Source of the DNA: Gammaproteobacteria bacterium
GTDB taxonomy: Bacteria > Pseudomonadota > Gammaproteobacteria > Eutrophobiales > Eutrophobiaceae
DNA length: 64,000 nt
Assembly (NCBI GenBank): GCA_965116495.1
Contig: OZ220696.1
Coordinates: 1,075,493 to 1,139,492, forward strand
Direction: 5' to 3'
Below, one piece after another: positions 1-64,000 of this stretch (positions within the stretch are counted from its first letter, which is position 1; every line of letters begins with the position of its first letter). The translations under genes and the position numbers were made by a program. Below the pieces are notes generated by a model. That model searched no databases. It had not been told where the DNA came from and saw only the letters and a program-made list of their open reading frames with translations.

Positions 1-316
1 GTGGTCAACGCCACGTTGTCGACACTCAGCCCCCAGCCGTATTCACGATTTAGCAGCTCAACCAGAGCGTTTAAAAATGCCTTGTTCCCCTGCGGCGGAT
101 CATAATCACCAACGACCCGGGCAAACTCGGCGGGCTTATCCAGCAGGCGCTGCATCCTGGCCCGGAAAAACGCCTGCACTTCGGCAATGTGCGCGGGATT
201 ACCACCGCCCAGCATCAATACCTCCTGCTCACCGGCCATTGCCTCCCCCAGGTCATCCATCAGCAGGATAATGCCGGAATGTTCTGAAAACCGTTGTGCA
301 AATTTTGAAAGTTTCA
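1..316 (-). CDS. Aminotransferase, N-terminal part (valine-pyruvate aminotransferase AvtA-like); continues beyond window start
   Basis: Reverse-strand translation from ATG at 316 reads MKLSKFAQRFSEHSGIILLMDDLGEAMAGEQEVLMLGGGNPAHI..., which resembles the AvtA N-terminus. No stop occurs before position 1. Confidence 0.55.
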
Positions 317-326
317 TAAATGTTAT

Positions 327-474
327 ATCCGCAGATTACGCAGATTAACGCAGATTAAAATCAATTCAATTTAAACCATTCGTACGTTCGAAAGATTAAA
401 TATTCATTCACATGAAAACTTGAATTACAGAATTAATACAAATTTATCTGCGTTAATCTGCGTAATCTGCGGAT
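327..474. repeat. CGCAGAT-iteron inverted-repeat miniature element, copy 1 (arms 327-355 and 446-474)
   Basis: ATCCGCAGATTACGCAGATTAACGCAGAT and its exact reverse complement flank a 90-bp AT-rich spacer between the glxK stop and the avtA-like start. Confidence 0.9.
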
Positions 475-481
475 AATTTTT

Positions 482-1630
482 TCATTTCAGTCCCTGCCCG
501 ATCAGTATGAGCCGGATGACCCGCTCTGCCGCATTGGCGATATATTCTCTTGAGTTCGCCAGCGCCTCGTCCAGGGGCATGTCTCTGGCAATAGCCGCTT
601 CCAGGCCGTTGATCCCGTGCTTGAACACCTCTCCGGCATCGTCCGCCAGTCCTCCGCCGATGGTGATCACGGGGACACCGTATTCACCGGCAAGCCGGGC
701 GATGCCCGCCGGTGTCTTGCCGAATGCCGTCTGGAAATCCACCCTGCCCTCACCGGTAAACACCAGGTCAGCCGAGCGCAGGTGAGTCTCGATGGAGGTT
801 GCCCTGCTGATGATTTCAATACCGCTGTCAAGTTCCGCCCCCGCAAATACATGCAGTCCGGCGCCCAGTCCGCCTGCCGCTCCGGCGCCCGGCATTGCAT
901 CCATGTCAATATCCATTTCCCGCTTAATCACACCCGCCAGATGTTTCAAATTGTCATCCAGCAACTTCACCATGTCCGCATCGGCGCCTTTCTGCGGCGC
1001 GAATACGCAGGCTGCACCGTTTTTCCCGGTCAGGGGGTTGTCAACGTCGCAGGCGACCAGGATCCGGGCTTTATCCAGTTTCGGGTGCCTGTCCTTCAGG
1101 TCCACGGACTCTATTTTATGCAGCATACCACCGGCGCCGTTCCGGTGGATAACGCTACCGTCCCCGGTGCGAAACACCACCCCCAGGGCCTGTGCCATGC
1201 CCACGCCGGCGTCGTTGGTGGCGGAACCACCAATTCCCAGGATAATTTTCTGCGCGCCCTTGTCAAGGGCGTGGCGAATCAACTCGCCTGTCCCGAACGA
1301 GGTCGTCCTTAACGGGTTCATGGTCTCGCCGCTGACTAGCGTTAACCCGGAAGCCGCCGCCATTTCGATGACCGCAGTGCTGTTATCCGCCAGCATCCCA
1401 TAGCCGGCCGTGACGTTTTGACCGGCGGGCCCTGTAACCTTACAACTGAGCAACTCCCCGCCGGCGGCATCAAGCAGCGACTGTACCGTTCCCTCCCCGC
1501 CATCAGCCATGGGTATCTTTATGCAGTCCGCGCCGGGCAGCACCCTTTCGATACCTGCTTCCATGGCCTCGGCAACCTCCATGGAGGTCAGGCTGCCCTT
1601 GAACGAGTCTGGTGCGAGAATTATCTTCAT
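482..1630 (-). CDS. glxK: Glycerate kinase (GlxK/GarK family)
   Basis: 382-aa ORF reading MKIILAPDSFKGSLTSMEVAEAM...GIGGSATNDAG, which is the typical glycerate kinase signature. Confidence 0.85.
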   Translation of the reverse strand: MKIILAPDSFKGSLTSMEVAEAMEAGIERVLPGADCIKIPMADGGEGTVQSLLDAAGGELLSCKVTGPAGQNVTAGYGMLADNSTAVIEMAAASGLTLVSGETMNPLRTTSFGTGELIRHALDKGAQKIILGIGGSATNDAGVGMAQALGVVFRTGDGSVIHRNGAGGMLHKIESVDLKDRHPKLDKARILVACDVDNPLTGKNGAACVFAPQKGADADMVKLLDDNLKHLAGVIKREMDIDMDAMPGAGAAGGLGAGLHVFAGAELDSGIEIISRATSIETHLRSADLVFTGEGRVDFQTAFGKTPAGIARLAGEYGVPVITIGGGLADDAGEVFKHGINGLEAAIARDMPLDEALANSREYIANAAERVIRLILIGQGLK

Positions 1631-1650
1631 ATTGCGATTTATGTATCAGA

Positions 1651-1727
1651 AAAAAGGGGACAGATTTATTTTTTCGGCAATAGCGCTGGTCGGTAAAATA
1701 TTTGAAAAATAAATCTGTCCCCTTTTT
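1651..1727. terminator. Hairpin with a long stem and flanking A/T runs, 3' of the DUF192 gene
   Basis: AAAAAGGGGACAGATTTATTTTT ... AAAAATAAATCTGTCCCCTTTTT forms a stem of about 18 bp with T-runs on both strands. Confidence 0.6.
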
Positions 1728-2183
1728 CTATCTATACACCTGGTAGGTTACGCGGTCACCAACGGTGATATCCCGTTTTTGTACCTGCCCGGCTTTCAGT
1801 TCCAGGACGGCTTTGACCCGGCCGTCCGACGGCATCACTTTAGTGGATTCCGGCTGTGCGTTCTCGACGATCTTGACGATGTATCCATCCGTATCGATAT
1901 AAATTATATCAAGCGGGATAAAGGTATTCTTCATCCAGATATTCAACCGTTGCGGTTTTTCGTTCAATAACAACATTCCCTGGTTTGCCGGCAAGCTTGA
2001 CCGGTACATCAGACCGATGCTTTTCAAACGCGGGTTATCGGCAACCTCAACCCGGTAATACAGGTTGTCATATTTCGTATTTATCGTCAGTGAACCTGAC
2101 TTGAAATGGGTCTGGCCGATACAGCTCGCGCTGATGAACAGCAGGAATAGAAGGCAACAGTCTCGACGACACTCTATTATCAT
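1728..2183 (-). CDS. DUF192 (COG1430) family protein
   Basis: 151 aa with an N-terminal hydrophobic segment and the TFIPLDIIYID motif typical of DUF192. Confidence 0.6.
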   Translation of the reverse strand: MIIECRRDCCLLFLLFISASCIGQTHFKSGSLTINTKYDNLYYRVEVADNPRLKSIGLMYRSSLPANQGMLLLNEKPQRLNIWMKNTFIPLDIIYIDTDGYIVKIVENAQPESTKVMPSDGRVKAVLELKAGQVQKRDITVGDRVTYQVYR

Positions 2184-2188
2184 TGATC

Positions 2189-2303
2189 AATTACGAATTA
2201 CAAATTACAAATTACGAATTAGGAATTACGAATTACGAATTACGAATTACGAATTGGGTTTTTAAGATTTTAATTCCTAATTCGTAATTTGTAATTCCTA
2301 ATT
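2189..2303. repeat. Heptamer tandem array (AATTACG/AATTAGG)n with downstream inverted array, locus 1
   Basis: About 10 direct 7-bp units at 2189-2257, a short loop, then inverted units at 2270-2303. Confidence 0.9.
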
Positions 2304-2765
2304 GATCTTCTTATTGTCTTCTTCACTCTTCGTTGCCCTGTTGTATCCGCTGTCCTGCCTGTTCAGGTTGACCGCGTGTTTCTGGCAATAAATATCGTAC
2401 ACTTTTTCCGGCGTAAGACCCGAGCATATCAGCGCGGAGACAAGAAAATGCAGTATATCGATTAATTCAACCCGGATATTCTGTATGTCGATATCATCCT
2501 TGCTCCACCACTTCCATAATAACTCTTCATCAAGCTCCAGTATCTCCTCGCGCATCGCCCTGGAATAGTTTGATAACCAGGTATTGGGCAGGTCATTGAC
2601 CTTGAGGCCGCCTTCATTGACCTGCGAATAGATGGTATCCATGGTCAGGGGATTCCCTGAAGTATCCTTGAGACCGTTTTTTTTGAAAACGTAATCGTTC
2701 AGTTCGGTCTGCATCCTGAAGATACGTTTGAGCATGTCGATCTCTGCAGATTTTTCAATATCCAT
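2298..2765 (-). CDS. All-alpha NTP pyrophosphohydrolase-like protein (dimeric dUTPase / MazG-like), start at internal ATG
   Basis: MDIEKSAEIDMLKRIFRMQTELNDYVFKK...EEILELDEELLWKWW...ELIDILHFLVSA. The upstream part of the listed 218-aa ORF is probably not translated. Confidence 0.4.
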   Translation of the reverse strand: MDIEKSAEIDMLKRIFRMQTELNDYVFKKNGLKDTSGNPLTMDTIYSQVNEGGLKVNDLPNTWLSNYSRAMREEILELDEELLWKWWSKDDIDIQNIRVELIDILHFLVSALICSGLTPEKVYDIYCQKHAVNLNRQDSGYNRATKSEEDNKKIN

Positions 2766-3190
2766 CGTTCGCGTCCCTATTTTTGACCGCCGGGAGTAAT
2801 TCGCCCCCCCGGGTAACAGGCCGAGGACAGATTTCAAATCTGTCCCCTTCTCTGCCCGAATTAGCGGGAGCCGTTGAATTGATTTGATTATTATTGCCAT
2901 TTTCGCTATTTTCGTACACACTATACAAGTAGTTTGCATATTTTCTCTGGTCAATTCAGTAATTCCGGTTGGTTTTTCCTGTATTACCTTGCTGAATTTG
3001 CAACACGTTAGGCGTCGGGAAACTCTTGTTTATTCAGAATTTCCCGCGAGGCAGGGATACGCCATCATGTGCTTTCGCAATGTGATTGGACATGTGGGAA
3101 AATCGAAAACCCGGGTTTTCGATCTTCATGTTCTGAAAATTCCGGGATGGAATTATTCAGGGATATTTTAATTTTTTCACGAGGTGATAT

Positions 3191-3394
3191 ATGGCAACTG
3201 GTACAGTTAAATGGTTTAATGAAACAAAAGGGTATGGATTTATCACGCCCGATGACGGAACGGCCGATGTATTCGTTCATTTTTCCGCTATACAGGCAGA
3301 TGGATTCAGAACTCTGAGCGAAGGCCAGACTGTTTCATTTGAGAAAAAGGCAGGAGCAAAAGGCGATCAAGCTGTTAACGTTCAAATGACTTAA
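3191..3394 (+). CDS. cspA: Cold-shock protein (CspA family)
   Basis: [35 protein letters not shown] is a canonical CSD sequence. Confidence 0.9.
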
Positions 3395-3399
3395 CCTGA

Positions 3400-3425
3400 C
3401 TGCCTGTTATCAGGCAGTTTTTATT
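3400..3425 (+). terminator. Rho-independent terminator after csp
   Basis: CTGCCTG-TTAT-CAGGCAG stem followed by a T-run. Confidence 0.75.
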
Positions 3426-3474
3426 ACACTACAACCATCCAGGCTTCTGGATTAGGGATAGAACCTTGAAAAGA

Positions 3475-3732
3475 ATGTTTGTTGGAAGTTTGCCTATGGA
3501 AACGACCGAAGCCGCCCTGACCGAACTATTTTCGGAATACGGAAAAGTCAGGGGCATTCAGCTTGCTACGGATGTTTTTTCCGGCAAATGCAAGGGGTTT
3601 GGTTTTGTCGATATGGAAGGACACGAAGCCAGGGCAGCGATTGAAGGACTGAACGGCAAGATGTACCAGGGCAAGTTCCTGCGCGTCAACTTTCAGGAAC
3701 CACGGGGAAAGAAAGGTAAAAGGCGCCGCTGA
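3475..3732 (+). CDS. RRM-type RNA-binding protein
   Basis: MFVGSLP... and KGFGFVDM match the RNP-2 and RNP-1 motifs. The C-terminus is basic and Gly-rich. Confidence 0.85.
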   Translation: MFVGSLPMETTEAALTELFSEYGKVRGIQLATDVFSGKCKGFGFVDMEGHEARAAIEGLNGKMYQGKFLRVNFQEPRGKKGKRRR

Positions 3733-3766
3733 CCAATATCGGTTGGTCACTCCCTTTACTTGATCC

Positions 3767-4423
3767 ATGAACATTGAGTTGATCAGTTTTGATCTGTGCC
3801 CGTTTGTGCAACGCTCGGTCATTACCTTGCTGGAAAAGGACATCCCCTTCAAGCGCACCAATATAGACCTGGCCAACAAGCCTGGCTGGTTTTTGCAGAT
3901 CTCGCCCCTGGGGAAAGTACCCGTACTGAAAATAGACGGCAACATCCTGTTTGAATCGGCAGTCATCAACGAATACCTGGATGAAGTTACCCCCCCGTCC
4001 ATGCACCCGGAAGACCCACTGCAAAAGGCCGTAAACCGGGCCTGGATTGAATTCGGATCGGAATTATCCAACCTGTCATTCAGGATGGTGATTACGGAGG
4101 ATAAGGACATTGTGGAACAATCCCTGCAGGCCCTGAGGGATAAATTCGAATTTCTGAACAAAAACCTCAACGCCGCCCCTTTCTTTAACGGCGCGGATTT
4201 CTCGCTGATCGACGCGGCCTATGCGCCTGTCTTTATCCGTATAGAATACCTGCTGAAGCAGGCGATCGCTGATGTGATCCCGCCGGGGTGCAGCCGGGTA
4301 CTGGCCTGGAGCAACGCCATCCTGGCGCGGCCGTCAGTCCGCGGCAGCATCATCGACCGCTTCACCGAACTGGCAACGCAAAGATTCAAGAAACGGGGCG
4401 GTATCCTGCTGCAAAACCTGTAA
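3767..4423 (+). CDS. Glutathione S-transferase family protein
   Basis: N-terminal thioredoxin-like CPF motif and GST-C-like remainder; 218 aa. Confidence 0.8.
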   Translation: MNIELISFDLCPFVQRSVITLLEKDIPFKRTNIDLANKPGWFLQISPLGKVPVLKIDGNILFESAVINEYLDEVTPPSMHPEDPLQKAVNRAWIEFGSELSNLSFRMVITEDKDIVEQSLQALRDKFEFLNKNLNAAPFFNGADFSLIDAAYAPVFIRIEYLLKQAIADVIPPGCSRVLAWSNAILARPSVRGSIIDRFTELATQRFKKRGGILLQNL

Positions 4424-4443
4424 ACCTGCAATTGATATTATTT

Positions 4444-4597
4444 ATCCGCAGATGACGCAGATAAACGCAGATTAAAAGACAATTCTTTATATGTGGATGG
4501 TGACCAGGTCGGATTTAATCAATAAAGTCTGAATTTGTCCGGGGCCTGTCAAGTTTTAATATCTTTTATCTGCGTTTATCTGCGTGAATCTGCGGAT
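4444..4597. repeat. CGCAGAT-iteron inverted-repeat element, copy 2 (arms 4444-4472 and 4568-4597)
   Basis: ATCCGCAGATGACGCAGATAAACGCAGAT and its reverse complement, sitting between convergent gst and cfa. Confidence 0.9.
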
Positions 4598-4612
4598 AAA
4601 TCAAGCGGTATT

Positions 4613-5842
4613 TTATGTATAGGCGTGCTTTTGCAGCACCAGGCGATAGCATTGCAGGCGGTTATGCAGGAAGCACTCAGCCGACCCCCACAAGTACAGC
4701 CGGAAGCGCCGGTAATCCGCCTCGCCGAACTTTTTGATGATGAATTCCCGGTTGGCATCGAAGCGTTTGGCCCAGTGGTCAAAAGTCAGGTAATAGCTGT
4801 ACCGATCATCCCATACTCCTTTCAAATCAAACGGCTTTGCGGCCAGGGATTTCAGAAAGTCGTGGAGCACGAAGAAGGAATGGTTGCCGGGATATATGTG
4901 TTGCGTAATAAAGGATGATATCTCATATTTCCGGGGTATGGCGCTGGCGTCGAGAAATACATAACCCCCCGGCTTGAGCAACCGGTCAAAACACTTCAGG
5001 ACCTCGGTATAGTTGGGCAAGTGCTCCATCACGCCCAGTATGGCGATGGCATCGAACTGTTTTTTGGTTTTGTATTCAAGGACGTCCATCAACCTGGTGG
5101 TGATAGGCAACTTCTGCACAGACGTCAGTTGCTGCATGAATTTAAGCGACTGCTCAGCAATGGTCAGGCCGGTCACCTTGATGCCTTTACGCGCCGCGAA
5201 TTCCGCAAACGAACCCCAACCGACTCCGACGTCCAGTACTTCACTGCCGGGGGTCAGCTTGCATCGTTCCAGGATAAAGTCCATTTTCCGGCGTATCGCT
5301 GCCGAGAGCGGTTCGTCAGGCGACTCGAATATGCCCTGGGTGTAACAGCGAAACTCCTCATCCAGGAACGACAGGTAAAATGAATGGTCCCGTTCGTAAT
5401 GGTGGCTGATTGCCGATTTGTTGACCGCGACCTGGCCCAGCAATACCGGCGCTATAAACCGCCAGAGCCACCTGAACAGGTGCCGGTCCTGACAATAATT
5501 GCGCAATTCATACATTTTGATGATATCGCCCTCTACATCGAACCAACCGTCGATATAGGCGTTCGCGATGACTCCTTCATCAAACGATACAATGGCGCGC
5601 AATCCCCTGGGGTCAGTCATCCTGAGCTTGAAACGCGGCGAACCCGTGCCTATCCTGTGTTCACTTCCGTCCGTGAGCACCGCGTCGAAACTGACCGGGC
5701 TTTTCCTGAACCGGTGGGAAATAAATCCCAGTAGCCGGGCTTCCCTGCGCTGCAGCGTTTTAATTTTTTTGCTTTCGACCGGACTCGCAGCTTCCGGAAC
5801 ACCTTGTTGCTCGTCGGCACGATCATTTAGAATAGATGCCAT
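4613..5842 (-). CDS. cfa: Cyclopropane-fatty-acyl-phospholipid synthase family methyltransferase
   Basis: 409 aa with the VLDVGVGWG SAM-binding motif and CFA synthase-like N-terminal region. Confidence 0.85.
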   Translation of the reverse strand: MASILNDRADEQQGVPEAASPVESKKIKTLQRREARLLGFISHRFRKSPVSFDAVLTDGSEHRIGTGSPRFKLRMTDPRGLRAIVSFDEGVIANAYIDGWFDVEGDIIKMYELRNYCQDRHLFRWLWRFIAPVLLGQVAVNKSAISHHYERDHSFYLSFLDEEFRCYTQGIFESPDEPLSAAIRRKMDFILERCKLTPGSEVLDVGVGWGSFAEFAARKGIKVTGLTIAEQSLKFMQQLTSVQKLPITTRLMDVLEYKTKKQFDAIAILGVMEHLPNYTEVLKCFDRLLKPGGYVFLDASAIPRKYEISSFITQHIYPGNHSFFVLHDFLKSLAAKPFDLKGVWDDRYSYYLTFDHWAKRFDANREFIIKKFGEADYRRFRLYLWGSAECFLHNRLQCYRLVLQKHAYT

Positions 5843-5949
5843 GATTCTTCATACCTCTGTTGCCCTCTGGTAAATTATCACTTATCCGGCAAACACGCAA
5901 AGGAATAAGACAACCGGATTAACCGGGATTATTGCGTTATCCTTCCTTC

Positions 5950-6681
5950 ATGAATGACCATCACAACAATATCAAACCGGATGAGGTCGAAAAATTCGAG
6001 CAACTGGCCCATGACTGGTGGAACATTGCCGGCCCGCTGCAAACCCTGCACGACATAAATCCGATCCGGTTGAATTATATCACCGACAATGCAAAGATCG
6101 ACGGCAGGCGCGTACTTGACGTGGGTTGCGGGGGCGGCATTCTGACAGAGGCACTGGCGCGTAGAGGCGCCAGTGTTCTGGGGCTTGACGCCAGCGAAGC
6201 CGTCATCCAGGCCGCCGGGCATCATGCACAGGAAAGCGGCCTGGAGATCGACTATATCACCGGGAGCCTGGAGGAATTCGCTACGGAAACCGCAAGCCGC
6301 TTTGACGTAATAACCTGTATGGAATTACTTGAACACGTGCCGGACCCGCAGGCGTTGTTGCGTTCCTGCGCCCTGTTATCAAGACCTGGCGGTCACTTGT
6401 TCCTGGCGACCATCAACCGCAATGTGAAATCCTACATCAGTGCCGTTCTCGGTGCCGAGCACCTGTTCGGCCTGCTGCCCAAAGGCACCCATGACTATGC
6501 CGGTTTCATCCGTCCTGCCGAACTGGACTGGTGGCTGCGCGAGGCAGGTTTCAAGGTGCTGGACATCAGGGGAATGCTCTACATCCCGGGGATCAGATAT
6601 TGCGCCCTGACAAACGACCCGGGCGTCAATTACCTGCTGCACGCACAACTTGTCGATCAGCGTCCGGGGTCCGACATCTAG
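5950..6681 (+). CDS. ubiG: Bifunctional 3-demethylubiquinone / 2-polyprenyl-6-hydroxyphenol methyltransferase UbiG
   Basis: MNDHHNNIKPDEVEKFEQLAHDWWN...LDVGCGGGIL matches UbiG. The ORF tool start is TTG 5932; ATG 5950 is preferred. Confidence 0.85.
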   Translation: MNDHHNNIKPDEVEKFEQLAHDWWNIAGPLQTLHDINPIRLNYITDNAKIDGRRVLDVGCGGGILTEALARRGASVLGLDASEAVIQAAGHHAQESGLEIDYITGSLEEFATETASRFDVITCMELLEHVPDPQALLRSCALLSRPGGHLFLATINRNVKSYISAVLGAEHLFGLLPKGTHDYAGFIRPAELDWWLREAGFKVLDIRGMLYIPGIRYCALTNDPGVNYLLHAQLVDQRPGSDI

Positions 6682-6723
6682 CAGGCACCTGCCCGACTAT
6701 TTTCCAAACCGGCTGACAATCGA

Positions 6724-7389
6724 ATGAACAGCAATGTCAGATGTATCCTGTTTGATCTCGACGGCACCCTGGTGGACACCGCGCCGGACCTCGCCAATGC
6801 GCTGAACCGGACGCTCGTCAATCACGGCAGGCAACCGTTAACGTTTGATGCAATCCGCCCCAGTGTCTCCCTGGGAGGTGTGGCAATGATAAAGCTGGGG
6901 TTCAACCTGGATGAAAGCGATCCGGATTTCACCCCCTTGCGTAATGAGTTCCTGGCAATATACCGGGACAACCTCTCTCACCACAGCCGCCTGTTCCCGG
7001 GCATGGAGCAGGTGCTGGCCGGACTGGATGAAATGAAGGCCTCCTGGGGTATCGTCACCAACAAACCCGGCTGGCTGACCAACCCGCTTATGGAGGCGCT
7101 GCACCTGGATACGCGTACTGACTGTATCGTCTCCGGCGACACGCTGGAACAGCGCAAACCGCACCCCGCGCAGTTGTTCCATGCCTGTGAACTACTGCAG
7201 CGCGTACCGGCAGAGACCTTGTACGTGGGTGATGCGCGGCGTGACATAGAAGCGGGGGTAAACGCCGGCATGACGACCCTGGTTGCCGCTTACGGGTACA
7301 TCGACACGAATGAAAATCCGGAAAACTGGGGCGCTGACGGGATGATAGACAGCCCGGAAGAAATCATGGCCTGGGTGAGTCCAGACTGA
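6724..7389 (+). CDS. HAD-family phosphatase (phosphoglycolate phosphatase Gph / MupP-like)
   Basis: ILFDLDGTLVDT HAD motif I; 221 aa; immediately downstream of ubiG, as in many gammaproteobacteria. Confidence 0.8.
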   Translation: MNSNVRCILFDLDGTLVDTAPDLANALNRTLVNHGRQPLTFDAIRPSVSLGGVAMIKLGFNLDESDPDFTPLRNEFLAIYRDNLSHHSRLFPGMEQVLAGLDEMKASWGIVTNKPGWLTNPLMEALHLDTRTDCIVSGDTLEQRKPHPAQLFHACELLQRVPAETLYVGDARRDIEAGVNAGMTTLVAAYGYIDTNENPENWGADGMIDSPEEIMAWVSPD

Positions 7390-7395
7390 CGGCAC

Positions 7396-8235
7396 ATGAA
7401 TCCGGAACAGTATTGCCGCAATAAAGCCGCCCCCGCCGGTTCAAACCTGTATTACGCTGCCTTGTATCATGATCCGCAAAGCAAGCGGATACTGCATGCC
7501 CTGTTTGCTTTTCACCAGGAACTCAGCGAGGTGGTCTATTCGTCATCAGACCCCGGCGCGGCGCGGGTCACCTTGTACTGGTGGTTTGAAGAGATAGGCA
7601 GACTGTTTTCCGGCGAGCCAAGGCACCCCGTTACCCAGGAGTTGTCTCAACCTGATAGCGCTGATTACCTGTCTCAAAAGGAAATGATGGGCTGTGTTGC
7701 GACTATGGCGCAGTTTCTTGATGCGCCTGAGAGCGGTCCTTACCAGGCCTGGCTGGCGCGCCACCACGCCGCCTCCGGTTATATCTGGAAAGCGGCAGGA
7801 CTGGCCTGTGGTTGCACAGACCCGGACAAGCTGGCCGTCCTGTCCAAGGCGGGTTGCTGTTACGGCGCATTTGAACTGCTGCACCACGTCAGACACTTCG
7901 CCAAACTCGGCCTTAATATACTCCCGACAGAACTATTGAGCAGTCGTAACATCAGCCTGGAAACACTCATCCGGCCGGAGTCCGGTGATAGCGGAACTGA
8001 GTTCTTCACAAAACTGTTTGAACTGGTGCAGAACGAGATAAAAACCTGCCTGACCAACCTGCAGGGAGAAGAAGCACACAAGCTCTTATTCTCCCATACC
8101 ATGCTGAAAATACTGGAGGCCCTGTGCAGGGAATACCAGTCCGCCCGCTCGCCTGTCACCCACACCCGCATTTCCTTAACCCCTGTCAGGAAACTCTGGA
8201 CAGCGTGGAGGACGGCCCGTAGATTACGCAGGTGA
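7396..8235 (+). CDS. Squalene/phytoene synthase family protein (both Asp-rich motifs degenerate)
   Basis: YYAALYHDPQSKRILHALFAFHQELSEVV...ARVTLYWWFEEI aligns with the isoprenoid synthase fold, but the DxxxD positions read HQELSE and ELLHHVRHF. Confidence 0.5.
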   Translation: MNPEQYCRNKAAPAGSNLYYAALYHDPQSKRILHALFAFHQELSEVVYSSSDPGAARVTLYWWFEEIGRLFSGEPRHPVTQELSQPDSADYLSQKEMMGCVATMAQFLDAPESGPYQAWLARHHAASGYIWKAAGLACGCTDPDKLAVLSKAGCCYGAFELLHHVRHFAKLGLNILPTELLSSRNISLETLIRPESGDSGTEFFTKLFELVQNEIKTCLTNLQGEEAHKLLFSHTMLKILEALCREYQSARSPVTHTRISLTPVRKLWTAWRTARRLRR

Positions 8236-8344
8236 ATGGCAGTTCCAGCCGCTTCCTTTACCAGTTTTTAGTAAGCATCAGCAAACCCGGGATCCAGCCG
8301 GTACAGATACCGGTGGCAACCATTGCATAAGTGAGGGTCTATCC

Positions 8345-8542
8345 ATGTGTCTGAAAATCACTACAGTCGGGAATTCAACCGGTGTCGTTTTGCCCAAAGA
8401 CCTGTTGGCGAGACTACGCGTCGGCATTAGCCGCTTGGACCAGGTTACATTTAAATCAACGGCATTTGGATTCAGTCCACGAACCGGGTGTGCCCCGGCA
8501 ACGCCGTCCGGCTTAATGCTGCCAGCGCAGCCTGACCCGTAA
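8345..8542 (+). CDS. Possible AbrB/MazE-family antitoxin-like small ORF (orphan, possibly decayed)
   Basis: The N-terminus ITTVGNSTGVVLPKDLLARLRV resembles the swapped-hairpin antitoxin motif, but the C-terminal half is not convincing and overlaps the 3' end of the ygfX-like gene. Confidence 0.25.
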   Translation: MCLKITTVGNSTGVVLPKDLLARLRVGISRLDQVTFKSTAFGFSPRTGCAPATPSGLMLPAQPDP

Positions 8543-8971
8543 CCGTCTCAGCGTTTGCTTGTCCAGGTTGTCATGGGTCAGTACGCAAGGATGGGTCCGG
8601 CCGGCCGTGTCCTTGAAGTGCAGTACCACTATCTGCGGGTGGACCAACGCGCCGGGCAGCAACCTGAGGTTGACGGCTTCGCAGTTGTCACTGAATAACT
8701 GCCATTGGTCGTGCTTGTCCAGCTTGAAGCAGATGTCCTCCGGAGAGAGAAATCGCGTTATGTAAATGCCATAATTGACCAGGACGCAGGTTCCGGCAAA
8801 TACCATGGCAATGGCCGGAATATCTGCCACGAACAGGCAGACAATCGCCCCTATATGCACCAGGGTATTAAAAATACCCACCCGTACAGAGCGCCGGTAA
8901 TGAATGAAAATCGGTAGTTCAAACGGGGCTTCCAGGCCGGTTACATCGGGCATCCCTTTCTTGCAATCCAT
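8513..8971 (-). CDS. YgfX/CptA-like inner-membrane protein (DUF1434)
   Basis: Two predicted TM helices, then a W..L and ...TLRRLRVRLRWQ C-terminal pattern similar to E. coli YgfX. The real start may be the internal MPDVTG at 8953. Confidence 0.45.
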   Translation of the reverse strand: MDCKKGMPDVTGLEAPFELPIFIHYRRSVRVGIFNTLVHIGAIVCLFVADIPAIAMVFAGTCVLVNYGIYITRFLSPEDICFKLDKHDQWQLFSDNCEAVNLRLLPGALVHPQIVVLHFKDTAGRTHPCVLTHDNLDKQTLRRLRVRLRWQH

Positions 8972-9074
8972 TATGTTTATTTACATACTGTATTTTTTCC
9001 TGTCGGAAAACACGCACGCGTACACGGTGATCCTGGACAAAACAGGATATTGAAGATTTTGATAACATAAGTCA

Positions 9075-9236
9075 ATGGCCAGACAAGAAACAGAGAAGCC
9101 GCAAAAACCGCCCCAGCCAGCCAGGCCGACAGAAAACAGCAAGGAGAACGAGTCCGGGGAAGTCGGCGGCCCTAAGGGACCGGAACCCACCCGTTACGGA
9201 GACTGGGAAAGAAAAGGCCGTTGTGTGGATTTTTGA
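9075..9236 (+). CDS. DUF1674 / SDHAF4-like small protein (53 aa; not in the ORF table)
   Basis: Manual translation gives [53 protein letters not shown]. The C-terminal TRYGDWE+KGR+C+DF matches the DUF1674 signature. Confidence 0.6.
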
Positions 9237-9279
9237 CTTTGCGTCCTGCATCTGAGACTCCGGCCCGGGATGGTGCAGG

Positions 9280-10245
9280 TTGATAGCGGGCCGGCTGGTT
9301 TTCGCGCTGTTGCTGATAGCGGCGCCCGCTGCAGTTCTCGCCGCTGACCGGACCCTGATCCTCGCCGCGTGGAATATCGAACACCTGGCGGCTGAAGACG
9401 GCAAGGGCTGCCGGCCGCGGGATGCTGCCGAATACGAGGCGATCGGGCAATACCTGGACCGCGCTAATGCGGACATTATTGCATTCCAGGAGGTAGAGAA
9501 CCTGCGCGCGGCAGAGAGGGTGTTCCCTGCTTCGAAGTATGATGTTCATATCTCACAAAGACCGTCCCGGAAATTTCCGGAATGCTACGACATCACCAAC
9601 GACAGGTTGATGCAGCGCACGGGGTTCGCCGTTCGCAAGGACATTGCCAGGCGCCTGGGTCTGCGGGCGGTTCGACAACCCGATGTACGCGAACTGCAGG
9701 GCACCCATGATTCCGGGCGCCGGGGCGTCCATCTTGTCCTGGAGCAGGTTGATGAAGGTAGCGCCGGGTCAATGCCGGCCGGGCCCCCATTGCACCTGCT
9801 TTCCATACACCTGAAATCAAGATGTACGCACCAGGCCATAACGGGCAAAAAAACCAGGCCGGATTGCGTCGTACTGCATGGGCAGGTTGACGCATTATCC
9901 GCCTGGATCAATGCCCGTGCCCACCTGCAACAGGATTTTATTATCGCCGGCGATTTCAACAGGCAGCTTGACCAGTTAAGCGACGAAGTGTGGGTACGGC
10001 TGGAATCCGGCGGCAAGAGCGGACCATACGTTGACCTGGAGAAAGCCCTTCAAGGGGTTGAACATCCACAGCCTTATAACCGGAAATACCCCTACGCCAT
10101 CGATCACATCATATACAACCAGGCCGTGGACAGCCTGTTGCTTGAGACAGAGGCGTTTTTTGACGTCGGGGCGGGCAGCTATTCGGACCACCTGCCTGTT
10201 TTTGCCACCTTTGATTTATCGGGCCCCGACGGTGGTATGAACTGA
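9280..10245 (+). CDS. Endonuclease/exonuclease/phosphatase (EEP) family protein, secreted
   Basis: Signal-like N-terminus, then LILAAWNIEHL...IIAFQEV... and a C-terminal SDHLPV, which fits the EEP fold. Start is TTG. Confidence 0.75.
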   Translation: MIAGRLVFALLLIAAPAAVLAADRTLILAAWNIEHLAAEDGKGCRPRDAAEYEAIGQYLDRANADIIAFQEVENLRAAERVFPASKYDVHISQRPSRKFPECYDITNDRLMQRTGFAVRKDIARRLGLRAVRQPDVRELQGTHDSGRRGVHLVLEQVDEGSAGSMPAGPPLHLLSIHLKSRCTHQAITGKKTRPDCVVLHGQVDALSAWINARAHLQQDFIIAGDFNRQLDQLSDEVWVRLESGGKSGPYVDLEKALQGVEHPQPYNRKYPYAIDHIIYNQAVDSLLLETEAFFDVGAGSYSDHLPVFATFDLSGPDGGMN

Positions 10246-10257
10246 AGCAGGCTATTC

Positions 10258-10330
10258 GGGGTCAGAGTAAAAATACCTGGTAGTACGGTAACACAATCTA
10301 CCGGGTTGACCGTATTTTTACTCTGACCCC
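10258..10330. promoter_or_regulatory. Perfect 19-bp inverted repeat (GGGGTCAGAGTAAAAATAC / GTATTTTTACTCTGACCCC) enclosing a 35-nt loop with an inner hairpin, between the EEP gene and sdhC
   Basis: Direct reading of the sequence; no T-run follows the hairpin. Confidence 0.7.
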
Positions 10331-10394
10331 AAGTATCAGGTATCAAAGAATAGTACGGTCTCGTATAATACGCCTTTTTCCGAGTGGGTAATTA

Positions 10395-10775
10395 ATGACG
10401 AACTCGCAAACTCCACTGTCGCCTTTTTTGCAGTACAGGCCGCAGTTGACATCGATGCTGTCCATCTCGCACCGCATCACGGGAGTGTTCCTGTGCGCCG
10501 GGGCGGTGTTGTTGAGTTGCTGGCTGGTGTCGGTTGCCGCGGGGGCGGAGGTATATTCCACGGTCAACCAGCATGTCACTGCCTGGTACGGTCAGGTTGT
10601 CGTTATCGGCTTTGTGTTCTCACTCTACTACCACTTGTGCAACGGCATCCGGCACCTGTTCTGGGATATGGGTATGGGGCTGGAAATCACAACCACCTAT
10701 CGTAGCGGCTATGCGGTGCTGATTACCACGATATTACTGACGATCATGACCTTCAGTGCCGGGAGTATCCCGTGA
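10395..10775 (+). CDS. sdhC: Succinate dehydrogenase cytochrome b556 subunit
   Basis: RPLSPFLQYRPQLTSMLSISHRITG matches the SdhC signature. Confidence 0.9.
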   Translation: MTNSQTPLSPFLQYRPQLTSMLSISHRITGVFLCAGAVLLSCWLVSVAAGAEVYSTVNQHVTAWYGQVVVIGFVFSLYYHLCNGIRHLFWDMGMGLEITTTYRSGYAVLITTILLTIMTFSAGSIP

Positions 10776-11143
10776 TCAGACGGCTCCTGTTTCCCCGGGC
10801 CGGAAGTACCGGAGAAAATATCCGGCGCTGGTGGTACCAGCGGCTTTCCGCGGTTGCCCTGCTGCCACTCTCGTTGTGGTTCATCTATGACTTGTCCGCG
10901 CTGGCGTCACTGGAATATACCGTGGTGCGGGATTGGCTGGCAACGCCGTCCAGCGTTGTCCTGTTCATCCTGCTCATTCCCACCCTGTTTTATCACGCCC
11001 AGTCCGGCATGCAGGAGGTCATCGAAGACTACATTGCAAGTGAGCAGCAAAAGATGGCGGCTGTATTCGTGGTGAAGTTTTTGGCAATGCTGTGCGCACT
11101 CGCTTCCATGCTGGCCGTAACGGCAATCCACCTGGGCCTGTGA
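10772..11143 (+). CDS. sdhD: Succinate dehydrogenase hydrophobic membrane anchor subunit
   Basis: 123-aa membrane protein between sdhC and sdhA; GTG start overlapping the sdhC stop. Confidence 0.8.
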
Positions 11144-11145
11144 TA

Positions 11146-12938
11146 ATGAGCGCAGCCTACCAGTTCATTCAGCATGAATACGATATTGTCGTGGTAGGCG
11201 CCGGTGGCGCCGGGTTGCGCGCCACCTTCGGCATGGCCGAGAAAGAGCTGAAAACGGCTTGCATCACCAAGGTCTTTCCCACCCGCAGCCACACCGTTGC
11301 GGCCCAGGGCGGCATGAGCGCGGCCCTGGGCACATGGGTGAAGACGACTGGCGCTGGCACATGTACGATACCGTCAAGGGGTCGGACTGGCTGGGTGACC
11401 AGGATGCCATTGAATATATGTGCAAGGAGGCTGCTGCTGCCGTGATCGAACTGGAACATTACGGCGTCCCCTTCTCGCGTACCACGGACGGCAAGATTTA
11501 CCAGCGTCCTTTCGGCGGCATGACGACCAACTTCGGTGAAGGCACGGCGCAGCGTACCTGCGCCGCCGCCGACCGCACCGGTCACGCCATCCTGCATACC
11601 CTGTACCAGCAGTCCCTGAAGCATAACGCCGAGTTTTTCGTCGAATATTTTGCCATCGACCTGATCATGGACGATGAAGGCGTGTGTCGGGGTGTCCTGG
11701 CCTGGGACCTGGAGAAGGGCGACCTGCACTGCTTTCGCGCCCACACCGTGGTCCTGGCTACGGGGGGGTATGGACGCGCCTATTTCTCCTGTACCTCCGC
11801 CCATACCTGCACCGGTGACGGCAATGCCATGATACTGCGCGCCGGCCTGCCTTTGCAGGACATGGAATTCGTCCAATTCCATCCTACCGGCATTTACGGC
11901 GCCGGGGTGCTGATTACCGAAGGAGTGCGCGGCGAGGGTGGCTACCTGACCAATTCGGAGGGTGAAAGATTCATGGAGCGTTACGCCCCCAATGCCAAAG
12001 ACCTGGCCTCCCGGGACGTGGTCAGCCGCTCCATGACCATGGAAATCCGGGAGGGGCGCGGGATTGGCCCGGAACGGGACCACCTCCACCTGCACCTGGA
12101 ACACCTGGGACCGGATGTGATCAACGAACGCCTGCCCGGGATCGCGGAGTCGGCCCACATTTTCGCCGGAGTGGACGTTTCCAGGGCACCCATTCCCGTC
12201 CTGCCTACGGTGCATTACAACATGGGTGGGATCCCGACCAACTACCACGGACAGATGGTCACGTTGAAGGACGGCAATCCCGACAGTATCGCCCCCGGCC
12301 TCATGGCCATCGGGGAAGCGGCCTGCGTATCGGTCCACGGCGCCAATCGTCTCGGCTCAAACAGCCTGCTGGACCTCATCGTGTTCGGCCGCGCCGCGGC
12401 CCTGTGTGCCGCCCGCGAAGTCAAACCCGGCGCTCCCCACAAACCCCTGGGCGCCGCGACGACAGAGCAGTCCCTGGCGCGCTTCGACCGCCTTCGTTAT
12501 GCCGGCGGCGGTATGCGTACTGCCGAGATCAGGAACAACATGCAGCGAACCATGCAGACCAACGCCGCGGTCTTTCGCAGCGGTGAGATCCTGGCGGAAG
12601 GTGTCGAAAAAATGGATGCTATTTACCATTCGTTTAACAATGTCAGCACGGCTGATCGTTCCCTGGTCTGGAATACCGACCTGGTCGAGACCCTGGAACT
12701 GGAAAACCTGTTACAGTGCGCGCAGGTAAGCATCCGCTCCGCCGCAAACCGCAGGGAGAGCCGCGGCGCCCATGCCCGGGAGGATTACCCGGAGCGGGAT
12801 GATGATAATTGGATGAAACATACCTTATCGTGGCTGGACCCCGATTCGGGCAGGGTGGATTTCGACTACCGGCCGGTACACCTGTATACCCTGACGGATG
12901 AGGTGGACGCAATCCCACCGAAAAAGCGGGTATATTAA
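11146..12938 (+). CDS. sdhA: Succinate dehydrogenase flavoprotein subunit, with an apparent -1 frameshift near 11331-11335
   Basis: The N-terminus [26 protein letters not shown]...[13 protein letters not shown] is in one frame. The remainder, [19 protein letters not shown]... to the end, is in the +2 frame (ORF 11259..12938). Confidence 0.85.
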
Positions 12939-12951
12939 TCCGCAGGGATAT

Positions 12952-13021
12952 ATCCGCAGATTACCCAGATATACGCAGATGAAAAAAATGAATCAAAAAA
13001 TAATCTGCGTTAATCTGCACC
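12952..13021. repeat. CGCAGAT-iteron inverted-repeat element, copy 3 (short spacer), between sdhA and sdhB
   Basis: ATCCGCAGATTACCCAGATATACGCAGAT ... ATCTGCGTTAATCTGCACCATCTGCGGAT. An extra partial ATCCGCAGG abuts the sdhA stop codon. Confidence 0.9.
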
Positions 13022-13075
13022 ATCTGCGGATAAAATAATATTTGTGTAAACTGAGGGTAAGCAAAGAGACTTGGT

Positions 13076-13858
13076 ATGGCGCAGCTTACGTTGCCAAAAA
13101 ATTCGAAAGTGATGCAGGGAAAAACATTTCCACTGGACGGCAACGTGACGCGGAAAAAAAACCTGCGGGTGTACCGCTGGGACCCGGATGCGGGTGACAA
13201 CCCGAGGATAGATACCTACGAGGTCGACCTGGAGAAATGCGGCCAGATGGTGCTGGACGCGCTTATCCATGTCAAGAATGACATCGACTCGACCCTGACC
13301 TTCCGGCGTTCCTGCCGTGAGGGCATTTGCGGTTCCTGCGCCATGAACATCGACGGCGTCAACACGCTGGCCTGCACCAAATCAATCAGCGATATCAGGC
13401 ACGATATCCGGATCTACCCCCTGCCCCACACCCCGGTCGTCAAGGACCTGGTCCCCGACCTGAGCCAGTTCTATGCGCAGTACGCCGACATCAAGCCCTG
13501 GATGCAGACCCGCTCCCCTGCCCCGGAGGAGAGCGAGCGGCTTCAGTCCAAGGAAGACAGGGAAAAACTCGATGGCCTGTACGAATGTATCCTGTGCGCC
13601 TGCTGCTCCACGTCCTGCCCGAGTTACTGGTGGAACAGCGACCGCTACCTGGGACCGGCAATTTTATTGCAGGCCTACCGCTGGATTATCGACAGCCGGG
13701 ACGAGAACACCGAAGATCGCCTGGGTGAACTGGAAGACCCGTTCAGCCTGTACCGGTGCCATACGATCATGAATTGCACCAATACCTGCCCGAAGGGCCT
13801 GAACCCCGCCAGGGCCATCGCTGAAATCAAGAAGGAACTTGCAAAGAAAATGCTGTAA
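13076..13858 (+). CDS. sdhB: Succinate dehydrogenase iron-sulfur subunit
   Basis: [28 protein letters not shown] and [14 protein letters not shown] are the three Fe-S cluster motifs. Confidence 0.9.
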
Positions 13859-13924
13859 TGACGCCTGTAAACAATAGCCCGCATTTCTCACCAGGCGGTG
13901 CGAAGATCGCTCAGGATTTTAGAT

Positions 13925-14150
13925 GTGCGCCCTCCATGGCGCACACCCTGCGGGTGTCCTGTGGACATCCAAATCTGCTCCTGGCAGATTTGTCCCGCCA
14001 GCGGGTGCCTGCGACCGAAAGCATAGCCGGCCCTGATGCGCCCCATCCTTGGGGCGCCCCCTGCGGGCGCTCTGCGAGCGTCCAAATCTGCTCCAGGCAG
14101 ATTTGTCTGGTTGAGGGACAAATCGGCAGGACAGCCGATTTGCACGGCGA
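13925..14150. repeat. Two tandem ~75-bp structured units, each with a GC-rich hairpin plus the palindrome AAATCTGCTCCWGGCAGATTT, followed by a CAAATCGGC/GCCGATTTG palindrome
   Basis: Direct repeats at 13925-13998 and 14036-14110 carry compensatory stem changes. A third unit lies at 54228-54280. Confidence 0.8.
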
Positions 14151-14244
14151 TAGCCGCCCGAAGGGTTGCGTCCAGGGATGGGCGCAATGAACACGTGCCC
14201 GTTGGCGGGAAAAAGACAAGCGAGGGCGCATCGCCTGGTGAGAA

Positions 14245-14592
14245 ATGCGGGCTGATACTGCACGGTTACGCTGGCGCTGCCGGCGCGGCACCCGGGAAAT
14301 GGACCTGCTGCTGCTGCGTTTCCTGGAACGGGACTATCCCCGTCTGGATGCCAGGGAACAATCCCTGTTCGGTTCCCTGCTGGATGAGTCCGATCCCGAT
14401 CTGTATGCCTGGATAACCGGTCAGGCCGAGCCGGCCAAACCCGACTACCTGCCCATTATCGCTAAAATCAATAACTGTTCACCCAGCGACTCTTCAAGCG
14501 TCATAGTGGACAGGCCTGCCCCGGCATACAGTAAGCCGGGGGATTATCCACTGTCCAGTGCCAGGGACGTTATGAAAATCAATGATCTCTGA
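14245..14592 (+). CDS. sdhE: FAD assembly factor SdhE (YgfY family, RGxxE motif)
   Basis: RLRWRCRRGTREMDLLLLRFLERDY...DPDLYAWITGQ aligns with E. coli SdhE. The C-terminal extension may not be translated. Confidence 0.75.
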   Translation: MRADTARLRWRCRRGTREMDLLLLRFLERDYPRLDAREQSLFGSLLDESDPDLYAWITGQAEPAKPDYLPIIAKINNCSPSDSSSVIVDRPAPAYSKPGDYPLSSARDVMKINDL

Positions 14593-15487
14593 CCTACCCG
14601 GCTTCCTCACACCGATCAGGATAGAAGGCGCGGACGCCGCCGGGTTCCTGCACGGGCAATTCACTACCGACGTCACCGGTCTTGCAGCCGGCCAGGCCGG
14701 ACTCAGCGCCTGGTGCGACCCCAAAGGCCGGGTGATCGCCACCTTCATCCTGGCGCGCCTGGATGACGTGTTCCTGTTACTGCTACCCGGCACAGTGAAA
14801 GAGGCATTCGTAAAGCGCCTGAAAATGTTTGTATTGCACGCAGACGTGACTATCGTTGACACAAGCAGTACGCAGCCATTGCAATACTATACCGGCGCGC
14901 TGGTGAAAGACGCTCAATCCCTCTTCCCCGGGTTGGCAAACATTGCGCCGCATTCAGCGCTACGCCATAACGACTATACCCTCATCACCTACCCCGCTGA
15001 TATCGCGATCATCCTGGCCGGCAGTAGAAAAACATCGTTATTAAGGAGAGCATACGAAACCTATTTCAGGGACCAGGGAGTACGCTTCCTGGAAAAAGCC
15101 TTTATCCGCCAAGACATCCCCTGGCTGGACGCGGAAACCAGCGCACGCTTCCTGCCCCAGGAACTCAACCTGGATACCCTGGAGGCCGTGTCATTCAGCA
15201 AGGGTTGCTACCCGGGCCAGGAGATCGTCGCCCGCCTGCGCTACCGCGGCGCAGTCAAACGGCGCCTGTGCCATGCGAGGACGGACAACAAAATCCGCCT
15301 GGAACCCGGCGCGGCGCTGAGGCCGGATGTAGAAGAAAGGAACATCGGTACAGTGGTGAACTCAATCATATCGAGTAAAGGCCAGGAATTATTAATCGTA
15401 CTGGAACGTCCGTTTATCGAATCCGGCAAGGTCGTCGCTGAGGATTTCCCGGATTGGTCCGTCGAATCGGTATCAGGTATAGAATAG
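14582..15487 (+). CDS. ygfZ: tRNA-modifying folate-binding protein YgfZ
   Basis: The KGCYPGQE signature and overall 300-aa architecture match YgfZ; it follows sdhE. Confidence 0.85.
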   Translation: MISDLPGFLTPIRIEGADAAGFLHGQFTTDVTGLAAGQAGLSAWCDPKGRVIATFILARLDDVFLLLLPGTVKEAFVKRLKMFVLHADVTIVDTSSTQPLQYYTGALVKDAQSLFPGLANIAPHSALRHNDYTLITYPADIAIILAGSRKTSLLRRAYETYFRDQGVRFLEKAFIRQDIPWLDAETSARFLPQELNLDTLEAVSFSKGCYPGQEIVARLRYRGAVKRRLCHARTDNKIRLEPGAALRPDVEERNIGTVVNSIISSKGQELLIVLERPFIESGKVVAEDFPDWSVESVSGIE

Positions 15488-15507
15488 TACCCACTCAATC
15501 CCCAATC

Positions 15508-15527
15508 TATGGGTGTCCTGGATTTGC
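15508..15527. repeat. Copy of the 20-mer ATGGGTGTCCTGGATTTGCG (related inverted pair at 58045-58102)
   Basis: Sequence identity to 58080-58102, ATTTATGGGTGTCCTAAATTTGC. Confidence 0.6.
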
Positions 15528-15565
15528 GTTACCCCGAGTAAGGTCCGCCTGTATAATGGCCGTTT

Positions 15566-16540
15566 ATGAAACACGGGAAAATCGTTGTAAGCGGGTTTGA
15601 CCCTGCGTGGTGGCTGCCTGGCGGGAATTTACAGACCCTGTGGCCGTATTTCTTTCGCCGTAAGACGCATGTGGACCTGGCCCGCGAGCGCCTGGAGTTG
15701 CCGGACGGCGACTTCGTCGATTTGAGTCTGACCGCGAATGCAGGCAACCCGATCGTAGCGGTTTTTCACGGTCTTGAAGGCTGCGTTGACTCCCATTACG
15801 TCAGACCGTTGCTGGCGGCCGTTGAAAAGCGGGGCTGGCACGGTGTGTTCATGCACTTTCGCGGCTGCAGCGGTGAGCATAACCGCCTGGCGCGCAGTTA
15901 CCACTCGGGAGATACCGCTGATATCGGGTTCCTGGTAGACCATCTGCACAGGCTCTATCCCGGCGTGCCCATCGCGGCAGCAGGTTATTCGCTGGGCGGT
16001 AACGCACTGTTGAAATACCTTGGAGAGGCAGACCGTAAGGGACAGGTTAATGCGGCGGCGGCCATCTCCGTGCCCTACGTCCTTGCCGAAGGGGCAAAAC
16101 GGCTCAAGGCCGGGTTTTCCAGGGTATACCAGCGCCGTCTGCTCGGCCTCCTGAAACGGAAAATCACCGGTAAGTTCAGCACCCGGGACTGTCCTTTTAA
16201 CCTTGGAGAGATCGCGCAACTGAATGATTTTTTCCGCTTCGATGACAGGATCACCGCTCCCCTGCACGGTTTCGCCGGGGTGATGGACTATTACACGCGC
16301 AGCAGTTCGCGTCCGTTCCTGAAATCCATCAACGTGCCATCCCTGCTGATCCACGCCCGGAACGACCCTTTCATGAGCGAAGACGTCATCCCGGAAGAAG
16401 ATGAACTGTCGGAATCCGTGCAACTGGAACTTGCTGAAACCGGCGGGCACATCGGATTTGTCAGCGGCATGGTGCCGGGTTATGCTTCGTACTGGCTGGA
16501 ACGAAGGATTATCGAATTTTTTGATGGGTATTTGTACTGA
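15566..16540 (+). CDS. Alpha/beta hydrolase, YheT family
   Basis: 324 aa with the GYSLGGN nucleophile elbow and the YheT-like N-terminal LQTLWP motif. Confidence 0.8.
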   Translation: MKHGKIVVSGFDPAWWLPGGNLQTLWPYFFRRKTHVDLARERLELPDGDFVDLSLTANAGNPIVAVFHGLEGCVDSHYVRPLLAAVEKRGWHGVFMHFRGCSGEHNRLARSYHSGDTADIGFLVDHLHRLYPGVPIAAAGYSLGGNALLKYLGEADRKGQVNAAAAISVPYVLAEGAKRLKAGFSRVYQRRLLGLLKRKITGKFSTRDCPFNLGEIAQLNDFFRFDDRITAPLHGFAGVMDYYTRSSSRPFLKSINVPSLLIHARNDPFMSEDVIPEEDELSESVQLELAETGGHIGFVSGMVPGYASYWLERRIIEFFDGYLY

Positions 16541-17012
16541 GCGACAATCTTACCTGGTTATAGCCCTGGCGTGCCTGTTGCTGCTGGGGTTCGGCTATTT
16601 CCTGCAATTCGTCCGGGGCCTGGACCCCTGCCCCCTGTGCATCCTGCAACGGGTCGCTTACATGGGAGTGGGGGTTGTTTGCCTTACAGGGTTCCTGCAC
16701 GGTTCCGCGGGCCGTATATACAGTGCACTGGCGCTGGTTTGCGCGCTGGCGGGCGCCGCAATTGCAGGCAGGCAGGTATGGCTGCAACACCTGCCGCCGG
16801 AACGGGTGCCGGAATGCGGCCCGGGGCTGGATTTTATTTTGCAGGCGTTTCCGATTTTCGATGCGCTTAAACTGATTTTCACCGGCTCGGGGGAATGCGC
16901 CGAGACCGTATGGACGTTCCTGTCCCTCAGTATCGCCGAATGGAGCCTGTTCTGGTTTTGCGCGTTGTCAGTCCTGCTCTTGTACCACCTGATAAAATTT
17001 GAGCGGGTTTGA
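16524..17012 (+). CDS. dsbB: Disulfide bond formation protein B
   Basis: 4-TM protein with CPLCILQR and a second Cys pair in the periplasmic loop. The internal ATG at 16524 overlaps the yheT stop. Confidence 0.8.
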   Translation: MGICTERQSYLVIALACLLLLGFGYFLQFVRGLDPCPLCILQRVAYMGVGVVCLTGFLHGSAGRIYSALALVCALAGAAIAGRQVWLQHLPPERVPECGPGLDFILQAFPIFDALKLIFTGSGECAETVWTFLSLSIAEWSLFWFCALSVLLLYHLIKFERV

Positions 17013-17029
17013 CTGGATTATGGTATGGA

Positions 17030-17168
17030 TGGCTGTTTGACTGGATTCCGGCTTCCGCCGGAATGACGGATTGACTTCCACCGGAATGACGGATTGACTT
17101 CCACCGGAATGACGGATTGGCTTCCGTCGGAGTGACGGATTGGCTTAACGGCGGAATGACGGGTTGGC
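17030..17168. repeat. Tandem array of about six 23-bp units (ACGGATTGACTTCCACCGGAATG) built on the GTCATTCCGG REP half-site
   Basis: Direct reading of the sequence; lies between convergent dsbB and ffh. Confidence 0.85.
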
Positions 17169-18527
17169 TTAACGGCGGAAACCGCGCTGCTGCATATTAC
17201 CGCCCATTGCGCGCATCATGTTTTCCATGCCGCCTTTTTTACTCAGCTTTTTCATCATCTTCTGCATCCGGTTGAACTGCTTCAACAGGCGATTGATATC
17301 CTGGATCTGGGTCCCTGAGCCGGAAGCAATGCGTTTTTTCCTGGAACCGTTGATGACGGCCGGAAAGCGCCGTTCTCCGGGCGTCATGGAATTAATGATC
17401 GCCTCTGTTTTTACCAGTTCCCGCTCCTGGCCCCCGATATCCGCAGGCATCTGCTGCATCCCCGGCATCTTGTCAAGCAGACCGGTCAGCCCCCCCATGC
17501 GCTGCATCTGCCGGACCTGGTCGCGAAAATCATCCAGGTCAAACCCCTTTCCCTTTTTCAGCTTCCTGGCGATCTTTTTCGCCTTTTCCTGGTCCGTTTT
17601 TTCCTCCACCTCCTCAATCAGGCTCAACATGTCGCCCATGCCCAGAATGCGCGAGGCAATCCTGTCGGGGTGAAATCCGGACAACTCCGAGGTTTTCTCA
17701 CCGGTACCCAGGAACAGGATAGGCTTGCCGGTGACATGCCGGACCGACAGCGCCGCTCCGCCCCGGGCGTCTCCATCCGCTTTCGTCAATATGACGCCGG
17801 TCAGGTCCAGGGCATCGTTAAACGCCCGGGCTGCATTTACCGCATCCTGGCCCATCATGCTGTCCACCAGGAACAGGGTATCAGTCGGGCTAAGCGCGCC
17901 ATGGATGTGTTGAATCTCCGCCATCATTTCATCGTCGATGTGCAACCTTCCGGCAGTATCGACAATCAGGACGTCGGCAAACATCGCCCTGGCGTGTTTC
18001 AGCGCTGCCTTGGCAATGTCTACGGGTTTTTGCTTCCCATCAGCCGGATAGTATTCCAGTTGATTTTCCTGCGCCAGTACCCGCAACTGTTCCAGGGCCG
18101 CAGGCCGGTAGATATCGCAACTGGCCACTACTACTGACTTGCCGTGCTTGTCCCGGCACCAGTTGCCCAGCTTGGCCACCGTCGTGGTCTTGCCGGCGCC
18201 CTGCAAGCCCGCCATCAGAATGACTGCGGGTGGCGGGACGCTTAAATTCAATGAGGCCTGTTCATCTCCCATCAAATGGACCAGTTCATCCTGCACAATT
18301 TTGACGACGGCCTGTCCCGGGCTGAGGCTGGCCGATACCTCCCGGCCCAGCGCCTTGCTTTCGACCCGCTCGAGAAACGCCTTGACGACCGGCAAGGCTA
18401 CGTCTGCCTCCAGCAAGGCCAGGCGTACATCCCGCATGGTGTCCCTGACATTATCTTCCGTCAGGCGCGCATGCCCTCTCAATTGCTGGATGATACGGCT
18501 GAACCGCCCGGTTAAATTTTCAAACAT
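17169..18527 (-). CDS. ffh: Signal recognition particle protein Ffh
   Basis: 452 aa with an N/G GTPase domain (GLQGAGKTT) and a Met-rich M domain. Confidence 0.92.
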   Translation of the reverse strand: MFENLTGRFSRIIQQLRGHARLTEDNVRDTMRDVRLALLEADVALPVVKAFLERVESKALGREVSASLSPGQAVVKIVQDELVHLMGDEQASLNLSVPPPAVILMAGLQGAGKTTTVAKLGNWCRDKHGKSVVVASCDIYRPAALEQLRVLAQENQLEYYPADGKQKPVDIAKAALKHARAMFADVLIVDTAGRLHIDDEMMAEIQHIHGALSPTDTLFLVDSMMGQDAVNAARAFNDALDLTGVILTKADGDARGGAALSVRHVTGKPILFLGTGEKTSELSGFHPDRIASRILGMGDMLSLIEEVEEKTDQEKAKKIARKLKKGKGFDLDDFRDQVRQMQRMGGLTGLLDKMPGMQQMPADIGGQERELVKTEAIINSMTPGERRFPAVINGSRKKRIASGSGTQIQDINRLLKQFNRMQKMMKKLSKKGGMENMMRAMGGNMQQRGFRR

Positions 18528-18547
18528 GTTGCCCTCTTGTTATATAT

Positions 18548-18696
18548 ATCCGCAGATGGCGCGGATTTACGCAGATTATATGTGAATTTTACCGGTAACA
18601 ATCGAAATCCGGCAGGCAATCTGACATCCGTTCACAATTCGAGTAAACTCGTTTTATTAAAACCGTTACGCAATATCATCTGCGCTAATCTGCGGA
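18548..18696. repeat. CGCAGAT-iteron inverted-repeat element, copy 4 (right arm shortened to two iterons), in the divergent ffh / ypjD region
   Basis: ATCCGCAGATGGCGCGGATTTACGCAGAT ... ATCTGCGCTAATCTGCGGA. Confidence 0.85.
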
Positions 18697-18703
18697 CTAC
18701 TAA

Positions 18704-19519
18704 ATGGAAACCGGCATTATCATCGTTATCGGCACAATTCTATTCTACTTACTGGTCACTGGCTGGTTGGGAAACAGAATATTTCGCCTGCACCTTACGA
18801 CGGAGGCATTTAACCACCCGATTGCCGCGCTTGCGGGCCTGGCGCTGTCAGGTCACGCCTTGATTCTCTACCAGGAAATCCTGGTCCATCAAGGCTTCAA
18901 CCTGGGCTTTTACCATGCCCTCTCCCTTGTATGCTGGGTAATTGCCCTGCTTGCCGTCCTGACGGGTCTGTTCAGCGCCATGATCAACCTGGTTGTCATC
19001 TTCTTCCCGATTGCCGCGCTTGCGCTATTACTGGAAATTGCCCTGCCAGTCGAAAATATCATCCCCGGCGGCATTGCTGCCGGACTGAAGATACATATCT
19101 TGCTGTCGGTAACAGCATACAGCCTGCTCACAATAGGCGCACTGCAAGCGCTGATCCTGGCCGTTGAGGAAACGCGGCTGCGTAAAAAGCAACCCGTGAA
19201 AGTCATGAATATCCTGCCTCCCATGCAAACCCTGGAGGAGTTGCTGGTGCAGATATTGACGATCGGTTTTTTTCTCCTCAGCCTGAGTCTGGCCACAGGT
19301 TTGATGTTCCTGCACGACATGCTGGGGCAGCATTTGTCCCATAAAGTGGTTCTATCCGTCCTGGCCTGGTTCATTTTTGCGGTTGTCCTCTGGGGAAGAT
19401 GGGCCCGCGGCTGGCGCGGCCGTAAACTGATCCAGTGGACCCTAGGCGGCTTTGCTTCCCTGTTGCTGGCGTATTTCGGTTCGAAACTCGTCCTGGAACT
19501 CATTCTCCAGCGAGTCTGA
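18704..19519 (+). CDS. ypjD: Cytochrome c assembly family inner-membrane protein (YpjD-like)
   Basis: 8-TM protein divergent from ffh, as in E. coli; CcsA-like C-terminal W-rich region. Confidence 0.75.
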   Translation: METGIIIVIGTILFYLLVTGWLGNRIFRLHLTTEAFNHPIAALAGLALSGHALILYQEILVHQGFNLGFYHALSLVCWVIALLAVLTGLFSAMINLVVIFFPIAALALLLEIALPVENIIPGGIAAGLKIHILLSVTAYSLLTIGALQALILAVEETRLRKKQPVKVMNILPPMQTLEELLVQILTIGFFLLSLSLATGLMFLHDMLGQHLSHKVVLSVLAWFIFAVVLWGRWARGWRGRKLIQWTLGGFASLLLAYFGSKLVLELILQRV

Positions 19520-19544
19520 CCGGCAGCGCGCGCGTGACCGGGAA

Positions 19545-19715
19545 TGAGTCACCGGCTGGATTCCGGCTTGCGCCGGAATGACGAGGGTTGCGCCGGAATG
19601 ACAGGGGTTGTGCCGGAATGACGAAAACGTCATGCCGGGCCTGACCCGGCATCTACTGGGTTCCGGCTTGCGCCAAATGGCTGGGGTTGCGCCGGAATGA
19701 CACTTGCATCCTCCC
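19545..19715. repeat. Array of GCGCCGGAATGAC REP-type units plus a GTCATGCCGGG...CCCGGCATCTAC palindrome
   Basis: Direct reading of the sequence. The reverse strand would encode the well-known spurious VIPAQAGIQ peptide. Confidence 0.85.
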
Positions 19716-19763
19716 ATTGAATAAGTAGACAATATCCGTCCACTCCAAACTGAGGCTATACCC

Positions 19764-21020
19764 GTGGACGATGTTTCACTTTACCTGTTATCCGGCTCTC
19801 TTATCCTGCTGATCGCCGTAGCCGCATTCTTTTCCGGTTCCGAAACCAGCATGATGGCCGTCAATCGCTACCGCCTGCGCCATCTTGCCGATGACGGGCA
19901 CAAGGGCGCCATGCTGACCGCCAACCTGCTGGAACGACCAGACCGCCTGCTGGGCCTGATACTGTTCTGTAATAACATCGTCAACTTCTATGTCGCCGCC
20001 CTCGGCGTGGTTATTGCGGTGAGGTTGATGGGCGATATCGGTTATGCGCTGGGGCCGGTGATACTTACCTTTATTTTTCTGGTATTGGCCGAGGCCGCGC
20101 CAAAAACCATGGCCGCATATCACCCGGAACGTTTCGCCTTTCCCGCGTCCTATATCCTGAGACCGCTGTCAGTCATCTGCCAGCCTTTCGTCTTGACAAT
20201 CAACTGGCTCGCCAACAACCTCCTGGCAATGCTGCGCTTCAAACTGGAAGAAGCACAGCAAACCAGCCTGTCGCGGGAAGAACTGAAGACCGCGCTTTCG
20301 GAAGCCGGCAAGATGCTCCCCTCCAGACACCTGGAAATGCTGCATGGCATCCTCGACCTGGAACAGGTCACGGTAGAAGACATCATGGTGCCGCGTGCTG
20401 AAATAACGGGACTGGATATCAACGATGATTTGACAGAAAATCTGAATTACGTCAGCCAGGGTTCCCATACCCGCCTGCCGCTATACCGGGACAGCCTGGA
20501 TGAGGTTATCGGCGTTATTCACGTACGGCGCGTCATACGCCTGTTGAAAGACACCAGTGAAATCACCCTGGAAGATCTGGAACAAATTGCTGAAGAGCCT
20601 CATTTCGTCCCGCTCAGCACGTCGCTGAACGCACAGTTGCTGAATTTTCAGCGGACTAAAAAACGCCTGGGATTTGTGGTTGACGAATACGGGACAATCC
20701 AGGGCCTGGTTACCCTGGCCGATATCCTGGAAGAGATAGTCGGCGAGTTCACGACGGACCTGCAGACCTACAGTGCCGACATCACCACCCAGGATGACGG
20801 ATCATTCATCATTGACGGCAGCGCAACCCTGCGAGAGATAAACCGGGAACTGGACTGGAAACTGCCGGCCAGCGGGCCAAAAACCCTGAACGGGCTAATC
20901 CTGGAACGGCTGGAGACCATGCCGGAACCGGGTACGACCCTGAAGCTTGATAACTTCACACTGGAAATTACCCAGGTAATGGACAACGCGGTGAAGTCGG
21001 TCAGGGTGAAACTGTTATAA
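19764..21020 (+). CDS. HlyC/CorC family transporter (DUF21-CBS pair-CorC_HlyC; YfjD-like)
   Basis: 418 aa with an N-terminal 4-TM DUF21, CBS region, and C-terminal transporter-associated domain. Confidence 0.85.
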   Translation: MDDVSLYLLSGSLILLIAVAAFFSGSETSMMAVNRYRLRHLADDGHKGAMLTANLLERPDRLLGLILFCNNIVNFYVAALGVVIAVRLMGDIGYALGPVILTFIFLVLAEAAPKTMAAYHPERFAFPASYILRPLSVICQPFVLTINWLANNLLAMLRFKLEEAQQTSLSREELKTALSEAGKMLPSRHLEMLHGILDLEQVTVEDIMVPRAEITGLDINDDLTENLNYVSQGSHTRLPLYRDSLDEVIGVIHVRRVIRLLKDTSEITLEDLEQIAEEPHFVPLSTSLNAQLLNFQRTKKRLGFVVDEYGTIQGLVTLADILEEIVGEFTTDLQTYSADITTQDDGSFIIDGSATLREINRELDWKLPASGPKTLNGLILERLETMPEPGTTLKLDNFTLEITQVMDNAVKSVRVKLL

Positions 21021-21026
21021 TCCGGG

Positions 21027-22769
21027 TTATGCCTTGACACTGACGGTGACGATATCCGCATCGCTGTACTGCTGGTGGCGCACCGATGAGGCAAAGTGGC
21101 GTAACAAGCGCAGGGAAATCTCGTGTTCGACGGCGTCTTCGGAGGCCTGCCTGCCGAGCAGAGCCATGCGATCCTCGATGTTGCCCGTGTCTGCGGCAGC
21201 GATAAATTCCAGCTCCGCCATCCCGTTATCTTCCCAGGCCACCAGCAGCAGGCGGCGTTTTTTATCCGCCTCCGCATCATCATCCAACCGGCACAGTATC
21301 AACAGGGTCTCCTCAGCGACCAGGCATAAGCGATCGGCCGCCTCCGCGCTCCAGCCCTTGCCCGAGGTGAACCCACCCAGGAATTCCTTGATTCTGTCCA
21401 GGGCACTCATGTCCATATCAGTCTCTATACGGCGCCGGCGCGGGCCCGTAAGGTTCAGAAAAACCGTCAGCAGGATTGCCGTTAGACCGCCGGCCGTCAT
21501 ACCGTTACCAAGCAGGTCCCTCAGCCAATCGTTCAGGTAATCCGCGAAAAACATATCGTTCTGGAAACCTGAACCCACCCAGAATGAGACCCCCACCAGT
21601 ACCGCCTTGCGATAACCGACACCATCCTGTATGACGACCTGCATTCCGAGTACGAACAGAACACCCAGGATCACAATCAGGTAAGACCCGATTACGGGGT
21701 CCGGTATCGCCAGGAACAGACCGATCAACTTGGGTAGAAACGCCATTATCAAAAACAGTATTCCGACACAGGCGCCGACGCGCCGGGCAGCAACTCCGGT
21801 GATCTCCACGAGTGCGATACTGGAGGAATAGGTGGTATTGGGCACAGTGCCTGCAAACCCCGACAACAGGTTGCCCAGACCATCGGCAGCGACTGCGCCC
21901 TGCACGGTGCGGAAATCGGTGGCGCGCGGCTTGCGCCATGCCACTCTCTGAATCGCGACGGCATCGCCAATGGTTTCAATAGCGCCCACCAGGGTCACGA
22001 ATATGAAGGCCGGCAACAGCGTCCAGAAAACAATGCCGAACTCCAGGTCGAAACCCGGCCAACTGGTTGCGTCCGGGAGCCCGATCCAGGACGCTTCCAG
22101 TACCCGGTTTACGTCGTAAAGACCGAACCAGGCAGCGACGAAACAGCCTGTGACTATCCCGATCATCGGCGCCCAGAGACGCAACACCCCCGTGGCGCAA
22201 AATATCAATACCAGGGTAGCGACGAAAGTCGCGATTGCACAGGCAGGCGCTGCCACAGCCGGTGTTCCGGCCGGTGCCTGAGTCAGCATATCAAAGGCAA
22301 TCGGCATGATGGTGACCGAGATCAGCATAATGACGGTACCGGCAACGGCCGGTGTAATGAGCCGCCGGAACAGGGCGAGACGCTCGGAGAGAGCAAACTG
22401 AAACAGTGATGAGATGACGACCAGGGTCGCGAGCATCCCCGGGCCGCCTTCAGCCAATGCAGTGACACAGACTGCGATAAATGCACCGGAAGTTCCCATA
22501 AGCAGGGGATATCCCGCGCCGACCCGTCCAAGCCGGACTGCCTGTATGACCGTAGTCAGACCGCTGACGGCAAGTGCGGTAAAGACGGCCCATGTCAGGT
22601 AAGCTTCACTCTCGCCGGCTGCCCGGACGATGATCGCCGGAGTGAGTACGATGCCGCCTATGATGAGCGCGGCATACTGGAAACCAAGACCCAGAGAAAG
22701 TGCGCCAGAGAGACGTTCATCAGGTTCATAGCGGATATTCTGATTGACCGGGGCTGTTTCTGTTTGCAT
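21027..22769 (-). CDS. NCS2-like permease with an extra ~140-aa C-terminal cytoplasmic domain
   Basis: N-terminal LGLGFQYAALIIGGIVLTPAII and about 12 TM segments; the C-terminal soluble domain has no recognisable family. Confidence 0.5.
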   Translation of the reverse strand: MQTETAPVNQNIRYEPDERLSGALSLGLGFQYAALIIGGIVLTPAIIVRAAGESEAYLTWAVFTALAVSGLTTVIQAVRLGRVGAGYPLLMGTSGAFIAVCVTALAEGGPGMLATLVVISSLFQFALSERLALFRRLITPAVAGTVIMLISVTIMPIAFDMLTQAPAGTPAVAAPACAIATFVATLVLIFCATGVLRLWAPMIGIVTGCFVAAWFGLYDVNRVLEASWIGLPDATSWPGFDLEFGIVFWTLLPAFIFVTLVGAIETIGDAVAIQRVAWRKPRATDFRTVQGAVAADGLGNLLSGFAGTVPNTTYSSSIALVEITGVAARRVGACVGILFLIMAFLPKLIGLFLAIPDPVIGSYLIVILGVLFVLGMQVVIQDGVGYRKAVLVGVSFWVGSGFQNDMFFADYLNDWLRDLLGNGMTAGGLTAILLTVFLNLTGPRRRRIETDMDMSALDRIKEFLGGFTSGKGWSAEAADRLCLVAEETLLILCRLDDDAEADKKRRLLLVAWEDNGMAELEFIAAADTGNIEDRMALLGRQASEDAVEHEISLRLLRHFASSVRHQQYSDADIVTVSVKA

Positions 22770-22882
22770 TATGAAAATTCTGTATTTGTAATTTATATGG
22801 GATTATGACAGTGTTGTCGGGGCCACAAAGACGAAAGCAGTCTAACACCTGACCGCCATACAACCAACAGCCGGAAGAGCCT

Positions 22883-23569
22883 ATGGATAAAACGAAAATC
22901 ACATTGCTGACAATTGTCATCGTATTGGTGGTGCTGTTTTTTGTTTTCGACCTGGGCCAGTATTTCAACCTGGAATACCTGAAGGAGAAGCAGGCCGTCA
23001 TGGATGCCTATTATGAGCGGGAACCATTAACAACAGCCGTCTCCTTCTTTTTCCTGTATGTCATCATTACCGGCCTGTCCCTGCCGGGGGCAGCCATCCT
23101 TACCTTGGCCGCCGGCGCCATTTTCGGTGTGCTCTGGGGAACCATAGTCGTGTCCTTTGCTTCCACCATAGGGGCAACGCTCGCATTCCTGGTCTCACGC
23201 TACCTGTTCCGGGAAGCCATACAAGGACGTTTTGCCGACAAGTTAACCGCCATCAACAGGGGGATTGACGAGGAAGGCGCATTTTACCTGTTCACCCTGC
23301 GCCTGGTGCCCATATTCCCGTTTTTCATCATCAACCTGGTGATGGGCCTGACTACCATCAAGGCGTTGACCTTCTTTCTCGTCAGCCAGGTCGGGATGCT
23401 GGCCGGGACTGTCGTTTACGTGAACGCCGGTACCCAGATTGCGAAAATTGAACAACTCAAGGATATCGCATCACCGGAGTTGATATTGTCTTTTGTGCTG
23501 CTGGGCATCTTCCCGCTGTTGGCGAAAAAAACAGTCGATTACCTGAAAAAACGTAAAATCCGCAGATGA
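22883..23569 (+). CDS. TVP38/TMEM64 (DedA-like) family membrane protein
   Basis: 228 aa with a characteristic ...LRLVPIFPFFIINLVMGLT core; next to a pyridine nucleotide-disulfide oxidoreductase, which is a common pairing. Confidence 0.8.
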   Translation: MDKTKITLLTIVIVLVVLFFVFDLGQYFNLEYLKEKQAVMDAYYEREPLTTAVSFFFLYVIITGLSLPGAAILTLAAGAIFGVLWGTIVVSFASTIGATLAFLVSRYLFREAIQGRFADKLTAINRGIDEEGAFYLFTLRLVPIFPFFIINLVMGLTTIKALTFFLVSQVGMLAGTVVYVNAGTQIAKIEQLKDIASPELILSFVLLGIFPLLAKKTVDYLKKRKIRR

Positions 23570-23654
23570 CGCACTCCTGCCTAAAGCATGCAGAGGCATG
23601 GATTAACGCAGATTTTTTTGGAATGATTTCGAATTGTATTGGCCATTCCTGCAC

Positions 23655-23686
23655 CTCTTCGTCATTCCCGCGCAGGCGGGAATCCA
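23655..23686. repeat. REP-type palindrome CGTCATTCCCGCGCAGGCGGGAATCCAG
   Basis: Direct reading of the sequence. A solo CGCAGAT-arm remnant (GATTAACGCAGAT) lies at 23593-23606. Confidence 0.85.
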
Positions 23687-23738
23687 GTAACCAAACAGTC
23701 GCCTTTCAGGCGACACTTTATCACCAAGATCTGCGCGC

Positions 23739-25091
23739 ATGAGTGAATACGACTATGATTTGTTTGTGATCGGCGCCGGGTCCGGCGGCGTACGCGCTGC
23801 GCGCATGGCAGGCGGGTTCGGCGCCCGGGTCGCCATCGCCGAAGACCGTTACCTGGGCGGCACCTGCGTCAATGTCGGCTGTATCCCGAAAAAGCTGTTT
23901 GTGTATGCCTCACATTTTGCCGAAGATTTTCATGATGCGGCGGGTTATGGCTGGCATGTCGCCGGACCTGTTTTTAAATGGGATGAGCTTCTACATAATA
24001 AAAATAAAGAAATCAGTAGATTAAATAGTATATATAAGAATTTACTGGAACGTAACGGAGTGCGCGTGTTTGACGGCAGGGCCGAACTTGGCGGACCTAA
24101 TACCGTTCGTATCAACGGCGAGAGCGTCAGCGCGCAGCGGATACTGGTGGCAACGGGTGGTTGGCCGCATATCCCGGACATCCCCGGCAAAGAATACATT
24201 ATCTCATCCAACGAAGCTTTTTTTGTTGAGTCCTTACCAGCCAGTGTGGTGATCGTGGGCGGCGGCTATATCGCGGTCGAATTTGCCGGCATCTTTCACG
24301 GCCTTGGCGTGGACACTACCCTGGTATATCGCGGCGACCTGTTCCTGCGGGGATTCGACGGGGAGATGCGCGGGTTTCTTGCAGAACAGATGCGTCAGAA
24401 AGGAATCAATCTGCTCTTCAACACCCGGATAGATAGCATAGACAGGCAAAACGGCTGCTACCTGGTGAACTCCCCCGATACCGGGACTATAACAACTGAC
24501 CTGGTCATGTATGCCACCGGACGGCGGCCCAACACGAACGGTCTGGGGCTGGAAACGGCCGGGGTGCAACTCAACGATAAAGGCGCCATAGTGGTCGATG
24601 TCGAATACCGCAGTTCGACCCCTTCCATTTACGCCATCGGCGATGTAACCGACCGGATGAACCTGACCCCCGTCGCCACAGCAGAGGGAACGGCACTGGC
24701 CAACAACCTCTATAACAACCAGTCAAGACGCGTCGATTACCGCGCTATCCCCACCTGCATATTCAGCCAGCCCAACCTGGGCACCGTGGGCCTCACCGAG
24801 GAACAGGCCCGGCAGGAATATACAAACGTCGAAATCTACAAGTCCAGGTTCACCAACCTGAAACACACCTTGACCGGCAACAGCGAAAAGACATTGATGA
24901 AGATCATCGTCGACAAGGACACCGACAAGGTCCTTGGCGTACACATGGTCGGCGCAGACGCTGGCGAGATTATCCAGGGCATAGGTATCGCCCTCAAGGC
25001 CGGCGCCACCAAAGCGACATTCGACGCCACCATCGGTATTCATCCGACCGTAGCGGAAGAGTTTGTTACGATGCGCGAACCTGCGGCATAG
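23739..25091 (+). CDS. gor: Glutathione-disulfide reductase
   Basis: [13 protein letters not shown] redox-active disulfide and C-terminal HPTVAEE dimer-interface motif; 450 aa. Confidence 0.85.
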
Positions 25092-25235
25092 AACATATAC
25101 AGGTTAGAATCCCTGACGGCCAATCAAATACCCCCTGTTCTACCGTTCCAGTTGTCCCTTATCGCAACTGCCGGTGCGCATTTCTTTCCGATCCATTGCC
25201 CTTGTATGCTTTATGCAGGATGCGTCATCTGGGGA

Positions 25236-25270
25236 TTAAGGAACCTCTGACATAATCAGAGGTTCCTTAA
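25236..25270. terminator. Perfect 15-bp stem hairpin (TTAAGGAACCTCTGA-CATAA-TCAGAGGTTCCTTAA) at the 3' end of the NmrA-like gene, between convergent genes
   Basis: Direct reading of the sequence. Confidence 0.75.
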
Positions 25271-26130
25271 TTATTCTTTTCAAAAAATGTGGAGTAGTCC
25301 CGGAAGAACCGGCGCAGTGTTATGGGCGCCCTGCCCGTTACCCGGGTGTAGTTATCGGTGAGCAATGCGCCGCGGCCTTGTGCGGTCAGTTCGAACATCT
25401 CCGAGACGGTCTCCACGTACCAGTCGTCGGGGACCCAGCGCGCCAGCGATTGTTTGAATTCCTCTGCCGGAACGTTAACATAACTGATTTCCCTGCCCAT
25501 CACTTCGGATAACTGCACCGCGATGTCGTGGAACGAGACCAGTTCGAGCCCCGTGATCTCGTAGGTTTCACCATCGTGACCTGAACCGGTCAATACATCC
25601 AGGATAAAGCGCGCCACGTCGCGCACGTCGATAATGCCCACCTCCCCGTCACGCATCGGCATGTAGAATTTATCCTCCGCCACGATGGTGCCGGTAATGT
25701 GAAGCATGTTCTGCATGAAGAAATTCGGACGTACCAGGGTATAGCCCAGGCCGGATTCCCGTATATATTGCTCGGCATCGCCGTGGTAGCGCTTCAGCAG
25801 TGATGTTGAATTCGAATTCGCCCCGTTAGCCGACATTTTCACAAGGTAACTGATCTCAGCGGCCCGGGCCGCGTCCACAAAGCCTTTTTCCAGCTCCAGT
25901 TGCTCCCTGGCGTTCGCCATCAGTAAAAATGCCTTGTCACAACCCTGCATGGCTTCCTTGACGGTAGCCGGGTCCCCCAGGTCACCGCAGACCACCTCGA
26001 CGCCGACAGCCGTTAGTGCACCTGCCTTGCCCGAATCCCTGATCAAGCCCCTGGCTTGAAGCTTATATTCAGGCAGGAGTTTTAAGATTTCCGTGCCGAC
26101 CGCGCCGGTCAGTCCTGTGAATAAAATCAC
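25267..26130 (-). CDS. NmrA-like / atypical SDR NAD(P)-binding protein
   Basis: N-terminal ILFTGLTGAVG Rossmann motif; 287 aa. Confidence 0.75.
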   Translation of the reverse strand: MILFTGLTGAVGTEILKLLPEYKLQARGLIRDSGKAGALTAVGVEVVCGDLGDPATVKEAMQGCDKAFLLMANAREQLELEKGFVDAARAAEISYLVKMSANGANSNSTSLLKRYHGDAEQYIRESGLGYTLVRPNFFMQNMLHITGTIVAEDKFYMPMRDGEVGIIDVRDVARFILDVLTGSGHDGETYEITGLELVSFHDIAVQLSEVMGREISYVNVPAEEFKQSLARWVPDDWYVETVSEMFELTAQGRGALLTDNYTRVTGRAPITLRRFFRDYSTFFEKNN

Positions 26131-26154
26131 TATTTAATTCTCCGCTGGTAAAGG

Positions 26155-26422
26155 TAGTACTCTTTCAACTTAATATTGACATGTTCAGCGGGTCGGGAAG
26201 CGGTTGAGCGCAAGGCACGCCGCGCCGGGAATGGCGCGCCCTTGCCAAGCGGTGTAACGCCGCGGGCGACCGCTTCCCGGCCCGCCCGCAGGGAGCCACA
26301 CAGCGACGCCAATACGGCGTTGCAGCCCTTGACAAGGGCGCGCCATTCTCTGCGGGCTGCGCCTTGTCTTGACGCCGCTGTGTGGCTCTGAACATGTCAA
26401 TATTAAGTTGAAAGAGTACTAG
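26155..26422. repeat. 268-bp element: perfect 34-bp terminal inverted repeats enclosing a 200-bp, >70% GC, internally self-complementary core
   Basis: TAGTACTCTTTCAACTTAATATTGACATGTTCAG at 26155-26188 is the exact reverse complement of 26389-26422. The core has nested complementary blocks such as GGGAAGCGGT/GACCGCTTCCC and GAGCCACACAGCG/CGCTGTGTGGCTC. Confidence 0.85.
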
Positions 26423-26423
26423 C

Positions 26424-28039
26424 AGTCTGTCGGACTTGGGCGCTGCGATTATCTTTGCGGACCACTTTTCAGGTCTTTTTGTCGCGGCAAGGCGCACGTG
26501 CATGTTGCCTGAACCTATACATGTACATTATGGGGATGTACAGACCTCACCAGGCGCCTGTCCTGACCGGGTAAACACCCACTGCCCCCTGCATCAGGCC
26601 AGCTGCATGTTATGCAGGCGTTTACAGTTGTAGGCCAGGGCCAGTAACTGCCACTCACCGGTCACCTTCTCATGGCCGCGCAGGAGAAACTGCCGGAACC
26701 CCAGGGCCTGCTTCATGATACCGAACACCGGCTCCACGGTCTGCTGCCGCAACCGGTAGCTGGCCCGGTTGTCCGCCTGTGATAACTTCTCTTGCATCGC
26801 CACCAGCCAGGGCGCTTTCGCCGGCTTGGGCTTGGCCGCCTGCGCCGGGTCCGGCAACGGGCGGAAGTCATGCCGCCGGCGCCGGTCCTCCGTCCCCACC
26901 GCCACCAGCACGTCTATCTCCCGACCGGTCAGCGCAGCCACTTCTGTCTCCGTCGCATAGCCGTTGTCCGCCAACACCTGGGCAGGGGTCCCCAACGCCG
27001 CCGGCACCGAGTCAATGTCAGCGACCAATTCGTTGCGGTCGCTGGCGCATTGGCTGACCCGCGTCCCCAGCACCAACTGGCTGCCGTCCGCATCCACCAC
27101 CGCCTGCGCATTGTACGCCTGCCGGTACTCACTGCGTTTGTTCTTGCGCATCAGGGAACTGTCCGCATCCGTCAGGTTCACCTGGGTGTCCTCCGCCGGG
27201 GTGTCTTCCGGCGGCTTGATAGGGTGCCCCTTGGCCCGGCCCCGACGCTTCTCACGCGCCGCCACCTTGCGCTCGTACTCGGCCTGGTCCGCCTGCGCTT
27301 GCGCCTTGGCCTGGCGCTCCAGACGTGCGCAGGCCGCATCCAGTTGCGTCGCCAGCGCCTCCCGCCGCGCCAACGCCTTCGGCAACTGCTGCGGGTCCGC
27401 CGCGTCCTGGCTGTCCGCACGCTCCGCTTCGGCCAGCAAATCCTTGACCTCACCCCGCAACTGCTCGCGTAATTCCACCGCCCGGTCATAGCGGATACTG
27501 CGCCGCTTGCTCGCAGCCGCCTTCACCTTCGTCCCGTCCACACTCACCCGGCCCACCGTCAACAACTTCAATTCCTTCGCCAGCAATAACACCTCCACAA
27601 AACCCGCCTGTACCGCCTCAAGGTTCTCCCGCCGGAACTTGCAAATCGTGTCATGGTCCGGGTGCGTGTTCGCCGTCACGTAACGCACCCCGATATCCCG
27701 GTACGTCGCTCGCTCAATCCGGCGCGAGGAAAAAATACCGTTCGCATAACAATAAATCAGCAACGCCAGCATGATACGCGGGTGATACTGTGCCGACCCC
27801 GTGCCCCGGGTGTTCACCACAAACTGACTCAAAGGCACCCGTTCCACCGCTGCCACGACAAAATGCGCCAGGTCATCCTCGGGTAGCCACTCGCGTAAAT
27901 CCGGTGGTAACAGGTAGGGTTGGTTACGGTCACTTTGCACAAAGTTTTCCATCGAAGCAGCCTCTATCGAACAGCGTGTGGTATCATCAAATCGTGTCGT
28001 CTATTATACCTCTATCCCAGCCCTAAGTCCGACAGACTG
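26424..28039 (-). mobile_element. IS1182-family (IS5 superfamily) insertion sequence with ~20-bp imperfect terminal IRs and a CTAG target-site duplication
   Basis: IR-L is CAGTCTGTCGGACTTGGGC; IR-R is GCCCCTAAGTCCGACAGACTG. CTAG occurs at 26420-26423 and 28040-28043. Confidence 0.85.
26594..27952 (-). CDS. IS1182-family DDE transposase
   Basis: 452 aa with an N-terminal HTH region, a central Ala/Arg/Glu-rich coiled coil, and a C-terminal DDE domain (VLADNGYATE...). Confidence 0.85.
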   Translation of the reverse strand: MENFVQSDRNQPYLLPPDLREWLPEDDLAHFVVAAVERVPLSQFVVNTRGTGSAQYHPRIMLALLIYCYANGIFSSRRIERATYRDIGVRYVTANTHPDHDTICKFRRENLEAVQAGFVEVLLLAKELKLLTVGRVSVDGTKVKAAASKRRSIRYDRAVELREQLRGEVKDLLAEAERADSQDAADPQQLPKALARREALATQLDAACARLERQAKAQAQADQAEYERKVAAREKRRGRAKGHPIKPPEDTPAEDTQVNLTDADSSLMRKNKRSEYRQAYNAQAVVDADGSQLVLGTRVSQCASDRNELVADIDSVPAALGTPAQVLADNGYATETEVAALTGREIDVLVAVGTEDRRRRHDFRPLPDPAQAAKPKPAKAPWLVAMQEKLSQADNRASYRLRQQTVEPVFGIMKQALGFRQFLLRGHEKVTGEWQLLALAYNCKRLHNMQLA

Positions 28040-28140
28040 CTAGGTTGGTTTACTGGATTCCAGCGTGCGCCAGAATGACGGTATTATTTATTTTGACTAT
28101 TTTTTTACCTTGGCAATTGTACCCTGATATAGTTTGCAGC

Positions 28141-28899
28141 ATGAGAAAATTATTTTACCTGGCAGTGCTGCTCTGGTTCCCCGGAGCGCATGCACAGTCC
28201 ATGAACGTCGCGGTCGCATCCAACCTGACCCATACGATTAGCGAAATCAGCAAGGTTTTTTTTCTGGATGAGGGAGAAAAGGTCAACCTGACTTTTGGTT
28301 CATCCGGGAATTTTGCCAGGCAGATCGTACAGGGTGCGCCTTACAAGGTCTTTATTTCCGCCGGCAAACAGTACGTGGACTTCATCCGGGACAAGGGCCG
28401 GGAGACAATCGGCTTCAAGGCGCTGGTTCATGGCCGCCTCAGCTTGTATATCCCGGAAACATCGAAACTGGAAAAGCAGGCGACACTGGCCGATGCGCTG
28501 AAGACGATTCAATACGGCGACTTCCGCAGACTGGCTGTCGCCAACCCGGAACATGCACCCTATGGCCAGGCTGCCAGGGAAGCGCTGGTCAATGCAGGTG
28601 TATGGGTTGTTAACCACAAAAAGCTGCTGTTTGGTGAAAATGCAGCGCAGGCAATGCAATTCTGCCTGTCCGGAAGCGTAGACATGTGTATCATTCCCAG
28701 TTCTTTTCTGGTGCTGGAACAATTCTCAGGCAAGGGAGACAATTTCACGATCCCGCTGAAGTGGCACCCTCCCATCACTCAATACGCTGTTTTGCTCGAT
28801 AACAGCGATGAACAGGGCGTGCGCTATTTTAACTACCTGTCGTCCGCGTCCAGTGAAGCCATTTTCAGGAAACACGGCTACATCTTGATTGAGAATTAA
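28141..28899 (+). CDS. modA: Molybdate ABC transporter substrate-binding protein
   Basis: Signal peptide MRKLFYLAVLLWFPGAHA followed by the ModA-like VAVASNL...SSG fold; start 96 bp downstream of the IS end. Confidence 0.85.
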   Translation: MRKLFYLAVLLWFPGAHAQSMNVAVASNLTHTISEISKVFFLDEGEKVNLTFGSSGNFARQIVQGAPYKVFISAGKQYVDFIRDKGRETIGFKALVHGRLSLYIPETSKLEKQATLADALKTIQYGDFRRLAVANPEHAPYGQAAREALVNAGVWVVNHKKLLFGENAAQAMQFCLSGSVDMCIIPSSFLVLEQFSGKGDNFTIPLKWHPPITQYAVLLDNSDEQGVRYFNYLSSASSEAIFRKHGYILIEN

Positions 28900-29056
28900 G
28901 AATTAGGAATTACGAATTACGAATTGGGAATTGGGAATGACTGTACATGGCGGGGTTCTGTTTATCGAGATGGCCGTACCAAATCAGCACCGCTCAGAAC
29001 TTGTGTTAGAGTAACGTGTCCCCAATTCGTAATTCCTAATTCGTAATTCGTAATTC
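28892..29056. repeat. Heptamer array hairpin, locus 2: forward (GAATTAA/GG/CG) units at 28892-28939, inverted units at 29020-29056
   Basis: The array begins inside the modA stop codon and ends 8 bp before the modB ATG. Confidence 0.9.
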
Positions 29057-29064
29057 AAATTTAT

Positions 29065-29736
29065 ATGGACTGGCAAGCCCTAAACGTTTCCCTGCTTCTC
29101 GCCGCGCTGACTGCGCTAATCCTGACACCCATCGGAATCCTGGTCGCACGCAAGCTGGCCTGGTCGCAATTCCCCGGACGCAATTTCGCCCAGGCCCTGG
29201 TTGCGCTGCCATTGATATTGCCGCCGACCGTATTAGGCTTTTACCTGATGATCAGCCTGGGAGAACTGTCACCCATCGGCAGGTTGTATGAGGGAATAGC
29301 GGGTGAGTCCCTGGTATTCTCGTTCGAGGGTATCCTGCTGGCATCGATTATTTTCAATATCCCGTTCGCCGTCCAGCCGGTACAACGCAGTTTCGAGTCA
29401 ATACCGCTCAATGTGCGCGAGGCGGCCTGGTGCAGCGGTCTTTCCGGCTGGCAGACATTCTGGCGCATCGAACTGCCCCTGGCGTGGCCGGGGGTTATCT
29501 CTGCCGCCATCCTGACCATTGCCCATACCCTGGGCGAATTCGGGGTGGTCCTGATGGTGGGCGGTAACCTGGCCGGTGAAACCCGCACCGTCGCCATTGC
29601 CATCTATGATCGCGTCCAGGCTTTCGATAACGCCGGCGCCGCAACCATGTCCGCGGCACTGCTCGTGATTTCGCTTGTCTCCATCACTCTGATCTACTTC
29701 CTGACTGACCGGGCAGGTAACCATGGCCGACGCTGA
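29065..29736 (+). CDS. modB: Molybdate ABC transporter permease
   Basis: 223 aa with 5 TM segments and an EAA-like loop. Confidence 0.85.
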   Translation: MDWQALNVSLLLAALTALILTPIGILVARKLAWSQFPGRNFAQALVALPLILPPTVLGFYLMISLGELSPIGRLYEGIAGESLVFSFEGILLASIIFNIPFAVQPVQRSFESIPLNVREAAWCSGLSGWQTFWRIELPLAWPGVISAAILTIAHTLGEFGVVLMVGGNLAGETRTVAIAIYDRVQAFDNAGAATMSAALLVISLVSITLIYFLTDRAGNHGRR

Positions 29737-30826
29737 TTCCATCCACGTCAGGCTTGAACAGACCGACCCGATCCCGCTGGACGTGTCCCTGACCTGTAAC
29801 ACGGGAGAAATTCTGGTCATCCTGGGTCCGTCCGGCAGCGGCAAAACGACCATACTGAGGGCCATCAGCGGCCTGTACACACCGGAATCGGGTAATGTGC
29901 GCTGTAACGGGGAACAATGGCTGGATACCGCAGCGAATACTAATCTGCCGGTGCAGCAACGGCACATCGGTATGGTGTTCCAGCACTACGCCCTGTTCCC
30001 ACATAAAACGGCAGTGCAGAACATTATGCTACCGTTAGCCGGGACAGGTAATAAACAGCAACGGGCTGTTGCTGAAAACCTGTTACGCACCATGAACATG
30101 GAGGGTCTGGGAAAACGTTACCCGCACCAGTTATCGGGCGGACAGCAACAGCGGGTTGCCCTGGCCCGGGCACTGGCGCGCGACCCCGGGGTATTATTGC
30201 TGGACGAGCCCTTTTCCGCTGTGGACCAGCAGACACGCAGGAAACTGGTACGCGAACTGGTAAGTTTGAGACGGCGCTTCAAACTGCCCATAATTCACGT
30301 TACCCACGACCTGAACGAAGCGCGGCGTATTGCCGACCGGCTGTGCATCATCCACCACGGGAAAACCCTGCAAATTGATACCCCGGACCAGGTCATGAAC
30401 CATCCCGATAACGCCGATATCGCCTCACTGATCGGTCACTATAATATATTCAAAGGCAAAGTCATCGCGCACGATCATGATGCGGAAACAACTCGTATCG
30501 AATGGCATGGCCATACCCTGACAACACGCTATCGCCCCGAGTTCGAACCCCATGTGGAAATAGACTGGGTCATCCCGTCAGACAGCATTATCCTGCACCG
30601 CCGAGACAGGCCGTCCAAGGGAGAACGGGAGAACCCCGTCAAAGGCCGGATCGATGAACTGCTCCCCCTGGGAGAGAACGCCTCGCTCACCATTGCAACC
30701 GAACAGGACCAGTCACTCTACCTGTCAGTGCCGACCCACGTCGCCCGCCGCAACCGCCTGGCCCAAGGTGGTGATGTCACCGTCTCGCTATTGGCCGAGC
30801 GTATTCACCTGATGAAAAAAATATAG
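29723..30826 (+). CDS. modC: Molybdate ABC transporter ATP-binding protein with C-terminal TOBE domain
   Basis: Walker [24 protein letters not shown] signature, C-terminal Mop/TOBE region. Confidence 0.85.
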   Translation: MADADSIHVRLEQTDPIPLDVSLTCNTGEILVILGPSGSGKTTILRAISGLYTPESGNVRCNGEQWLDTAANTNLPVQQRHIGMVFQHYALFPHKTAVQNIMLPLAGTGNKQQRAVAENLLRTMNMEGLGKRYPHQLSGGQQQRVALARALARDPGVLLLDEPFSAVDQQTRRKLVRELVSLRRRFKLPIIHVTHDLNEARRIADRLCIIHHGKTLQIDTPDQVMNHPDNADIASLIGHYNIFKGKVIAHDHDAETTRIEWHGHTLTTRYRPEFEPHVEIDWVIPSDSIILHRRDRPSKGERENPVKGRIDELLPLGENASLTIATEQDQSLYLSVPTHVARRNRLAQGGDVTVSLLAERIHLMKKI

Positions 30827-30831
30827 CGATC

Positions 30832-31533
30832 TCATTTCTCCTCTTGCTCTTCCATTCTAGCCTTTGAAAGTGCAGACGCCAACAGTCCTGCCGGAATAGC
30901 GACTATCCCTAAGCCAATCATTAAAATGAGAAAAGTAAATATTTTTCCTCCCGCTGTTATGGGATAAACATCACCATAACCTACTGTTGTTAAAGTGGTC
31001 ACTGCCCACCATAAGCTATGGATAATACTTTTGAACGCTTCCGGCTGAGCCTCGTTTTCGCAATAATAAATGCCCACAGCTGATAAATATAAGAGCATCA
31101 CAGTTACCACGCCGAAAATAGCAATCTCTTCTTTTGCAATTACAAACGCCCTGGTAAATCTCCGAATAGCCTTGCCGGATCGGAAAAATTTCATAAGCCG
31201 AATAATCCGTAGCCATCGGAGATCAATGCTGAATGACAGGAAAAAGAAAAGATAAAAAGGGATGATCGCTATCAAATCGATGAGTCCATAAATACTCAGT
31301 ACATAACCGAGTTTCCTGTCAGCCACATAAAATCTAAGAAAATATTCAACGGTAAATATGATTACTATGACTACTTCTGTAATATGAAGTAATTTTCTGG
31401 CGCTGGCTCCAAGATCAGGTAACGTTTCTATGGAAAACGTGATAACAGAGAACAAGATCAGTGATTGCATAACCAGATCGAATATACGACCCGCTTGAGT
31501 ATCGTTTCTCTCAACTATCGACTTTATATTCAT
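30832..31533 (-). CDS. Voltage-gated K+ channel (6TM, Kv-like)
   Basis: S4 segment LRWLRIIRLMKFFR and TVGYGD selectivity filter. The gene is ~39% GC against ~57% GC flanks. Confidence 0.85.
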   Translation of the reverse strand: MNIKSIVERNDTQAGRIFDLVMQSLILFSVITFSIETLPDLGASARKLLHITEVVIVIIFTVEYFLRFYVADRKLGYVLSIYGLIDLIAIIPFYLFFFLSFSIDLRWLRIIRLMKFFRSGKAIRRFTRAFVIAKEEIAIFGVVTVMLLYLSAVGIYYCENEAQPEAFKSIIHSLWWAVTTLTTVGYGDVYPITAGGKIFTFLILMIGLGIVAIPAGLLASALSKARMEEQEEK

Positions 31534-31629
31534 AATTGGCTTCTTTTAACTCTTGCCCGCCGTATCCACCTTTGTTAAAGGCACAACAATATTTTTAATA
31601 ACGAGGGGCGGGGCTTAATCAGAGATTCC

Positions 31630-33240
31630 CTAAGTCGTTTTGACGGTCGGCACCGCGGCCAGCAGGTTTTTCGTGTACTCATGCTGCGGGGATGCCAACA
31701 CCCTGCCAGTAGCGCCCTGCTCTACTATCCTGCCACGGTACATTACTGCCACGTCATCGGCAAAGCTGGCAACGACGCTGATATTATGGGTGATGAACAG
31801 GTAGGCCAGTCCCAGTTCCTTCTGCAGGCCTGCCAGCAACTCCAGTATGCGCGCCTGGACCGTTACGTCCAGGGCGCTGGTCGGTTCATCGCATACCAGT
31901 AATTTCGGCCTGACGGCCAGCGCCCGGGCAATGCAGATGCGCTGCCTCTGCCCGCCGGAAAACTCGTGCGGGTAACGGTATTTAAATCCAGGTTCAAGCC
32001 CGACCTGGGTGAGCAGTTCATCGACAACAGCCTGCCTTTCCCCGGTAGTTTTACCGCGCCCGAGGGAGAGCATGCCCTCCTCGATAATATCCTTGACCAT
32101 TATCTGCGGGTTCATGGACGAGAACGGGTCCTGGAATACCACCTGCATGTGCGCGCGCTGCCGGCGCAATTGCGACGGTGACAGGTCGAGCAGGTTGTCA
32201 CCGGCCAGGTAGACCGTCCCCGCTGCAGGTTTCAGCAGTTGCAGGATGCCTTTGCCCAGGGTCGTCTTGCCGGAACCCGATTCGCCCACGACGGCCAGGG
32301 TACGTCCCTGTTTAAGTTCCAGTGATACCCCGTCCACGGCGCGCAGGTAACCGGCAGTACCGCCGAAGAAACCCGTTTGCGTGGGAAATTGCACTTCCAG
32401 CCCGGACACCCTGAGCATCGGCGTGCCTGGTACCGGCGGTTTTTCCATGCGCCTTGCCCGGGCGTCAGGCAGGGAAGCAAGCAGGTTTCTCGAGTAGGGG
32501 TGCTGCGGTTGGTCGAAGAATTGACGGGTTGGACCGGTTTCCACGATCCTGCCTTCGTTCATGACGGCAACCCGGTCCGACACCCGGGACGCCACGGCAA
32601 GGTCATGGGTGATAAACAGCATGGCCATTCCCATATCGCGCTGCAGCTTTTTCAGCAGTTCCAGCATGCGCGCCTGCGTTGTAACGTCCAGTGCGGTAGT
32701 CGGTTCGTCGGCAATGAGCAACTCGGGTTCCCCGGCCAGGGCGATCGCCAGCATGACCCGTTGCTTCATGCCGCCGGAAAACTGGTGCGGGTAGTCATCA
32801 ACGCGCCGTGCGGGTTCCGGAATACCCACCGCTTCCAGTACTTCAATCACCTTCCCCCGGCGCACTTTCCCGCGCAGTCCCCGGTGCTGCTGCAAGCTCT
32901 CCCCTACCTGTACTCCCACCGTCAGTGCCGGGTTGAGGGAGGTCTGCGGTTCCTGGAATATCATGGCGATATGACCGCCGCGGAAAGCGCGTATGCTTGT
33001 TTCAGGCAGCGTGAGAAGATCGGTGCCGTTGAACAATACGGAACCGCTGATCTCGGCCGACTTCGGCAACAGGCGGGTAATACTCAGCGCAGTGACGGAC
33101 TTGCCGCTGCCCGATTCTCCCAGCAAGGCAAGGGTTTCCCCCGCCCGGATGCGAAAGTCCACACCAGCCACTGCCTGTACCGGGTGGCCGTCACCGGCAA
33201 ACCTGACATTCAGGGAATTAACGTCCAACAGCGCTGTCAT
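31630..33240 (-). CDS. yejF: Peptide ABC transporter ATP-binding protein with two fused NBDs (YejF-like)
   Basis: Two Walker A sites ([16 protein letters not shown]) and two LSGG signatures; 536 aa. Confidence 0.85.
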
Positions 33241-33260
33241 ATTGAGAATTATGATTATTT

Positions 33261-33426
33261 ATCTGCAAATTACGCAGATTATCGCAGATAAAAATACAAA
33301 TTTATTATTGAAGTTGTCTGGTTCAGATATGGTTAATTTAAACCTGATTTTATCCGGAAGCTGAAAAACAGTTAATCAGTAAATTTTTTTATAATTTAAT
33401 CTGCGATAATCTGCCTAATCTGCGGA
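33261..33426. repeat. CGCAGAT-iteron inverted-repeat element, copy 6, in the divergent yejF / yejA region
   Basis: ATCTGCAAATTACGCAGATTATCGCAGAT ... ATCTGCGATAATCTGCCTAATCTGCGGA. Confidence 0.85.
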
Positions 33427-33432
33427 CAAATA

Positions 33433-35205
33433 ATGAAAATAATCACGTACAAGCTGTGCCTGCTACTGAGTATATCGGTGAGCCTCATCCACGTGGTGGG
33501 TGCCCAGGAATATCCCCGGCCCGGATGGCAGGAGCAAATGTCGCCTCTGGCCAGCCCTGATGCCTACCCAGGCGGGGAATTCTCCTTCTGGTCAGGGCCT
33601 TTCCCGAAGAGTTTCAATTACTACCTGGATAGCACGGTGACATCCAGCCGGCTGTTCAATCTCCTGTTTGAAAAACTGCTTACCGTCAACGGTTTAACCC
33701 TGGAATTCGAACCCAGCCTCGCCGCTTCGTGGTCCGTCTCAAGGGACCGCACCACCTTTGAGTTCAGGCTGGACGACCGGGCCAAGTGGAGCGACGGCGT
33801 TCCCGTCAGCGCCCATGACGTCGCCTGGACCTATGATGCAATCATGGACCCGAAAAACCTGACCGGACCCCACAAGATTGCCTTTGAGCGGTTTTACCGG
33901 CCGGAGGTCATTGACGGGCAGACGGTCCGCTTCAAGGCCAGGGAAGTTCACTGGAAAAACCTGTTGTCGCTGGGAACGTTCCATGTACTTCCCTCCCACG
34001 TATTCAAGGACCTGGATTTCAACAAGATCAACTTCGAGTTCCCTGTCGTGTCGGGTCCGTATTCAGTTGAATCGGTACGGGAAGGCATTACGCTGACGCT
34101 GAAACGCCGCACGCAATGGTGGCAATGGGTCCGGGCAAGCACCCGTGGGATTGCCAATTTCGACAGGCTGAAGTTCCGCTTCTTCACCGAGCGGGAAAAC
34201 GCGTTTGCCGAGTTCAAGACCGGCAACCTGGACTATTACCCGGTTTATACCGCCTCCCGCTGGGCGACGGAAACCACCGGTGCGGCATACGACAACAACT
34301 GGATCATCAAGCAGGAGGTGTATAACTATAACCCCATCGGCTTCCAGGGGTTTGCCATGAACCTGCGGCGGGCCAAGTTTGCCGACCTGCGGGTCCGGCT
34401 TGCCCTCGCCCACCTGCTGGACCGGGAGCGGATGAACCAGGCGATCATGCACGAAGCCTACTTCCTGCACCGGTGTTATTTCGAAGACCTGTACGACGGG
34501 CAGACACCCTGCCGCGGGCCGGAAATACGTTTCGACAAGGATGAAGCGAGACGCCTGCTGGAAGAAGCCGGCTGGATAGTCGATAAGGACACCGGTTTGT
34601 TGGAAAAAGACGGTCAGCCGTTCATCATCCACTTCCTCACCCGCAGTCCGACATCGGATAAATTTCTGGCCATCTACCAGGAAGACCTGAACGATGTCGG
34701 AATACAGCTTAAGATCGTCAGGAAGGACTGGGCCGCCTGGATAAAGGACATGGATGAGTTCAACTTTGACATGACCTGGGCGGCCTGGAGCGCATCCCTG
34801 TTCAAGGATCCGGAATCCCTGTGGCATTCGAAGGAAGCCGACCGTGCCGGCGGGCAGAACATCACCGGTTACAAAAACGCCGAAATCGACGCCATGATTG
34901 ATACGTTGCGGACGGAATTCGACATCCGTAAACGCCATGACATCATACGGCGCATTGACACCATCCTGGCCAATGATATCCCCTATGTCCTGCTCTGGAA
35001 CCTGAATTACCGACGCCTGTTGTACTGGAACAAGTTCGGCACCCCGGAGACCGTGTTAGCGAAGTTCCTGGGGGAAGAAGGCGCTTACCTGTTCTGGTGG
35101 TACGACGAGGATTCAGCCGCCGACCTGGAATACGCGCGCGAGACAGACGAACCCCTGCCCGGACGTGATGAGATTGTCGTGTTCGACGAGATATTTCAGC
35201 AATAA
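33433..35205 (+). CDS. yejA: Peptide ABC transporter substrate-binding protein (SBP family 5, YejA-like)
   Basis: 590 aa with signal peptide and family-5 SBP fold. Confidence 0.8.
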   Translation: MKIITYKLCLLLSISVSLIHVVGAQEYPRPGWQEQMSPLASPDAYPGGEFSFWSGPFPKSFNYYLDSTVTSSRLFNLLFEKLLTVNGLTLEFEPSLAASWSVSRDRTTFEFRLDDRAKWSDGVPVSAHDVAWTYDAIMDPKNLTGPHKIAFERFYRPEVIDGQTVRFKAREVHWKNLLSLGTFHVLPSHVFKDLDFNKINFEFPVVSGPYSVESVREGITLTLKRRTQWWQWVRASTRGIANFDRLKFRFFTERENAFAEFKTGNLDYYPVYTASRWATETTGAAYDNNWIIKQEVYNYNPIGFQGFAMNLRRAKFADLRVRLALAHLLDRERMNQAIMHEAYFLHRCYFEDLYDGQTPCRGPEIRFDKDEARRLLEEAGWIVDKDTGLLEKDGQPFIIHFLTRSPTSDKFLAIYQEDLNDVGIQLKIVRKDWAAWIKDMDEFNFDMTWAAWSASLFKDPESLWHSKEADRAGGQNITGYKNAEIDAMIDTLRTEFDIRKRHDIIRRIDTILANDIPYVLLWNLNYRRLLYWNKFGTPETVLAKFLGEEGAYLFWWYDEDSAADLEYARETDEPLPGRDEIVVFDEIFQQ

Positions 35206-36248
35206 TGGAACGCACCCACTACATCATCCGGCGCCTGCTGCTCGTCATCCCCACATTCATCGGCATTACTTTCGTCTGTTTCGCCCTGTGCCAGTTCATC
35301 CCCGGCGGGCCGGTGGAGCAGGCGATCATGGCGATGCGCGGGATCGGTGATGGATCCGTCGATGCGGCTGCGGCCGCCGGGCCAAGCGGGATCTCTCCGG
35401 AACAGCGCAAGGCCCTGGAACAGCATTTTGGTTTCGACAGGCCGCTCGTGAAGCGTTATTGGAAATGGCTGGTTGCCGACCGCATCGGCATGGCCGTCGA
35501 CTCCTATAAGTACCCGAACAAGACCGTCCTGCAACTGATCATCGAGCGATTTCCGGTCTCGCTGATCTTCGGACTGACCGGCTTCTTCCTGACCTACCTA
35601 ATCTGCATCCCCCTAGGGATAGCCAAGGCCGTCAAAAACGGTTCATGGTTCGATGTAAGCAGCAGTATCCTGGTGTTCATCGGCTACGCCATCCCCGCGT
35701 TCGCCTTCGGCATGCTGCTGAAGATGTTCCTGTCCGGCACCACGGAGGGGCTATGGGATATCTTCCCCGTCAGCGGTTTTACCTCGGAGAATTTCACCGA
35801 ACTGTCAACGGCGGACAAGGCCAGGGACCTGTTCATGCACATGTTCCTGCCGGTCACCTGCTACATGATAGGCAATTTCGCAGTCCTTACCCTGCTCATG
35901 AAGAACAGCCTGCTGGAACAGATCAGCCAGGATTACGTGCGCACGGTGCTGGCCAAGGGCGCCACCTTCAACAGGGCCATCTGGGGCCATGCCTTCCGTA
36001 ATTCCCTGATACCCATTGCGACGGGATTCGGCAGCATCTTTACCCTGATTTTCGCCGGATCGGTGCTGATAGAAAAAGTCTTTGAAATACCCGGCATGGG
36101 CCTGCTGAGCCTGGACGCCATCGTCAGCAGGGATTATATGGTGTTCATGGGCATACTGGCTTTGACTTCCATTCTCGGACTCATCGGCAGGATCTTCTCC
36201 GATGTCTGTTACATGTTCATCGATCCAAGGATACATTTTGATGTCTGA
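35205..36248 (+). CDS. yejB: Peptide ABC transporter permease (YejB-like)
   Basis: N-terminus MERTHYIIRRLLLVIPTFIGITFVCF; BPD permease domain. Confidence 0.85.
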   Translation: MERTHYIIRRLLLVIPTFIGITFVCFALCQFIPGGPVEQAIMAMRGIGDGSVDAAAAAGPSGISPEQRKALEQHFGFDRPLVKRYWKWLVADRIGMAVDSYKYPNKTVLQLIIERFPVSLIFGLTGFFLTYLICIPLGIAKAVKNGSWFDVSSSILVFIGYAIPAFAFGMLLKMFLSGTTEGLWDIFPVSGFTSENFTELSTADKARDLFMHMFLPVTCYMIGNFAVLTLLMKNSLLEQISQDYVRTVLAKGATFNRAIWGHAFRNSLIPIATGFGSIFTLIFAGSVLIEKVFEIPGMGLLSLDAIVSRDYMVFMGILALTSILGLIGRIFSDVCYMFIDPRIHFDV

Positions 36249-36261
36249 TCTCTCAATTCCG

Positions 36262-36296
36262 TCATTCCGGCGAATGCCGGAATCCAGTGAGATACA
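36262..36296. repeat. REP-type palindrome CCGTCATTCCGGCGAATGCCGGAATCCAG
   Basis: Direct reading of the sequence; between yejB and yejE. Confidence 0.85.
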
Positions 36297-36404
36297 GCGT
36301 CGACTGCAGGACGACCCGTTGTTTCACTGGATTCCGGGTCCGGCCCCTGGTTACTACGTGCAGGGGCAGGCCCGGCATGACGAGCAAAGAGGAGGTCCTG
36401 TTCC

Positions 36405-38003
36405 ATGTACGGAATGACGGCAAAATGGTTCGATCCCATCACGCGCAAACGCCTGCAGCGGTTTCGCGAGTACAGGCGTGCGTATTATTCCCTGCTCATC
36501 ATCGTTTTCCTGTACCTGACAAGCCTGGTTGCGGAGTTGCTCTGTAATGACCGTCCCCTTTTCGTACACTACGAGAACCAGTCCTATTTCCCCGTCCTGT
36601 CCTTCTACCCCGAGGATACCTTCACGGGCAACGGCCTGTTGACCCGTCCGGATTACAAGACCATCAACACCTCTCCCGCGTTCGCCGGAAACGATGATAA
36701 TTTCATGGTCTTCCCGCTGGTGCCTTTCGGGCCGCAGGAGATCATCCAGGCCTCCTCTATCCCGGTTGATAACCGGGTGGAAGTCCTTGTACAGCGGGAA
36801 CCGCGGGTCGCTTCCGTCAATATCGACGCCGGCTTCGTTGTGCGCCGCCAGCAGCGCTCGGAGTGGTTTTTCACACCAGCTGACAGGCCCGTGGAGGGAC
36901 TGGATTTTCTCGGCAGCTACGACATCCCCGAAGCTTTCAAGGAAGCCGTCGCGCTGCGTTTTGCCAATCAACCAGCCCCGGCCTGGTCTTATTCATACCC
37001 GTCTGGCGAGGCCGAAAAACAGGTCATTCTGAGCCTTTCCCCCTATAAACCGCGCAATAGAATTCCGCGAACCGTCAGGATATTGTTGCGCGAAGCCTTG
37101 CAGCAGGACCTGGAACAGAAATGGATATACACACCTGAAGATGGACAACTCGCTACCGGTGGCGGCTTGTGGGATGCATTCTCCGACGGCCACAGGGATG
37201 AGATACTGGCACAGGCAAAAGCGCGCCTGCTCGCACCCGTCGCCACCCTGCGCCTGGAGCACGACGGCGTGAACTACCGGATAAAATTCATCAAGGAAGA
37301 CGTGCGCTTCCCCTTCCGCCCGATCGGTCCTCACCTGTTCGGACTGGATGACAGCGGCAGGGACGTACTGGCGCGCATCTTCTACGGCTTGCGCACGTCC
37401 CTGAACTTCGGCCTGTTGCTGGTCATCACCTCGATGGTTATCGGCACGGTAATCGGCGCCATCCAGGGCTATTACGGCGGTAAAATCGACCTCACCGGCC
37501 AACGCCTTACCGAGATCTGGGAAGCGCTGCCGTTCCTGTACGTGCTGATACTGCTGGGTTCGGTGTACGGCCGCAGTTTCGTCCTGCTGCTCATCGTCTA
37601 CGGCCTTTTCAACTGGATAGCCATCTCCTATTACATGCGCGCCGAGTTCCTGCGCCTGCGCAACCAGCAGTTCGTCGAGGCTGCCCAGTGCCTGGGCCTG
37701 CCGGACCGGAAAATCCTGTTCCGTCATATCCTGCCCAACGCGCTGGTGCCGTTGACGACGTTCTTCCCCTTTTCCCTGGTCGGCGCCATCGGCACCCTGG
37801 CCGCGCTGGATTACCTGGGGTTCGGACTGCCGCCGCCGACCGCAAGTTGGGGGCAACTGCTGGCGCAGGCCCAGGGACAAGCCTACTGGTGGCTGATCCT
37901 GTACCCGAGCCTGGCCCTGTTCCTGGTGATCCTGCTGTGCGTATTCGTCGGCGAGGGGGTGCGCAATGCCTTCGACCCCAGGAAGTTTACCCGGCTGGAG
38001 TGA
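36405..38003 (+). CDS. yejE: Peptide ABC transporter permease (YejE-like) with a ~190-aa insertion in the periplasmic loop
   Basis: N-terminus WFDPITRKRLQRFREYRRAYYSL and C-terminal permease core both align to YejE. The central residues ~110-300 are extra. Confidence 0.8.
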   Translation: MYGMTAKWFDPITRKRLQRFREYRRAYYSLLIIVFLYLTSLVAELLCNDRPLFVHYENQSYFPVLSFYPEDTFTGNGLLTRPDYKTINTSPAFAGNDDNFMVFPLVPFGPQEIIQASSIPVDNRVEVLVQREPRVASVNIDAGFVVRRQQRSEWFFTPADRPVEGLDFLGSYDIPEAFKEAVALRFANQPAPAWSYSYPSGEAEKQVILSLSPYKPRNRIPRTVRILLREALQQDLEQKWIYTPEDGQLATGGGLWDAFSDGHRDEILAQAKARLLAPVATLRLEHDGVNYRIKFIKEDVRFPFRPIGPHLFGLDDSGRDVLARIFYGLRTSLNFGLLLVITSMVIGTVIGAIQGYYGGKIDLTGQRLTEIWEALPFLYVLILLGSVYGRSFVLLLIVYGLFNWIAISYYMRAEFLRLRNQQFVEAAQCLGLPDRKILFRHILPNALVPLTTFFPFSLVGAIGTLAALDYLGFGLPPPTASWGQLLAQAQGQAYWWLILYPSLALFLVILLCVFVGEGVRNAFDPRKFTRLE

Positions 38004-38010
38004 TTGACCC

Positions 38011-39684
38011 GTGAAATCGTCTGAAAAACTGTTGTCCGTCAACGACCTTACGGTGCATTTCGACACCGACGAGGGCGTTGTCGAGGCGGTCAACGAGGTC
38101 AGCCTGGACATCCGGCGCGGCGAGATCGTCGGATTGGTGGGAGAGTCCGGATCCGGCAAGACCGTGACCGCGCAGAGCATCCTGCGCCTGGTGCCGCGCC
38201 CGCCGGCCCGTTTCGTCAGGGGCGCAGCAATTTTCAACAACGAAAACCTGCTGGCTCTGCCCATCGATCGCCTCAGAAAAATACGCGGCGCTGAGATCAG
38301 CATGATTTTCCAGGAACCGATGACTGCACTCTCGCCGCTGCACAGGGTCGGCCGGCAACTCAGCGAATTGCTGCGCTTCCATACCGACCTGGACCAGGAA
38401 GCGGCCTGGAAACTCGGTACGGAATGGCTGGACAAGGTGGGACTACCGGAGCCCGAGGAGCGCATGTCGTTCTATCCCCATCACTTGTCCGGGGGCATGC
38501 GGCAGCGGGTCATGATCGCCATGGCCCTGATGCTGAAACCGCAATTGATCATTGCGGACGAACCCTCAACCGCCCTGGACGTGACGGTACAGGCACAGGT
38601 TTTCAGGTTGCTGATGAGCATGAAAGATGAGGACACGTCCATGCTGCTGATCACCCATGACCTGGCGGTCGTCTGGGAGGTGTGCGACCGGGTCTACGTC
38701 ATGAAAAACTCCAGGGTGGTCGAACGCGGCGCGATCGAACCCATATTCAAAGCGCCTGCCCATGCCTATACCCGTTCGCTGCTGCAAGCGGTGCCGCGGC
38801 TGTACCAGGCCGGGGAAGAGGAAAGGAGAACGGCAACAGGAAGAAAGCAGGTAGAGGATACCGGGGATGGATTAATCAGGACGAAAAACCTGCGCGTCTG
38901 GTTCCCGGTGAAAAAGGGACTGTTCGCCCGCACGGCCGGGCACGTCAAGGCAGTCGATGATATCGACCTTTCCATTGCCGCAGGATCGACGGTGGGCCTG
39001 GTCGGTGAATCGGGTTCGGGCAAAACCACCCTGGGGCGAGCTATCATCGGCCTGCAACCCATCAACGACGGTAGTATCGTCTTCGAAGATACTGAAATCG
39101 GCGGCCTGAAGAAGAACCGCATGAAACCCTGGCGCCGTAACCTGCAGATGATCTTCCAGGATCCCTATTCATCGCTGAACCCGCGCATGACAGTCATGGA
39201 CATCCTGACGGAAGGCATCAAAGAGCACGGCCTGCTGGACATGCCGAAACAGGACAAGGCCGTACAACTGCTGGAAGAGGTCGAATTGAGGGCGGACATG
39301 GCCAACCGTTATCCGTTTGAGTTCTCCGGCGGCGAACGCCAGCGTATCAGTATCGCCCGGGCGCTGTCGCTGGAGCCGAAGTTCATTGTCTGCGACGAGG
39401 CCGTCAGCGCCCTGGACGTGACCATACAAGCGCAGATCATCGACCTGCTGCGCCGGCTGCAGGCGCGCCACGGCATCACCTACCTGTTCATCTCCCATGA
39501 CCTGAGCGTCGTCCGGCAACTGTCCGAACAGATCCTGGTGATGCACCAGGGCAGGATCGTGGAACGCGGCAGGACGGATGACGTCATCTTCAACCCGCAG
39601 CACGAATATACCCGCACACTGCTGGACGCCGTCCCCGTCCCCGGCGATATCGAGCGCCGCCGGCGCATGCGGGGCAAAAAATAA
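38011..39684 (+). CDS. Second peptide ABC transporter ATP-binding protein with two fused NBDs (YejF paralog)
   Basis: GESGSGKT occurs twice with two LSGG signatures; 557 aa. Confidence 0.85.
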   Translation: MKSSEKLLSVNDLTVHFDTDEGVVEAVNEVSLDIRRGEIVGLVGESGSGKTVTAQSILRLVPRPPARFVRGAAIFNNENLLALPIDRLRKIRGAEISMIFQEPMTALSPLHRVGRQLSELLRFHTDLDQEAAWKLGTEWLDKVGLPEPEERMSFYPHHLSGGMRQRVMIAMALMLKPQLIIADEPSTALDVTVQAQVFRLLMSMKDEDTSMLLITHDLAVVWEVCDRVYVMKNSRVVERGAIEPIFKAPAHAYTRSLLQAVPRLYQAGEEERRTATGRKQVEDTGDGLIRTKNLRVWFPVKKGLFARTAGHVKAVDDIDLSIAAGSTVGLVGESGSGKTTLGRAIIGLQPINDGSIVFEDTEIGGLKKNRMKPWRRNLQMIFQDPYSSLNPRMTVMDILTEGIKEHGLLDMPKQDKAVQLLEEVELRADMANRYPFEFSGGERQRISIARALSLEPKFIVCDEAVSALDVTIQAQIIDLLRRLQARHGITYLFISHDLSVVRQLSEQILVMHQGRIVERGRTDDVIFNPQHEYTRTLLDAVPVPGDIERRRRMRGKK

Positions 39685-41315
39685 TGAGCTGGACAGGTCG
39701 AACCGGGTTAGTGGCCAGCCTAGTTTCGACATTATTGCTGGCTGCCTCATGCGGCTTCAATTACGAAACGAATGTAGAGAGCGGTGCGCGTGAGGGGATA
39801 TTACATATCGGTAATGGCGACGAACCCCGGGAGCTTGATCCCCATGTCGTAACCGGCCGCATCGAGTCCGACCTGTGCCTGGCGCTGCTGGAAGGCCTGG
39901 TCGGCTGGCATCCCGAAGGAAAGCGCTTGATCCCCGCCGCCGCCAAATCCTGGGAGCAAAGCGAAGACGCCAGAACATACCGGTTCCACCTGCGTGAAGA
40001 CGCAAAATGGTCCAACGGCGACCCGGTAACGGCCACGGACTTTGTCTATTCATGGCGCCGGGCGCTGCTGCCTGCCCTGGGCAACAACTATGCTTATATG
40101 CTGTATTACATCAGGAACGCGGAAAGGTTCCACCAGGGGGAAATAACGGATTTCTCCCGGGTGGGCATCACGGCGCCCGATGACCTGACCCTGGTGGTCG
40201 AACTTGAGAACCCGACGCCATTTTTCCTGCAGTTACTGACACACATGAGCTATTATCCCGTCCACCAGGCGACTGTCGAAGCGTTCGGGGCCGCGGATGA
40301 ACGCGGCACGCGCTGGACCCGTCCGGGGAACCACGTGGGGAACGGCCCGTTCAAGCTGAAGGAGTGGGTGCTGAACCGCAGCATCGTCGTGGAGAAGAAC
40401 GAATATTACTGGGATGCCGGTGCGGTGAAATTGAACCAGATCGTCTTCTACCCAGTCCAGAATGCGACCACGGAAGAACGCATGTTCCGCGCCGGCCAGT
40501 TGCACATCACCACTAATATGCCGGTTGACAAGATAGCGCACTACCGGCAGGAAAGACCCGGCACCCTGAAAATCTCACCTTATTTATCGACCTACTACTA
40601 TCTCTTCAATACTACCGTTGCGCCGCTCGACCGGGTAAAGGTCAGGCAGGCCCTGACCATGTCCATCGACCGGCAACAGGTAGTAGATAAGATCACCAAG
40701 GCGGGAGAGATCCCGGCCTTCAGCTACACCCCGCCTGATACCAACGGCTACACGGCAACCGCGCGGGTACGCTATGACCTGGAACGCGCCAAGGCCCTGC
40801 TCGCGGAAGCGGGCTATCCTGGCGGGACGGGTTTTCCCGGCCTGGAGTTAATGTACAACACCTCCGAGGGGCATCGCCGGATAGCCATAGCCATCCAGCA
40901 GATGTGGAAGACCAACCTCAACATCGACGTTACGCTGACGAACCAGGACTGGAAGGTATACCTGGATAAACGCGATGAGAAAGACTACCAGGTAGCGCGG
41001 GCCGGCTGGATTGGTGATTACCTGGATCCCAATACCTTTCTCGATATGTACACTACAAACAGCGGCAATAACGACACGGGCTGGTCGAACCGGCGCTACG
41101 ACGCACTGATAGCACTGGCCGGCGCAACCACGGACCAGGAACGCCGCTTCACCCTTTTCCAGGATGCCGAATCCATCCTGATGACCGAGTTGCCTATCAT
41201 GCCCATCTACACGTACGTCAGCAAATCACTGGTCTCACCGGACGTGCGCGGCTGGTATCCGAATATCCTGGATATCCACCCGTTTAAATATATTTCCCTG
41301 GTGTCAGGAAAATGA
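39684..41315 (+). CDS. Second family-5 substrate-binding lipoprotein (OppA/DppA-like)
   Basis: Lipobox LLAASC; 543 aa. Confidence 0.8.
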   Translation: MSWTGRTGLVASLVSTLLLAASCGFNYETNVESGAREGILHIGNGDEPRELDPHVVTGRIESDLCLALLEGLVGWHPEGKRLIPAAAKSWEQSEDARTYRFHLREDAKWSNGDPVTATDFVYSWRRALLPALGNNYAYMLYYIRNAERFHQGEITDFSRVGITAPDDLTLVVELENPTPFFLQLLTHMSYYPVHQATVEAFGAADERGTRWTRPGNHVGNGPFKLKEWVLNRSIVVEKNEYYWDAGAVKLNQIVFYPVQNATTEERMFRAGQLHITTNMPVDKIAHYRQERPGTLKISPYLSTYYYLFNTTVAPLDRVKVRQALTMSIDRQQVVDKITKAGEIPAFSYTPPDTNGYTATARVRYDLERAKALLAEAGYPGGTGFPGLELMYNTSEGHRRIAIAIQQMWKTNLNIDVTLTNQDWKVYLDKRDEKDYQVARAGWIGDYLDPNTFLDMYTTNSGNNDTGWSNRRYDALIALAGATTDQERRFTLFQDAESILMTELPIMPIYTYVSKSLVSPDVRGWYPNILDIHPFKYISLVSGK

Positions 41316-41540
41316 CGAATTAGGAATTACGAATTACGAATTACGAATTAGGAATTACGAATTACGAATTACGAATTACGAATTACGAATTACGAATTAG
41401 GAATTAGGAATTAGGAATTAGGAATTACGAATTAGGAATTAGGAATTAGGAATTAGGAATTAGGAATTAGGAATCATTAAGTTGGCAAAATACTTCACTA
41501 ACCTAGAATTCGTAATTCCTAATTCCTAATTCGTAATTCT
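41316..41540. repeat. Heptamer array hairpin, locus 3: ~22 forward GAATTAC/GG units at 41316-41474, inverted units at 41504-41540
   Basis: Starts on the base after the SBP stop codon and ends 12 bp before the permease ATG. Confidence 0.9.
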
Positions 41541-41552
41541 CTAGATAATAAT

Positions 41553-42485
41553 ATGTTCAAATTCATACTCAAACGCTTGTTGCAAGCGATCCCGGTACTG
41601 CTGGTTGTCAGCGTCATCACTTTCCTGCTGATCCATGCGGCGCCCGGCGGGCCGTTTGCCGAGGAGAAGGCGGTCCCACCGGAAGTGCTCAAGCACCTGA
41701 ACGAACGTTACAAGCTGGACCAGCCTATTTACGTTCAATTTTATGACTACATCAGCCATGCCATTAAGGGAGAGCTGGGACCCTCCTTCAAATATCCCGG
41801 CAGGTCGGTAAACGAGATCATCGCCGCCGGTTTCCCTGTCACGCTGGAACTGGGTTGTTACGCCCTGCTGTTCGCCCTGCTCATCGGTATCGGCAGCGGG
41901 GTGTGCGCGTCGTTGAACCCGAATACCTGGCAGGACTACGTCCCCATGACGTTTGCCACCATCGGTATCTGCCTGCCCGCATACGTACTGGGCCCGTTGC
42001 TGGTGCTGGTCTTCGGCATCTGGCTGGAGTGGTTGCCCGTGGCCGGCTGGGGGCTGATCCCGGGGGACAAGATTCTACCCTCCGTTACCCTGGGTTCGGT
42101 GTATGCCGCCTACATCGCCCGGCTGAGCCGGGGCGGGATGCTGGAAACCCTGTCCCGGGATTTTATCCGCACCGCACGGGCCAAGGGCATGCCCGAGGCG
42201 GTGATCATATTCCGTCATGCCATGCGGGTCGGCCTGTTGCCGGTAGTGTCCTTCCTTGGACCGGCGCTGGCGGGTCTGCTCAGCGGTTCCTTCGTGGTTG
42301 AAACCATTTTCCAGGTGCCGGGCCTGGGCCGCTACTTCGTACAGGGCGCATTCAACCGGGATTACACCCTGATCCTGGGCACCACCCTGTTATTCGCTTC
42401 CCTGATCATCGTCTTCAACCTGATCTCCGACGTGATGCTGGCATGGCTGGATCCCAGGGTAAGGCAGGAGACCGTCCATGGGTGA
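41553..42485 (+). CDS. Peptide ABC transporter permease (OppB/DppB-like)
   Basis: 310 aa BPD permease. Confidence 0.85.
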   Translation: MFKFILKRLLQAIPVLLVVSVITFLLIHAAPGGPFAEEKAVPPEVLKHLNERYKLDQPIYVQFYDYISHAIKGELGPSFKYPGRSVNEIIAAGFPVTLELGCYALLFALLIGIGSGVCASLNPNTWQDYVPMTFATIGICLPAYVLGPLLVLVFGIWLEWLPVAGWGLIPGDKILPSVTLGSVYAAYIARLSRGGMLETLSRDFIRTARAKGMPEAVIIFRHAMRVGLLPVVSFLGPALAGLLSGSFVVETIFQVPGLGRYFVQGAFNRDYTLILGTTLLFASLIIVFNLISDVMLAWLDPRVRQETVHG

Positions 42486-43365
42486 GCAGCAAGGGTTAAT
42501 CCCGGAAAGCACCCGGAATATGGGGATCAGTACCTCACCACGCCAGGACGCCTGGCGCAGGCTGAAAAAGAACAAGGCGGCCATGTTTGGACTGGTGGTG
42601 CTGGGGGCGCTGATAGCCCTGTCTCTCCTGGCCCCCTGGATTACTCCCTATTCCTATTCTGCACAAAACCTGGAATTAGGCCCGAGCTCCCCTTCCGCAC
42701 AGCACTGGCTGGGCAGCGACCTGTTCGGTCGCGACCTGTTGACGAGAATAATCTATGGCAGCCGCATCTCGCTCGCGGTGGGTTTCGTTGCCACTGCCGT
42801 GGCGTTGCTCATCGGCGTGACCTGGGGCGCCGTGGCCGGTTACCTGGGGGGACGCGTCGATGCCTGGATGATGCGTACCGTGGACGTACTGTATGCCCTG
42901 CCCTTCACCATTTTCATCATCCTGCTGATGGTGGTGTTCGGCAGCAACATCATCCTGCTGTTCCTGGCCATCGGCGCCGTTGAGTGGCTGACCATGGCAC
43001 GCATCGTGCGCGGCCAGGTGTTACACGTCAAGCAGAAGGATTTCGTTGAGGCAGCCGTCAGCCTGGGTCTGTCGCGTTTCCAGATCATCAGAAAGCACGT
43101 GATCCCGAATATCATGGGAACGGTGATAGTGTACGCCACCCTCACCGTACCCAATGTCATCCTGCTGGAATCTTTCCTCAGCTTCCTGGGCCTGGGTGTT
43201 CAGCCCCCGCAAAGCTCCTGGGGCCTGCTTATCTCATACGGGGTTGAGACCATGGAGGAATACCCCTGGCTGCTGATCTTCCCCGCGGCAGTACTGTCAC
43301 TGACCCTGTTCTCCCTCAACTTTCTCGGCGACGGCCTGCGCGACGCCCTGAGTGAGAGGTTATAA
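42478..43365 (+). CDS. Peptide ABC transporter permease (OppC/DppC-like)
   Basis: 295 aa BPD permease, overlapping the upstream permease. Confidence 0.85.
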   Translation: MGEQQGLIPESTRNMGISTSPRQDAWRRLKKNKAAMFGLVVLGALIALSLLAPWITPYSYSAQNLELGPSSPSAQHWLGSDLFGRDLLTRIIYGSRISLAVGFVATAVALLIGVTWGAVAGYLGGRVDAWMMRTVDVLYALPFTIFIILLMVVFGSNIILLFLAIGAVEWLTMARIVRGQVLHVKQKDFVEAAVSLGLSRFQIIRKHVIPNIMGTVIVYATLTVPNVILLESFLSFLGLGVQPPQSSWGLLISYGVETMEEYPWLLIFPAAVLSLTLFSLNFLGDGLRDALSERL

Positions 43366-43381
43366 TCAACAGAAAAAATAA

Positions 43382-43534
43382 ATCCGCAGATGACGCAGAT
43401 TACCGCAGATAAAAATATAAAAGATCAGGAGACTTACAAAATTCTTGGGGCGGCAATGGCTGTACATAGAGAACTGGGACATGGTTTTCTTGAGACTTGT
43501 TTTTAATCTGCGTTAATCTGCGTCATCTGCGGAT
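43382..43534. repeat. CGCAGAT-iteron inverted-repeat element, copy 7, carrying a 28-codon GxxExxY-family gene fragment (43420-43506) in its spacer
   Basis: The arms are perfect 29-bp inverted repeats. The spacer translates to KDQETYKILGAAMAVHRELGHGFLETCF* and ends exactly at the right arm. Confidence 0.8.
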
Positions 43535-43612
43535 AAATCATCTGCAGATGTACAATTACACTGATGCATGGCAAAATAATCCCATGTGTATCAGGATAAA
43601 CAAGGGGTAAGT

Positions 43613-44398
43613 ATGGGGCTGTTGACAGGAAAACGCGCGTTGATTGTGGGGGTGGCCAGCAACCGTTCGATTGCCTGGGGGATTGCCAAGGCGATGCACC
43701 GGGAAGGAGCGGAGCTTGCGTTTACCTACCAGAATGAAAAACTGCAGGGGCGGGTTGAGAAGTTCGCCGCGGAAGCAGGGTCGGACATTACGCTACCTTG
43801 TGACGTAGCCGATGATGCCGAAATTAACAACGTATTTACCCGCCTGGCTGAATACTGGCCGCACCTGGATATCCTGGTTCATTCCGTCGCTTTTGCAGAC
43901 CGGGAGCTGCTCGAAGGGGATTACCTGGACAGTATTACCCGGGAGGGTTTTCTCAAGGCCCAGGACATCAGCGCCTACAGTTTTGCCGCACTGGGTCAGG
44001 CGGCCCGCCCGCTGATGCAGGGCCGGGACGGCGCCATGCTCACCCTGACCTATATCGGTTCGGTCAGGGCCATGCCGAACTACAACGTGATGGGGATCGC
44101 CAAGGCCAGCCTCGAAGCCAACGTGCGTTACATGGCCGCCGACCTCGGGCCGGAGAGTATCCGCGTCAACGCCATCTCGGCAGGTCCTATCCGCACCCTG
44201 GCGGCCTCCGGCATCAAGGGCTTGAGGGGGTTCCTCAACCATGTCGAGCGGGTTACGCCCCTGCGCAGGAACGTCACCATTGAAGAGGTGGGCAACGTGG
44301 CCGCGTTCCTGTGTTCCGATTACGCGTCCGCCGTTACCGGGGAGATCACCTACGTCGATTGCGGTTACAGCGTGACCGGCAGTGAGGGGAAGGAGTAG
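43613..44398 (+). CDS. fabI: Enoyl-[acyl-carrier-protein] reductase (NADH) FabI
   Basis: [44 protein letters not shown] is nearly identical in pattern to E. coli FabI. Confidence 0.9.
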
Positions 44399-44464
44399 TT
44401 TCAGACTGGTTTCCGTTTCTGAATAGAAAATTTTATCTTACTGAATATCAAGGGTTATTTATCC

Positions 44465-45670
44465 ATGACAAATAATAACTGGTTGTTATGGGCGTTGCTC
44501 ACCGCGGCCATTTCCGGCATATTCTGCGGCTGGTTCTTCGGTCAGTCGATGCTTGCCATTGAATGGGTCGGAGAGTTGTTCCTGGATGCCCTGAAAATGG
44601 TCATCATCCCGCTCATCGTCGCCGCGGTCATCAGCGGTATCGCTTCCCTGGGTGGGGCTTCAGGCGGGCTGAAACGGCTGGGCGGGCTGACCGTGCTGTA
44701 CTATTTCTGTACCACTGCAATCGCCGTCCTGCTGGGACTGATTATCGTGAACATCATCCAGCCCGGCGCCGGTATCACCGAAGTGAGTCAGGTGGTTCCG
44801 GACCGTGTCAGCGGTAAGGAAGAGACCGGGATCGTGGAGATCATCCGTTCACTGATAGGCGACAACATCGTTGCCTCGGCGGCTGAAACCAAGCTGCTGG
44901 AAGTGATCGTGTTTTCCATCCTGTTTGCCGCTGCCCTGACGACGGTCGGGGAACGGGGAAAGCCCCTGGTCGCTTTCTTTGAGGGCATGAATGACGTGAT
45001 GATAAAAATCGTCGTCTGGATCATGTATTTTGCCCCCATCGGTATTTTTGCCCTGATCTCATCAAAGCTTGGCGATAGCGGCGGCGGCGAACATTTCTGG
45101 CGGGAAATCCTGGGAGTGGGCAAATACATGCTGACGGTCATCGTCGGTCTGACCCTGCATTTTTTCGTGTTGATGACGATCCTGGTTGTCGTCAGCCGGC
45201 GCGGACGCCAGTTCATCACCACGATGTCCAAGGCCCTGGTAACCGCATTCGGCACCGCCAGTTCAACGGCAACCCTGCCCCTGACGATGGAATGCGCACT
45301 GGAAGCCAACGTGGATAAACGAGCGGCCAAGTTCGTCCTGCCCCTGGGCTCCACGGTGAACATGGACGGCACCGCCCTGTACGAGGCAGTAGCCGTGATG
45401 TTCATCGCCCAGGCCTACGGCATCCACATGACGCCGATGGACCAGGTACTGATTTTTATCACCGCCACCCTGGCCGCGATCGGCGCGGCAGGCATCCCCG
45501 AGGCCGGCCTGGTCACCATGGTAATCGTATTGACTGCCGTGGGTCTGCCCATGGAAGGTATCGGCCTGTTACTGGCCGTAGACTGGTTCCTCGACCGGCT
45601 CAGAACGACGGTAAACGTATGGGGCGACAGCGTCGGGTCGACCGTGGTTGAAAAGCTCTGTTTTAAATAA
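44465..45670 (+). CDS. Dicarboxylate/amino acid:cation symporter (DAACS, GltP-like)
   Basis: 401 aa with the typical SDF-family hairpin motifs. Confidence 0.8.
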   Translation: MTNNNWLLWALLTAAISGIFCGWFFGQSMLAIEWVGELFLDALKMVIIPLIVAAVISGIASLGGASGGLKRLGGLTVLYYFCTTAIAVLLGLIIVNIIQPGAGITEVSQVVPDRVSGKEETGIVEIIRSLIGDNIVASAAETKLLEVIVFSILFAAALTTVGERGKPLVAFFEGMNDVMIKIVVWIMYFAPIGIFALISSKLGDSGGGEHFWREILGVGKYMLTVIVGLTLHFFVLMTILVVVSRRGRQFITTMSKALVTAFGTASSTATLPLTMECALEANVDKRAAKFVLPLGSTVNMDGTALYEAVAVMFIAQAYGIHMTPMDQVLIFITATLAAIGAAGIPEAGLVTMVIVLTAVGLPMEGIGLLLAVDWFLDRLRTTVNVWGDSVGSTVVEKLCFK

Positions 45671-45692
45671 CCGCCCTGATATCAGGATGTAT

Positions 45693-45840
45693 ATCCGCAG
45701 ATGACGCAGATTAACGCAGATGGTATACAATTAGTTCTGTTTACTCTGAACACTCCTTGTGTTTCGTCATGTTCTGTTTAAGCGCATGTATTAAAGTTTT
45801 GATATCTTTTCATCTGCGTTAATCTGCGTCATCTGCGGAT
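45693..45840. repeat. CGCAGAT-iteron inverted-repeat element, copy 8 (perfect arms), between convergent genes
   Basis: ATCCGCAGATGACGCAGATTAACGCAGAT ... ATCTGCGTTAATCTGCGTCATCTGCGGAT. Confidence 0.9.
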
Positions 45841-45863
45841 AGATCATCCACGGCATTTCCCGG

Positions 45864-47768
45864 TTACAGCGTTTGCTCATAAACTGTGATATCGGCATCT
45901 GCTTTCAGGTTGTTGTTGTATTCCGTCCAGGTCGATGTAATGTGAGCCTGCAGTATTTGGCCGCGTAAGGCCTCCAGTTCGTCTTCTTCTATCGTATCCG
46001 GGTCCACCCGGGTAACGGAATGGACGATGACCACCGTGTAATCCCCTGTTCCCAGGGAGGCCCCGTCGTGGAGCGGTTTCCCCGCCTCGGGTATACCCGC
46101 CCTGAACGCGGTACGTAATACGGCCCGGTTGATAGTTTCATCATCCTGGGTAACACCTGAGGCAGTTTTCCAATCCAGGGGAAATTCCAGGACCAGCTCC
46201 TCTTTTGACTTTCCCTCCTCCAACTGTTCAAGGATTGTCTCGCCCCGTTCCCGGGTACGGTCCCTGGCCTGCTCATATTTGATCCTGGTGACGATTTCAT
46301 CCCGTACATCCTCAAGTGGCTTTTTCATGGGAGAACGGTGTTCCAGCACGCGTAAAACCAGGTAACGATCATTGTCCAGTTCGAGCAGATCGCTGTTGTT
46401 CTCTTGCAGCAGCACTTCATCACTGAACGCCGTTGAAACCACACCCGGCTCTGCAACAATACCCACCCCGGGGTCTTCCCGGCTGATATAGTCACTGGTT
46501 TGCACATCCAGCCCCAATTCTTCGGCCGCCACCTCCAGGGTATCGGGGCTTTCATAAGTCAACTCCGCCAACCGGTCCGTCAGTTCATACAGTTGTTTGG
46601 CGGCCTTCTCTTCTCTCAGGTCCTGCTCCACTTCTTCCCGCACGCCGGCCAGGGTGGCCTCGCTACCGCCCTGTATCTCATCCACCGCCATGATATGAAA
46701 CCCAAAGCGTGATTGCACCGGTTCGCTGATTTCGCCGGGCGCAATGGAAAAGACGACCTCATCGACTTCCGGCTCCAGTACGCCTTTTGTGAGGAAACCG
46801 AATTCGCTGAATTCAACAGCGCCCTCATACTTTCCTGCGTGGTTAACCGCGACGTCCTGCATTTCCTCACCTTCCCTGACCAGCGCATACAATTCATCGG
46901 CTTTCGCTCTCATCTCATCGGCGATTGCCTCGGAAGGTTCCTCAGGCAGCTTGACAATGATTTGTTTCACCTTGCGGGTTTCCGCCACCTCGTAATTATG
47001 TTGATTTTCACTGAACCAGGATTCCAGTTCCCCCTCTTCCAGGTAGACCTCTTCGGCTATCTTTGCCAGGGACAGGACCAGGTAGGCAATCCTGACTTTT
47101 TCCGGTTCCATGTACCGGTCCTTATTCTCGTACCAGGACTGAACCTGCTCGTCGGTTACCTGTATGGTTTCCTTCAGTTCATCAGAGGACAAAACCGTAT
47201 AGGAGAAATCCCGGGTTTGATGCACAATGCTGGAGTACGCGGCAATCTCCGGTTGCGTGACGAAATCCGTTGCAAACATCGAATTGCGCATTTGTTCTAC
47301 TGCCATATCCTGTTGGATCCTGGCCAGGAAACCTGCAGGGGTCAATCCACTTCGATTAGCAGCCAGTTCAAACTGCGCCATGTTAAATCCTTGATCGTCG
47401 TTGAATGTAGATACCTGGCGGATAACCTGCCATACCTCTTCTTCACCCACGTATAATCCGGCTTTCCTCCCGGCCTGCTTCAGCAACTCAGTCCGTATCA
47501 GGTCTTCCGTCGCCTGTTGCTTTATCAGGGGCTCCGCCTCCTCTTCCACCGGAGCGCCCGATATGGACTGCCACTGCTGGCGCATATCCTGGTAGGCGCG
47601 CTGATAGTCTGCAAGGCTTATTTCTTCACCATTGACTTCAATGGCAATCACCCCGCCTGACTGTTCAAAATAATAATTGATACCCCAGAACGCGAAAGGG
47701 ATGATCATGATGGTGAAGATAACCACGGCCACCCAGCCTTTCACCTGGTCCCTGATCGTTTGTAACAT
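45864..47768 (-). CDS. ppiD: Periplasmic chaperone / peptidyl-prolyl isomerase PpiD
   Basis: 634 aa with an N-terminal membrane anchor, SurA-like domains and a parvulin domain; downstream of lon as in E. coli. Confidence 0.85.
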   Translation of the reverse strand: MLQTIRDQVKGWVAVVIFTIMIIPFAFWGINYYFEQSGGVIAIEVNGEEISLADYQRAYQDMRQQWQSISGAPVEEEAEPLIKQQATEDLIRTELLKQAGRKAGLYVGEEEVWQVIRQVSTFNDDQGFNMAQFELAANRSGLTPAGFLARIQQDMAVEQMRNSMFATDFVTQPEIAAYSSIVHQTRDFSYTVLSSDELKETIQVTDEQVQSWYENKDRYMEPEKVRIAYLVLSLAKIAEEVYLEEGELESWFSENQHNYEVAETRKVKQIIVKLPEEPSEAIADEMRAKADELYALVREGEEMQDVAVNHAGKYEGAVEFSEFGFLTKGVLEPEVDEVVFSIAPGEISEPVQSRFGFHIMAVDEIQGGSEATLAGVREEVEQDLREEKAAKQLYELTDRLAELTYESPDTLEVAAEELGLDVQTSDYISREDPGVGIVAEPGVVSTAFSDEVLLQENNSDLLELDNDRYLVLRVLEHRSPMKKPLEDVRDEIVTRIKYEQARDRTRERGETILEQLEEGKSKEELVLEFPLDWKTASGVTQDDETINRAVLRTAFRAGIPEAGKPLHDGASLGTGDYTVVIVHSVTRVDPDTIEEDELEALRGQILQAHITSTWTEYNNNLKADADITVYEQTL

Positions 47769-47891
47769 TCAATTTCTCCGTCGTCATTCCGGCGCAAGCC
47801 GAGCAGTGGCACATGGATGTGCCGTTAACGGAGCATACGACGCAAATCCAGTAATTACATCGTCGCCCCTGGCGACACATTATAAAATGTT

Positions 47892-47969
47892 TGGCGGAGT
47901 GGACGGGACTCGAACCCGCGACCCCCGGCGTGACAGGCCGGTATTCTAACCAAACTGAACTACCACTCC
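47892..47969 (-). tRNA. tRNA-Asp (GUC)
   Basis: GGAGTGGTAGTTCAGTTTGGTTAGAATACCGGCCTGTCACGCCGGGGGTCGCGGGTTCGAGTCCCGTCCACTCCGCCA is near-identical to E. coli tRNA-Asp. Confidence 0.9.
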
Positions 47970-47975
47970 ATTACC

Positions 47976-48051
47976 TGGTGGGTGCTGAGGGGCTTGAACC
48001 CACGACCTCCGCCTTGTAAGGGCGGCGCTCTCCCAACTGAGCTAAGCACCC
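47976..48051 (-). tRNA. tRNA-Val (UAC)
   Basis: GGGTGCTTAGCTCAGTTGGGAGAGCGCCGCCCTTACAAGGCGGAGGTCGTGGGTTCAAGCCCCTCAGCACCCACCA. Confidence 0.85.
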
Positions 48052-48127
48052 GGCAGGCATATTATAACAAAAAAAGATACTTCTTGAACATTTACAATCT
48101 GTATGCACCAGGGCTATCTCAAAGTCG

Positions 48128-48245
48128 GTATACGCCCCGCTGTCATTCCGGGCTTGATCCGGAATCCAATGAAAACGTAATGTTTTATAAACAATGATTG
48201 ATTGTTTGACTGGATGCCGGGTCAAGCCCGGCATGACGGTCGGGG
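48128..48245. repeat. REP-like palindromes (GTCATTCCGGGCTTGATCCGGAATCC ... ATGCCGGGTCAAGCCCGGCATGAC)
   Basis: Direct reading of the sequence, in the lon-tRNA intergenic region. Confidence 0.8.
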
Positions 48246-48293
48246 ATCAAGTCCGTAATGCAGAATAGCGGGTAGCTATATCCCGACTGTTCC

Positions 48294-50705
48294 TTAATGC
48301 GGCAGTATTACTTCCTTGCCTTTATCGGGCGTGACTGTTTCCTGCTCTACGATACCGGTATCTTCCGCTTGCGGACGAGGCATGTGGTGTAATGCAATTT
48401 CCAGCACTTCATCGATCCAGCGCACCGGCTTGATCTCCAGGTTCTGCTTGATGTTCCTGGGTATCTCGACCAGTTCACGCTCGTTCTCGAATGGGATCAG
48501 GACCGTCTTAATGCCGCCGCGCAGGGCTGCCAGCAATTTTTCCTTGAGACCGCCGATAGGCAATACTTCGCCGCGCAGGGTAATCTCGCCGGTCATGGCG
48601 ACACTTGCGCGCACCGGGATATTGGTCAGGGCCGACACCAGCGCCGTACACATTGCCACACCGGCACTGGGACCGTCCTTTGGCGTGGCGCCTTCCGGAA
48701 CGTGAATATGAAAATCACTCTCCTTGTAAAAATCCACGTCGATCCCCAGGATCTCACTGCGGGTCCGCACAACGGTACGCGCTGCCTCGATGGACTCCTT
48801 CATCACGTCACCCAGGTGGCCGGTACGGATAGCTTCGCCCTTGCCCGGCACCACCGTTGCCTCAATGGTCAGCAAATCACCGCCTATTTCAGTCCAGGCC
48901 AGTCCGGTTACCTGCCCTACCCGGTCCGCTTCCTCGGCGCGGCCGTAACGGAATCTTTTGACGCCGATCAATTTTTCCAGCTTTGACGGCGTTACGGACA
49001 TTCGTTTCAACTCCGCCTTTTGCAGTAACCGGGTCACCACCTTGCGGCAGATATTAGCTAATTCCCGCTCCAGGTTGCGCACCCCGGCCTCACGGGTGTA
49101 GTAGCGGATTATCTCCCTGATTGTTGCATCACCGAGATTGATTTCCTCGCGCTTCAGGCCATTACGTTCCAATTGCTTCGGCATCAGGTAGTTACGGGCG
49201 ATATTTATCTTTTCATCTTCCGTGTAGCCGGAGATACGGATCACTTCCATACGGTCCAGCAACGGCGGCGGGATATTGAGGCTGTTGGCCGTTGTCACGA
49301 ACATCACCTCGGACAGGTCGTAATCCACTTCCAGGTAATGATCGGCAAATGTGTGGTTTTGCTCGGGGTCAAGGACCTCCAGCAGGGCCGAAGCCGGATC
49401 GCCGCGAAAATCCATGGCCATCTTGTCCACTTCGTCCAGCAGCATCAGGGGATTTTTCGTTCCGACCTTGGCCATGCTCTGCAATATCTTACCCGGCATG
49501 GAACCGATATAGGTGCGCCGGTGCCCTCTTATTTCGGCCTCATCGCGCACTCCGCCCAGAGACATACGGATGAATTTCCTGTTCGTGGCCCGGGCAAGGG
49601 AGCGGCCCAGGGAAGTTTTTCCCACGCCCGGCGGGCCGACCAGGCACAGTATCGGGCCTTTGGGTTTTTTCACCCGTTGCTGGACAGCCAGGTATTCAAG
49701 GATACGTTGCTTGACCTTATCCAGGCCGTAATGATCCGCTTCGAGGATTTGCTCCGCCTTGTTGATATCCCGCGAGATCTTGCTGCGCTTCTTCCAGGGA
49801 ACGTTTACCAGCCAGTCGATGAAATTCCTGACCACCGTCGCTTCGGCAGACATGGGCGGCATCATCTTCAACTTGTTCAATTCGGCGTCCGCTTTCTTCC
49901 TGGTGTCCTTGGGCATGCCCGACTTGGCAATTTTCGTATTCAGTTCTTCCATCTCGTTGGGCGCTTCTTCCATTTCCCCCAACTCCTTCTGGATCGCCTT
50001 CATCTGTTCGTTCAGGTAGTATTCCCGCTGGCTTTTTTCCATTTGCGATTTTACCCGCCCGCGAATACGCTTTTCCACGTTCAGCAGATCGATTTCCGTT
50101 TCGATCAGGCTGATCAGGTATTCCAGACGTTCGCGCACGTCCGTTTTTTCCAGCACAGCCTGTTTTTCTTCAATCTTGATCGACATGTGCGCCGCAATGG
50201 TATCGGCCAGGCGCGAAGGGTCGTCAATACTCGAGAGTGAAGACAGGATTTCAGGCGGTACCTTCTTGTTCAGCTTCACGTATTGCTCGAACTGGCTCAA
50301 GGCGGGCCGTAACAGTATCTCAACAGCCCGTTCAGCCGATGTTTCCTCTTCGAGCAGTTCCGTACTGGCAAAAAACATGGAATCGGTTTCGATGTAATCG
50401 ACTACGCGGGCGCGCTGGGCGCCTTCCACCAGCACCTTGATAGTGCCATCGGGCAACTTCAATAGTTGCAGGATATTGGACATCGAACCGATGTTGTAAA
50501 TCTGATCAATGCCCGGGTCGTCTTCACCGGCGCTCTTCTGGGCAACCAGCAGGATCTGTTTGTTACTGGCCATGGCAGTGTCCAGTGCCTTGATGGACTT
50601 CTCCCGTCCTACGAACAGCGGTATCACCATATAGGGATACACCACCACGTCGCGCAACGGCAGAACGGGATAAACGTGCAGCTGGGGTTTGGAATCAGTC
50701 GACAT
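48294..50705 (-). CDS. lon: ATP-dependent protease Lon
   Basis: 803 aa with an N-terminal LON domain, GPPGVGKTS Walker A, and C-terminal protease with the PKDGPSAG catalytic-Ser motif. Confidence 0.95.
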   Translation of the reverse strand: MSTDSKPQLHVYPVLPLRDVVVYPYMVIPLFVGREKSIKALDTAMASNKQILLVAQKSAGEDDPGIDQIYNIGSMSNILQLLKLPDGTIKVLVEGAQRARVVDYIETDSMFFASTELLEEETSAERAVEILLRPALSQFEQYVKLNKKVPPEILSSLSSIDDPSRLADTIAAHMSIKIEEKQAVLEKTDVRERLEYLISLIETEIDLLNVEKRIRGRVKSQMEKSQREYYLNEQMKAIQKELGEMEEAPNEMEELNTKIAKSGMPKDTRKKADAELNKLKMMPPMSAEATVVRNFIDWLVNVPWKKRSKISRDINKAEQILEADHYGLDKVKQRILEYLAVQQRVKKPKGPILCLVGPPGVGKTSLGRSLARATNRKFIRMSLGGVRDEAEIRGHRRTYIGSMPGKILQSMAKVGTKNPLMLLDEVDKMAMDFRGDPASALLEVLDPEQNHTFADHYLEVDYDLSEVMFVTTANSLNIPPPLLDRMEVIRISGYTEDEKINIARNYLMPKQLERNGLKREEINLGDATIREIIRYYTREAGVRNLERELANICRKVVTRLLQKAELKRMSVTPSKLEKLIGVKRFRYGRAEEADRVGQVTGLAWTEIGGDLLTIEATVVPGKGEAIRTGHLGDVMKESIEAARTVVRTRSEILGIDVDFYKESDFHIHVPEGATPKDGPSAGVAMCTALVSALTNIPVRASVAMTGEITLRGEVLPIGGLKEKLLAALRGGIKTVLIPFENERELVEIPRNIKQNLEIKPVRWIDEVLEIALHHMPRPQAEDTGIVEQETVTPDKGKEVILPH

Positions 50706-50779
50706 ATCAGTTGTTAATCGATGAGTATGCTCCTACTAATGGGGACGCCGGGCACGGATTTCAAGTCCCGGGGCTGACA

Positions 50780-52066
50780 CTAATCCGCATCAGAAGCTGC
50801 CTTCGGCAATTCCCCGCCTTCGTAGATCATCAACGGCTTGGTCTCTCCTGTAATCACACCCGCGTCGATAACAACCTTCGTGACACCGTCTGTAGAGGGC
50901 AGGTCGTACATGGTATCAAGCAGCACGTTTTCCATGATCGAGCGCAGGCCGCGGGCGCCGGTTTTTCTTTCCATGGACTTTCTGGCAACACTGCGCAACG
51001 CATCATCACGAAATTCAATTTCACAGCTTTCCATGTCGAACATGCGTTCATACTGCTTGGTCAGCGCATTCTTCGGTTCAACCAGGATCTTGACAAGTTG
51101 TTCTTCATCCAGTTCATCCAGGGTCGCGACCACCGGCAGACGGCCGACAAATTCAGGGATCAGGCCATACTTGATTAAATCTTCGGGCTCGACAGTCTGT
51201 ATCAGGGCGCTCGCGCTCTTCCTGTCCGTCAGGCTCTTCACTTCAGCGGAGAACCCGATGCCAGCCTTTTCCGAGCGTTCACGGATAATTTTGTCCAGTC
51301 CCGAAAACGCGCCACCGCAAATGAACAGGATATCCGCCGTATTCACCTGCAGGAATTCCTGTTGCGGATGTTTGCGACCCCCCTGCGGCGGAACTGACGC
51401 TACCGTACCCTCAATGAGCTTCAGTAAAGCCTGCTGTACCCCTTCGCCGGAGACATCGCGGGTAATCGACGGATTGTCGGACTTACGGGAAATTTTGTCT
51501 ATTTCATCTATGTAAACGATACCCGTTTGCGCCTTTTCCACGTCGTAATCACATTTCTGCAGCAGCTTCTGGATAATATTCTCGACGTCCTCTCCAACGT
51601 AACCGGCCTCGGTCAGTGTAGTGGCATCGGCAATGGTAAACGGCACATTGAGCAAGCGCGCCAGGGTCTCAGCCAGCAGGGTCTTGCCACTGCCGGTGGG
51701 GCCGATGAGCAGAACGTTACTCTTGGCCAGTTCTACATCGGACTTTTTCACGCCCTGGTCGAGACGCTTGTAGTGGTTGTATACGGCAACCGACAGAATT
51801 TTCTTCGCGATATCCTGTCCGATAACATATTCGTTCAGAATATCATTGATTTCACGGGGAGTCGGCAAGGTGCTGGCAGCACCGGAAATCGATCTCTCCT
51901 GGATTTCCTCCCAGATGATATCGTTGCATAACTCGACGCATTCATCACAGATGAATACGGAAGGACCCGCTATCAGTTTACGCACTTCATGCTGGCTTTT
52001 GCCACAGAACGAGCAGTAAAGCAGCCTGTCGCCTTCGCCGGCCTTACCCTGTTTATTGCCGCTCAT
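50780..52066 (-). CDS. clpX: ATP-dependent Clp protease ATP-binding subunit ClpX
   Basis: N-terminal C4 zinc finger [11 protein letters not shown]...[12 protein letters not shown] Walker A; 428 aa. Confidence 0.95.
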
Positions 52067-52130
52067 AACTTACCCTGAATAATATTGATATTAATTGTTA
52101 ATGCTCCTCACGGAACCAGTTTGACGCATC

Positions 52131-52757
52131 CTATTCTGAATTCGGCGCGGACAAGCGGGTTGACAGAACCGCGTCAACAAGCCCATAGTCCTTCGCCTCC
52201 TGCGAACTCATGAATTTATCACGCTCCGTGTCCTGCTGTATTTTATCAATAGATTGTCCTGTATGTGTAACCAGAATCTGATTCAGTCTCTCACGCGCCT
52301 TTAAAATTTCCCTTGCATGGATATCTATATCGGTTGCCTGTCCCTGAAAACCTCCCAGGGGTTGATGGATCATAACCCGGGAATGGGGCAGGCAAAAGCG
52401 TTTGCCCTCGGCGCCGCCGGCCAGTAACAGTGCCCCCATGCTGGCCGCCTGGCCGACACACATGGTACTGACATCCGGTTTGACAAACTGCATGGTATCG
52501 TAAACGGCCAGACCTGCGGAGACTGATCCGCCCGGGGAATTAACGTAAAAATGGATGTCCTTGTCAGGGTTCTCAGATTCCAGGAACAACAACTGGGCAA
52601 CAATCAGGTTGGCTACGTGGTCCTCGACGGGCCCCACCAGAAATATCACCCGTTCCTTCAACAAACGGGAATAAATGTCATAGGCGCGCTCGCCACGGGA
52701 GGTCTGTTCCACCACCATGGGCACCAGGTTGAGGGCCTTTATATCTGAGTCATGCAT
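52131..52757 (-). CDS. clpP: ATP-dependent Clp protease proteolytic subunit ClpP
   Basis: [23 protein letters not shown]...GQAASMGA matches ClpP. Confidence 0.95.
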
Positions 52758-54075
52758 TTTGGTTAGTCTGCCCTTTATTCATCAGTTCGTCAAACGACAG
52801 GGACAATTCCTTTACCTTGCTCCGGGTGGTAATCCAGTTAATCACCTCATCTTCAAGGGCCAGGGACTCAATTTCAGCCAAGTGTTGCTTGTCATTGTAA
52901 TACCAATTGATCAAAGCTGCAGAATCTTCATAGCTTTGCGCTCTTTTTTCAATGATTTCCCTGACTTTTTCCGGGTCCGCCCGTAATTCCTGTGAGCTGA
53001 TAATCTCTGCCGTCAACAGTTGCAACGCGACCTGGCGCCGGGCTTTACCTTTCAGTTCATCAGACTCCGCGATTTGTGAGAAAACCTCACTGGAGATGCC
53101 GCGCTGTTTCATATCGTTGGCGAATAATTCCTGCATGCGCTTGACTTCGGCGTTTACCAGGGCATTGGGCACTTCAATTTCGTTGGCTTCATACAGCGCC
53201 TGCATAATCGAGTCCCGGAAGCGGGTGCGGGCGGCCACCTCGACTTCCCGTTCCATGTGCGCGCGAATTTCCTGCCTGAATTTCTCCACATCTCCCTCCT
53301 GTACGCCAAATGCCTCGAAGAACACGGCATCAAGTTCAGGCAGCACGGGTTCCGCAACATGGTTGACCTGCACTTCGAAGACCACCGGTTTGCCGGACAA
53401 TTCTTCATGATTATAATTCTCCGGAAAAGTCAGGTCCAGGCTGCGCGACTCGCCGGCAGATGCGCCAATCAACCCCTCCTCCAGGCCCGGGATATACCTG
53501 TTCTCACCGATTTCAATCTCCGCGTTTTCCGCCTTGAGGTTATCGGATGTCTCGCCGTCAACCTCACCCTGGAAATTGACATTAATCCTGTCACCCTCCT
53601 GCGCAGATCGCTCCACTACCTCGAAACTGCGTCGTTGCACGCGCAGCTTCTCTATCATGTCGACGACGTCAGCATCAGTGATGTCGCAAGTCGGCTCTTC
53701 TATTTCAAGGTCTTCTACCGGATTGAGTTTAAATTCCGGCATCACCTCAAACGTGGCGGTGTATGACAGGCCGCCACCGACTTCCTCCCGCAACGGATCG
53801 ATCAACGGCGCGCCCACGGGCTTCAGTTCTTCCTGTGTCACCGCCTCGTAAAAAGATGACGAGACCAGCTTCTCCACCACCTCCCTGCGCACCTGGGAAC
53901 CAAATCTCTGTTTGATCACGCGCATGGGCGCCTTACCCGGGCGGAATCCCTGTATCCGGCTGGTTCTACTCATGGACTTGAGCTGTTCTTCAACTGCAGT
54001 TGAGATGCGTTCCTCCGGCACATCAACGGTGACGCTTCTCTCAAGCGGGCCGGTTGTTTCAACTGAAACCTGCAT
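52750..54075 (-). CDS. tig: Trigger factor
   Basis: 441 aa starting [17 protein letters not shown], with ribosome-binding GFRPGKAP motif. Confidence 0.95.
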
Positions 54076-54105
54076 ATATCTTTATCCCCATTATGATATT
54101 TGAAA

Positions 54106-54190
<85 letters not shown>

Positions 54191-54227
54191 TCCACAGCTT
54201 GATCCGATATTTGATGCGCGCCTTCCC

Positions 54228-54280
54228 TCGCACACAGGGCGCCCCCCGGACGCCCAAATCCGCTCCTGGCAGATTTGTCA
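54228..54280. repeat. Third copy of the structured unit from the sdhB-sdhE spacer (GC hairpin plus AAATCCGCTCCTGGCAGATTT)
   Basis: Aligns to 13925-13998 and 14036-14110 with compensatory changes in stem 1. Confidence 0.75.
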
Positions 54281-54372
54281 TTATACATCAGCCCGGCTCT
54301 CTCAATAGGCCGCTTGTAACCACCGGATTTTTGTTGCTGTTGTCAGGCTGGCAGGACAACGGGAAGACTTAT

Positions 54373-54696
54373 TCAGAGACATTCTTCGGCGAACGATGTA
54401 CAGGTCCGCACGCACTTCTGGGATACTACATCCTCGGCAGGGCTGACCAGGACACACTCCTCACCCCACCGGGAACAAACGGTCATACAGCGGCTGTTTT
54501 CGCTATTTTCCTCAACCGCAGCAGGAAGTTGCAGGCTGGCAGGTTCGGCGCCGGATTGAACTTCGCTGTCTTCATAATCCAACGCGAGTATCAACGGAGC
54601 AGGAGTTGACTGCAACTCCAACGACGCTGCGTAAACGAACGAGGTGGCAATTACCAGGGCAGGTAGAAAAGGCATACAGACAACCCGTTTTTTCAT
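54373..54696 (-). CDS. Small secreted protein with duplicated C-x3-C-x6-C motif
   Basis: Signal peptide MKKRVVCMPFLPALVIATSFVYAAS, then CMTVCSRWGEEC...CVRTCTSFAEEC. Nothing in the sequence points to a known family. Confidence 0.45.
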   Translation of the reverse strand: MKKRVVCMPFLPALVIATSFVYAASLELQSTPAPLILALDYEDSEVQSGAEPASLQLPAAVEENSENSRCMTVCSRWGEECVLVSPAEDVVSQKCVRTCTSFAEECL

Positions 54697-54843
54697 AAGG
54701 CAATTATGACAATAATAGTATAGGACTGGCAAGAGAAAAAAAGTTCACCCCCCTGCGTTATTTTCCACCCGCTACACGCATAATACCCAAATCGCCAATT
54801 TTGCCCTAATATATATATACTACCTACACAATTTTCTTACATC

Positions 54844-55227
54844 ATGGACAACAGGCTATATTTTATTTTCGGCGACCTGATCTCAAATATCAGCGCAGGG
54901 GTCCTGCTCGCTCTCTCAGCCGCCTTGCTGGTCAGCACCGGTTGGAATATGTTCATCGCCATGGCCGTGATGATGCTGCTTGGCATGGTACTGGGCCTGT
55001 TCCTGTCCCTGGCACTGAGTATCCTGTTCGGGGCCATGGAAATCATGGTGCCGGTCATGCTGACCGGCATGTTCAGCGGCATGTTCAGCGGCATGTGGCT
55101 GGCAATGGCAGATGTGCGCATCCTGCAACTGGTCTACCTGGGAGCGGTCACCGGGTTTGCCGTGACCTGCATCATCTGGTCCGTCAACGTACGGCTACGC
55201 GGTATCCGGACAGAGGAAACCAGCTGA
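54844..55227 (+). CDS. Small polytopic membrane protein (about 4 TM, Met/Gly-rich MFSGMFSGMW repeat)
   Basis: Hydrophobic 127-aa ORF immediately upstream of, and overlapping, a methyltransferase gene. Confidence 0.45.
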   Translation: MDNRLYFIFGDLISNISAGVLLALSAALLVSTGWNMFIAMAVMMLLGMVLGLFLSLALSILFGAMEIMVPVMLTGMFSGMFSGMWLAMADVRILQLVYLGAVTGFAVTCIIWSVNVRLRGIRTEETS

Positions 55228-55229
55228 CA

Positions 55230-55847
55230 ATGGTCGACCTGGCCACACAAACCAAATGGGACAAGGCTGCCTCCAGCCTGGACCTGATGACCGGCTACGG
55301 CGAATTGAAACGCTGGCTCCCGTTCAAGACCCGGCTGTTCGGCCACATGGAACCGGGTAATATCCTATTCGCATCCCTGGGTACCGGACTGGATATTTCG
55401 GCATTCCCGCCAGGCATGTCGGTTACCGCTGTCGATATCAGTCCGGAAATGTTGAAACGGGCGCAACCTCGTGTCGAACAATACGAGGGAGAAATCAAGG
55501 CTGAACTCATGGATATCCATGAACTGGCGTACCCGGACAACCACTTCGACCAGGTATTTACATCCTGTACGTTCTGCTCGGTACCTGATCCTGTCAATGC
55601 GTTAAAAGCACTGAACCGCGTGTTGAAACCGGGTGGCAGGCTTTACATGTTCGAACATACCGGCAGCCGCTATTTCCCTTTCAAATACATGATGGATTTC
55701 ATGACGGTCATTACCAGCAAAATCGGCCCAGACATGAACAGGACCACCGTGGACAACGTCAAGGCAGCCGGATTTGCAGTCACGGAAGTGAACAACCTGT
55801 TCCTTGATGTTGTCAAAACCATACAAGCGATTAAACCACTCAATTGA
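55230..55847 (+). CDS. Class I SAM-dependent methyltransferase
   Basis: 205 aa with GTGLDIS motif I-like and VLKPGGRLYMFEH motif; start ATG 55230. Confidence 0.75.
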   Translation: MVDLATQTKWDKAASSLDLMTGYGELKRWLPFKTRLFGHMEPGNILFASLGTGLDISAFPPGMSVTAVDISPEMLKRAQPRVEQYEGEIKAELMDIHELAYPDNHFDQVFTSCTFCSVPDPVNALKALNRVLKPGGRLYMFEHTGSRYFPFKYMMDFMTVITSKIGPDMNRTTVDNVKAAGFAVTEVNNLFLDVVKTIQAIKPLN

Positions 55848-55877
55848 CCAGCCGAGAACCGAATTAACCGGATAACC

Positions 55878-57287
55878 ATGCGCCAGTTGCTTGCAGTTTT
55901 TGTTGTTATGTTGGCAGCGGGACTGCTTCATGGAGAGGCGCGCGACAAGGCAATACTGCTCAGTGTCAATGACGCCATCGGCCCGGCCATCGCGGATTAC
56001 ATCGAACGCGGCCTTGACAAGGCAAATGATGCCGGCGCGGAAATCGTCATCATTCAACTGGATACGCCGGGCGGCCTGGACCTGTCAATGCGCAGTATTA
56101 TCCAGGCCATCATCGCCTCTCCCGTGCCGGTCGCCATCCATGTAGCGCCTTCCGGCGCGCGTGCCGCCAGCGCCGGCACTTACATGCTGTATGCCACGCA
56201 TATTGCGGCCATGGCGCCGGGCACCAACCTGGGCGCCGCTACCCCCGTGCAGATGGGCGGCCTGCCCGGCATGGACCCGCCGGAAAAACCTGCGCCTCCC
56301 GGTGCGCCGGACGATAACGCCGGTACTGAAGAAGCGGACCAGGACGGGGCGGCGCCGGAAAACCCGCTGGCCAATGCAGATGCAATGACGAAAAAAATAG
56401 TAAACGATGCCGCGGCTTATATCCGCAGCCTGGCCGAAATGCGTGGGCGTAACGCGGACTGGGCGGAACAGGCCGTGCGGGAGGGCGTCAGCCTGTCCTC
56501 CGAGCAAGCCCTGGAAGCCGGCGTGATCGACATTATTGCCGGGGATACCGCTGACCTGCTGCAACAGGTGAACGGCAGAACGGTGTCCTTGCAGAGCGGA
56601 GAACGGACGCTGAACACCAGTGGCCTCATAGTGGAAGCCATTGAGCCTGACTGGCGCAACGAACTGCTGGCTATCATTACCAATCCGAATATCGCCTATA
56701 TCCTGATGCTGCTGGGAATTTACGGTTTGTTTTTCGAACTGGCCAATCCCGGATACGTCCTGCCCGGGGTCATCGGCGCTGTCTCGCTGTTGCTGGCACT
56801 GTACGCGCTGCAGGTCCTGCCGGTGAATTATGCCGGCCTGGGACTGATGTTCCTGGGGATTGCGCTCATTGTCGGTGAACTGTTCATGCCCAGTTTCGGC
56901 ATCCTGGGGATAGGCGGCATTGTTTCCTTTGTCCTGGGTTCCATCCTGCTGTTCGACCGGGACAGCGGCAATATTGCCGTGTCAATGCCCTTGATCATCG
57001 CGGTCTCCGTGTTGTCATCGGGTTTTTTCCTCATCGTGATCCGGTCCCTGTACGCCTCCAGGCTCCGTCCCGTGGTAACCGGCGCCGAAGAACTCATCGG
57101 CGCGATGGGCCAGATCGCGGCCGATTTCAGCGGTAAGGGCACCATTTATATCCATGGCGAACAATGGAACGTCCGCTCGGACACACCCATGCAGGGCGGG
57201 GACGATGCCCGCGTTATCGGCAGGGATGGCCTGATTTTGCAAGTTGAACCAGTAGCCCGTACTTCTCACCCGGAGGATTCTTCATGA
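55878..57287 (+). CDS. NfeD-family membrane-bound ClpP-class serine protease
   Basis: Signal peptide, ClpP-like domain (IIQLDTPGG...[19 protein letters not shown]), TM segments, and C-terminal OB-fold. Confidence 0.85.
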
Positions 57288-58039
57288 TGACTTATCTCTA
57301 CATACTCGTCGGCCTTGCCATCCTGTTGCCCATGTTCATCAAGATCCTGCGCGAGTACGAACGCGCAGTGGTCTTCACTTTCGGCCGGTTCACGTCGGTG
57401 AAAGGACCGGGGCTGATCATCATCATCCCGTTCGTGCAACAGCTTGAGCGGGTGGAACTGCGCACCATCGCCATGGACGTGCCGAGCCAGGACGTCATCT
57501 CCAGGGACAACGTGTCGGTCAAGGTCAACGCAGTGCTTTACTACCGGGTGATCGATCCGGAACGCGCCATCATCCAGGTGGAGAATTTCCATGAAGCCAC
57601 CAGCCAACTGGCGCAAACCACTTTGCGCGCGGTGCTGGGCAAACACGAACTGGACGACATGCTATCGCAGCGGGAACGGCTCAATAACGATATCCAGTCA
57701 GACCTGGACAAGCAGACCGATGCCTGGGGCATCAAGGTGGCCAACGTGGAGATCAAGCACGTCGACCTGGACGAGAGCATGATCCGGGCCATAGCCAGGC
57801 AGGCGGAGGCAGAACGCGAGCGGCGCGCCAAGATCATCCACGCCGAAGGCGAACTGCAGGCCTCCCAGAAACTGCTGGAAGCCGCCACGGTACTCGGCCA
57901 GAACAACAACAGCATGCAGTTGCGCTACCTGCAGACCCTGACCGAGATCGCCGGGGAGAAAAGCTCCACCATCGCCTTCCCCATCCCGATTGATTTCCTC
58001 AAATCATTCCAGTCGATTGGCAAGACAGATAGCGATTAA
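57284..58039 (+). CDS. SPFH/band-7 (stomatin-like) protein, operon partner of NfeD
   Basis: 251 aa SPFH domain, overlapping the nfeD stop. Confidence 0.85.
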
Positions 58040-58044
58040 AGAAC

Positions 58045-58102
58045 AATTTGGGACACCCGCAAATTTCGGAAAAGTAGCAATTTATGGGTGTCCTAAATTT
58101 GC
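58045..58102. terminator. Inverted pair of the AAATTTGGGACACCC / GGGTGTCCTAAATTT 22-mer forming a hairpin between convergent genes
   Basis: Direct reading of the sequence; a related single copy is at 15508-15527. Confidence 0.55.
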
Positions 58103-58123
58103 CCAACTGGATCCCGCCCCCGG

Positions 58124-59662
58124 TCAGGGCTGCATCCGGCCGGCGACGTGGGACGCCCAGGCCGCAATACTCAGCGAGGGCGGCACGCCGACCGGTTGCG
58201 GGAACACGGACGCATCCGCGATATAAAGGCCGGGGTGCCCGTGCACCCGGCCTTCACCATCGACCACGCCTGCTGCCGGGTCATCGCTGATGCGGCAACC
58301 GCCCAGCGCGTGGGCCGTGAAGACATTTTTGCCGTCAAACCTGACCGGGCGGCCCGATTGGGCAGCAAGCGATTCAAACGCATTGATGGTGGCGGCATAG
58401 CTGGGTGAACCGCTCATGGAAAACGAAAATTTCATGCGGCCCTTGTGCATCCGGATCTCGCCGTCGGCCGCATCCTGCGACATGGCCACCACGTCAAATG
58501 CCCGGCCGGCTTTTGCCCGTGCCCTGGCGTGGAGGAATCCGGGTACGGGAGGCGTATCCCCGCCGGCGAGAATGATATAGCAACTGTTCTCATGCCCGGC
58601 GATCTTGATGCGGCCGTGGACGGGCGGCCCCGCTACGGAATTGCGGGAACCATCCCCCGGGACCGGCCAGGAACCGATCAGGTCGCCGTTCACGCCAAAA
58701 CCTTTCCCCAGCCCCGGCAGTTCGCCAAGGCTGCCCGCCTGGCGTGACTGCAGCAACAGGTAGTTGGTATTCATGGTGCCGGCCGCCAGGACAACCCTGG
58801 GCGCGCTGAGTGTGAGATCTTCCTGTTTCTGCAGACCATGCACCAGCAGGCGGTAGCCCTTGTCCCGGTCACGGCAGATTTCCCGGACTTCGTGCAGCGG
58901 CTTTATCACCAGGCCTTTCTGCAGTGCGGGCAACAGGTAAAGCGCATCCACGGTCGATTTGGACCCGTCCGGGCTGCCGAACATGCCGTGATCCTTCTGG
59001 AAATCCATCGGCATACGCACAACGCCTTGCTCATCGGTTAGCGGTCCCGTGACACGCGCCGTCTCAGGGTAGAGGACGGCCATGGGCGGCTGCTCGCCGA
59101 CACCCAGCGGCGTGAAGTGGTACACGCCTTCCCAGGCGTGATCGGTATGGTTCGGCACGCGCCTGGCATCAGCCGGCTGGGTGCCCTTCAACTCTTTCCC
59201 TACCCGGTTGTAATGGGAAGCAAGAACCCCATCGTCCAGTCCGTCAGCACGATTATTCCAGAATCCTTTGGGGGGGCTCTCCAGCGTGGCGGCCCAGATG
59301 TGGCTGCCCCCACCCACACCGGACGTACAGACAGCTTTGACGCCCTGGCCGACCCACACATCCAGGAAACCGGTTTTGTTCAACCTGATCCCGGACTTCG
59401 GCCCAACCGGCAGGTGCAACGAGCGCAGCACGCTCGTCATGCCGCCGCTGCGGGGCAACGGCCGGGTGTCCGTGATACCGGCTTCCCGCACAGGCACCGT
59501 CTCGCGCCAGGGACCGCGCTCAAGCAGCAGTACCGACATCCCGGCATCCACCAGCCGCGCTGCGGCCACGGATCCGCCGAAGCCGCTGCCGATGACGATG
59601 ACGTCCGCATCGGCATGAAATTCCCTGTTATTTTCTGTCACCACCCGATCTCCGCGTTTCAT
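58124..59662 (-). CDS. GMC-family FAD-dependent oxidoreductase
   Basis: N-terminal DVIVIGSGFGGSVAA Rossmann motif; 512 aa; GMC-like C-terminal domain. Confidence 0.8.
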   Translation of the reverse strand: MKRGDRVVTENNREFHADADVIVIGSGFGGSVAAARLVDAGMSVLLLERGPWRETVPVREAGITDTRPLPRSGGMTSVLRSLHLPVGPKSGIRLNKTGFLDVWVGQGVKAVCTSGVGGGSHIWAATLESPPKGFWNNRADGLDDGVLASHYNRVGKELKGTQPADARRVPNHTDHAWEGVYHFTPLGVGEQPPMAVLYPETARVTGPLTDEQGVVRMPMDFQKDHGMFGSPDGSKSTVDALYLLPALQKGLVIKPLHEVREICRDRDKGYRLLVHGLQKQEDLTLSAPRVVLAAGTMNTNYLLLQSRQAGSLGELPGLGKGFGVNGDLIGSWPVPGDGSRNSVAGPPVHGRIKIAGHENSCYIILAGGDTPPVPGFLHARARAKAGRAFDVVAMSQDAADGEIRMHKGRMKFSFSMSGSPSYAATINAFESLAAQSGRPVRFDGKNVFTAHALGGCRISDDPAAGVVDGEGRVHGHPGLYIADASVFPQPVGVPPSLSIAAWASHVAGRMQP

Positions 59663-60549
59663 TACCTGTTCGCATAATGTAGAAAGTTCAATACATGTTC
59701 AAGCAAAATTCCCGGGATCTCCTCCGGGATGAAATGGCCCGACGGCAGTCCGGTCCCTTGCACGTCACCGGCCACTTTTTCCCATTCCTGCAACGGGTTA
59801 AACAACTTTCCTATAACACCTTCCGTGCCCCATAACACGAGCAGGGGGCAGGTTATCCTGTTTCCCGCAGCCCTGTCCTGTCGGTCATGCTCCAGGTCGA
59901 TACCGGCGCTGGCCCGGTAGTCTTCGCAATTCCCGGCAGCGGTACCGGGCAGTCTCAGGCAACGCAGGTATTCGGCAAATGCCTCGCGGGTAAACGAATT
60001 CTCTCCCGCACTGAGCCGGTATAACATGTTGCGCAGGTAGTTTTCCGGGTCTGCCGTAATCAGTGTTTCAGGCAACGGCGCCGGACGTATGAGGAAAAAC
60101 CAGTGCCAGTATGCCCTGGCGAATTCCTCCGTGGTCTGCTCATACATGGACAGGGTTGGGGCAATGTCCAGCAGGATCATCCGGTTGACGGTTTCAGGGT
60201 GATCGATCGCCAGCCTGTGAGAGACCCGCGCGCCCCGGTCATGTGCCAGGATGTCGAAGCGGTCAAAACCCAGGGAACTCATCAACCCAACCTGATCCCG
60301 CGCCATTTCGCGTTTTGAATACGGGTGGTTCTTTTCCGATGCAGGGGGCTTGTCGCTGTCGCCATAACCTCTCAGGTCCGCGGCAACCACCGTGAAATGT
60401 TCTGTGAGCTGTCCGGCGACCTTGTGCCACATGACATGGGTTTGCGGGTGTCCGTGAAGCAGCAACAGGGGCGGCCCCGCACCCCCGATACGGTAGTGAA
60501 TGTTAACACCGTTAACAGGTTGAGACGTCCGCTCGAAATGGGCAAACAT
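59662..60549 (-). CDS. Alpha/beta hydrolase (epoxide hydrolase / haloacetate dehalogenase-like)
   Basis: LLLLHGHPQTHVMW and DLRGYGDS motifs; 295 aa. Confidence 0.8.
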   Translation of the reverse strand: MFAHFERTSQPVNGVNIHYRIGGAGPPLLLLHGHPQTHVMWHKVAGQLTEHFTVVAADLRGYGDSDKPPASEKNHPYSKREMARDQVGLMSSLGFDRFDILAHDRGARVSHRLAIDHPETVNRMILLDIAPTLSMYEQTTEEFARAYWHWFFLIRPAPLPETLITADPENYLRNMLYRLSAGENSFTREAFAEYLRCLRLPGTAAGNCEDYRASAGIDLEHDRQDRAAGNRITCPLLVLWGTEGVIGKLFNPLQEWEKVAGDVQGTGLPSGHFIPEEIPGILLEHVLNFLHYANR

Positions 60550-60908
60550 GGTTTGGATTATTAATTTATGTGGGGTTGCCTGCTGTCATTGGGTTGACAA
60601 ATATTTATTTTAAAATTGACAATTAATTGACAAATCATCAGGTTGCACATATCAATAGGCCAGGGTTGCGCGGATGAGGTTTTCCGGGTGTTTAAAAACC
60701 AGTACCCGGAAATCTCCATAAAAGTAACGCATACGAACAGTGTTGTAAACGCAATGATACAACATGTAAAAGTACAATAAGCTACCGAACTCGCCTTGTC
60801 GCAAGCAGGCTGGAGAGGGATTTTGATGGGCCGTCAGGGATTCTGAATACGAATGTAAGTTACTGTTTTTTCTAACTTATTGAGAAATTATGCTTAATAT
60901 ATCCCACG

Positions 60909-61064
60909 CTATTTCCAACAATACCGTTGGGTATAGACAGGAACATACAGCTCGGCGATGGAAGTCAGTGCGGCCCAATCTGAGCGATAGCTCTCCTGAT
61001 GCTCAAGGACAAGGCGCACGGACAGTTCTTGGATCTCCAAGGGATAGCGTTTGTGATTGTTCAT
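60909..61064 (-). pseudogene. IS3-family transposase OrfA N-terminal (HTH) remnant, 51 codons
   Basis: Manual translation MNNHKRYPLEIQELSVRLVLEHQESYRSDWAALTSIAELY... resembles IS3/IS911 OrfA (RYSPEFKREAVRLVLEQGYS...) and then stops prematurely. Confidence 0.5.
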
Positions 61065-61131
61065 TACTCCATCCTCTCAAGAAATGGAGTCTCCGGCAAT
61101 TCCCGGGCGGTTTATGGGGCAGGTTGTCGGC

Positions 61132-61797
61132 TTAGATCAGCCCCTGTTCGGCCACGGACGTCACGGTCTTGTTCCCGAGGTGGTCCAGCACGCGCACGTC
61201 CACCAAGGCCAGTGCCTGGGTCAGCTTCAGCGTAATCTGCCGGTCGGCCTGGCTCGGTTCGGCGATGCCGGAGGGGTGGTTGTGCGAAAAGATGATGCCC
61301 GCCGCATTCAGCTGCAGGCAGCGCTTTACCACCTCGCGCGGGTACACGCTGGCGCCGTCGATGGTCCCGGTGAACAGAATCTCGTTACTGATGATGCGGT
61401 GGCGGTTGTCCAGGAACAGGCAGGCGAACACCTCGTGCTCGAAGCGGCACAACCAGGCCCTGAGGCAGTTCTTGGTCTTGTCCGGGTTGCTTAAGACCGG
61501 GCGGACGCGCAGTTCCGCCTCCAGGTAACGCCGGGACAACTCCAGGGCCGCTTCGAGTCGCGCCGTGAGGGTCTTGCCGAGGCTGCTGTCCCGGGCGTTG
61601 TCGATGAGGCCTCTTATGCCCTGGTATTTACTGAGCTGCCCCCGTATTTTGTCGAAAGACCGGGGCGATACGAAGAGGCTGATGAGTTCGGTATCACTCA
61701 AGCTGTGGGGACCGGCATGCCGCAGTTTGTCACTCGGTGAGAGTTCACCGCGCGTGCGCAGCGTGCAGGATACAGGTTGGAACAGGGGATATTGCAT
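61132..61797 (-). CDS. radC: RadC-like JAB/MPN domain protein
   Basis: EVFACLFLDNRHRIISNEILFTGTIDGASVYPREVVKRCLQLNAAGIIFSHNHPSGIAEPSQADRQIT contains the JAMM motif. GC ~60% within AT-rich flanks. Confidence 0.85.
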   Translation of the reverse strand: MQYPLFQPVSCTLRTRGELSPSDKLRHAGPHSLSDTELISLFVSPRSFDKIRGQLSKYQGIRGLIDNARDSSLGKTLTARLEAALELSRRYLEAELRVRPVLSNPDKTKNCLRAWLCRFEHEVFACLFLDNRHRIISNEILFTGTIDGASVYPREVVKRCLQLNAAGIIFSHNHPSGIAEPSQADRQITLKLTQALALVDVRVLDHLGNKTVTSVAEQGLI

Positions 61798-62515
61798 GGG
61801 AGTCTCTACTGTGGTTCAGTGACACCGGTGGTCACGGGCCGTTGCAAGGCGTAGCGTGATCAACCGGGCCGGGGTCTCTTGCTGGCACCGACTATGGAAT
61901 GCGTCACTGCCGCAGCGCCGGATGGATGAAATGCACTGTGTTGGCGTGTTATTTATTCATCAGGGAAAATCACACATCCGGCAGGACACATTCCTGAACT
62001 GTTTATGTTATTGGATAACCCAGAACCAGCTGCTGTCCGCCGCTGTGGGGGATGTAAGGTTTGGGCCGAGAGCACGTCCGCGGAGTAGACGTGCGTCTTG
62101 AGCACCAGGGTGGGATTGATGCGGTGTTGGTCAGGCTGGATGAATTGCTTAATGCCGAATGGGTCCAGTTGCATGTTGCAGGGGACATGCCAGCCGCGCT
62201 CCTGGCTAAGATGCAATTGCCCACCAGTTCATTAGCGTTGATGCAGCTTTTAGTGCCTCACGGACCTTCGTCTCATCAAATACCGGGGGTGTAATAGCAG
62301 GAATCGGAAGGCGAAAAGAAGCAGAGACCATGGTCTTTATTACGGTAATTTCGGCCAATTCATTTGTTACATAGCGGACAAATCTATTTGTTGACAACAG
62401 CTCTACATGCTCAAATCGTTAGTGTAATAACAGGCCGGTTCGGAATCTGTTACAGGTGCATCGTGCGACCTCATTCCGCATAACCTGCAACGATGTTTGG
62501 TTATGGCCGATTCAG

Positions 62516-63361
62516 CTACGAAATCAGCTTGGTAACCGTCTGATTAAATTTGCGTCTGAACTTTGAAGCACGACCAGTAACTTGTTTGTCAGTGATTGAC
62601 TTAGGGACCACATCGCGCAGTTCCCCATTCGATGGTACGCGATTCAGTTTCTTGACACCATCAGCACACAAGGTAAACACAGTATAACCTATCGGAGATT
62701 CGGGACGGGTTTGACATTCCTTGTTTTTTAATGCTTGCATAGCAACCTCCTTAGACACCCATTTTTCTGGTAGATTTCCACCGCGAGGCACGAATACTTC
62801 ACCCTTCGGTGCTTTGATAGTCGTCGTGTTAGTTATAGTAACTATATTTCTTCCCACAGTGATATCTCTGAATTCTTTTTGAGGTGGTTTCTGCTTCCAA
62901 CGCACACGGTAATTGTTGATGTCATCAGGTTGCAATTCGTTACATTCTTTCCACCTCTCCTCAAACCAATGCAAGATACCCTGCCCTTTCTTTGTTTCGA
63001 GAACGGTCTCCTCGTTATTTTTGAAGCCCCCCTCCGTTAGATTCGCGCTACCGACCCATGCAATTAATGATTTGCCCCGGAAGATGTAAACCTTTGGATG
63101 AAACAACATGCTGTCCCTTTCAGCAAAACGTAGTTCTCCGATATTAGCCAACCGCTCCAGAGCATGAGGTTCAGTAGCATTTCCAAAGGTGCCAACCATA
63201 GCGCGAATACGTTTCGAATGATCTTTTTTCCACCTTTCAAGAAGTTGCAAGGCAGTCCCCGAGGTGGTCCAGGCGACGGCGATGTCAATCTGATCAGTAT
63301 GCTTCAGGTTGTCCTGAAATCTTTCCAGTAGCTTTTTCGTCGTCAGGAACATAAAGGTCAA
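62516..63361 (-). CDS. PLD-family (single HKD motif) nuclease-like protein
   Basis: HPKVYIFRGKSLIAWVGSANLT matches HxK(x)nGSxN. 281 aa with an extra ~120-aa C-terminal region; low GC. Confidence 0.55.
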   Translation of the reverse strand: MTFMFLTTKKLLERFQDNLKHTDQIDIAVAWTTSGTALQLLERWKKDHSKRIRAMVGTFGNATEPHALERLANIGELRFAERDSMLFHPKVYIFRGKSLIAWVGSANLTEGGFKNNEETVLETKKGQGILHWFEERWKECNELQPDDINNYRVRWKQKPPQKEFRDITVGRNIVTITNTTTIKAPKGEVFVPRGGNLPEKWVSKEVAMQALKNKECQTRPESPIGYTVFTLCADGVKKLNRVPSNGELRDVVPKSITDKQVTGRASKFRRKFNQTVTKLIS

Positions 63362-63550
63362 GTGTGTTAATAATCATCTTTATAAATAAAACGATGCTAG
63401 GCGCATATTGTAAACTTGAGGCTCATTTATTCACGTTTTCTCGACCCACTGTAGTTCTGCTGACACCGAAATGCTCCACGGCTTCCACCATAGTGTGCAC
63501 TGTGCAACCTGGCTCCATTTAGTTCTCTCAGAGACACGATTAAAACTTCA

Positions 63551-63967
63551 TCAATTACAGAGCCGGCCCCATATCATCTGCACATTTGCTCCTTTCTCGT
63601 CGTTTAGCCTGTCAATTTGCCTTCGTGCTTCCTGCTGGGCCCAATCCGCCCAAGCTGACCATGGAGGCAAAAAGAACCATCCTCCTGTTTTATCCCCCAC
63701 GGCCGTATAACATTCTCTGGTAACTGGCAGAGCGGTTAACAAACAGACAAGCGCTGCCCGTTTTTCGTGATCGTCTTCCCGTTCAAATTCTGCTTGCCAT
63801 TCTGTTTTCTCTCGCCTGCTAAGGCATTCTATCCGATGCACGATTTTTTTTTCAATCGCCCTGTCATAAAGCCAGTCAAATTTCTCGTTCCGTTTGATTT
63901 TCGGCATTGGATTATAAGTATCCTCACTCAGACATACACCCAGATAACCATTGGGAAAAGCTTCCAC
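63551..63967 (-). CDS. Hypothetical protein, N-terminally truncated by the window end
   Basis: The listed start is GTG and there is no in-frame stop between 63968 and 64000, so the ORF continues upstream out of the window. No recognisable family. Confidence 0.4.
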   Translation of the reverse strand: MEAFPNGYLGVCLSEDTYNPMPKIKRNEKFDWLYDRAIEKKIVHRIECLSRREKTEWQAEFEREDDHEKRAALVCLLTALPVTRECYTAVGDKTGGWFFLPPWSAWADWAQQEARRQIDRLNDEKGANVQMIWGRLCN

Positions 63968-64000
63968 GATTGCACTGTCAGGCCGGATTTGAGGGTAAGC

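What the first reader, a model, noticed from the sequence alone, without database searches (positions are those of the whole stretch)
327..474. Family of miniature inverted-repeat elements whose 29-bp arms are three helically phased CGCAGAT iterons (seven full copies plus one solo arm in 46 kb)
Copies lie at 327-474, 4444-4597, 12952-13021, 18548-18696, 33261-33426, 43382-43534 and 45693-45840, with a solo arm at 23593-23606. All share arms of the form ATCCGCAGAT-NNN-GCAGAT-NNN-CGCAGAT as near-perfect inverted repeats around a 20-120 bp AT-rich spacer. The iterons are spaced about 10 bp apart, so all three lie on one helical face, the geometry expected for a cooperative DNA-binding protein such as a transposase or regulator. 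Every copy is intergenic, sitting at convergent gene ends, divergent promoters, or inside operons. The density is about one per 6-7 kb, far above chance, and the arms match neither the IS1182 element nor the REP families here. The elements stop at 46 kb; the right third of the window has none.
Basis: seen in the sequence. Interest (0 to 1): 0.6.

Follow-up and report, generated by a model that had tools for sequence, protein, structure and literature searches.

The report
Hairpin repeats derived from GxxExxY nuclease cassettes
The repeats are real: they are gene-less miniature copies of a 420-bp selfish-looking cassette, found in at least 18 phyla, that elsewhere carries a small nuclease gene of unknown function between the same two inverted arms.

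Summary
The 29-nt arm (ATCCGCAGAT-N3-GCAGAT-N3-CGCAGAT, three heptamers 9 and 10 bp apart) occurs 12 times in the window against 0 expected. It forms seven inverted pairs plus one degenerate copy, all intergenic. Only the arms are shared; the interiors are unrelated.

The same arms occur in at least 120 stretches of genomes from about 18 phyla, and in 35 viral contigs. About one locus in ten has arms enclosing a 419-425-bp unit that is one ORF: a GxxExxY protein (TIGR04256, PF13366, PD-(D/E)XK nuclease fold). Its first and last codons are encoded by the arms. In a protein-selected sample, 79 of 80 such genes have these arms nearby.

Window copy 43382-43534 still encodes the first 36 codons of that gene. 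Relatives at 77-96% nucleotide identity (varying by segment) show copies present or absent at the same sites. Dispersed copies share interiors. No target-site duplication is seen. The two arms of one element co-vary unit by unit, so the stem matters.

The copies are best read as non-autonomous derivatives of a nuclease-encoding palindromic cassette, analogous to REP/RAYT or MITEs but with a different enzyme. Whether the nuclease mobilises them is inferred, not shown. I found no published description.

The parts
327..474 (.). Miniature element 1. Arms 327-355 and 446-474 are perfect inverted repeats with a 90-bp unrelated interior. It lies between the glycerate kinase stop (482, minus strand) and the start of an aminotransferase-like ORF that runs off the window start.
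   Evidence: RNA fold -56 kcal/mol, z -11.8
4444..4597 (.). Miniature element 2. Arms are 4444-4472 and 4568-4597; the right arm has a 1-nt insertion. It lies between the convergent ends of a GST-like gene and a cyclopropane-fatty-acid-synthase-like gene. It is absent at this site in relatives L121 and L122 and present in L091. In L123/L124 the site holds a CACAGAG-type element instead.
12938..13031 (.). Miniature element 3, a short hairpin. Arms are 12952-12980 and 13003-13031 with a 22-nt loop, plus an extra outer unit ATCCGCAGG at 12938-12946. It lies between sdhA and sdhB. It is present in all relatives with at least 87% SdhB identity and absent at 81%.
   Evidence: fold -31.9 kcal/mol, z -8.8
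18548..18696 (.). Miniature element 4. The left arm is 18548-18576; the right arm (18678-18696) is truncated to two units. It lies between the divergent starts of ffh and a CcsB-like gene. The orthologous copy in L121 is complete.
23557..23735 (.). Degenerate element 5. The left arm ATCCGCAGATGACGCA / ATTAACGCAGAT is split by a 28-bp insertion (23557-23613). The interior holds a GTCATTCCCGCGCAGGCGGGAATCC repeat. A right remnant AGATCTGCG lies at 23727-23735.
33261..33427 (.). Miniature element 6. Arms are 33261-33289 and 33399-33427, both partly decayed. It lies between the divergent starts of an ABC ATPase gene and a substrate-binding protein gene. Its ortholog in L008 (4623-4789) keeps consensus arms.
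43382..43534 (+). Miniature element 7, an internal-deletion remnant of a GxxExxY cassette. Arms are 43382-43410 and 43506-43534. Bases 43390-43500 read MTQITADKNIKDQETYKILGAAMAVHRELGHGFLE, followed by the C-terminal ..LVFNLR region out of frame. The element is absent in relatives L160/L161, where the site holds a single ATCCGCAGAT.
   Evidence: tblastn E 1.6e-10; custom HMM E 1.5e-14; PF13366 E 1.7e-4, 22.4 bits against a cut-off of 22; 88% over 49 nt to the L080 gene; site comparison
43540..43549 (.). A solitary 10-mer ATCTGCAGAT, 5 nt outside the right arm of element 7. Its position matches the single 10-mer found at the empty site of relatives.
45693..45840 (.). Miniature element 8. Arms are 45693-45721 and 45812-45840. 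It lies between the convergent ends of a dicarboxylate/amino-acid symporter gene and a PpiD-like gene. It is absent in L160, L161 and L163. Its interior is 75% identical over 87 bp to a non-orthologous copy in a related genome (L008 2839-2986).
   Evidence: fold -70.8 kcal/mol, z -11.1

Best explanation
The window carries eight gene-less, hairpin-forming derivatives of a very small palindromic cassette. The complete form of that cassette is 419-425 bp long and consists of two 29-nt inverted arms around a single ORF.

The ORF encodes a GxxExxY protein, a roughly 130-residue PD-(D/E)XK-fold nuclease with its D...E-x-K residues intact. The ORF starts inside the left arm and runs through the right arm. 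Its stop codon usually lies in the flanking DNA.

Shown:
- The arm-ORF association.
- The descent of at least one window copy from the ORF-bearing form.
- Presence and absence at orthologous sites.
- Dispersed paralogous copies.
- Decay of fixed copies.
- Lack of target-site duplication.
- Co-variation of the two arms.

Inferred: the cassette is a selfish element that spreads with the help of its own nuclease. The nuclease would recognise the phased heptamers and/or the stem formed by the two arms in single-stranded nucleic acid. It would cut at or near the terminal quasi-palindrome ATCYGCRGAT, and host repair or recombination would complete the copying, because a PD-(D/E)XK enzyme only hydrolyses DNA. 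Gene-less copies would arise by internal deletion and would persist, or be moved in trans, wherever the stem is tolerated. That restricts them to intergenic DNA, including inside operons.

In this clade the copies look mostly old and decaying, and no autonomous copy was seen in the roughly 300 kb sampled.
For: The heptamers are almost invariant across 221 arms.
2. Arms enclose a TIGR04256 / PF13366 ORF. In 80 loci chosen by protein similarity alone, 79 have such arms within 1.5 kb and 42 show a strict left-right pair around the gene, most often 419-425 bp long.
3. The arms encode the protein termini: (NPQ)MTQ(M/I)xAD at the N-terminus and NLRxSAxSAD at the C-terminus.
4. Window copy 43382-43534 is a deletion remnant of the gene. 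In L085, miniature copies derive from the adjacent full gene.
5. Presence and absence among relatives at 77-96% nucleotide identity.
6. Dispersed paralogues share interiors. L091 and L164 come from one genome, lie 180 kb apart and are 83% identical over 135 bp. Window 45693 matches L008 2839.
7. Fixed copies decay: 6 changes in 58 arm positions against 4 in 110 interior positions. The cross-phylum invariance therefore reflects active lineages, not host function.
8. The arms of one element co-vary unit by unit (CGCAGAT to CACAGAT in both arms). There are 23 concordant units against 8.0 +/- 2.3 expected. The unit-order shuffle reached the observed value in 23 of 5000 trials.
10. Two empty sites in relatives carry one copy of the terminal 10-mer exactly where other genomes carry an element.
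Against: - No biochemical or genetic evidence links the nuclease to movement of the arms.
- A hydrolytic nuclease alone cannot perform strand transfer.
- No ORF-bearing copy was found in the window or in about 300 kb of its relatives.
- Most miniature interiors show no trace of the gene, so descent by deletion is proven only for a few copies.
- The extra outer 10-mer is not a general feature: it accompanies 24 of 320 arms, and most of those cases are neighbouring arms.
- Exact insertion boundaries could not be fixed, because the nearest relatives differ by 4-23% in sequence.
- Distant GxxExxY proteins lack arm-encoded termini, so the family is not tied to these arms as a whole.
- Many source genomes are metagenome bins, so some phylum assignments (for example the single archaeal bin) may be wrong.
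Confidence: 0.7

Rival explanations
1. The hairpins are the primary repeat. They spread by some other route and serve as the landing site. The GxxExxY gene is then a homing-endonuclease-type invader that cuts the empty palindrome and is copied into its loop, using the arms as homology.
For: - Gene-less hairpins far outnumber ORF-bearing units, and many are only 58-82 bp long in total.
- No target-site duplication is seen.
- The enzyme is a nuclease only.
Against: - The ORF uses the arms for its start and its C-terminus in a conserved way.
- Proven cases run from gene to miniature copy, by deletion.
- Homology of 29 bp is short for recombinational repair.
- This reading does not explain how the hairpins themselves reach new sites.
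Confidence: 0.15
2. The arms matter mainly at the RNA level. The 29-bp stem would make the element a self-contained unit processed by RNase III, like intervening sequences in rRNA. That lets it sit harmlessly, or usefully as a processing or stability element, inside host transcripts. Under this reading the window copies are exapted mRNA hairpins.
For: - The predicted stems are very stable: -32 to -71 kcal/mol, z -9 to -12.
- Half of the window copies lie inside co-directional gene pairs, including sdhA-sdhB, and that copy has been kept since before relatives at 87% SdhB identity diverged.
- The arms co-vary, which needs pairing.
- One-sided changes lean towards G.U in the sense RNA (9 against 4), though this is not significant.
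Against: - Fixed copies lose arm consensus and complementarity at least as fast as their interiors change.
- Copies are polymorphic between close relatives.
- Copies also lie between convergent and divergent genes, where no common transcript is expected.
- The heptamer sequence is invariant across phyla, which pairing alone does not require.
- No Rfam family matches.
Confidence: 0.15
3. The GxxExxY gene is only cargo, for example a toxin or a defence nuclease. The arms would then be the ends of a non-autonomous element moved by an unlinked host or IS-encoded recombinase.
For: - No autonomous copy was found in this clade.
- Sister arm families with other heptamers (CACGGAA, CGCGAAA, CACAGAG and others) share the same architecture.
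- Some distant GxxExxY genes lack these arms.
Against: - 79 of 80 close GxxExxY genes carry the arms.
- The 420-bp unit has no room for anything else.
- No recurrent second gene was noticed next to the elements, but neighbouring genes in the fetched loci were not systematically annotated.
- There is no match to PADLOC defence models or to PHROGs.
- There is no duplication typical of DDE enzymes.
Confidence: 0.1
4. The triple heptamers are operators or iterons for a host regulator or replication protein, conserved for gene control.
For: - The units are phased 9-10 bp apart on one helical face.
- Two copies lie between divergent promoters.
Against: - The same arms occur in about 18 phyla next to unrelated genes.
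- They occur at convergent gene ends.
- They are present or absent between close relatives.
- They decay in fixed copies.
- They enclose an ORF elsewhere.
Confidence: 0.02

Closest known systems
REP / REPIN sequences with their RAYT genes
   Same: - Short palindromic repeats at high density in intergenic DNA, including inside operons.
- A small nuclease-type gene is itself flanked by the same repeats in inverted orientation.
- No target-site duplication.
- Hairpin pairing matters.
- The gene is rare relative to the repeats.
   Different: - RAYT is an HUH Y1 transposase related to IS200/IS605, whereas this protein has a PD-(D/E)XK fold.
- REPs are lineage-specific and carry a GTAG motif. These arms are three phased heptamers that stay almost invariant across phyla.
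- Here the arms overlap the coding sequence.
Bacterial MITEs such as Correia elements, ERIC/IRU and RUP
   Same: - Elements of 70-170 bp with terminal inverted repeats.
- Intergenic and often co-transcribed with host genes.
- Insertion polymorphism between relatives.
- Some arise by internal deletion of a longer element.
   Different: - Those elements have conserved interiors, and most have target duplications (TA for Correia).
- Their parents, where known, encode DDE transposases.
- Here the interiors are unrelated, no duplication is seen, and the parent encodes only a 130-residue nuclease.
Homing endonuclease genes of the PD-(D/E)XK class (I-Ssp6803I, I-Bth0305I)
   Same: A small nuclease-only selfish gene that depends on host repair, with a patchy cross-phylum distribution.
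   Different: - Those genes sit in introns or phage genes and have no inverted arms and no gene-less derivatives.
- Cleavage of an empty allele has not been tested here.
ORF-bearing intervening sequences of 23S rRNA (Leptospira, Coxiella; four-helix-bundle protein family TIGR02436), recalled from memory
   Same: A small ORF bounded by inverted repeats that pair into a long stem. These elements are scattered across phyla and their ORFs form large paralogous families.
   Different: - Those lie in rRNA helices and are removed by RNase III, and their ORF belongs to a different protein family.
- The window copies lie between protein genes, and the window holds no rRNA.
- I did not test this link.

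Membership tests
MITE (miniature inverted-repeat transposable element) | Short, non-coding, bounded by terminal inverted repeats, in several dispersed copies | tested here: met
   Eight copies of 80-167 bp with 29-nt arms; 12 arms found against 0 expected
MITE (miniature inverted-repeat transposable element) | Shares its inverted repeats with a longer ORF-bearing element | tested here: met
   Units of 419-425 bp with the same arms enclose a GxxExxY ORF in other genomes. One window copy is a remnant of that ORF. None was found in this clade's roughly 300 kb.
MITE (miniature inverted-repeat transposable element) | Target-site duplication flanking each copy | tested here: not met
   No direct repeats flank the window copies or the 42 full-length elements
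MITE (miniature inverted-repeat transposable element) | Parent encodes a recognised transposase (DDE, HUH, serine or tyrosine) | tested here: not met
   The only ORF is PF13366 / TIGR04256 with a PD-(D/E)XK fold
MITE (miniature inverted-repeat transposable element) | Insertion polymorphism at orthologous sites | tested here: met
   Polymorphic at the GST/CMAS, permease/fabI, symporter/ppiD and SBP/permease sites. The sdhA-sdhB site is empty at 81% SdhB identity.
REP/REPIN-RAYT system | Associated gene is a RAYT (HUH Y1 transposase) | tested here: not met
   NCBIfam and Pfam give only GxxExxY / PDDEXK_3
REP/REPIN-RAYT system | Repeat carries the conserved GTAG tetranucleotide at its 5' end | tested here: not met
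   Arms begin ATCCGCAGAT in 221 arms
GxxExxY protein family (TIGR04256 / Pfam PF13366 PDDEXK_3), for the enclosed ORF | Score above the curated cut-off of the family model | tested here: met
   TIGR04256 139 bits against a cut-off of 35. PF13366 135 bits against 22 for P0121. The window remnant scores 22.4 against 22.
GxxExxY protein family (TIGR04256 / Pfam PF13366 PDDEXK_3), for the enclosed ORF | PD-(D/E)XK core fold with catalytic D...E-x-K | tested here: met
Operator or iteron array of a host regulator | Conserved at orthologous promoter positions and restricted to one regulon or lineage | tested here: not met
   Found at convergent gene ends and inside operons, polymorphic between relatives, and present in about 18 phyla
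Intrinsic transcription terminator | GC-rich stem followed directly by a U run | tested here: not met
   The scan covered 1-20000 only (four of the eight copies). It flags only part of one arm, at 456-474. The tails of the other copies are A-rich or mixed.
rRNA intervening sequence | Inserted in a 23S rRNA helix and excised by RNase III | not tested
   The window has no rRNA. I did not check whether arm-bearing cassettes occur in rRNA genes elsewhere.
Homing endonuclease gene | The nuclease cleaves the ORF-less allele, and the gene is copied in by repair | not testable with these tools
   Only indirect evidence: a nuclease fold, no duplication, and a single terminal 10-mer at two empty sites

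The most novel reading that the evidence does not exclude
The 419-425-bp unit would be a previously undescribed class of autonomous mobile element, smaller than any known insertion sequence. It would consist of nothing but two phased-heptamer arms and one PD-(D/E)XK nuclease gene whose reading frame spans the element from arm to arm. It would move through a hairpin intermediate without target duplication, have crossed at least 18 phyla, and seed REP-like hairpins throughout genomes. Sister families with other heptamers (CACAGAG, CACGGAA, CGCGAAA and others) would then form a large superfamily.
Probability: 0.35. Interest if true: 0.85.

Novelty: new variant of a known kind. Interest (0 to 1): 0.7.

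Why it matters
GxxExxY / PF13366 is a very large protein family: 25,445 clusters at 50% identity reach E <= 0.001. The 2012 survey of the PD-(D/E)XK superfamily lists its function as 'Unknown' (PMC3424549). I found no paper in the held library that gives the arm sequence or links the family to repeats.

This link gives the family a concrete, testable role, and it gives an origin for a class of intergenic palindromes. If the nuclease mobilises the arms, this would be the smallest self-contained mobile unit known in bacteria. It would also be a second REP/RAYT-like partnership, evolved independently and built on a different enzyme fold.

There are practical consequences:
- The arm-encoded protein termini and the run-on into flanking DNA explain odd low-complexity tails in annotated proteins.
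- The hairpins are likely sites of assembly breaks and of mRNA processing inside operons such as sdhCDAB.

Tried and rejected
- **Rfam.** At gathering thresholds it finds only three tRNAs.
- **Exact-protein look-up.** Two window proteins were not on record. I reached relatives through homologues instead.
- **PDB sequence search.** No relative of the GxxExxY protein was found.
- **PADLOC and PHROGs.** No match.
- **Spacer complementarity.** At the variable spacer positions it is only modestly above shuffled pairs: 3.78 against 3.09 of 6. I therefore tested unit-level covariation, which is clear.
- **An extra terminal 10-mer as a general insertion signature.** Rejected as general: 24 of 320 arms, mostly neighbouring arms.
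- **Target-site duplications of 2-10 bp.** None were seen. In a few loci the inverted repeat simply extends further outward.
- **Interior-sequence families within the window.** None were found.
- **Operator reading.** Rejected (see the rival explanations).
- **Terminator reading.** Rejected.
- **G.U against A.C asymmetry as a test of RNA folding.** 9 against 4, which is too few to decide.
- **Not done.** I also did not test the recalled link to 23S rRNA intervening sequences.

Full report
**Observation**

The stretch 327-474 reads ATCCGCAGATTACGCAGATTAACGCAGAT, then 90 unrelated AT-rich bases, then the exact reverse complement of the arm. The arm core, allowing three mismatches, is found 12 times in 64 kb against none in 100 shuffles. 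The bare heptamer is found 43 times against 9.6 +/- 2.8. A generic scan for any 6-mer present three times at 8-11-bp spacing returns only this family.

Units start 9 and then 10 bp apart, counted from the outer end. The 'solo arm' is a degenerate eighth copy whose left arm is split by a 28-bp insertion. An alignment of the seven copies shows that only the arms are conserved, and no two interiors in the window match by BLAST.

All copies are intergenic. Four lie between co-directional genes (upstream of an aminotransferase-like ORF, sdhA-sdhB, a VTT-domain gene and an oxidoreductase gene, a permease and FabI). Two lie between convergent ends and two between divergent starts. As RNA the elements fold into 29-bp stems of -32 to -71 kcal/mol, with z from -9 to -12. 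Rfam has nothing there.

**Where else the arms occur**

The hits span:
- Verrucomicrobiota, Planctomycetota, Nitrospirota, Desulfobacterota, Lentisphaerota and Acidobacteriota;
- Alpha-, Beta- and Gammaproteobacteria;
- Chloroflexota, Cyanobacteria, Armatimonadota, Cloacimonadota, Latescibacterota, Hydrogenedentota, Nitrospinota and Bacteroidota;
- one archaeal bin.

Thirty-five viral contigs also carry the arm. Across 221 arms the heptamers are almost invariant, and only five spacer positions vary. Most pairs are 58-180 bp long in total. A distinct size class sits at 419-422 bp.

**The parent**

Every 419-422-bp unit is one ORF of about 130-137 residues. It scores 139 bits on TIGR04256 'GxxExxY protein' (cut-off 35) and 135 bits on Pfam PF13366 PDDEXK_3.

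The arms are part of the reading frame. CCGCAGATGACGCAGATTAACGCAGAT reads (P)QMTQINAD at the N-terminus. AATCTGCGnnnATCTGCGnnATCTGCGGAT reads NLRxSAxSAD at the C-terminus. The frame usually runs on into flanking DNA until a stop happens to occur, which explains the variable tails seen in the alignment.

The family is very large. More than 8000 close relatives were found, all PF13366. At 50% identity, 25,445 clusters reach E <= 0.001. More distant members lack the arm-encoded termini.

To remove the bias of selecting loci by their arms, I fetched 80 metagenome loci chosen by protein similarity only.
- 79 have CGCAGAT/CACAGAT-type arms within 1.5 kb.
- 42 have a strict left-right pair around the gene.
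- The most common lengths are 419-425 bp.

**Link to the window copies**

Copy 43382-43534 still reads MTQITADKNIKDQETYKILGAAMAVHRELGHGFLE, followed out of frame by the ..LVFNLR end of the gene. It is an internal deletion of about 265 bp. The support is:
- tblastn E 1.6e-10;
- family HMM E 1.5e-14;
- PF13366 at 22.4 bits, just above the cut-off of 22;
- 88% identity over 49 nt to a deltaproteobacterial full copy.

In L085, two miniature copies next to a full unit derive from that unit. The other window interiors show no trace of the gene. No full gene was found in the window or in about 300 kb from its relatives.

**Mobility**

Relatives were reached through SdhB and symporter homologues. They are 77-96% identical to the window in nucleotide sequence, and the identity changes by segment in a mosaic pattern.

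- **sdhA-sdhB copy.** It is present in all relatives with at least 87% SdhB identity. It is absent at 81%, where only a 28-bp spacer separates the genes.
- **GST/CMAS copy.** It is absent in L121 and L122 and present in L091. In L123/L124 the site holds an element with CACAGAG-type arms.
- **Copies 43382 and 45693.** Both are absent in L160 and L161; 45693 is also absent in L163.
- **SBP/permease site.** A relative (L164) carries a copy where L160 and L163 have overlapping genes. The window has a heptamer tandem-repeat hairpin at that site.
- **Dispersed copies with shared interiors.** L091 and L164, from one genome and 180 kb apart, are 83% identical over 135 bp. Window 45693 and a non-orthologous copy in L008 are 75% identical over 87 bp.
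- **Decay of fixed copies.** The window copy at 33261 differs from its ortholog at 6 of 58 arm positions but only 4 of 110 interior positions. The sdhA-sdhB arms erode in L122-L124.

The cross-phylum constancy of the arms is therefore not due to host selection on resident copies.

**Mechanistic clues**

- No target-site duplication is visible at window copies or at 42 full units.
- The outermost 10 bases, ATCYGCRGAT, are a quasi-palindrome. The two ends of an element are therefore both inverted repeats and imperfect direct repeats.
- Two empty sites in relatives carry one such 10-mer exactly at the position of the element: ATCCGCAGAT, ATCCACAGAT or ATCTGCGGAT before GTACAAT, and ATCCGCAGATGA at the SBP/permease junction. 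This fits either a preferred target or a deletion or recombination footprint. The extra 10-mer is not general, and the boundaries cannot be fixed at this divergence.
- The two arms of one element co-vary unit by unit. Where a heptamer is CACAGAT or CGCCGAT in one arm, the same unit of the other arm tends to carry the same change.
  - There are 23 concordant units against 8.0 +/- 2.3 expected, reached by 0 of 5000 shuffles.
  - In elements with mixed unit types, shuffling unit order reaches the observed value in 23 of 5000 trials.
  - Identical protomers binding each unit would not require this, but a base-paired stem would.
- Sister arms with the same three-unit, 9-10-bp layout but other heptamers occur in the fetched loci: CACAGAG, CACGGAA, CACGAAG, CGCGAAA, CACGGAT and others.

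**Interpretation**

The best reading is that the window copies are non-autonomous, mostly old derivatives of a nuclease-encoding palindromic cassette. That cassette behaves like a selfish element and has moved between phyla.

The association, the descent of one copy, the site polymorphism, the decay and the covariation are shown. It is only inferred that the GxxExxY nuclease is the mobilising enzyme, that it acts on the stem or the heptamers, and that host repair completes the event.

The rival readings differ as follows:
- The gene may be a homing-type invader of pre-existing hairpins.
- The arms may serve mainly as RNA stems.
- The gene may be cargo moved by another enzyme.
- The arms may be host operators. 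The distribution, the polymorphism and the decay contradict this reading.

**Comparison with known systems**

The system works most like REP/RAYT and like MITEs. It fails defining tests of both:
- there is no HUH transposase and no GTAG motif;
- there is no target duplication and no recognised transposase;
- the interiors are not conserved.

It shares the nuclease-only logic of PD-(D/E)XK homing endonucleases but has arms and gene-less derivatives. A resemblance to ORF-bearing 23S rRNA intervening sequences is recalled from memory and was not tested.

**Novelty**

The 2012 survey of the superfamily lists PF13366 as 'Unknown', with multiple transfers (PMC3424549). Full-text searches for the family names and for the arm sequence found nothing relevant.

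I rate this a new variant of a known kind. There is a substantial chance that the 420-bp unit is a new class of autonomous element.

Noticed in passing
window 2189-2255; 28893-28938 with inverted 29024-29056; 41317-41474 with inverted 41507-41539: Tandem arrays of the heptamer GAATTAG/GAATTAC, up to 22.6 copies, are paired with inverted arrays of the complementary heptamer and form long intergenic hairpins. The site at 41315-41545 is where one relative carries a CGCAGAT element and others have overlapping genes.
   Followed up: partly
window 23662-23688, 36262-36288, 17050-17170, 19568-19624: A second repeat family is built on GTCATTCC(C/G)GCG...GC(C/G)GGAATCC palindromes, similar to ATTCCC-N8-GGGAAT repeats. 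It is partly tandem (23-bp and 20-bp periods). The same motif sits inside CGCAGAT elements of other genomes (L065, L090, L091, L164).
   Followed up: no
L123 400-640; L008 30-60; L153, L134, L155, L083, L141 and others: Sister arm families have the same layout (three heptamers 9-10 bp apart, in inverted pairs) but different heptamers: CACAGAG, CACGGAA(G), CACGAAG, CGCGAAA(G), CACGGAT, CTAAAGTG. A CACAGAG-type element occupies, in L123/L124, the very site where the window has a CGCAGAT element.
   Followed up: partly
L162 9030-9070 and 11210-11370; L163 8790-9130: Relatives carry further hairpin repeat families (GGGGACGGACTTGAAGTCCGTCCCC and GGGGTCAGAGTAAAAATAC...GTATTTTTACTCTGACCCC) at the same intergenic sites. 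These sites seem to be hot spots for several kinds of palindromic element.
   Followed up: no
window 30832-31533: An AT-rich ion-channel gene (Pfam Ion_trans) lies between two convergent genes. The close relative L008 has only a CGCAGAT hairpin element at that place, so the gene is probably an insertion or a replacement.
   Followed up: no
window 34000-50000 against L160-L163: Nucleotide identity to each relative jumps by segment. For example, the PpiD gene is 77% identical to L160 but 96% to L162, while neighbouring genes show the opposite ranking. This indicates recombination between lineages.
   Followed up: no
L019 3521-3995; L085 5325-5688; L041 1887-1981; L109 7893-7963; L174: Arms and whole miniature elements can be tandemly amplified. 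Examples are arms repeated every 33-45 bp and 100%-identical miniature copies 220 bp apart.
   Followed up: no
GxxExxY proteins P0121-P0240 and loci L168-L247: Annotated GxxExxY proteins have variable C-terminal tails after ..SAD, because the frame runs out of the element into flanking DNA. Some called starts lie upstream of the arm (xNPQ...). These tails are annotation by-products of the arms.
   Followed up: partly

What the first reader, a model, noticed from the sequence alone, without database searches (positions are those of the whole stretch)
2189..2303. Heptanucleotide (GAATTAC/GG)n tandem arrays, each followed by a short inverted array, form hairpin elements at three loci
Arrays of 7 to ~22 tandem AATTACG/AATTAGG units lie at 2189-2257, 28892-28939 and 41316-41474. 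Each is followed after 15-80 bp by 4-5 inverted units, so each locus can fold into a hairpin whose stem is made of heptamer repeats. The unit is AT-rich within a 57% GC genome. Copy number differs greatly between loci, which suggests slippage-driven length variation. Such hairpin-forming heptad arrays are not a described REP, MITE or CRISPR class.
Basis: seen in the sequence. Interest (0 to 1): 0.55.

Follow-up and report, generated by a model that had tools for sequence, protein, structure and literature searches.

The report
Heptamer-repeat hairpins between operon genes
Three spots in this bacterial genome carry runs of the 7-base unit GAATTAC/GAATTAG, each followed by a short inverted run, wedged between the stop codon of one gene and the start of the next; this is an AT-rich variant of a repeat type already described in Xanthomonas whose function is still unknown.

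Summary
(GAATTAS)n arrays of about 10, 7 and 22.6 units lie at 2188-2258, 28893-28941 and 41317-41474. Each is followed after 10-80 nt by 4-5 inverted units. All three loci fold far better than shuffled sequence (z -6 to -8.6).

All three sit in the stop/start junction of co-directional genes, and two lie between a solute-binding-protein gene and its permease gene.

Relatives show unit-number changes in both arms (5' arm about 1, 4, 7 and 8 units), empty sites, and replacement by other hairpin repeat families at the same junction.

The same unit forms arrays in many phyla and in viral contigs. Pairs have a fixed order (GAATTAS arm first: 39 v 4). The two arms share rare unit variants. There are no target-site duplications and no shared interior.

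Rehm et al. 2015 described convergent inverted pairs of heptameric GGGAATC repeats in Xanthomonas with the same location and length variation, function unknown. The window's unit cannot form G-quadruplexes, which is the new element.

Best reading: slippage-prone heptamer repeats whose arms copy each other. Once transcribed they probably act as REP-like intercistronic RNA hairpins. The function is inferred, not shown.

The parts
2188..2258 (+). Locus 1 long arm: 10 units of GAATTAS type (CAATTAC, GAATTAC, AAATTAC x2, GAATTAG, GAATTAC x4, GAATTGG). On the transcribed minus strand this is the 3' arm. The ATG of the DUF192 gene (2183-2181) follows 4 nt after it.
2259..2268 (.). Locus 1 loop, about 10 nt.
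2269..2304 (-). Locus 1 short arm, 5 inverted units. It is the 5' arm on the minus-strand transcript. The TAG stop (2300-2298) of the upstream dUTPase_2-like gene lies inside its first unit. It shares the rare variant AAATTAC with the long arm.
1728..2954 (-). Flanking co-directional genes of locus 1: a dUTPase_2-family ORF (2298-2954) upstream and a DUF192 ORF (1728-2183) downstream.
28893..28941 (+). Locus 2 5' arm, about 7 units (GAATTAA, GAATTAG, GAATTAC x2, GAATTGG x2, GAATGAC). The TAA stop of the modA-like gene (28897-28899) lies in the first unit.
28942..29021. Locus 2 loop, 80 nt (83 nt as delimited), unique to this locus. It is 94% identical to L020 while the flanking modA and modB are 80-84% identical.
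29022..29056 (-). Locus 2 3' arm, 5 inverted units including CCCAATT, which mirrors the GAATTGG units of the 5' arm. The modB-like ATG (29065) follows after 8 nt.
28045..29736 (+). Flanking genes of locus 2: a molybdate-type solute-binding protein (SBP_bac_11, 28045-28899; relatives are 252 aa, so the true start is probably later) and an ABC permease (29065-29736).
41317..41474 (+). Locus 3 5' arm, 22.6 units of GAATTAG/GAATTAC. It begins 1 nt after the TGA stop (41313-41315) of the oppA-like gene.
41475..41506 (.). Locus 3 loop, about 32 nt. It contains a sigma-70-like match (TTGGCA, 16 nt, TAGAAT; 10 of 12 positions; 41482-41509) that points towards oppB and may be a chance match.
41507..41539 (-). 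Locus 3 3' arm, 4-5 inverted units. The oppB-like ATG (41553) follows after 13 nt.
39684..42485 (+). Flanking genes of locus 3: an oligopeptide-type solute-binding protein (SBP_bac_5, 39684-41315) and an OppB-like permease (41553-42485).

Best explanation
These are convergent inverted pairs of a heptanucleotide simple-sequence repeat. They are an AT-rich variant, unable to form G-quadruplexes, of the class described for GGGAATC in Xanthomonas.

Shown: they occupy the junction between the stop codon of one gene and the start codon of the next co-directional gene. They gain and lose whole 7-nt units in either arm. The two arms of one element carry the same rare unit variants, so they are copies of each other. 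The element can be absent, or replaced by another hairpin repeat family, at the same junction in close relatives.

Inferred origin: DNA-level replication slippage in steps of 7, plus arm-to-arm copying by inverted duplication or template switching across the palindrome.

Inferred effect: the element is transcribed within the operon mRNA and folds into a 27-35 bp A/U-rich stem. That stem most likely behaves like REP hairpins in E. coli malE-malF and hisJ-hisQ. It would block 3' exonucleases and probably be cut by RNase III, so the upstream solute-binding-protein message outlasts the permease message. The stem also holds the upstream stop and the downstream start close together, which would explain why the insertion is tolerated in once tightly coupled junctions. 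Unit number would set stem length, so the effect could be tuned by slippage.
For: Class and anatomy:
- Period-7 arrays with inverted partners.
- Strong folds.
- Match to the published Xanthomonas architecture.

Junction position:
- Stops lie inside or 1 nt before the first unit and starts 4-13 nt after the last.
- In L335 the empty modA-modB site reads TAG-c-ATG; in L337 oppA and oppB overlap.

Slippage:
- 5'/3' arm unit counts of about 1/5, 4/3, 7/5 and 8/5 in L332, L333, the window and L020 at one orthologous site.

Arm copying:
- 9 rare unit types are shared within elements, against 2.9 on average for shuffled partners (0 of 5000 shuffles reach 9).
- Unit order is mirrored in L334 and L102.
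- The outermost stem unit is GAATTAC/GTAATTC in the window and GAATTAG/CTAATTC in L020.

Turnover:
- The window alone has the heptamer element at oppA-oppB. Relatives of 76-94% identity carry the CGCAGAT family there.

REP-like context:
- Two of three loci lie between a solute-binding-protein gene and its permease gene.
- Other hairpin repeats fill other junctions of the same operon.
- No T-run follows the stems, so they are not terminators.
Against: - No expression data exist for this organism, so the RNA effect is entirely inferred.
- Sense and antisense strands fold about equally well across 13 elements (differences from -8 to +10.5 kcal/mol, no trend). Nothing therefore marks the RNA rather than the DNA as the selected form.
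- The hairpin is dispensable: close relatives have empty sites at both junctions, and L332 has lost the 5' arm.
- Rehm et al. found no regulatory role for the Xanthomonas repeats.
- Slippage and template switching alone do not explain the fixed arm order (39 v 4), the absence of pairs among control heptamers, or the wholesale replacement of a CGCAGAT element by a 22-unit heptamer element within about 6% protein divergence.
Confidence: 0.5

Rival explanations
1. The elements are functionless by-products. Heptamer slippage and template switching build them, and they persist only where they do little harm. The compact hairpin happens to be harmless at gene junctions and has no role in expression.
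For: Presence/absence polymorphism exists at both junctions. One arm has decayed in L332. Unpaired arrays show no orientation bias relative to genes: 40 v 30 after stops and 30 v 29 before starts. There is no sense/antisense folding bias. No role was found in Xanthomonas. Heptamers are the commonest long SSR class, and a polymerase-slippage cause has been proposed.
Against: Arm order is fixed at 39 v 4. Composition-matched control heptamers show no pairs in 45 arrays. The unit is 3-6-fold enriched over those controls. The locus-2 loop is 94% conserved against 80-84% for the coding flanks. Some hairpin element sits at the oppA-oppB junction in most relatives.
Confidence: 0.27
2. The elements are non-autonomous mobile elements, or substrates of a sequence-specific enzyme. 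A trans-acting protein would recognise the GAATTAS stem in a fixed orientation and copy or move the element between junctions and, through phages, between phyla.
For: The fixed outside-in polarity matches that of transposon ends. Pairing is specific to this unit. The same unit occurs in many phyla and in 89 viral-contig stretches, some carrying several copies. A different repeat family was recently replaced at oppA-oppB. The locus-2 element is younger-looking than its flanks. The window has 3 copies in 64 kb, while syntenic 20-kb stretches of relatives have 0-1.
Against: There are no target-site duplications: best flanking direct repeat 2.4 nt against 1.9 +/- 0.2 for shuffled flanks. Loops at the three loci are unrelated, and the locus-2 loop occurs nowhere else in the DNA held. 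No RAYT, Y1 or other candidate enzyme was found among the 30 window ORFs scanned; the only transposase is an IS5-type DDE gene next to an unrelated palindrome. Most arrays elsewhere are unpaired.
Confidence: 0.17
3. The arrays work on double-stranded DNA as binding sites for a regulator or nucleoid protein, or as non-B DNA (G-quadruplex or cruciform) that affects transcription or replication.
For: Unpaired arrays are indifferent to strand. Three units span 21 bp, which is two helical turns. The published interpretation of the related Xanthomonas repeats is G-quadruplex formation.
Against: GAATTAC has no G-run and GAATTAG has only GG, so a G-quadruplex is excluded by sequence for most units. 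The elements lie inside operons rather than in promoter regions. No binding protein is known.
Confidence: 0.05
4. The arrays are assembly artefacts produced by collapsed or chimeric reads.
For: Low-complexity arrays are error-prone in assembly, and the 22-unit array has no orthologue to confirm its exact length.
Against: The modA-modB element is present at the same site in three other independent assemblies with coherent unit differences. The same arrays occur in finished isolate genomes such as Calothrix NIES-267 and Nostoc NIES-4103.
Confidence: 0.01

Closest known systems
Heptameric GGGAATC repeats of Xanthomonas (Rehm et al. 2015, PMC4692102)
   Same: Both are tandem 7-nt units of 2-26 copies, about 90% intergenic, close to the upstream ORF and mostly between co-directional ORFs. 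Both occur equally on either strand. Some 70-75 cases per Xanthomonas genome are two arrays in convergent orientation on opposite strands. Length varies extensively between sister species, and the function is unknown. The window variant GGGAATT (= AATTGGG) differs from GGGAATC by one base.
   Different: The window's main units GAATTAC and GAATTAG lack G3-4 tracts and cannot form the G-quadruplexes on which that paper's interpretation rests. Here all three copies are paired and sit exactly on stop/start junctions. The unit is found across many phyla rather than in one genus.
Cyanobacterial short tandemly repeated repetitive (STRR) heptamers and Nostoc GGGGA(C/T)T repeats
   Same: Both are intergenic tandem heptamers. 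GAATTAS arrays themselves occur in Nostoc, Calothrix, Anabaena and Planktothrix. Some arrays grade into GACTGGG/GATTGGG units (L006).
   Different: The unit sequences differ. The classical STRR units are CCCCAGT, TTGGTCA and CAACAGT (from my own knowledge of Mazel et al. 1990). Few inverted pairs are reported in Nostoc.
TAACTGA direct repeats of Beggiatoaceae, Cyanobacteria and Bacteroidetes (MacGregor 2015, PMC4679880)
   Same: Both are heptamer direct repeats in intergenic regions within a few nt of gene boundaries, with a patchy distribution across distant phyla and an unknown origin.
   Different: TAACTGA sets are short (2-6 copies), lie mostly in forward orientation just upstream of start codons, and include only one inverted repeat among 170 sets. 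GAATTAS arrays show no orientation bias and often pair.
REP / BIME / REPIN elements of enterobacteria and pseudomonads
   Same: Both are extragenic hairpin-forming repeats that often lie between co-transcribed genes, classically between a periplasmic binding-protein gene and its permease gene (malE-malF, hisJ-hisQ). There they stabilise the upstream mRNA (established knowledge: Newbury et al. 1987). Different families can occupy one site in related strains.
   Different: A REP is a fixed imperfect palindrome of 20-40 nt with a conserved sequence, mobilised by RAYT transposases. Here the stem is a variable number of 7-nt units, the loop is unrelated between copies, and no RAYT was seen.
MITEs and eukaryotic foldback elements
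   Same: All have inverted terminal arms with a fixed outside-in polarity. Foldback elements of Drosophila also have arms built of short tandem repeats with unequal arm lengths (my own knowledge).
   Different: There are no target-site duplications, no conserved interior and no cognate transposase. The distribution spans many phyla.

Membership tests
Convergent heptameric SSR pairs (Xanthomonas GGGAATC type, Rehm 2015) | Head-to-tail tandem repeats with a 7-nt unit and variable copy number | tested here: met
   TRF period 7, with 4.7-22.6 copies.
Convergent heptameric SSR pairs (Xanthomonas GGGAATC type, Rehm 2015) | Two arrays in convergent orientation on opposite strands, close together | tested here: met
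   All three loci. Across other genomes and viral contigs, 39 pairs have the purine-rich arm first and 4 have the reverse order.
Convergent heptameric SSR pairs (Xanthomonas GGGAATC type, Rehm 2015) | Intergenic, close to the end of a neighbouring ORF, mostly between co-directional ORFs | tested here: met
   Stops lie inside or 1 nt before the array.
Convergent heptameric SSR pairs (Xanthomonas GGGAATC type, Rehm 2015) | Length and sequence variation between closely related genomes at the same site | tested here: met
   modA-modB site in the window, L020, L332, L333, L334 and L335.
Convergent heptameric SSR pairs (Xanthomonas GGGAATC type, Rehm 2015) | G-rich unit (G3-4 tract) able to form G-quadruplexes | tested here: not met
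   The units are GAATTAC (405 of the units counted) and GAATTAG (207). Only the minor GAATTGG variant has GGG, when joined to the next unit. Hence this is a variant, not a plain member.
REP / BIME / REPIN | Conserved imperfect palindromic unit of about 20-40 nt | tested here: not met
   The stem is a variable number of 7-nt units and no fixed palindrome is present.
REP / BIME / REPIN | Cognate RAYT (Y1 transposase) in the genome | tested here: inconclusive
   None among the 30 window ORFs scanned. The rest of the 4.3-Mb genome was not available.
REP / BIME / REPIN | Stabilises upstream mRNA in polycistronic transcripts | not testable with these tools
   No transcript data. Only the context (solute-binding-protein gene to permease gene) agrees.
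MITE | Target-site duplication flanking terminal inverted repeats | tested here: not met
   Best flanking direct repeat 2.37 nt on average, against 1.88 +/- 0.22 for shuffled flanks, over 30 pairs.
MITE | Copies within a genome share interior sequence | tested here: not met
   The three loops are unrelated in length and sequence. The locus-2 loop is found only at that locus.
CRISPR array | Direct repeats of about 24-48 nt separated by unique spacers of similar length | tested here: not met
   The units are 7 nt and contiguous, with no spacers.
Intrinsic terminator | G+C-rich hairpin followed by a U-tract | tested here: not met
   The scan reports no terminator-like site at loci 2 and 3. At all three loci the stems are A/T-rich, and they are followed by AAATTTAT, TCTAGATA or GATCAATG.
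TAACTGA-type upstream heptamer repeats (MacGregor 2015) | Forward orientation immediately upstream of start codons | tested here: not met
   Unpaired GAATTAS arrays: 30 sense v 29 antisense before starts, and 40 v 30 after stops.
Rfam RNA families | Match to a curated covariance model | tested here: not met
   Only three tRNAs in the window at gathering threshold. Nothing at E <= 1 on locus 2.

The most novel reading that the evidence does not exclude
GAATTAS hairpins, with the related GGGAATC type, are a distinct class of sequence-specific, polarity-constrained elements. On this reading a still unknown factor copies or installs them at gene junctions, leaves no target-site duplication, and carries them across phyla and on phages. 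They would then be more than passive slippage products. The grounds are the fixed arm order (39 v 4), the absence of pairs among control heptamers, the arms that copy each other, the recent swap with another repeat family at one junction, and a loop better conserved than the flanking genes.
Probability: 0.17. Interest if true: 0.8.

Novelty: new variant of a known kind. Interest (0 to 1): 0.5.

Why it matters
Heptanucleotide repeats are the most abundant long simple-sequence repeats in prokaryotes, yet nobody knows why or what they do. The only detailed study of the paired form explained it by G-quadruplex formation. The same paired architecture exists here with a unit that cannot form quadruplexes, so that explanation cannot be general.

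Four further properties give concrete handles on the problem:
- a strict arm order;
- arms that evolve in concert;
- placement exactly on stop/start junctions;
- a spread over many phyla and viral contigs.

If the hairpins do tune the ratio of binding protein to permease through slippage, they would be a built-in, heritable and reversible expression rheostat inside operons.

Tried and rejected
- **Rfam:** the whole window at gathering threshold and locus 2 at E <= 1 gave no family.
- **Literature search by unit sequence:** only unrelated papers.
- **Source record:** look-up by exact protein failed twice, so the organism stays an unnamed gammaproteobacterial MAG lineage. Its closest named record is OZ242265.1.
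- **MITE hypothesis:** rejected, with no target-site duplication and no shared interior.
- **RAYT or transposase link:** none found among the 30 window ORFs scanned. The only transposase, an IS5-type gene, adjoins a different palindrome whose arms occur nowhere else in the window.
- **Intrinsic terminator:** rejected.
- **G-quadruplex:** rejected on sequence.
- **RNA-strand test (sense v antisense folding, G-U pairs):** no trend.
- **Orientation bias of unpaired arrays relative to genes:** none.
- **Missing Shine-Dalgarno site before modB and oppB as evidence for coupling:** dropped, because only 17 of 45 genes in the window have an SD-like motif.
- **Covariation in the locus-2 stem:** only three sequences are available, with one pair changed on both sides, so it is uninformative.

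Full report
**1. The observation**

The window contains three loci with tandem heptamers of the type GAATTAC/GAATTAG.
- TRF finds period-7 arrays at 2189-2255 (9.6 copies), 28893-28938 (6.6) and 41317-41474 (22.6).
- Each is followed by a 4.7-copy array of the complementary unit, at 2271-2303, 29024-29056 and 41507-41539.
- A two-unit pattern with up to 2 mismatches hits 47 times, all in these loci, against 0.33 expected.
- The arms are 92-97% complementary.
- As RNA the loci fold to -43.4, -64.1 and -68.3 kcal/mol, with z-scores of -7.3, -6.0 and -8.6 against dinucleotide shuffles.
- The window is 55% G+C, and the units are about 71% A+T.

So the description is correct, apart from small details of coordinates and G+C content.

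**2. Context**

All three elements lie between co-directional genes, exactly at the stop/start junction.
- Locus 1 (minus strand) separates a dUTPase_2-family ORF from a DUF192 ORF. The upstream TAG lies inside the first unit, and the downstream ATG follows the last unit by 4 nt.
- Locus 2 separates a molybdate-type solute-binding protein from its permease. The TAA lies in the first unit, and the ATG is 8 nt after the last.
- Locus 3 separates an oligopeptide-type solute-binding protein from an OppB-like permease. The TGA is 1 nt before the array, and the ATG is 13 nt after it.

No T-run follows any stem, and the scan of loci 2 and 3 reports no terminator-like site there. Rfam has no matching family.

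The rest of the window is ordinary chromosome, with ffh, lon, clpXP, tig and ABC transporters. It has one IS5-type transposase that is not associated with these elements.

**3. Relatives of the same genome lineage**

The locus L020 (OZ242265.1, a gammaproteobacterial MAG) is 95% identical to window 31643-36248 and 83% identical over the mod operon. Homologues of the ModA-like protein gave further syntenic contigs.

At the modA-modB junction:
- L335 is empty: TAG, one base, ATG.
- L333 has the element with 4 units in the 5' arm and 3 in the 3' arm.
- The window has 7 and 5 units, and L020 has 8 and 5.
- L332 has lost all but about one unit of the 5' arm.
- L334 has a different, G-rich heptamer hairpin (GGGATTA, GGGGCTA, GGGGTTA, GGGATCA, ...). 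The order of its unit variants is mirrored in the other arm.

Whole-unit changes in both arms between close relatives confirm slippage-type length variation. The empty site shows that the junction was once tightly coupled.

The 83-nt loop as delimited (80 nt by the arm boundaries used in the parts list) is 94% identical between the window and L020, while the flanking 300 nt of modA and modB are 80% and 84% identical. The loop occurs nowhere else in the DNA I hold. I cannot explain this conservation.

At the oppA-oppB junction the picture is the same, but with a swap of families.
- L252, whose OppA is 94% identical, carries an element of a second family. Its arms are tandem CGCAGAT-type 9-10-mers, and a 15-nt version extends OppA in frame by (SADDL)n.
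- Nearly all OppA relatives from 76% to 94% identity end in ...PSADD..., the translation of that unit. Only the window's protein ends ...VSGK.
- L336 has a CGCAGAT hairpin with a 30-bp stem and L253 a short one.
- L338 has a 289-nt spacer with a partial arm.
- L337 and L339 have no element.

So the CGCAGAT family is ancestral at this site, and the 22-unit heptamer element replaced it recently in the window's lineage. A hairpin at this junction is common but not obligatory.

**4. Distribution elsewhere**

The phyla and groups include Cyanobacteria, Bacteroidota, Ignavibacteria, Acidobacteriota, Chloroflexota, Planctomycetota, Verrucomicrobiota, candidate-phyla-radiation groups, Firmicutes MAGs and Gammaproteobacteria. 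Locus G+C ranges from 31% to 68%.

In viral contigs the pattern gives 89 stretches, against 14 and 28 for two composition-matched control heptamers. The unit is therefore favoured but not unique.

About a fifth of the arrays in genomes, and a tenth in viral contigs, have an inverted partner within 300 nt.
- The order is almost always 5'-(GAATTAS)n ... (STAATTC)m-3', which reads the same from either strand: 26 v 4 in genomes and 13 v 0 in viral contigs.
- The control heptamers have no partner in 45 arrays.
- Unpaired arrays show no orientation bias relative to genes (40 v 30 after stops, 30 v 29 before starts).
- Many ORFs end inside the array, at offsets that are multiples of 7.

**5. How the arms relate**

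Rare unit variants are shared by the two arms of one element but differ between elements.
- Examples are AAATTAC at locus 1, GAATTGG at locus 2, GAATTAT in L120, GAATTGC in L102 and TAATTAC in L041.
- Nine types are shared, against 2.9 on average when partners are shuffled. None of 5000 shuffles reaches nine.
- Between the window and L020 the outermost stem unit changed from GAATTAC/GTAATTC to GAATTAG/CTAATTC, that is on both sides.

The arms are therefore inverted copies that stay matched. Inverted duplication or template switching across a quasi-palindrome would produce this. That mechanism is established knowledge (Ripley 1982; Lovett and co-workers); its action here is inference.

There are no target-site duplications, and the interior is not shared, so the elements are not classical MITEs.

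**6. Comparison with the literature**

- Rehm et al. 2015 (PMC4692102) described 186 and 183 GGGAATC heptamer repeats in two Xanthomonas genomes. These have 2-26 units, are about 90% intergenic, lie on average 28 nt from the upstream ORF, and sit mostly between co-directional ORFs and on both strands.
- In 70-75 cases per genome, two arrays lie in convergent orientation and could form stem-loops or cruciforms. Length variation between the two species is extensive, the repeats are transcribed, and no function was found.
- The authors stressed G-quadruplex formation. The window's elements share every architectural feature except the G-tract, and the minor variant GGGAATT is one base from GGGAATC.
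- MacGregor 2015 (PMC4679880) described short TAACTGA direct repeats upstream of start codons. That paper cites Mrazek 2007 for heptanucleotides being the commonest long SSR, possibly because of polymerase slippage.
- A Nostoc preprint reports modest effects of other heptamer arrays on reporter expression.

New here are the non-quadruplex unit, its breadth across phyla, the strict arm order, the concerted arms, the exact junction placement, and the exchange with other repeat families.

**7. Mechanism**

Shown:
- the anatomy;
- the junction position;
- unit-wise variation;
- concerted arms;
- gain, loss and replacement.

Inferred:
- The element is transcribed with its operon and forms a 27-35 bp A/U-rich stem.
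- By analogy with REP hairpins between malE-malF and hisJ-hisQ (established knowledge), such a stem would protect the upstream binding-protein message from 3' exonucleases. Being long perfect duplex RNA, it would probably also be cut by RNase III. Either way it would separate the fates of the two cistrons.
- The stem brings the stop and start codons together, which may explain why 120-240 nt can be inserted in a formerly 1-nt junction.

Against a required function:
- empty sites in relatives;
- loss of one arm in L332;
- no sense/antisense folding bias;
- the negative result in Xanthomonas.

Against a purely passive origin:
- the fixed arm order;
- the specificity of pairing to this unit;
- the replacement event;
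- the conserved loop.

I put about 0.5 on the combined reading (slippage-prone paired SSR with a REP-like RNA effect), 0.27 on a functionless by-product, and 0.17 on a specific mobile or enzyme-driven element. The remainder goes to the DNA-level binding or structure model.

**8. Caveats**

- My gene calls in foreign loci are simple longest-ORF calls.
- The partner-shuffle test does not separate element-specific from genome-specific variants, although the three window loci show that the variants are element-specific.
- Only two control heptamers were tested, and only in viral contigs.
- No expression data exist for this lineage.

Noticed in passing
window 326-475, 4447-4594, 33243-33445, 43382-43534, 45692-45841, 18560-18694, 12964-13019: A second hairpin repeat family. 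The arms are three tandem 9-10-mers (TATCCGCAGATGACGCAGATTAACGCAGAT), always in the same convergent order. They flank a non-conserved interior of about 85-100 nt, apart from the short copy at 12964-13019 with about 25 nt. Copies lie in convergent, divergent and co-directional intergenic regions. There are 15 two-unit matches against 0.14 expected.
   Followed up: partly
L252 2650-2935; OppA relatives P0122-P0155: In relatives, a 15-nt version of the CGCAGAT unit lies in frame at the 3' end of oppA. It extends the protein by one to four SADD(L) repeats, so a non-coding repeat family supplies the C-terminus and the stop codon.
   Followed up: partly
window 17050-17170, 19568-19624, 36250-36375, 47782-47793, 48135-48244: A third repeat family built on GCCGGAATGACG / CGTCATTCCGGC, with 13 hits against 0.5 expected. 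It occurs as 20-23-nt tandem arrays and as palindromes, one of them between two permease genes of the same ABC operon.
   Followed up: partly
window 28942-29021: The loop of the modA-modB element is 94% identical to L020 and 95% to L333, while the flanking coding DNA is 80-92% identical. Its first half is replaced in L332. There is no Rfam hit, and the loop is unique to this locus. This is unexplained.
   Followed up: partly
window 41482-41509: A sigma-70-like match (TTGGCA, 16 nt, TAGAAT; 10 of 12 positions) lies inside the loop of locus 3 and points to oppB. If real, it would give a transcript carrying only the 3' arm as an unstructured leader. It may be a chance match: 12 promoter-like sites were found in the region against 9.7 expected.
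   Followed up: no
window 26155-26421 and 26594-27952: A 267-bp nested palindrome has perfect 34-nt terminal inverted repeats that occur nowhere else in the window. It lies beside an IS5-type DDE transposase gene (DDE_Tnp_1, DUF772). It is MITE-like and unrelated to the heptamer elements.
   Followed up: partly
window 30832-31533: An ion-channel gene (Ion_trans) with low third-position G+C (0.38, against about 0.7 for its neighbours) lies between modC and the next ABC gene. In L020 this gene is absent and a CGCAGAT-family element occupies the gap. It is probably a recent insertion.
   Followed up: partly
whole window: Only 17 of 45 genes have a Shine-Dalgarno-like motif. Many starts are preceded by A/T-rich sequence such as AATAATG. 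This suggests weak reliance on SD pairing in this lineage. Phyla rich in GAATTAS arrays (Cyanobacteria, Bacteroidota) are also known for low SD use (the phylum statement is my own knowledge).
   Followed up: no
L006 3366-3617: In a Poriferihabitaceae MAG the heptamer arms are nested inside a G+C-rich palindrome (ATCCGCCTGCGGCGG ... CCGCCGCAGGCGGAT). The array grades into GACTGGG, GATTGGG and AATCAGG units, which links the unit to the STRR1 and Xanthomonas types.
   Followed up: partly
window 62516-63361 and 8513-8971: A PLD-family / NgoFVII-like restriction endonuclease ORF with low third-position G+C (0.47), and a CptA-type membrane toxin ORF. Both are possible defence or toxin-antitoxin genes.
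   Followed up: no
L155, L161, L141, L138 (viral contigs): Some IMG/VR contigs carry three to six GAATTAS arrays each, several as convergent pairs with 12-21-nt loops. Phage or prophage genomes therefore carry the element repeatedly.
   Followed up: no

Follow-up and report, generated by a model that had tools for sequence, protein, structure and literature searches.

Heptameric repeats and intercistronic hairpins in bacteria

In many bacteria, the long microsatellites that are most over-represented are heptameric. Intercistronic hairpins are familiar from REP and BIME elements, which at malE–malF, for example, lie downstream of a binding-protein gene, and which can protect the upstream mRNA. 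A REP is one imperfect palindrome, about 35 nt long, with a consensus common to its family; it is present in many near-identical copies and is linked to RAYT transposases. It contains no tandem heptamers, and its length does not change in steps of a unit.

The closest known class for the repeats analysed here is that of the heptameric G-rich SSRs of Xanthomonas (unit GGGAATC) and Nostoc PCC 7120 (GGGGA[C/T]T), to which no function was assigned (Rehm et al. 2015, PLoS One, PMC4692102), and repeats of this kind are already described there. These SSRs are about 90% intergenic, mostly between co-directional genes and rarely between divergent ones, with a mode of about four units and with 70–75 convergent inverted pairs per Xanthomonas genome. 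On the coding strand the arrays overlap or follow stop codons, and on the non-coding strand they lie just upstream of ORFs, with the rule that the G-rich strand is nearer to the ORF on its 5′ side. Their length and sequence vary strongly between close relatives, and one array of 26 units lies within an operon, between pecE and pecF.

In Haemophilus influenzae, a transcribed heptamer repeat of hmw1A forms a long hairpin that is cleaved by RNase III, and expression depends on the number of units (Rapun-Araiz et al. 2025, NAR, PMC12721329). Direct repeats of TAACTGA occur in marine Beggiatoaceae, cyanobacteria and Bacteroidetes, and have been proposed to serve a post-transcriptional network (MacGregor 2015, PMC4679880).

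Three stop–start junctions are occupied by heptamer palindromes

The window, that is the whole 64,000-nucleotide stretch of DNA that was analysed, contains three stop–start gaps occupied by hairpins of tandem GAATTA[C/G] units. These lie between a dUTPase-like gene and a DUF192 gene on the minus strand (locus 1), between modA and modB (locus 2), and between the genes for an Opp-type binding protein and a permease (locus 3). All share the same build, in which a run of GAATTA[C/G] is followed by a non-repetitive loop and then by a shorter run of complementary units, and all three are convergent inverted pairs. TRF reported a period of seven at the arrays, with 4.7–22.6 copies and 84–96% matches, and an in-register scan agreed. 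Allowing at most one mismatch, GAATTASGAATTAS matches the window 44 times against an expectation of 0.05, a count never reached in shuffles, and every one of the 44 matches falls within the three loci; a chance origin of the arrays is excluded.

The initial annotation had placed arrays exactly between the stop codon of a binding-protein gene and the start codon of a permease gene at loci 2 and 3, and the coordinates bear this out. At locus 2 the modA ORF ends in ATT GAG AAT TAA, and the TAA (28897–28899) falls in the first heptamer of the array. The 5′ arm (28893–28941, plus strand) comprises seven units, GAATTAA, GAATTAG, GAATTAC, GAATTAC, GAATTGG, GAATTGG and GAATGAC. A non-repetitive spacer of about 80 nt (28942–29021) separates it from the 3′ arm (29022–29056, minus strand) of five complementary units, CCAATTC, GTAATTC, CTAATTC, GTAATTC and GTAATTC, and the 8 nt AAATTTAT then lead to the modB ATG at 29065. 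The locus 3 array, reported to begin directly after the TGA and to end 12 bp before the ATG, was correctly placed to within 1–2 nt: it starts at 41317, with 1 nt intervening after the TGA (41313–41315) of the SBP_bac_5 gene, and stops 13 nt before the permease ATG (41553). Its 5′ arm (41317–41474, plus strand, with the end at about 41470–41474) holds about 22 units of GAATTA[C/G] (22.6 copies), its loop (41475–41506) is about 32 nt long, and its 3′ arm (41507–41539, minus strand) has 4.7 complementary units, for which pairing is possible in many registers along the long arm (91–97% complementarity).

Locus 1 had been noted as lying at the 3′ end of a gene, which is correct; on the minus strand it, too, lies between a stop codon and a start codon. 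Here the TAG stop (2300–2298) of a dUTPase_2-family gene falls within the array. The 5′ arm of the minus-strand transcript (2271–2304, minus strand) consists of about five units (4.7 copies), CAATTAG, GAATTAC, AAATTAC, GAATTAG and GAATTA, the loop (2258–2270) reads with adjacent bases as aaatcttaaaaaccc on the minus strand (about 15 nt), and the 3′ arm of that transcript (2188–2257, with units in the plus orientation) consists of about ten units (9.6 copies), ending 5 nt from the DUF192 ATG (2183–2181). The sequence GATC is found on either side of the element.

The window loci resemble the Rehm class in being built of head-to-tail 7-nt units with heterogeneous positions and in their location, with all three at stop–start junctions and arrays in other genomes intergenic and near or overlapping ORF ends. 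One window unit, GAATTGG, is a single base away from GAATCGG, which is a rotation of GGGAATC. Unlike the published repeats, however, the window unit (GAATTAC/GAATTAG) is rich in A and T and is incapable of G-quadruplex formation, the property stressed in PMC4692102: GAATTA[C/G] contains no GGG run, and GAATTGGG units occur only twice, at locus 2. Among the papers searched, none prints dimers of the GAATTA[C/G] unit, and none has CGCAGAT units in a relevant context.

Predicted folding and expression signals

The inverted arms in the window are 33–37 nt long and 92–97% complementary, and the RNA folds predicted for the three loci have energies of −64, −71 and −43 kcal/mol, with z-scores of −5.6, −7.3 and −8.8. 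A search for a terminator consensus (a GC stem plus a T-run) at all three loci, and for a promoter consensus at locus 2, found neither. Judging from their operon position and from the terminator search, the arrays would be transcribed. At the gathering threshold, Rfam reported only three tRNAs in the whole window and nothing at the arrays. Exact look-ups of the window's ModB and of the 100%-identical DUF192 protein returned no recorded entry.

This arrangement is like that of hmw1A in the rapid change of unit number, and would be like it in RNA structure, with a heptamer SSR as the left arm of an extended hairpin (here with predicted stems of 33–36 bp, and with transcription judged from operon position). 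Unlike the window loci, the hmw1A repeat lies in the 5′-UTR, its unit is ATCTTTC, and the right arm of its hairpin is a unique G-rich segment. Since the arrays lie within operons at stop–start junctions, would be transcribed and have long stems in the predicted folds, their position is indeed analogous to that of an intercistronic REP hairpin. As at malE–malF, the stems at the two transporter loci are intercistronic and 3′ of a binding-protein gene, with a predicted potential to protect the upstream mRNA; unlike REP and BIME elements, they are made of tandem heptamers, vary in length and match nothing in Rfam. A REP-like role had been suggested for them in the initial annotation. The position within operons, the transcription judged from it and the predicted long stems agree with that suggestion, but a conserved function in setting the ratio of binding protein to permease does not follow from the comparisons below. 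As a test for selection at the RNA level, sense and antisense folding were compared for 11 pairs; there was no consistent advantage of the sense strand, and hence no signature of such selection.

It had also been remarked that neither permease gene has a recognisable Shine–Dalgarno sequence. This is true, but it is not specific to the permeases: even a lenient 4-mer is present at just 12 of 54 heuristic starts, leaving about 42 of the 54 without one, so that starts lacking a Shine–Dalgarno sequence are the rule in the host genome, a genome-wide trait. Orthologous junctions that are free of arrays likewise have none. The array therefore neither replaces the missing Shine–Dalgarno sequence nor explains its absence.

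Variation among relatives

The same junctions in related genomes were mostly free of arrays. In five relatives the Opp junction is an array-free gap of 1–32 nt, and at eleven related modA|modB loci (L124–127 and L135–141) the gap is 8–19 nt and again array-free, which speaks against the arrays as a conserved device. Where arrays were present at modA|modB they differed. L022 carries the same element as locus 2, with two additional units and a spacer about 94% identical; L121–123 carry a different heptamer hairpin with the unit AGGGRTY, which in L121 is rich in G-tracts; and L128 has a one-armed array of AATTCTT. The C-terminus of modA differs accordingly, ending in ...GYTLAE* in the array-free relatives and in ...LIEN*, ...LIGD* or ...LVRD* in those with arrays, where the end of the gene has been overwritten by array sequence. 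At locus 1, L312 and L313 have flanks and a loop identical to those of the window, with 3.7 + 2.6 units as against 4.7 + 9.6 in the window. Whole units have therefore been gained or lost between close relatives at loci 1 and 2, and this variation in unit number and sequence (two more units in L022, 2.6 rather than 9.6 in L312, and the differing states of modA|modB) is a further likeness to the Rehm class.

The two arms of an element share their rare variants, which appear in mirrored order. AAATTAC is found in both arms of locus 1, GAATTGG adjoins the loop on either side at locus 2, and units 3–5 of the L121 element are exactly mirrored between its arms. Complementarity is also higher between arms of the same pair (0.931) than between arms of different loci (0.889; p = 0.001, in a comparison without a within-genome control). 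The mirrored variants are most simply read as the outcome of an inverted duplication with subsequent slippage.

The locus 2 elements of the window and L022 are 95% identical, whilst the flanking coding sequence is 78–87% identical. This excess could reflect purifying selection, which a purely neutral view would not predict, although a short recombination patch in a mosaic population would also explain it. The occurrence of three array states at modA|modB across lineages hints at a preference for this site beyond slippage alone.

GAATTAS arrays in other genomes

Among the matches listed, arrays of GAATTAS units are found in more than 10 phyla, whereas the hosts of the Rehm class are Xanthomonas and Nostoc and the host here is an uncultured gammaproteobacterial lineage. 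The initial annotation had expected arrays to be rarer within coding regions than outside them, and among the matches listed they are: 11 of 185 lie inside ORFs (94% intergenic), as against about 79% of sequence that is coding. Their mode is 4–5 units. Convergent inverted pairs are frequent, as in the Rehm class, with all three elements in the window of this form and 19 convergent versus 6 divergent pairs elsewhere, among the matches listed. In other genomes, the outer ends of the convergent pairs are no more than about 10 nt from the end of an ORF. In other phyla such pairs occupy gaps between co-directional genes of any kind and also between convergent genes; together with the dUTPase-like|DUF192 setting of locus 1, this contradicts a role tied to binding-protein|permease junctions.

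When all arrays are taken together, the median distance to the ORF on the 5′ side (36 nt) is smaller than on the 3′ side (91 nt). For solitary arrays alone the counts are 43 and 37 (p = 0.58), so the asymmetry stems from the paired arrays. The solitary arrays (n = 80) favoured neither an orientation nor a distance with respect to start codons, and 7 of the 80 lie between divergent genes. The resemblance to the TAACTGA repeats is in the intergenic heptamer arrays beside start codons, in hosts poor in Shine–Dalgarno sequences, in the patchy spread across phyla and in the overlap of some arrays with the end of the upstream ORF. The TAACTGA repeats differ in being almost always direct and in one orientation (1 inverted in 170), with 2–6 units that end about 1 nt before the start. 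In the window, by contrast, the strand next to the start codon belongs to the hairpin's complementary arm, and the solitary GAATTAS arrays have no start-codon preference.

In viral contigs GAATTAS was found at least 100 times, compared with 18, 18 and 34 for composition-matched permuted units (about 3–5 fold). More than 100 other heptamer units are present in the same genomes. The recurrence of GAATTAS across phyla is only partly explained.

Probable origin and consequences of the arrays

On balance, we consider it likely that the three loci are palindromic heptamer microsatellites of the class described by Rehm et al. (2015), whose effect at the RNA level is a by-product that is tolerated, or at most a means of tuning at the level of strains. 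Compared with their relatives, the window copies look like recent, strain-variable insertions, and are young, lineage-specific fillings of operon junctions that elsewhere are only 1–32 nt long. They would have arisen by inverted duplication of an array, followed by slippage. In our judgement they are not a conserved regulator of transporter stoichiometry, and the comparisons lend no support to a conserved binding-protein:permease role; an incidental or strain-level influence on relative expression is plausible.

All RNA-level consequences in this uncultured lineage are ones that we infer. Given their position within operons, and as the search revealed no terminator consensus, the arrays would be read through, and the RNA would fold into an AU-rich stem of 33–36 bp that brings the upstream stop and the downstream start to its base. 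Such a stem would be both a substrate for RNase III and an obstacle to 3′ exonucleases, and would cover the downstream gene from about −8 to −40. The two cistrons would thereby be uncoupled, to a degree that changes with unit number. An RNase III-sensitive stem and expression that depends on unit number were shown experimentally for hmw1A, and are predicted here.

These loci indicate that tight operon junctions of 1–32 nt, in a host that rarely uses Shine–Dalgarno sequences, accept palindromes of 110–240 nt. For annotation, heptamer arrays should not be called conserved regulators without comparative or expression evidence.

Alternative explanations

The arrays might instead be selected regulators of the REP kind, with the hairpin kept because it stabilises the binding-protein message and lowers permease expression, giving an excess of binding protein. 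The intercistronic sites and the predicted long stems are as expected for this, a binding-protein gene lies upstream at two of the three loci, identity between the window and L022 is higher for the locus 2 element than for its flanks, and the REP of malE–malF offers a precedent. At both transporter junctions, however, the element is missing from most relatives; relatives differ in the number of units and even in their sequence, the sense strand has no folding advantage, and the genes beside locus 1 and beside the pairs of other phyla are unrelated or convergent, so we think a selected regulator unlikely.

A broader conjecture, which we regard as quite unlikely, is that the GAATTAS palindromes and the CGCAGATNA arrays of the same genome (see below) belong to a single class of self-renewing inverted-array elements that spans phyla and settles where a stop codon meets a start or another stop. 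These would be hypervariable switches that, through changes in unit number or through loop inversion or exchange, reset operon polarity in each strain, possibly with a dedicated putative enzyme or binding protein. Were this so, it would account for the recurrence of the unit in more than 10 phyla and for the repeated colonisation of modA|modB.

A switch acting at the DNA level would use the inverted arrays as recombination arms between which the loop inverts or is exchanged, in parallel with the CGCAGATNA family, where 3 + 3 inverted arrays, an architecture that the heptamer elements share, flank a spacer that is inverted between strains. At locus 3 the loop may hold a promoter for the permease genes, as it contains a sigma-70-like consensus match, TTGGCA-16-TAGAAT (41482–41509, 10/12), directed towards the permease gene. 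Because the number of promoter-like matches at locus 3 is within shuffle expectation, we treat this match as a lead only. No inversion of a heptamer loop was seen in the orthologue comparisons, in which locus 2 has the same orientation in L022 as in the window, and locus 1 the same in L312 and L313 as in the window; an inverton (invertible promoter) assignment of the heptamer loci was rejected on this ground. The locus 1 loop is also just about 15 nt long. A DNA-level switch is thus decidedly doubtful.

We are similarly doubtful of the arrays as binding sites for a heptamer-specific RNA- or DNA-binding protein within a post-transcriptional network, as proposed for the TAACTGA repeats. The spread of GAATTAS over more than 10 phyla (among the matches listed), its 3–5 fold enrichment over composition-matched permutations in viral contigs and a host as poor in Shine–Dalgarno sequences as those of TAACTGA (PMC4679880) are consistent with this proposal. 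Against it, no candidate protein emerged, the units are heterogeneous, a different heptamer occupies modA|modB in a close relative, more than 100 other heptamer units coexist in the same genomes, and solitary arrays have no orientation or distance preference for start codons.

A MITE with terminal inverted repeats built of heptamers would have inverted termini around a short core and would differ in presence among relatives, as is seen, and the GATC flanks of locus 1 could be taken as its trace. The three cores (about 15, 80 and 32 nt) are nevertheless unrelated to one another and single-copy among the sequences compared, a 22-mer of the locus 2 spacer has zero matches in JGI metagenomes, loci 2 and 3 have no target duplication, and arm lengths differ by whole units between orthologues. 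We therefore rejected this class as very improbable.

A G-quadruplex element or an intrinsic terminator is scarcely credible: G4 formation in vitro was shown for the related GGGAATC and GGGGAYT (PMC4692102) and the L121 allele is rich in G-tracts, but the 4–5 unit mode and the convergent-pair architecture persist in GAATTA[C/G], which has no G-tracts, and the terminator class was rejected in that none of the three loci has a terminator-like site with a GC stem and T-run. The G-quadruplex idea is itself weakened, as an AT-rich unit shows the same habits as the G-rich repeats of Xanthomonas and Nostoc (intergenic, abutting stops and starts, in convergent pairs, with a 4–5 unit mode). The focus therefore shifts to the hairpin or palindrome and to slippage.

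Other repeats in the genome

A suspected second IS copy at 17169–18527 was discarded, since its ORF matches the ffh of relatives and its identity to the IS is at random level. The same genome contains a second family of inverted arrays, CGCAGATNA, with 3 + 3 units. Its flanked segment occurs in both orientations between the inverted repeats, the feature that marks an inverton, being inverted between strains that are 99.3% identical, and a spacer flanked by CGCAGATNA arrays is also inverted between the window and L121.

Anatomy of the inverted arrays

The three inverted arrays of GAATTA[C/G] heptamers are young, operon-internal hairpins with mirrored arms, and they vary by whole units. Locus 2 lies between modA, which encodes a substrate-binding protein (SBP) of the SBP_bac_11 family, and modB. 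The 3' end of modA reads ATT GAG AAT TAA, with the stop codon (28897–28899) inside the first heptamer of a seven-unit 5' arm (28893–28941). About 80 nt of unique sequence separate this arm from a 3' arm of five complementary units (29022–29056), and the ATG of modB (29065) follows 8 nt further on. The coordinates thus bear out the initial annotation, in which the array starts within the modA stop and ends 8 nt short of modB. Its placing of locus 3 between an SBP stop and a permease start was likewise confirmed: the TGA of the SBP_bac_5 gene (41313–41315) is followed from 41317 by 22 GAATTA[C/G] units, a loop of ∼32 nt, a 3' arm of 4.7 complementary units (41507–41539) and, after a further 13 nt, the permease ATG (41553), the element measuring 237 nt in all. 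Locus 1, correctly described as sitting at a gene 3' end, is also a stop–start junction, laid out like the other two but on the minus strand: its array encloses the TAG of a dUTPase_2-family gene (2300–2298), and the DUF192 gene starts (ATG, 2183–2181) 5 nt past the far end.

A two-unit heptamer pattern with at most one mismatch matched 44 times in the window, compared with 0.05 matches expected, and every match fell in these three loci. The inverted arms are 33–37 nt long and 92–97% complementary, and the predicted RNA folds of the three loci have z scores of −5.6, −7.3 and −8.8. At locus 3 the long arm offers the short arm many pairing registers, so that the stem can slide. A search of all three loci found no terminator consensus. 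The locus 3 loop holds a sigma-70-like sequence (TTGGCA-16-TAGAAT, 41482–41509, plus strand, 10/12) pointing at the permease genes, which could allow a hairpin-free transcript, the number of such matches being within shuffle expectation.

The same junctions in relatives

Orthologous junctions were located on long-read MAG contigs via homologues of ModB, the permease and DUF192 (81–100% identity). The Opp-type junction is array-free in all five relatives, with gaps of 1, 21, 21, 9 and 32 nt, and the locus 3 element is therefore specific to the lineage of the window. At locus 1, two comparison loci from one sample (L312 and L313, 99.3% identical across 16.5 kb) have flanks and a 15-nt loop identical to those of the window, with 3.7 + 2.6 units as against 4.7 + 9.6.

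The modA–modB junction is more varied. Relative L022 (OZ242265) carries the same element as the window with two more units and a spacer 94% identical, and L121–123 carry another heptamer hairpin, of five AGGGRTY units, a 7-nt loop and four inverted units (9916–9994 in L121). L128 has, at 9853–9992, ∼70 nt of unique sequence and a one-armed array of 10.6 AATTCTT units; the non-repeat stretch 5' of this array starts TTTATCGCAAGATTACCGTGGAT and resembles a degenerate CGCAGAT-type arm. Bare gaps of 19 nt are found in L124–127 and L135–140, and of 8 nt in L141. ModA ends in ...GYTLAE* in the array-free relatives, unlike the ...LIEN*, ...LIGD* or ...LVRD* of the array-bearing ones, in which the final codons and stop come from the first array unit. 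These termini show that the array replaced the native modA end as far as the protein tolerates.

Identity between the window and L022 reaches 95% in the locus 2 element (window 28900–29099), compared with 78–87% in the flanking modA and modB. The neighbouring stretch 31643–36248 is again 95% identical, and the region as a whole is a mosaic. Across 30832–31533 the alignment breaks down; here, between modC and an ABC ATPase gene, lies a minus-strand ORF of 233 aa, a candidate ion-channel-like membrane protein, whose position in relatives is taken by other genes (in L121 a toxin–antitoxin pair, HTH/Gp49) or by none. On the other side, a DDE transposase gene (DDE_Tnp_1/DUF772, 452 aa, 26594–27952, minus strand) is inserted between an NmrA-like gene and modA, at a site that in relatives lies upstream of modA, and is adjoined by a perfect 34-nt inverted repeat (26155–26188 and 26388–26421; region 26155–26421).

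Shine–Dalgarno usage

The initial annotation noted that neither permease gene has a recognisable Shine–Dalgarno (SD) sequence. This is true, but it is not linked to the arrays. With a lenient 4-mer at −17 to −7 as the criterion, an SD sequence precedes only 12 of the window's 54 heuristic gene starts, those of clpP, clpX, lon and tig having none, and the array-free orthologous junctions of relatives likewise lack one. The absence characterises the organism and is not caused by the arrays. Such low usage is unusual for a gammaproteobacterium and common to phyla rich in heptamer repeats; TAACTGA direct repeats are known to precede start codons in SD-poor hosts (MacGregor 2015, PMC4679880).

A known class of repeats with a wide distribution

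The elements belong to a class which is already known and functionally unexplained. Xanthomonas genomes hold ∼185 GGGAATC repeats each, including 70–75 convergent inverted pairs; 89–93% are intergenic, chiefly between aligned ORFs, over or after stop codons on the coding strand and shortly before ORFs on the non-coding strand, with a mode of four units and large length differences between close species (Rehm et al. 2015, PMC4692102). For Nostoc the same authors describe GGGGA[C/T]T repeats, among them an array of 26 units that separates pecE from pecF, and they propose G-quadruplexes, stating the function as unknown (PMC4692102). The window elements agree with these repeats in most structural and positional features, the G-tracts being the clear exception. 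The GAATTGG unit of locus 2 is one base off a rotated GGGAATC; the L121 allele at modA–modB is rich in G-tracts. No printed dimers of the GAATTA[C/G] unit were found in the literature searched.

Among GTDB species genomes, at least 120 stretches contain three exact GAATTAS (GAATTAC or GAATTAG) units. Hosts among the matches listed include Nostocales and other cyanobacteria, Bacteroidota, Acidobacteriota, Chloroflexota, Verrucomicrobiota, Planctomycetota, candidate-phyla-radiation lineages, Clostridia, Desulfobacterota and Gammaproteobacteria. In IMG/VR the motif is present in at least 100 viral-contig stretches, giant-virus MAGs included; three permuted heptamers of the same composition occur in 18, 18 and 34 stretches. 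The enrichment is real but moderate.

Among the matches listed, ORFs of at least 90 aa hold 11 of 185 arrays, although the sequence is ∼79% coding. Opposite-orientation pairs in this set are convergent in 19 cases and divergent in six, and many convergent pairs span the entire gap between co-directional or convergent genes, their outer ends within ∼10 nt of the ORF ends. Solitary arrays have no 5'/3' asymmetry (43 versus 37); they are rare between divergent genes (7/80) and enriched between convergent ones (22/80). The number of units peaks at four (44, 63 and 45 arrays with three, four and five units), a peak open to ascertainment as the search demanded three exact units. Period 7 prevails among the tandem repeats of these loci, with 123 distinct heptamer units among the matches listed, and the host genomes are therefore generally rich in heptamer repeats.

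Mirrored arms and possible function

Rare unit variants are mirrored between arms: AAATTAC is present in both arms of locus 1, GAATTGG flanks the locus 2 loop on both sides, and units 3–5 of the L121 hairpin are repeated exactly, in inverse order, in the opposite arm. Over 22 convergent pairs, complementarity is 0.931 within a pair compared with 0.889 between loci (one-sided P = 0.001), a difference to which unit usage peculiar to each genome could contribute. These patterns fit inverted duplication with subsequent unit slippage; selection for pairing would fit them too.

Read-through transcription would produce an AU-rich stem of 33–36 bp, with the stop and start codons meeting at its base, which may mask the leader of the next gene. 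Stems this long suffice for RNase III and obstruct 3' exonucleases. In Haemophilus, a transcribed heptamer repeat has been found by experiment to form a long hairpin cleaved by RNase III, with an outcome dependent on unit number (Rapun-Araiz et al. 2025, PMC12721329). We lean towards a palindromic microsatellite that is hypervariable and whose effect on polarity is incidental or tunable. This leaves unexplained the three different array states at modA–modB and the preservation of locus 2 amid its diverged flanks, for which either selection acting on the element or a short patch of recombination could be the cause. We regard the initial proposal of a selected REP-like regulator, as in malE–malF, as improbable; its account of position and stem holds, but there is no support for a conserved role specific to transporters. 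Sense and antisense RNA fold alike (sense favoured in five pairs and not in six), so nothing points specifically to RNA-level selection. As first stated, the finding is of moderate-to-low interest; better leads are the cross-phylum behaviour of a non-G-quadruplex unit and the putatively invertible CGCAGATNA family.

A second inverted-array family

The CGCAGATNA family, for which no literature match was found, consists of three units, a spacer of ∼85–110 nt and three inverted units. Five copies lie in the window (326–475, 4447–4594, 33243–33445, 43382–43534 and 45692–45841), with others in L312/L313 (11713–11860) and L121 (14280–14505), and in JGI metagenomes there are at least 120 loci with at least 54 convergent pairs, mainly of 3 + 3 units. 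The arms are conserved and the spacers unrelated from copy to copy. At orthologous positions, the spacer 3' of a glycerate-kinase gene has opposite orientations in L312 and L313, and comparison of the window with L121 reveals another inverted spacer, between divergent genes for an ABC ATPase and a binding protein (88/113 identical columns in reverse alignment versus 56/121 forward). These inversions make the arrays a candidate invertible or recombining element. A third orthologous copy (L312/L313 7715–7861, equivalent to window 4447–4594) has a wholly unrelated spacer holding nested inverted 9-mer arrays, CACAGAGNA ×3 and CTCTGTGNN ×3. No inverted loop was found in the heptamer elements, comparing the window with L022 at locus 2 and with L312/L313 at locus 1.

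What looks like a further intergenic repeat family comprises a tandem 23-mer (×5.2, 17050–17170) and 20-mer (×2.8, 19568–19624) of the window, which have a common CCGGAATGACG core, and a 40-nt inverted repeat (48135–48244), which also has GTCATTCCGG.
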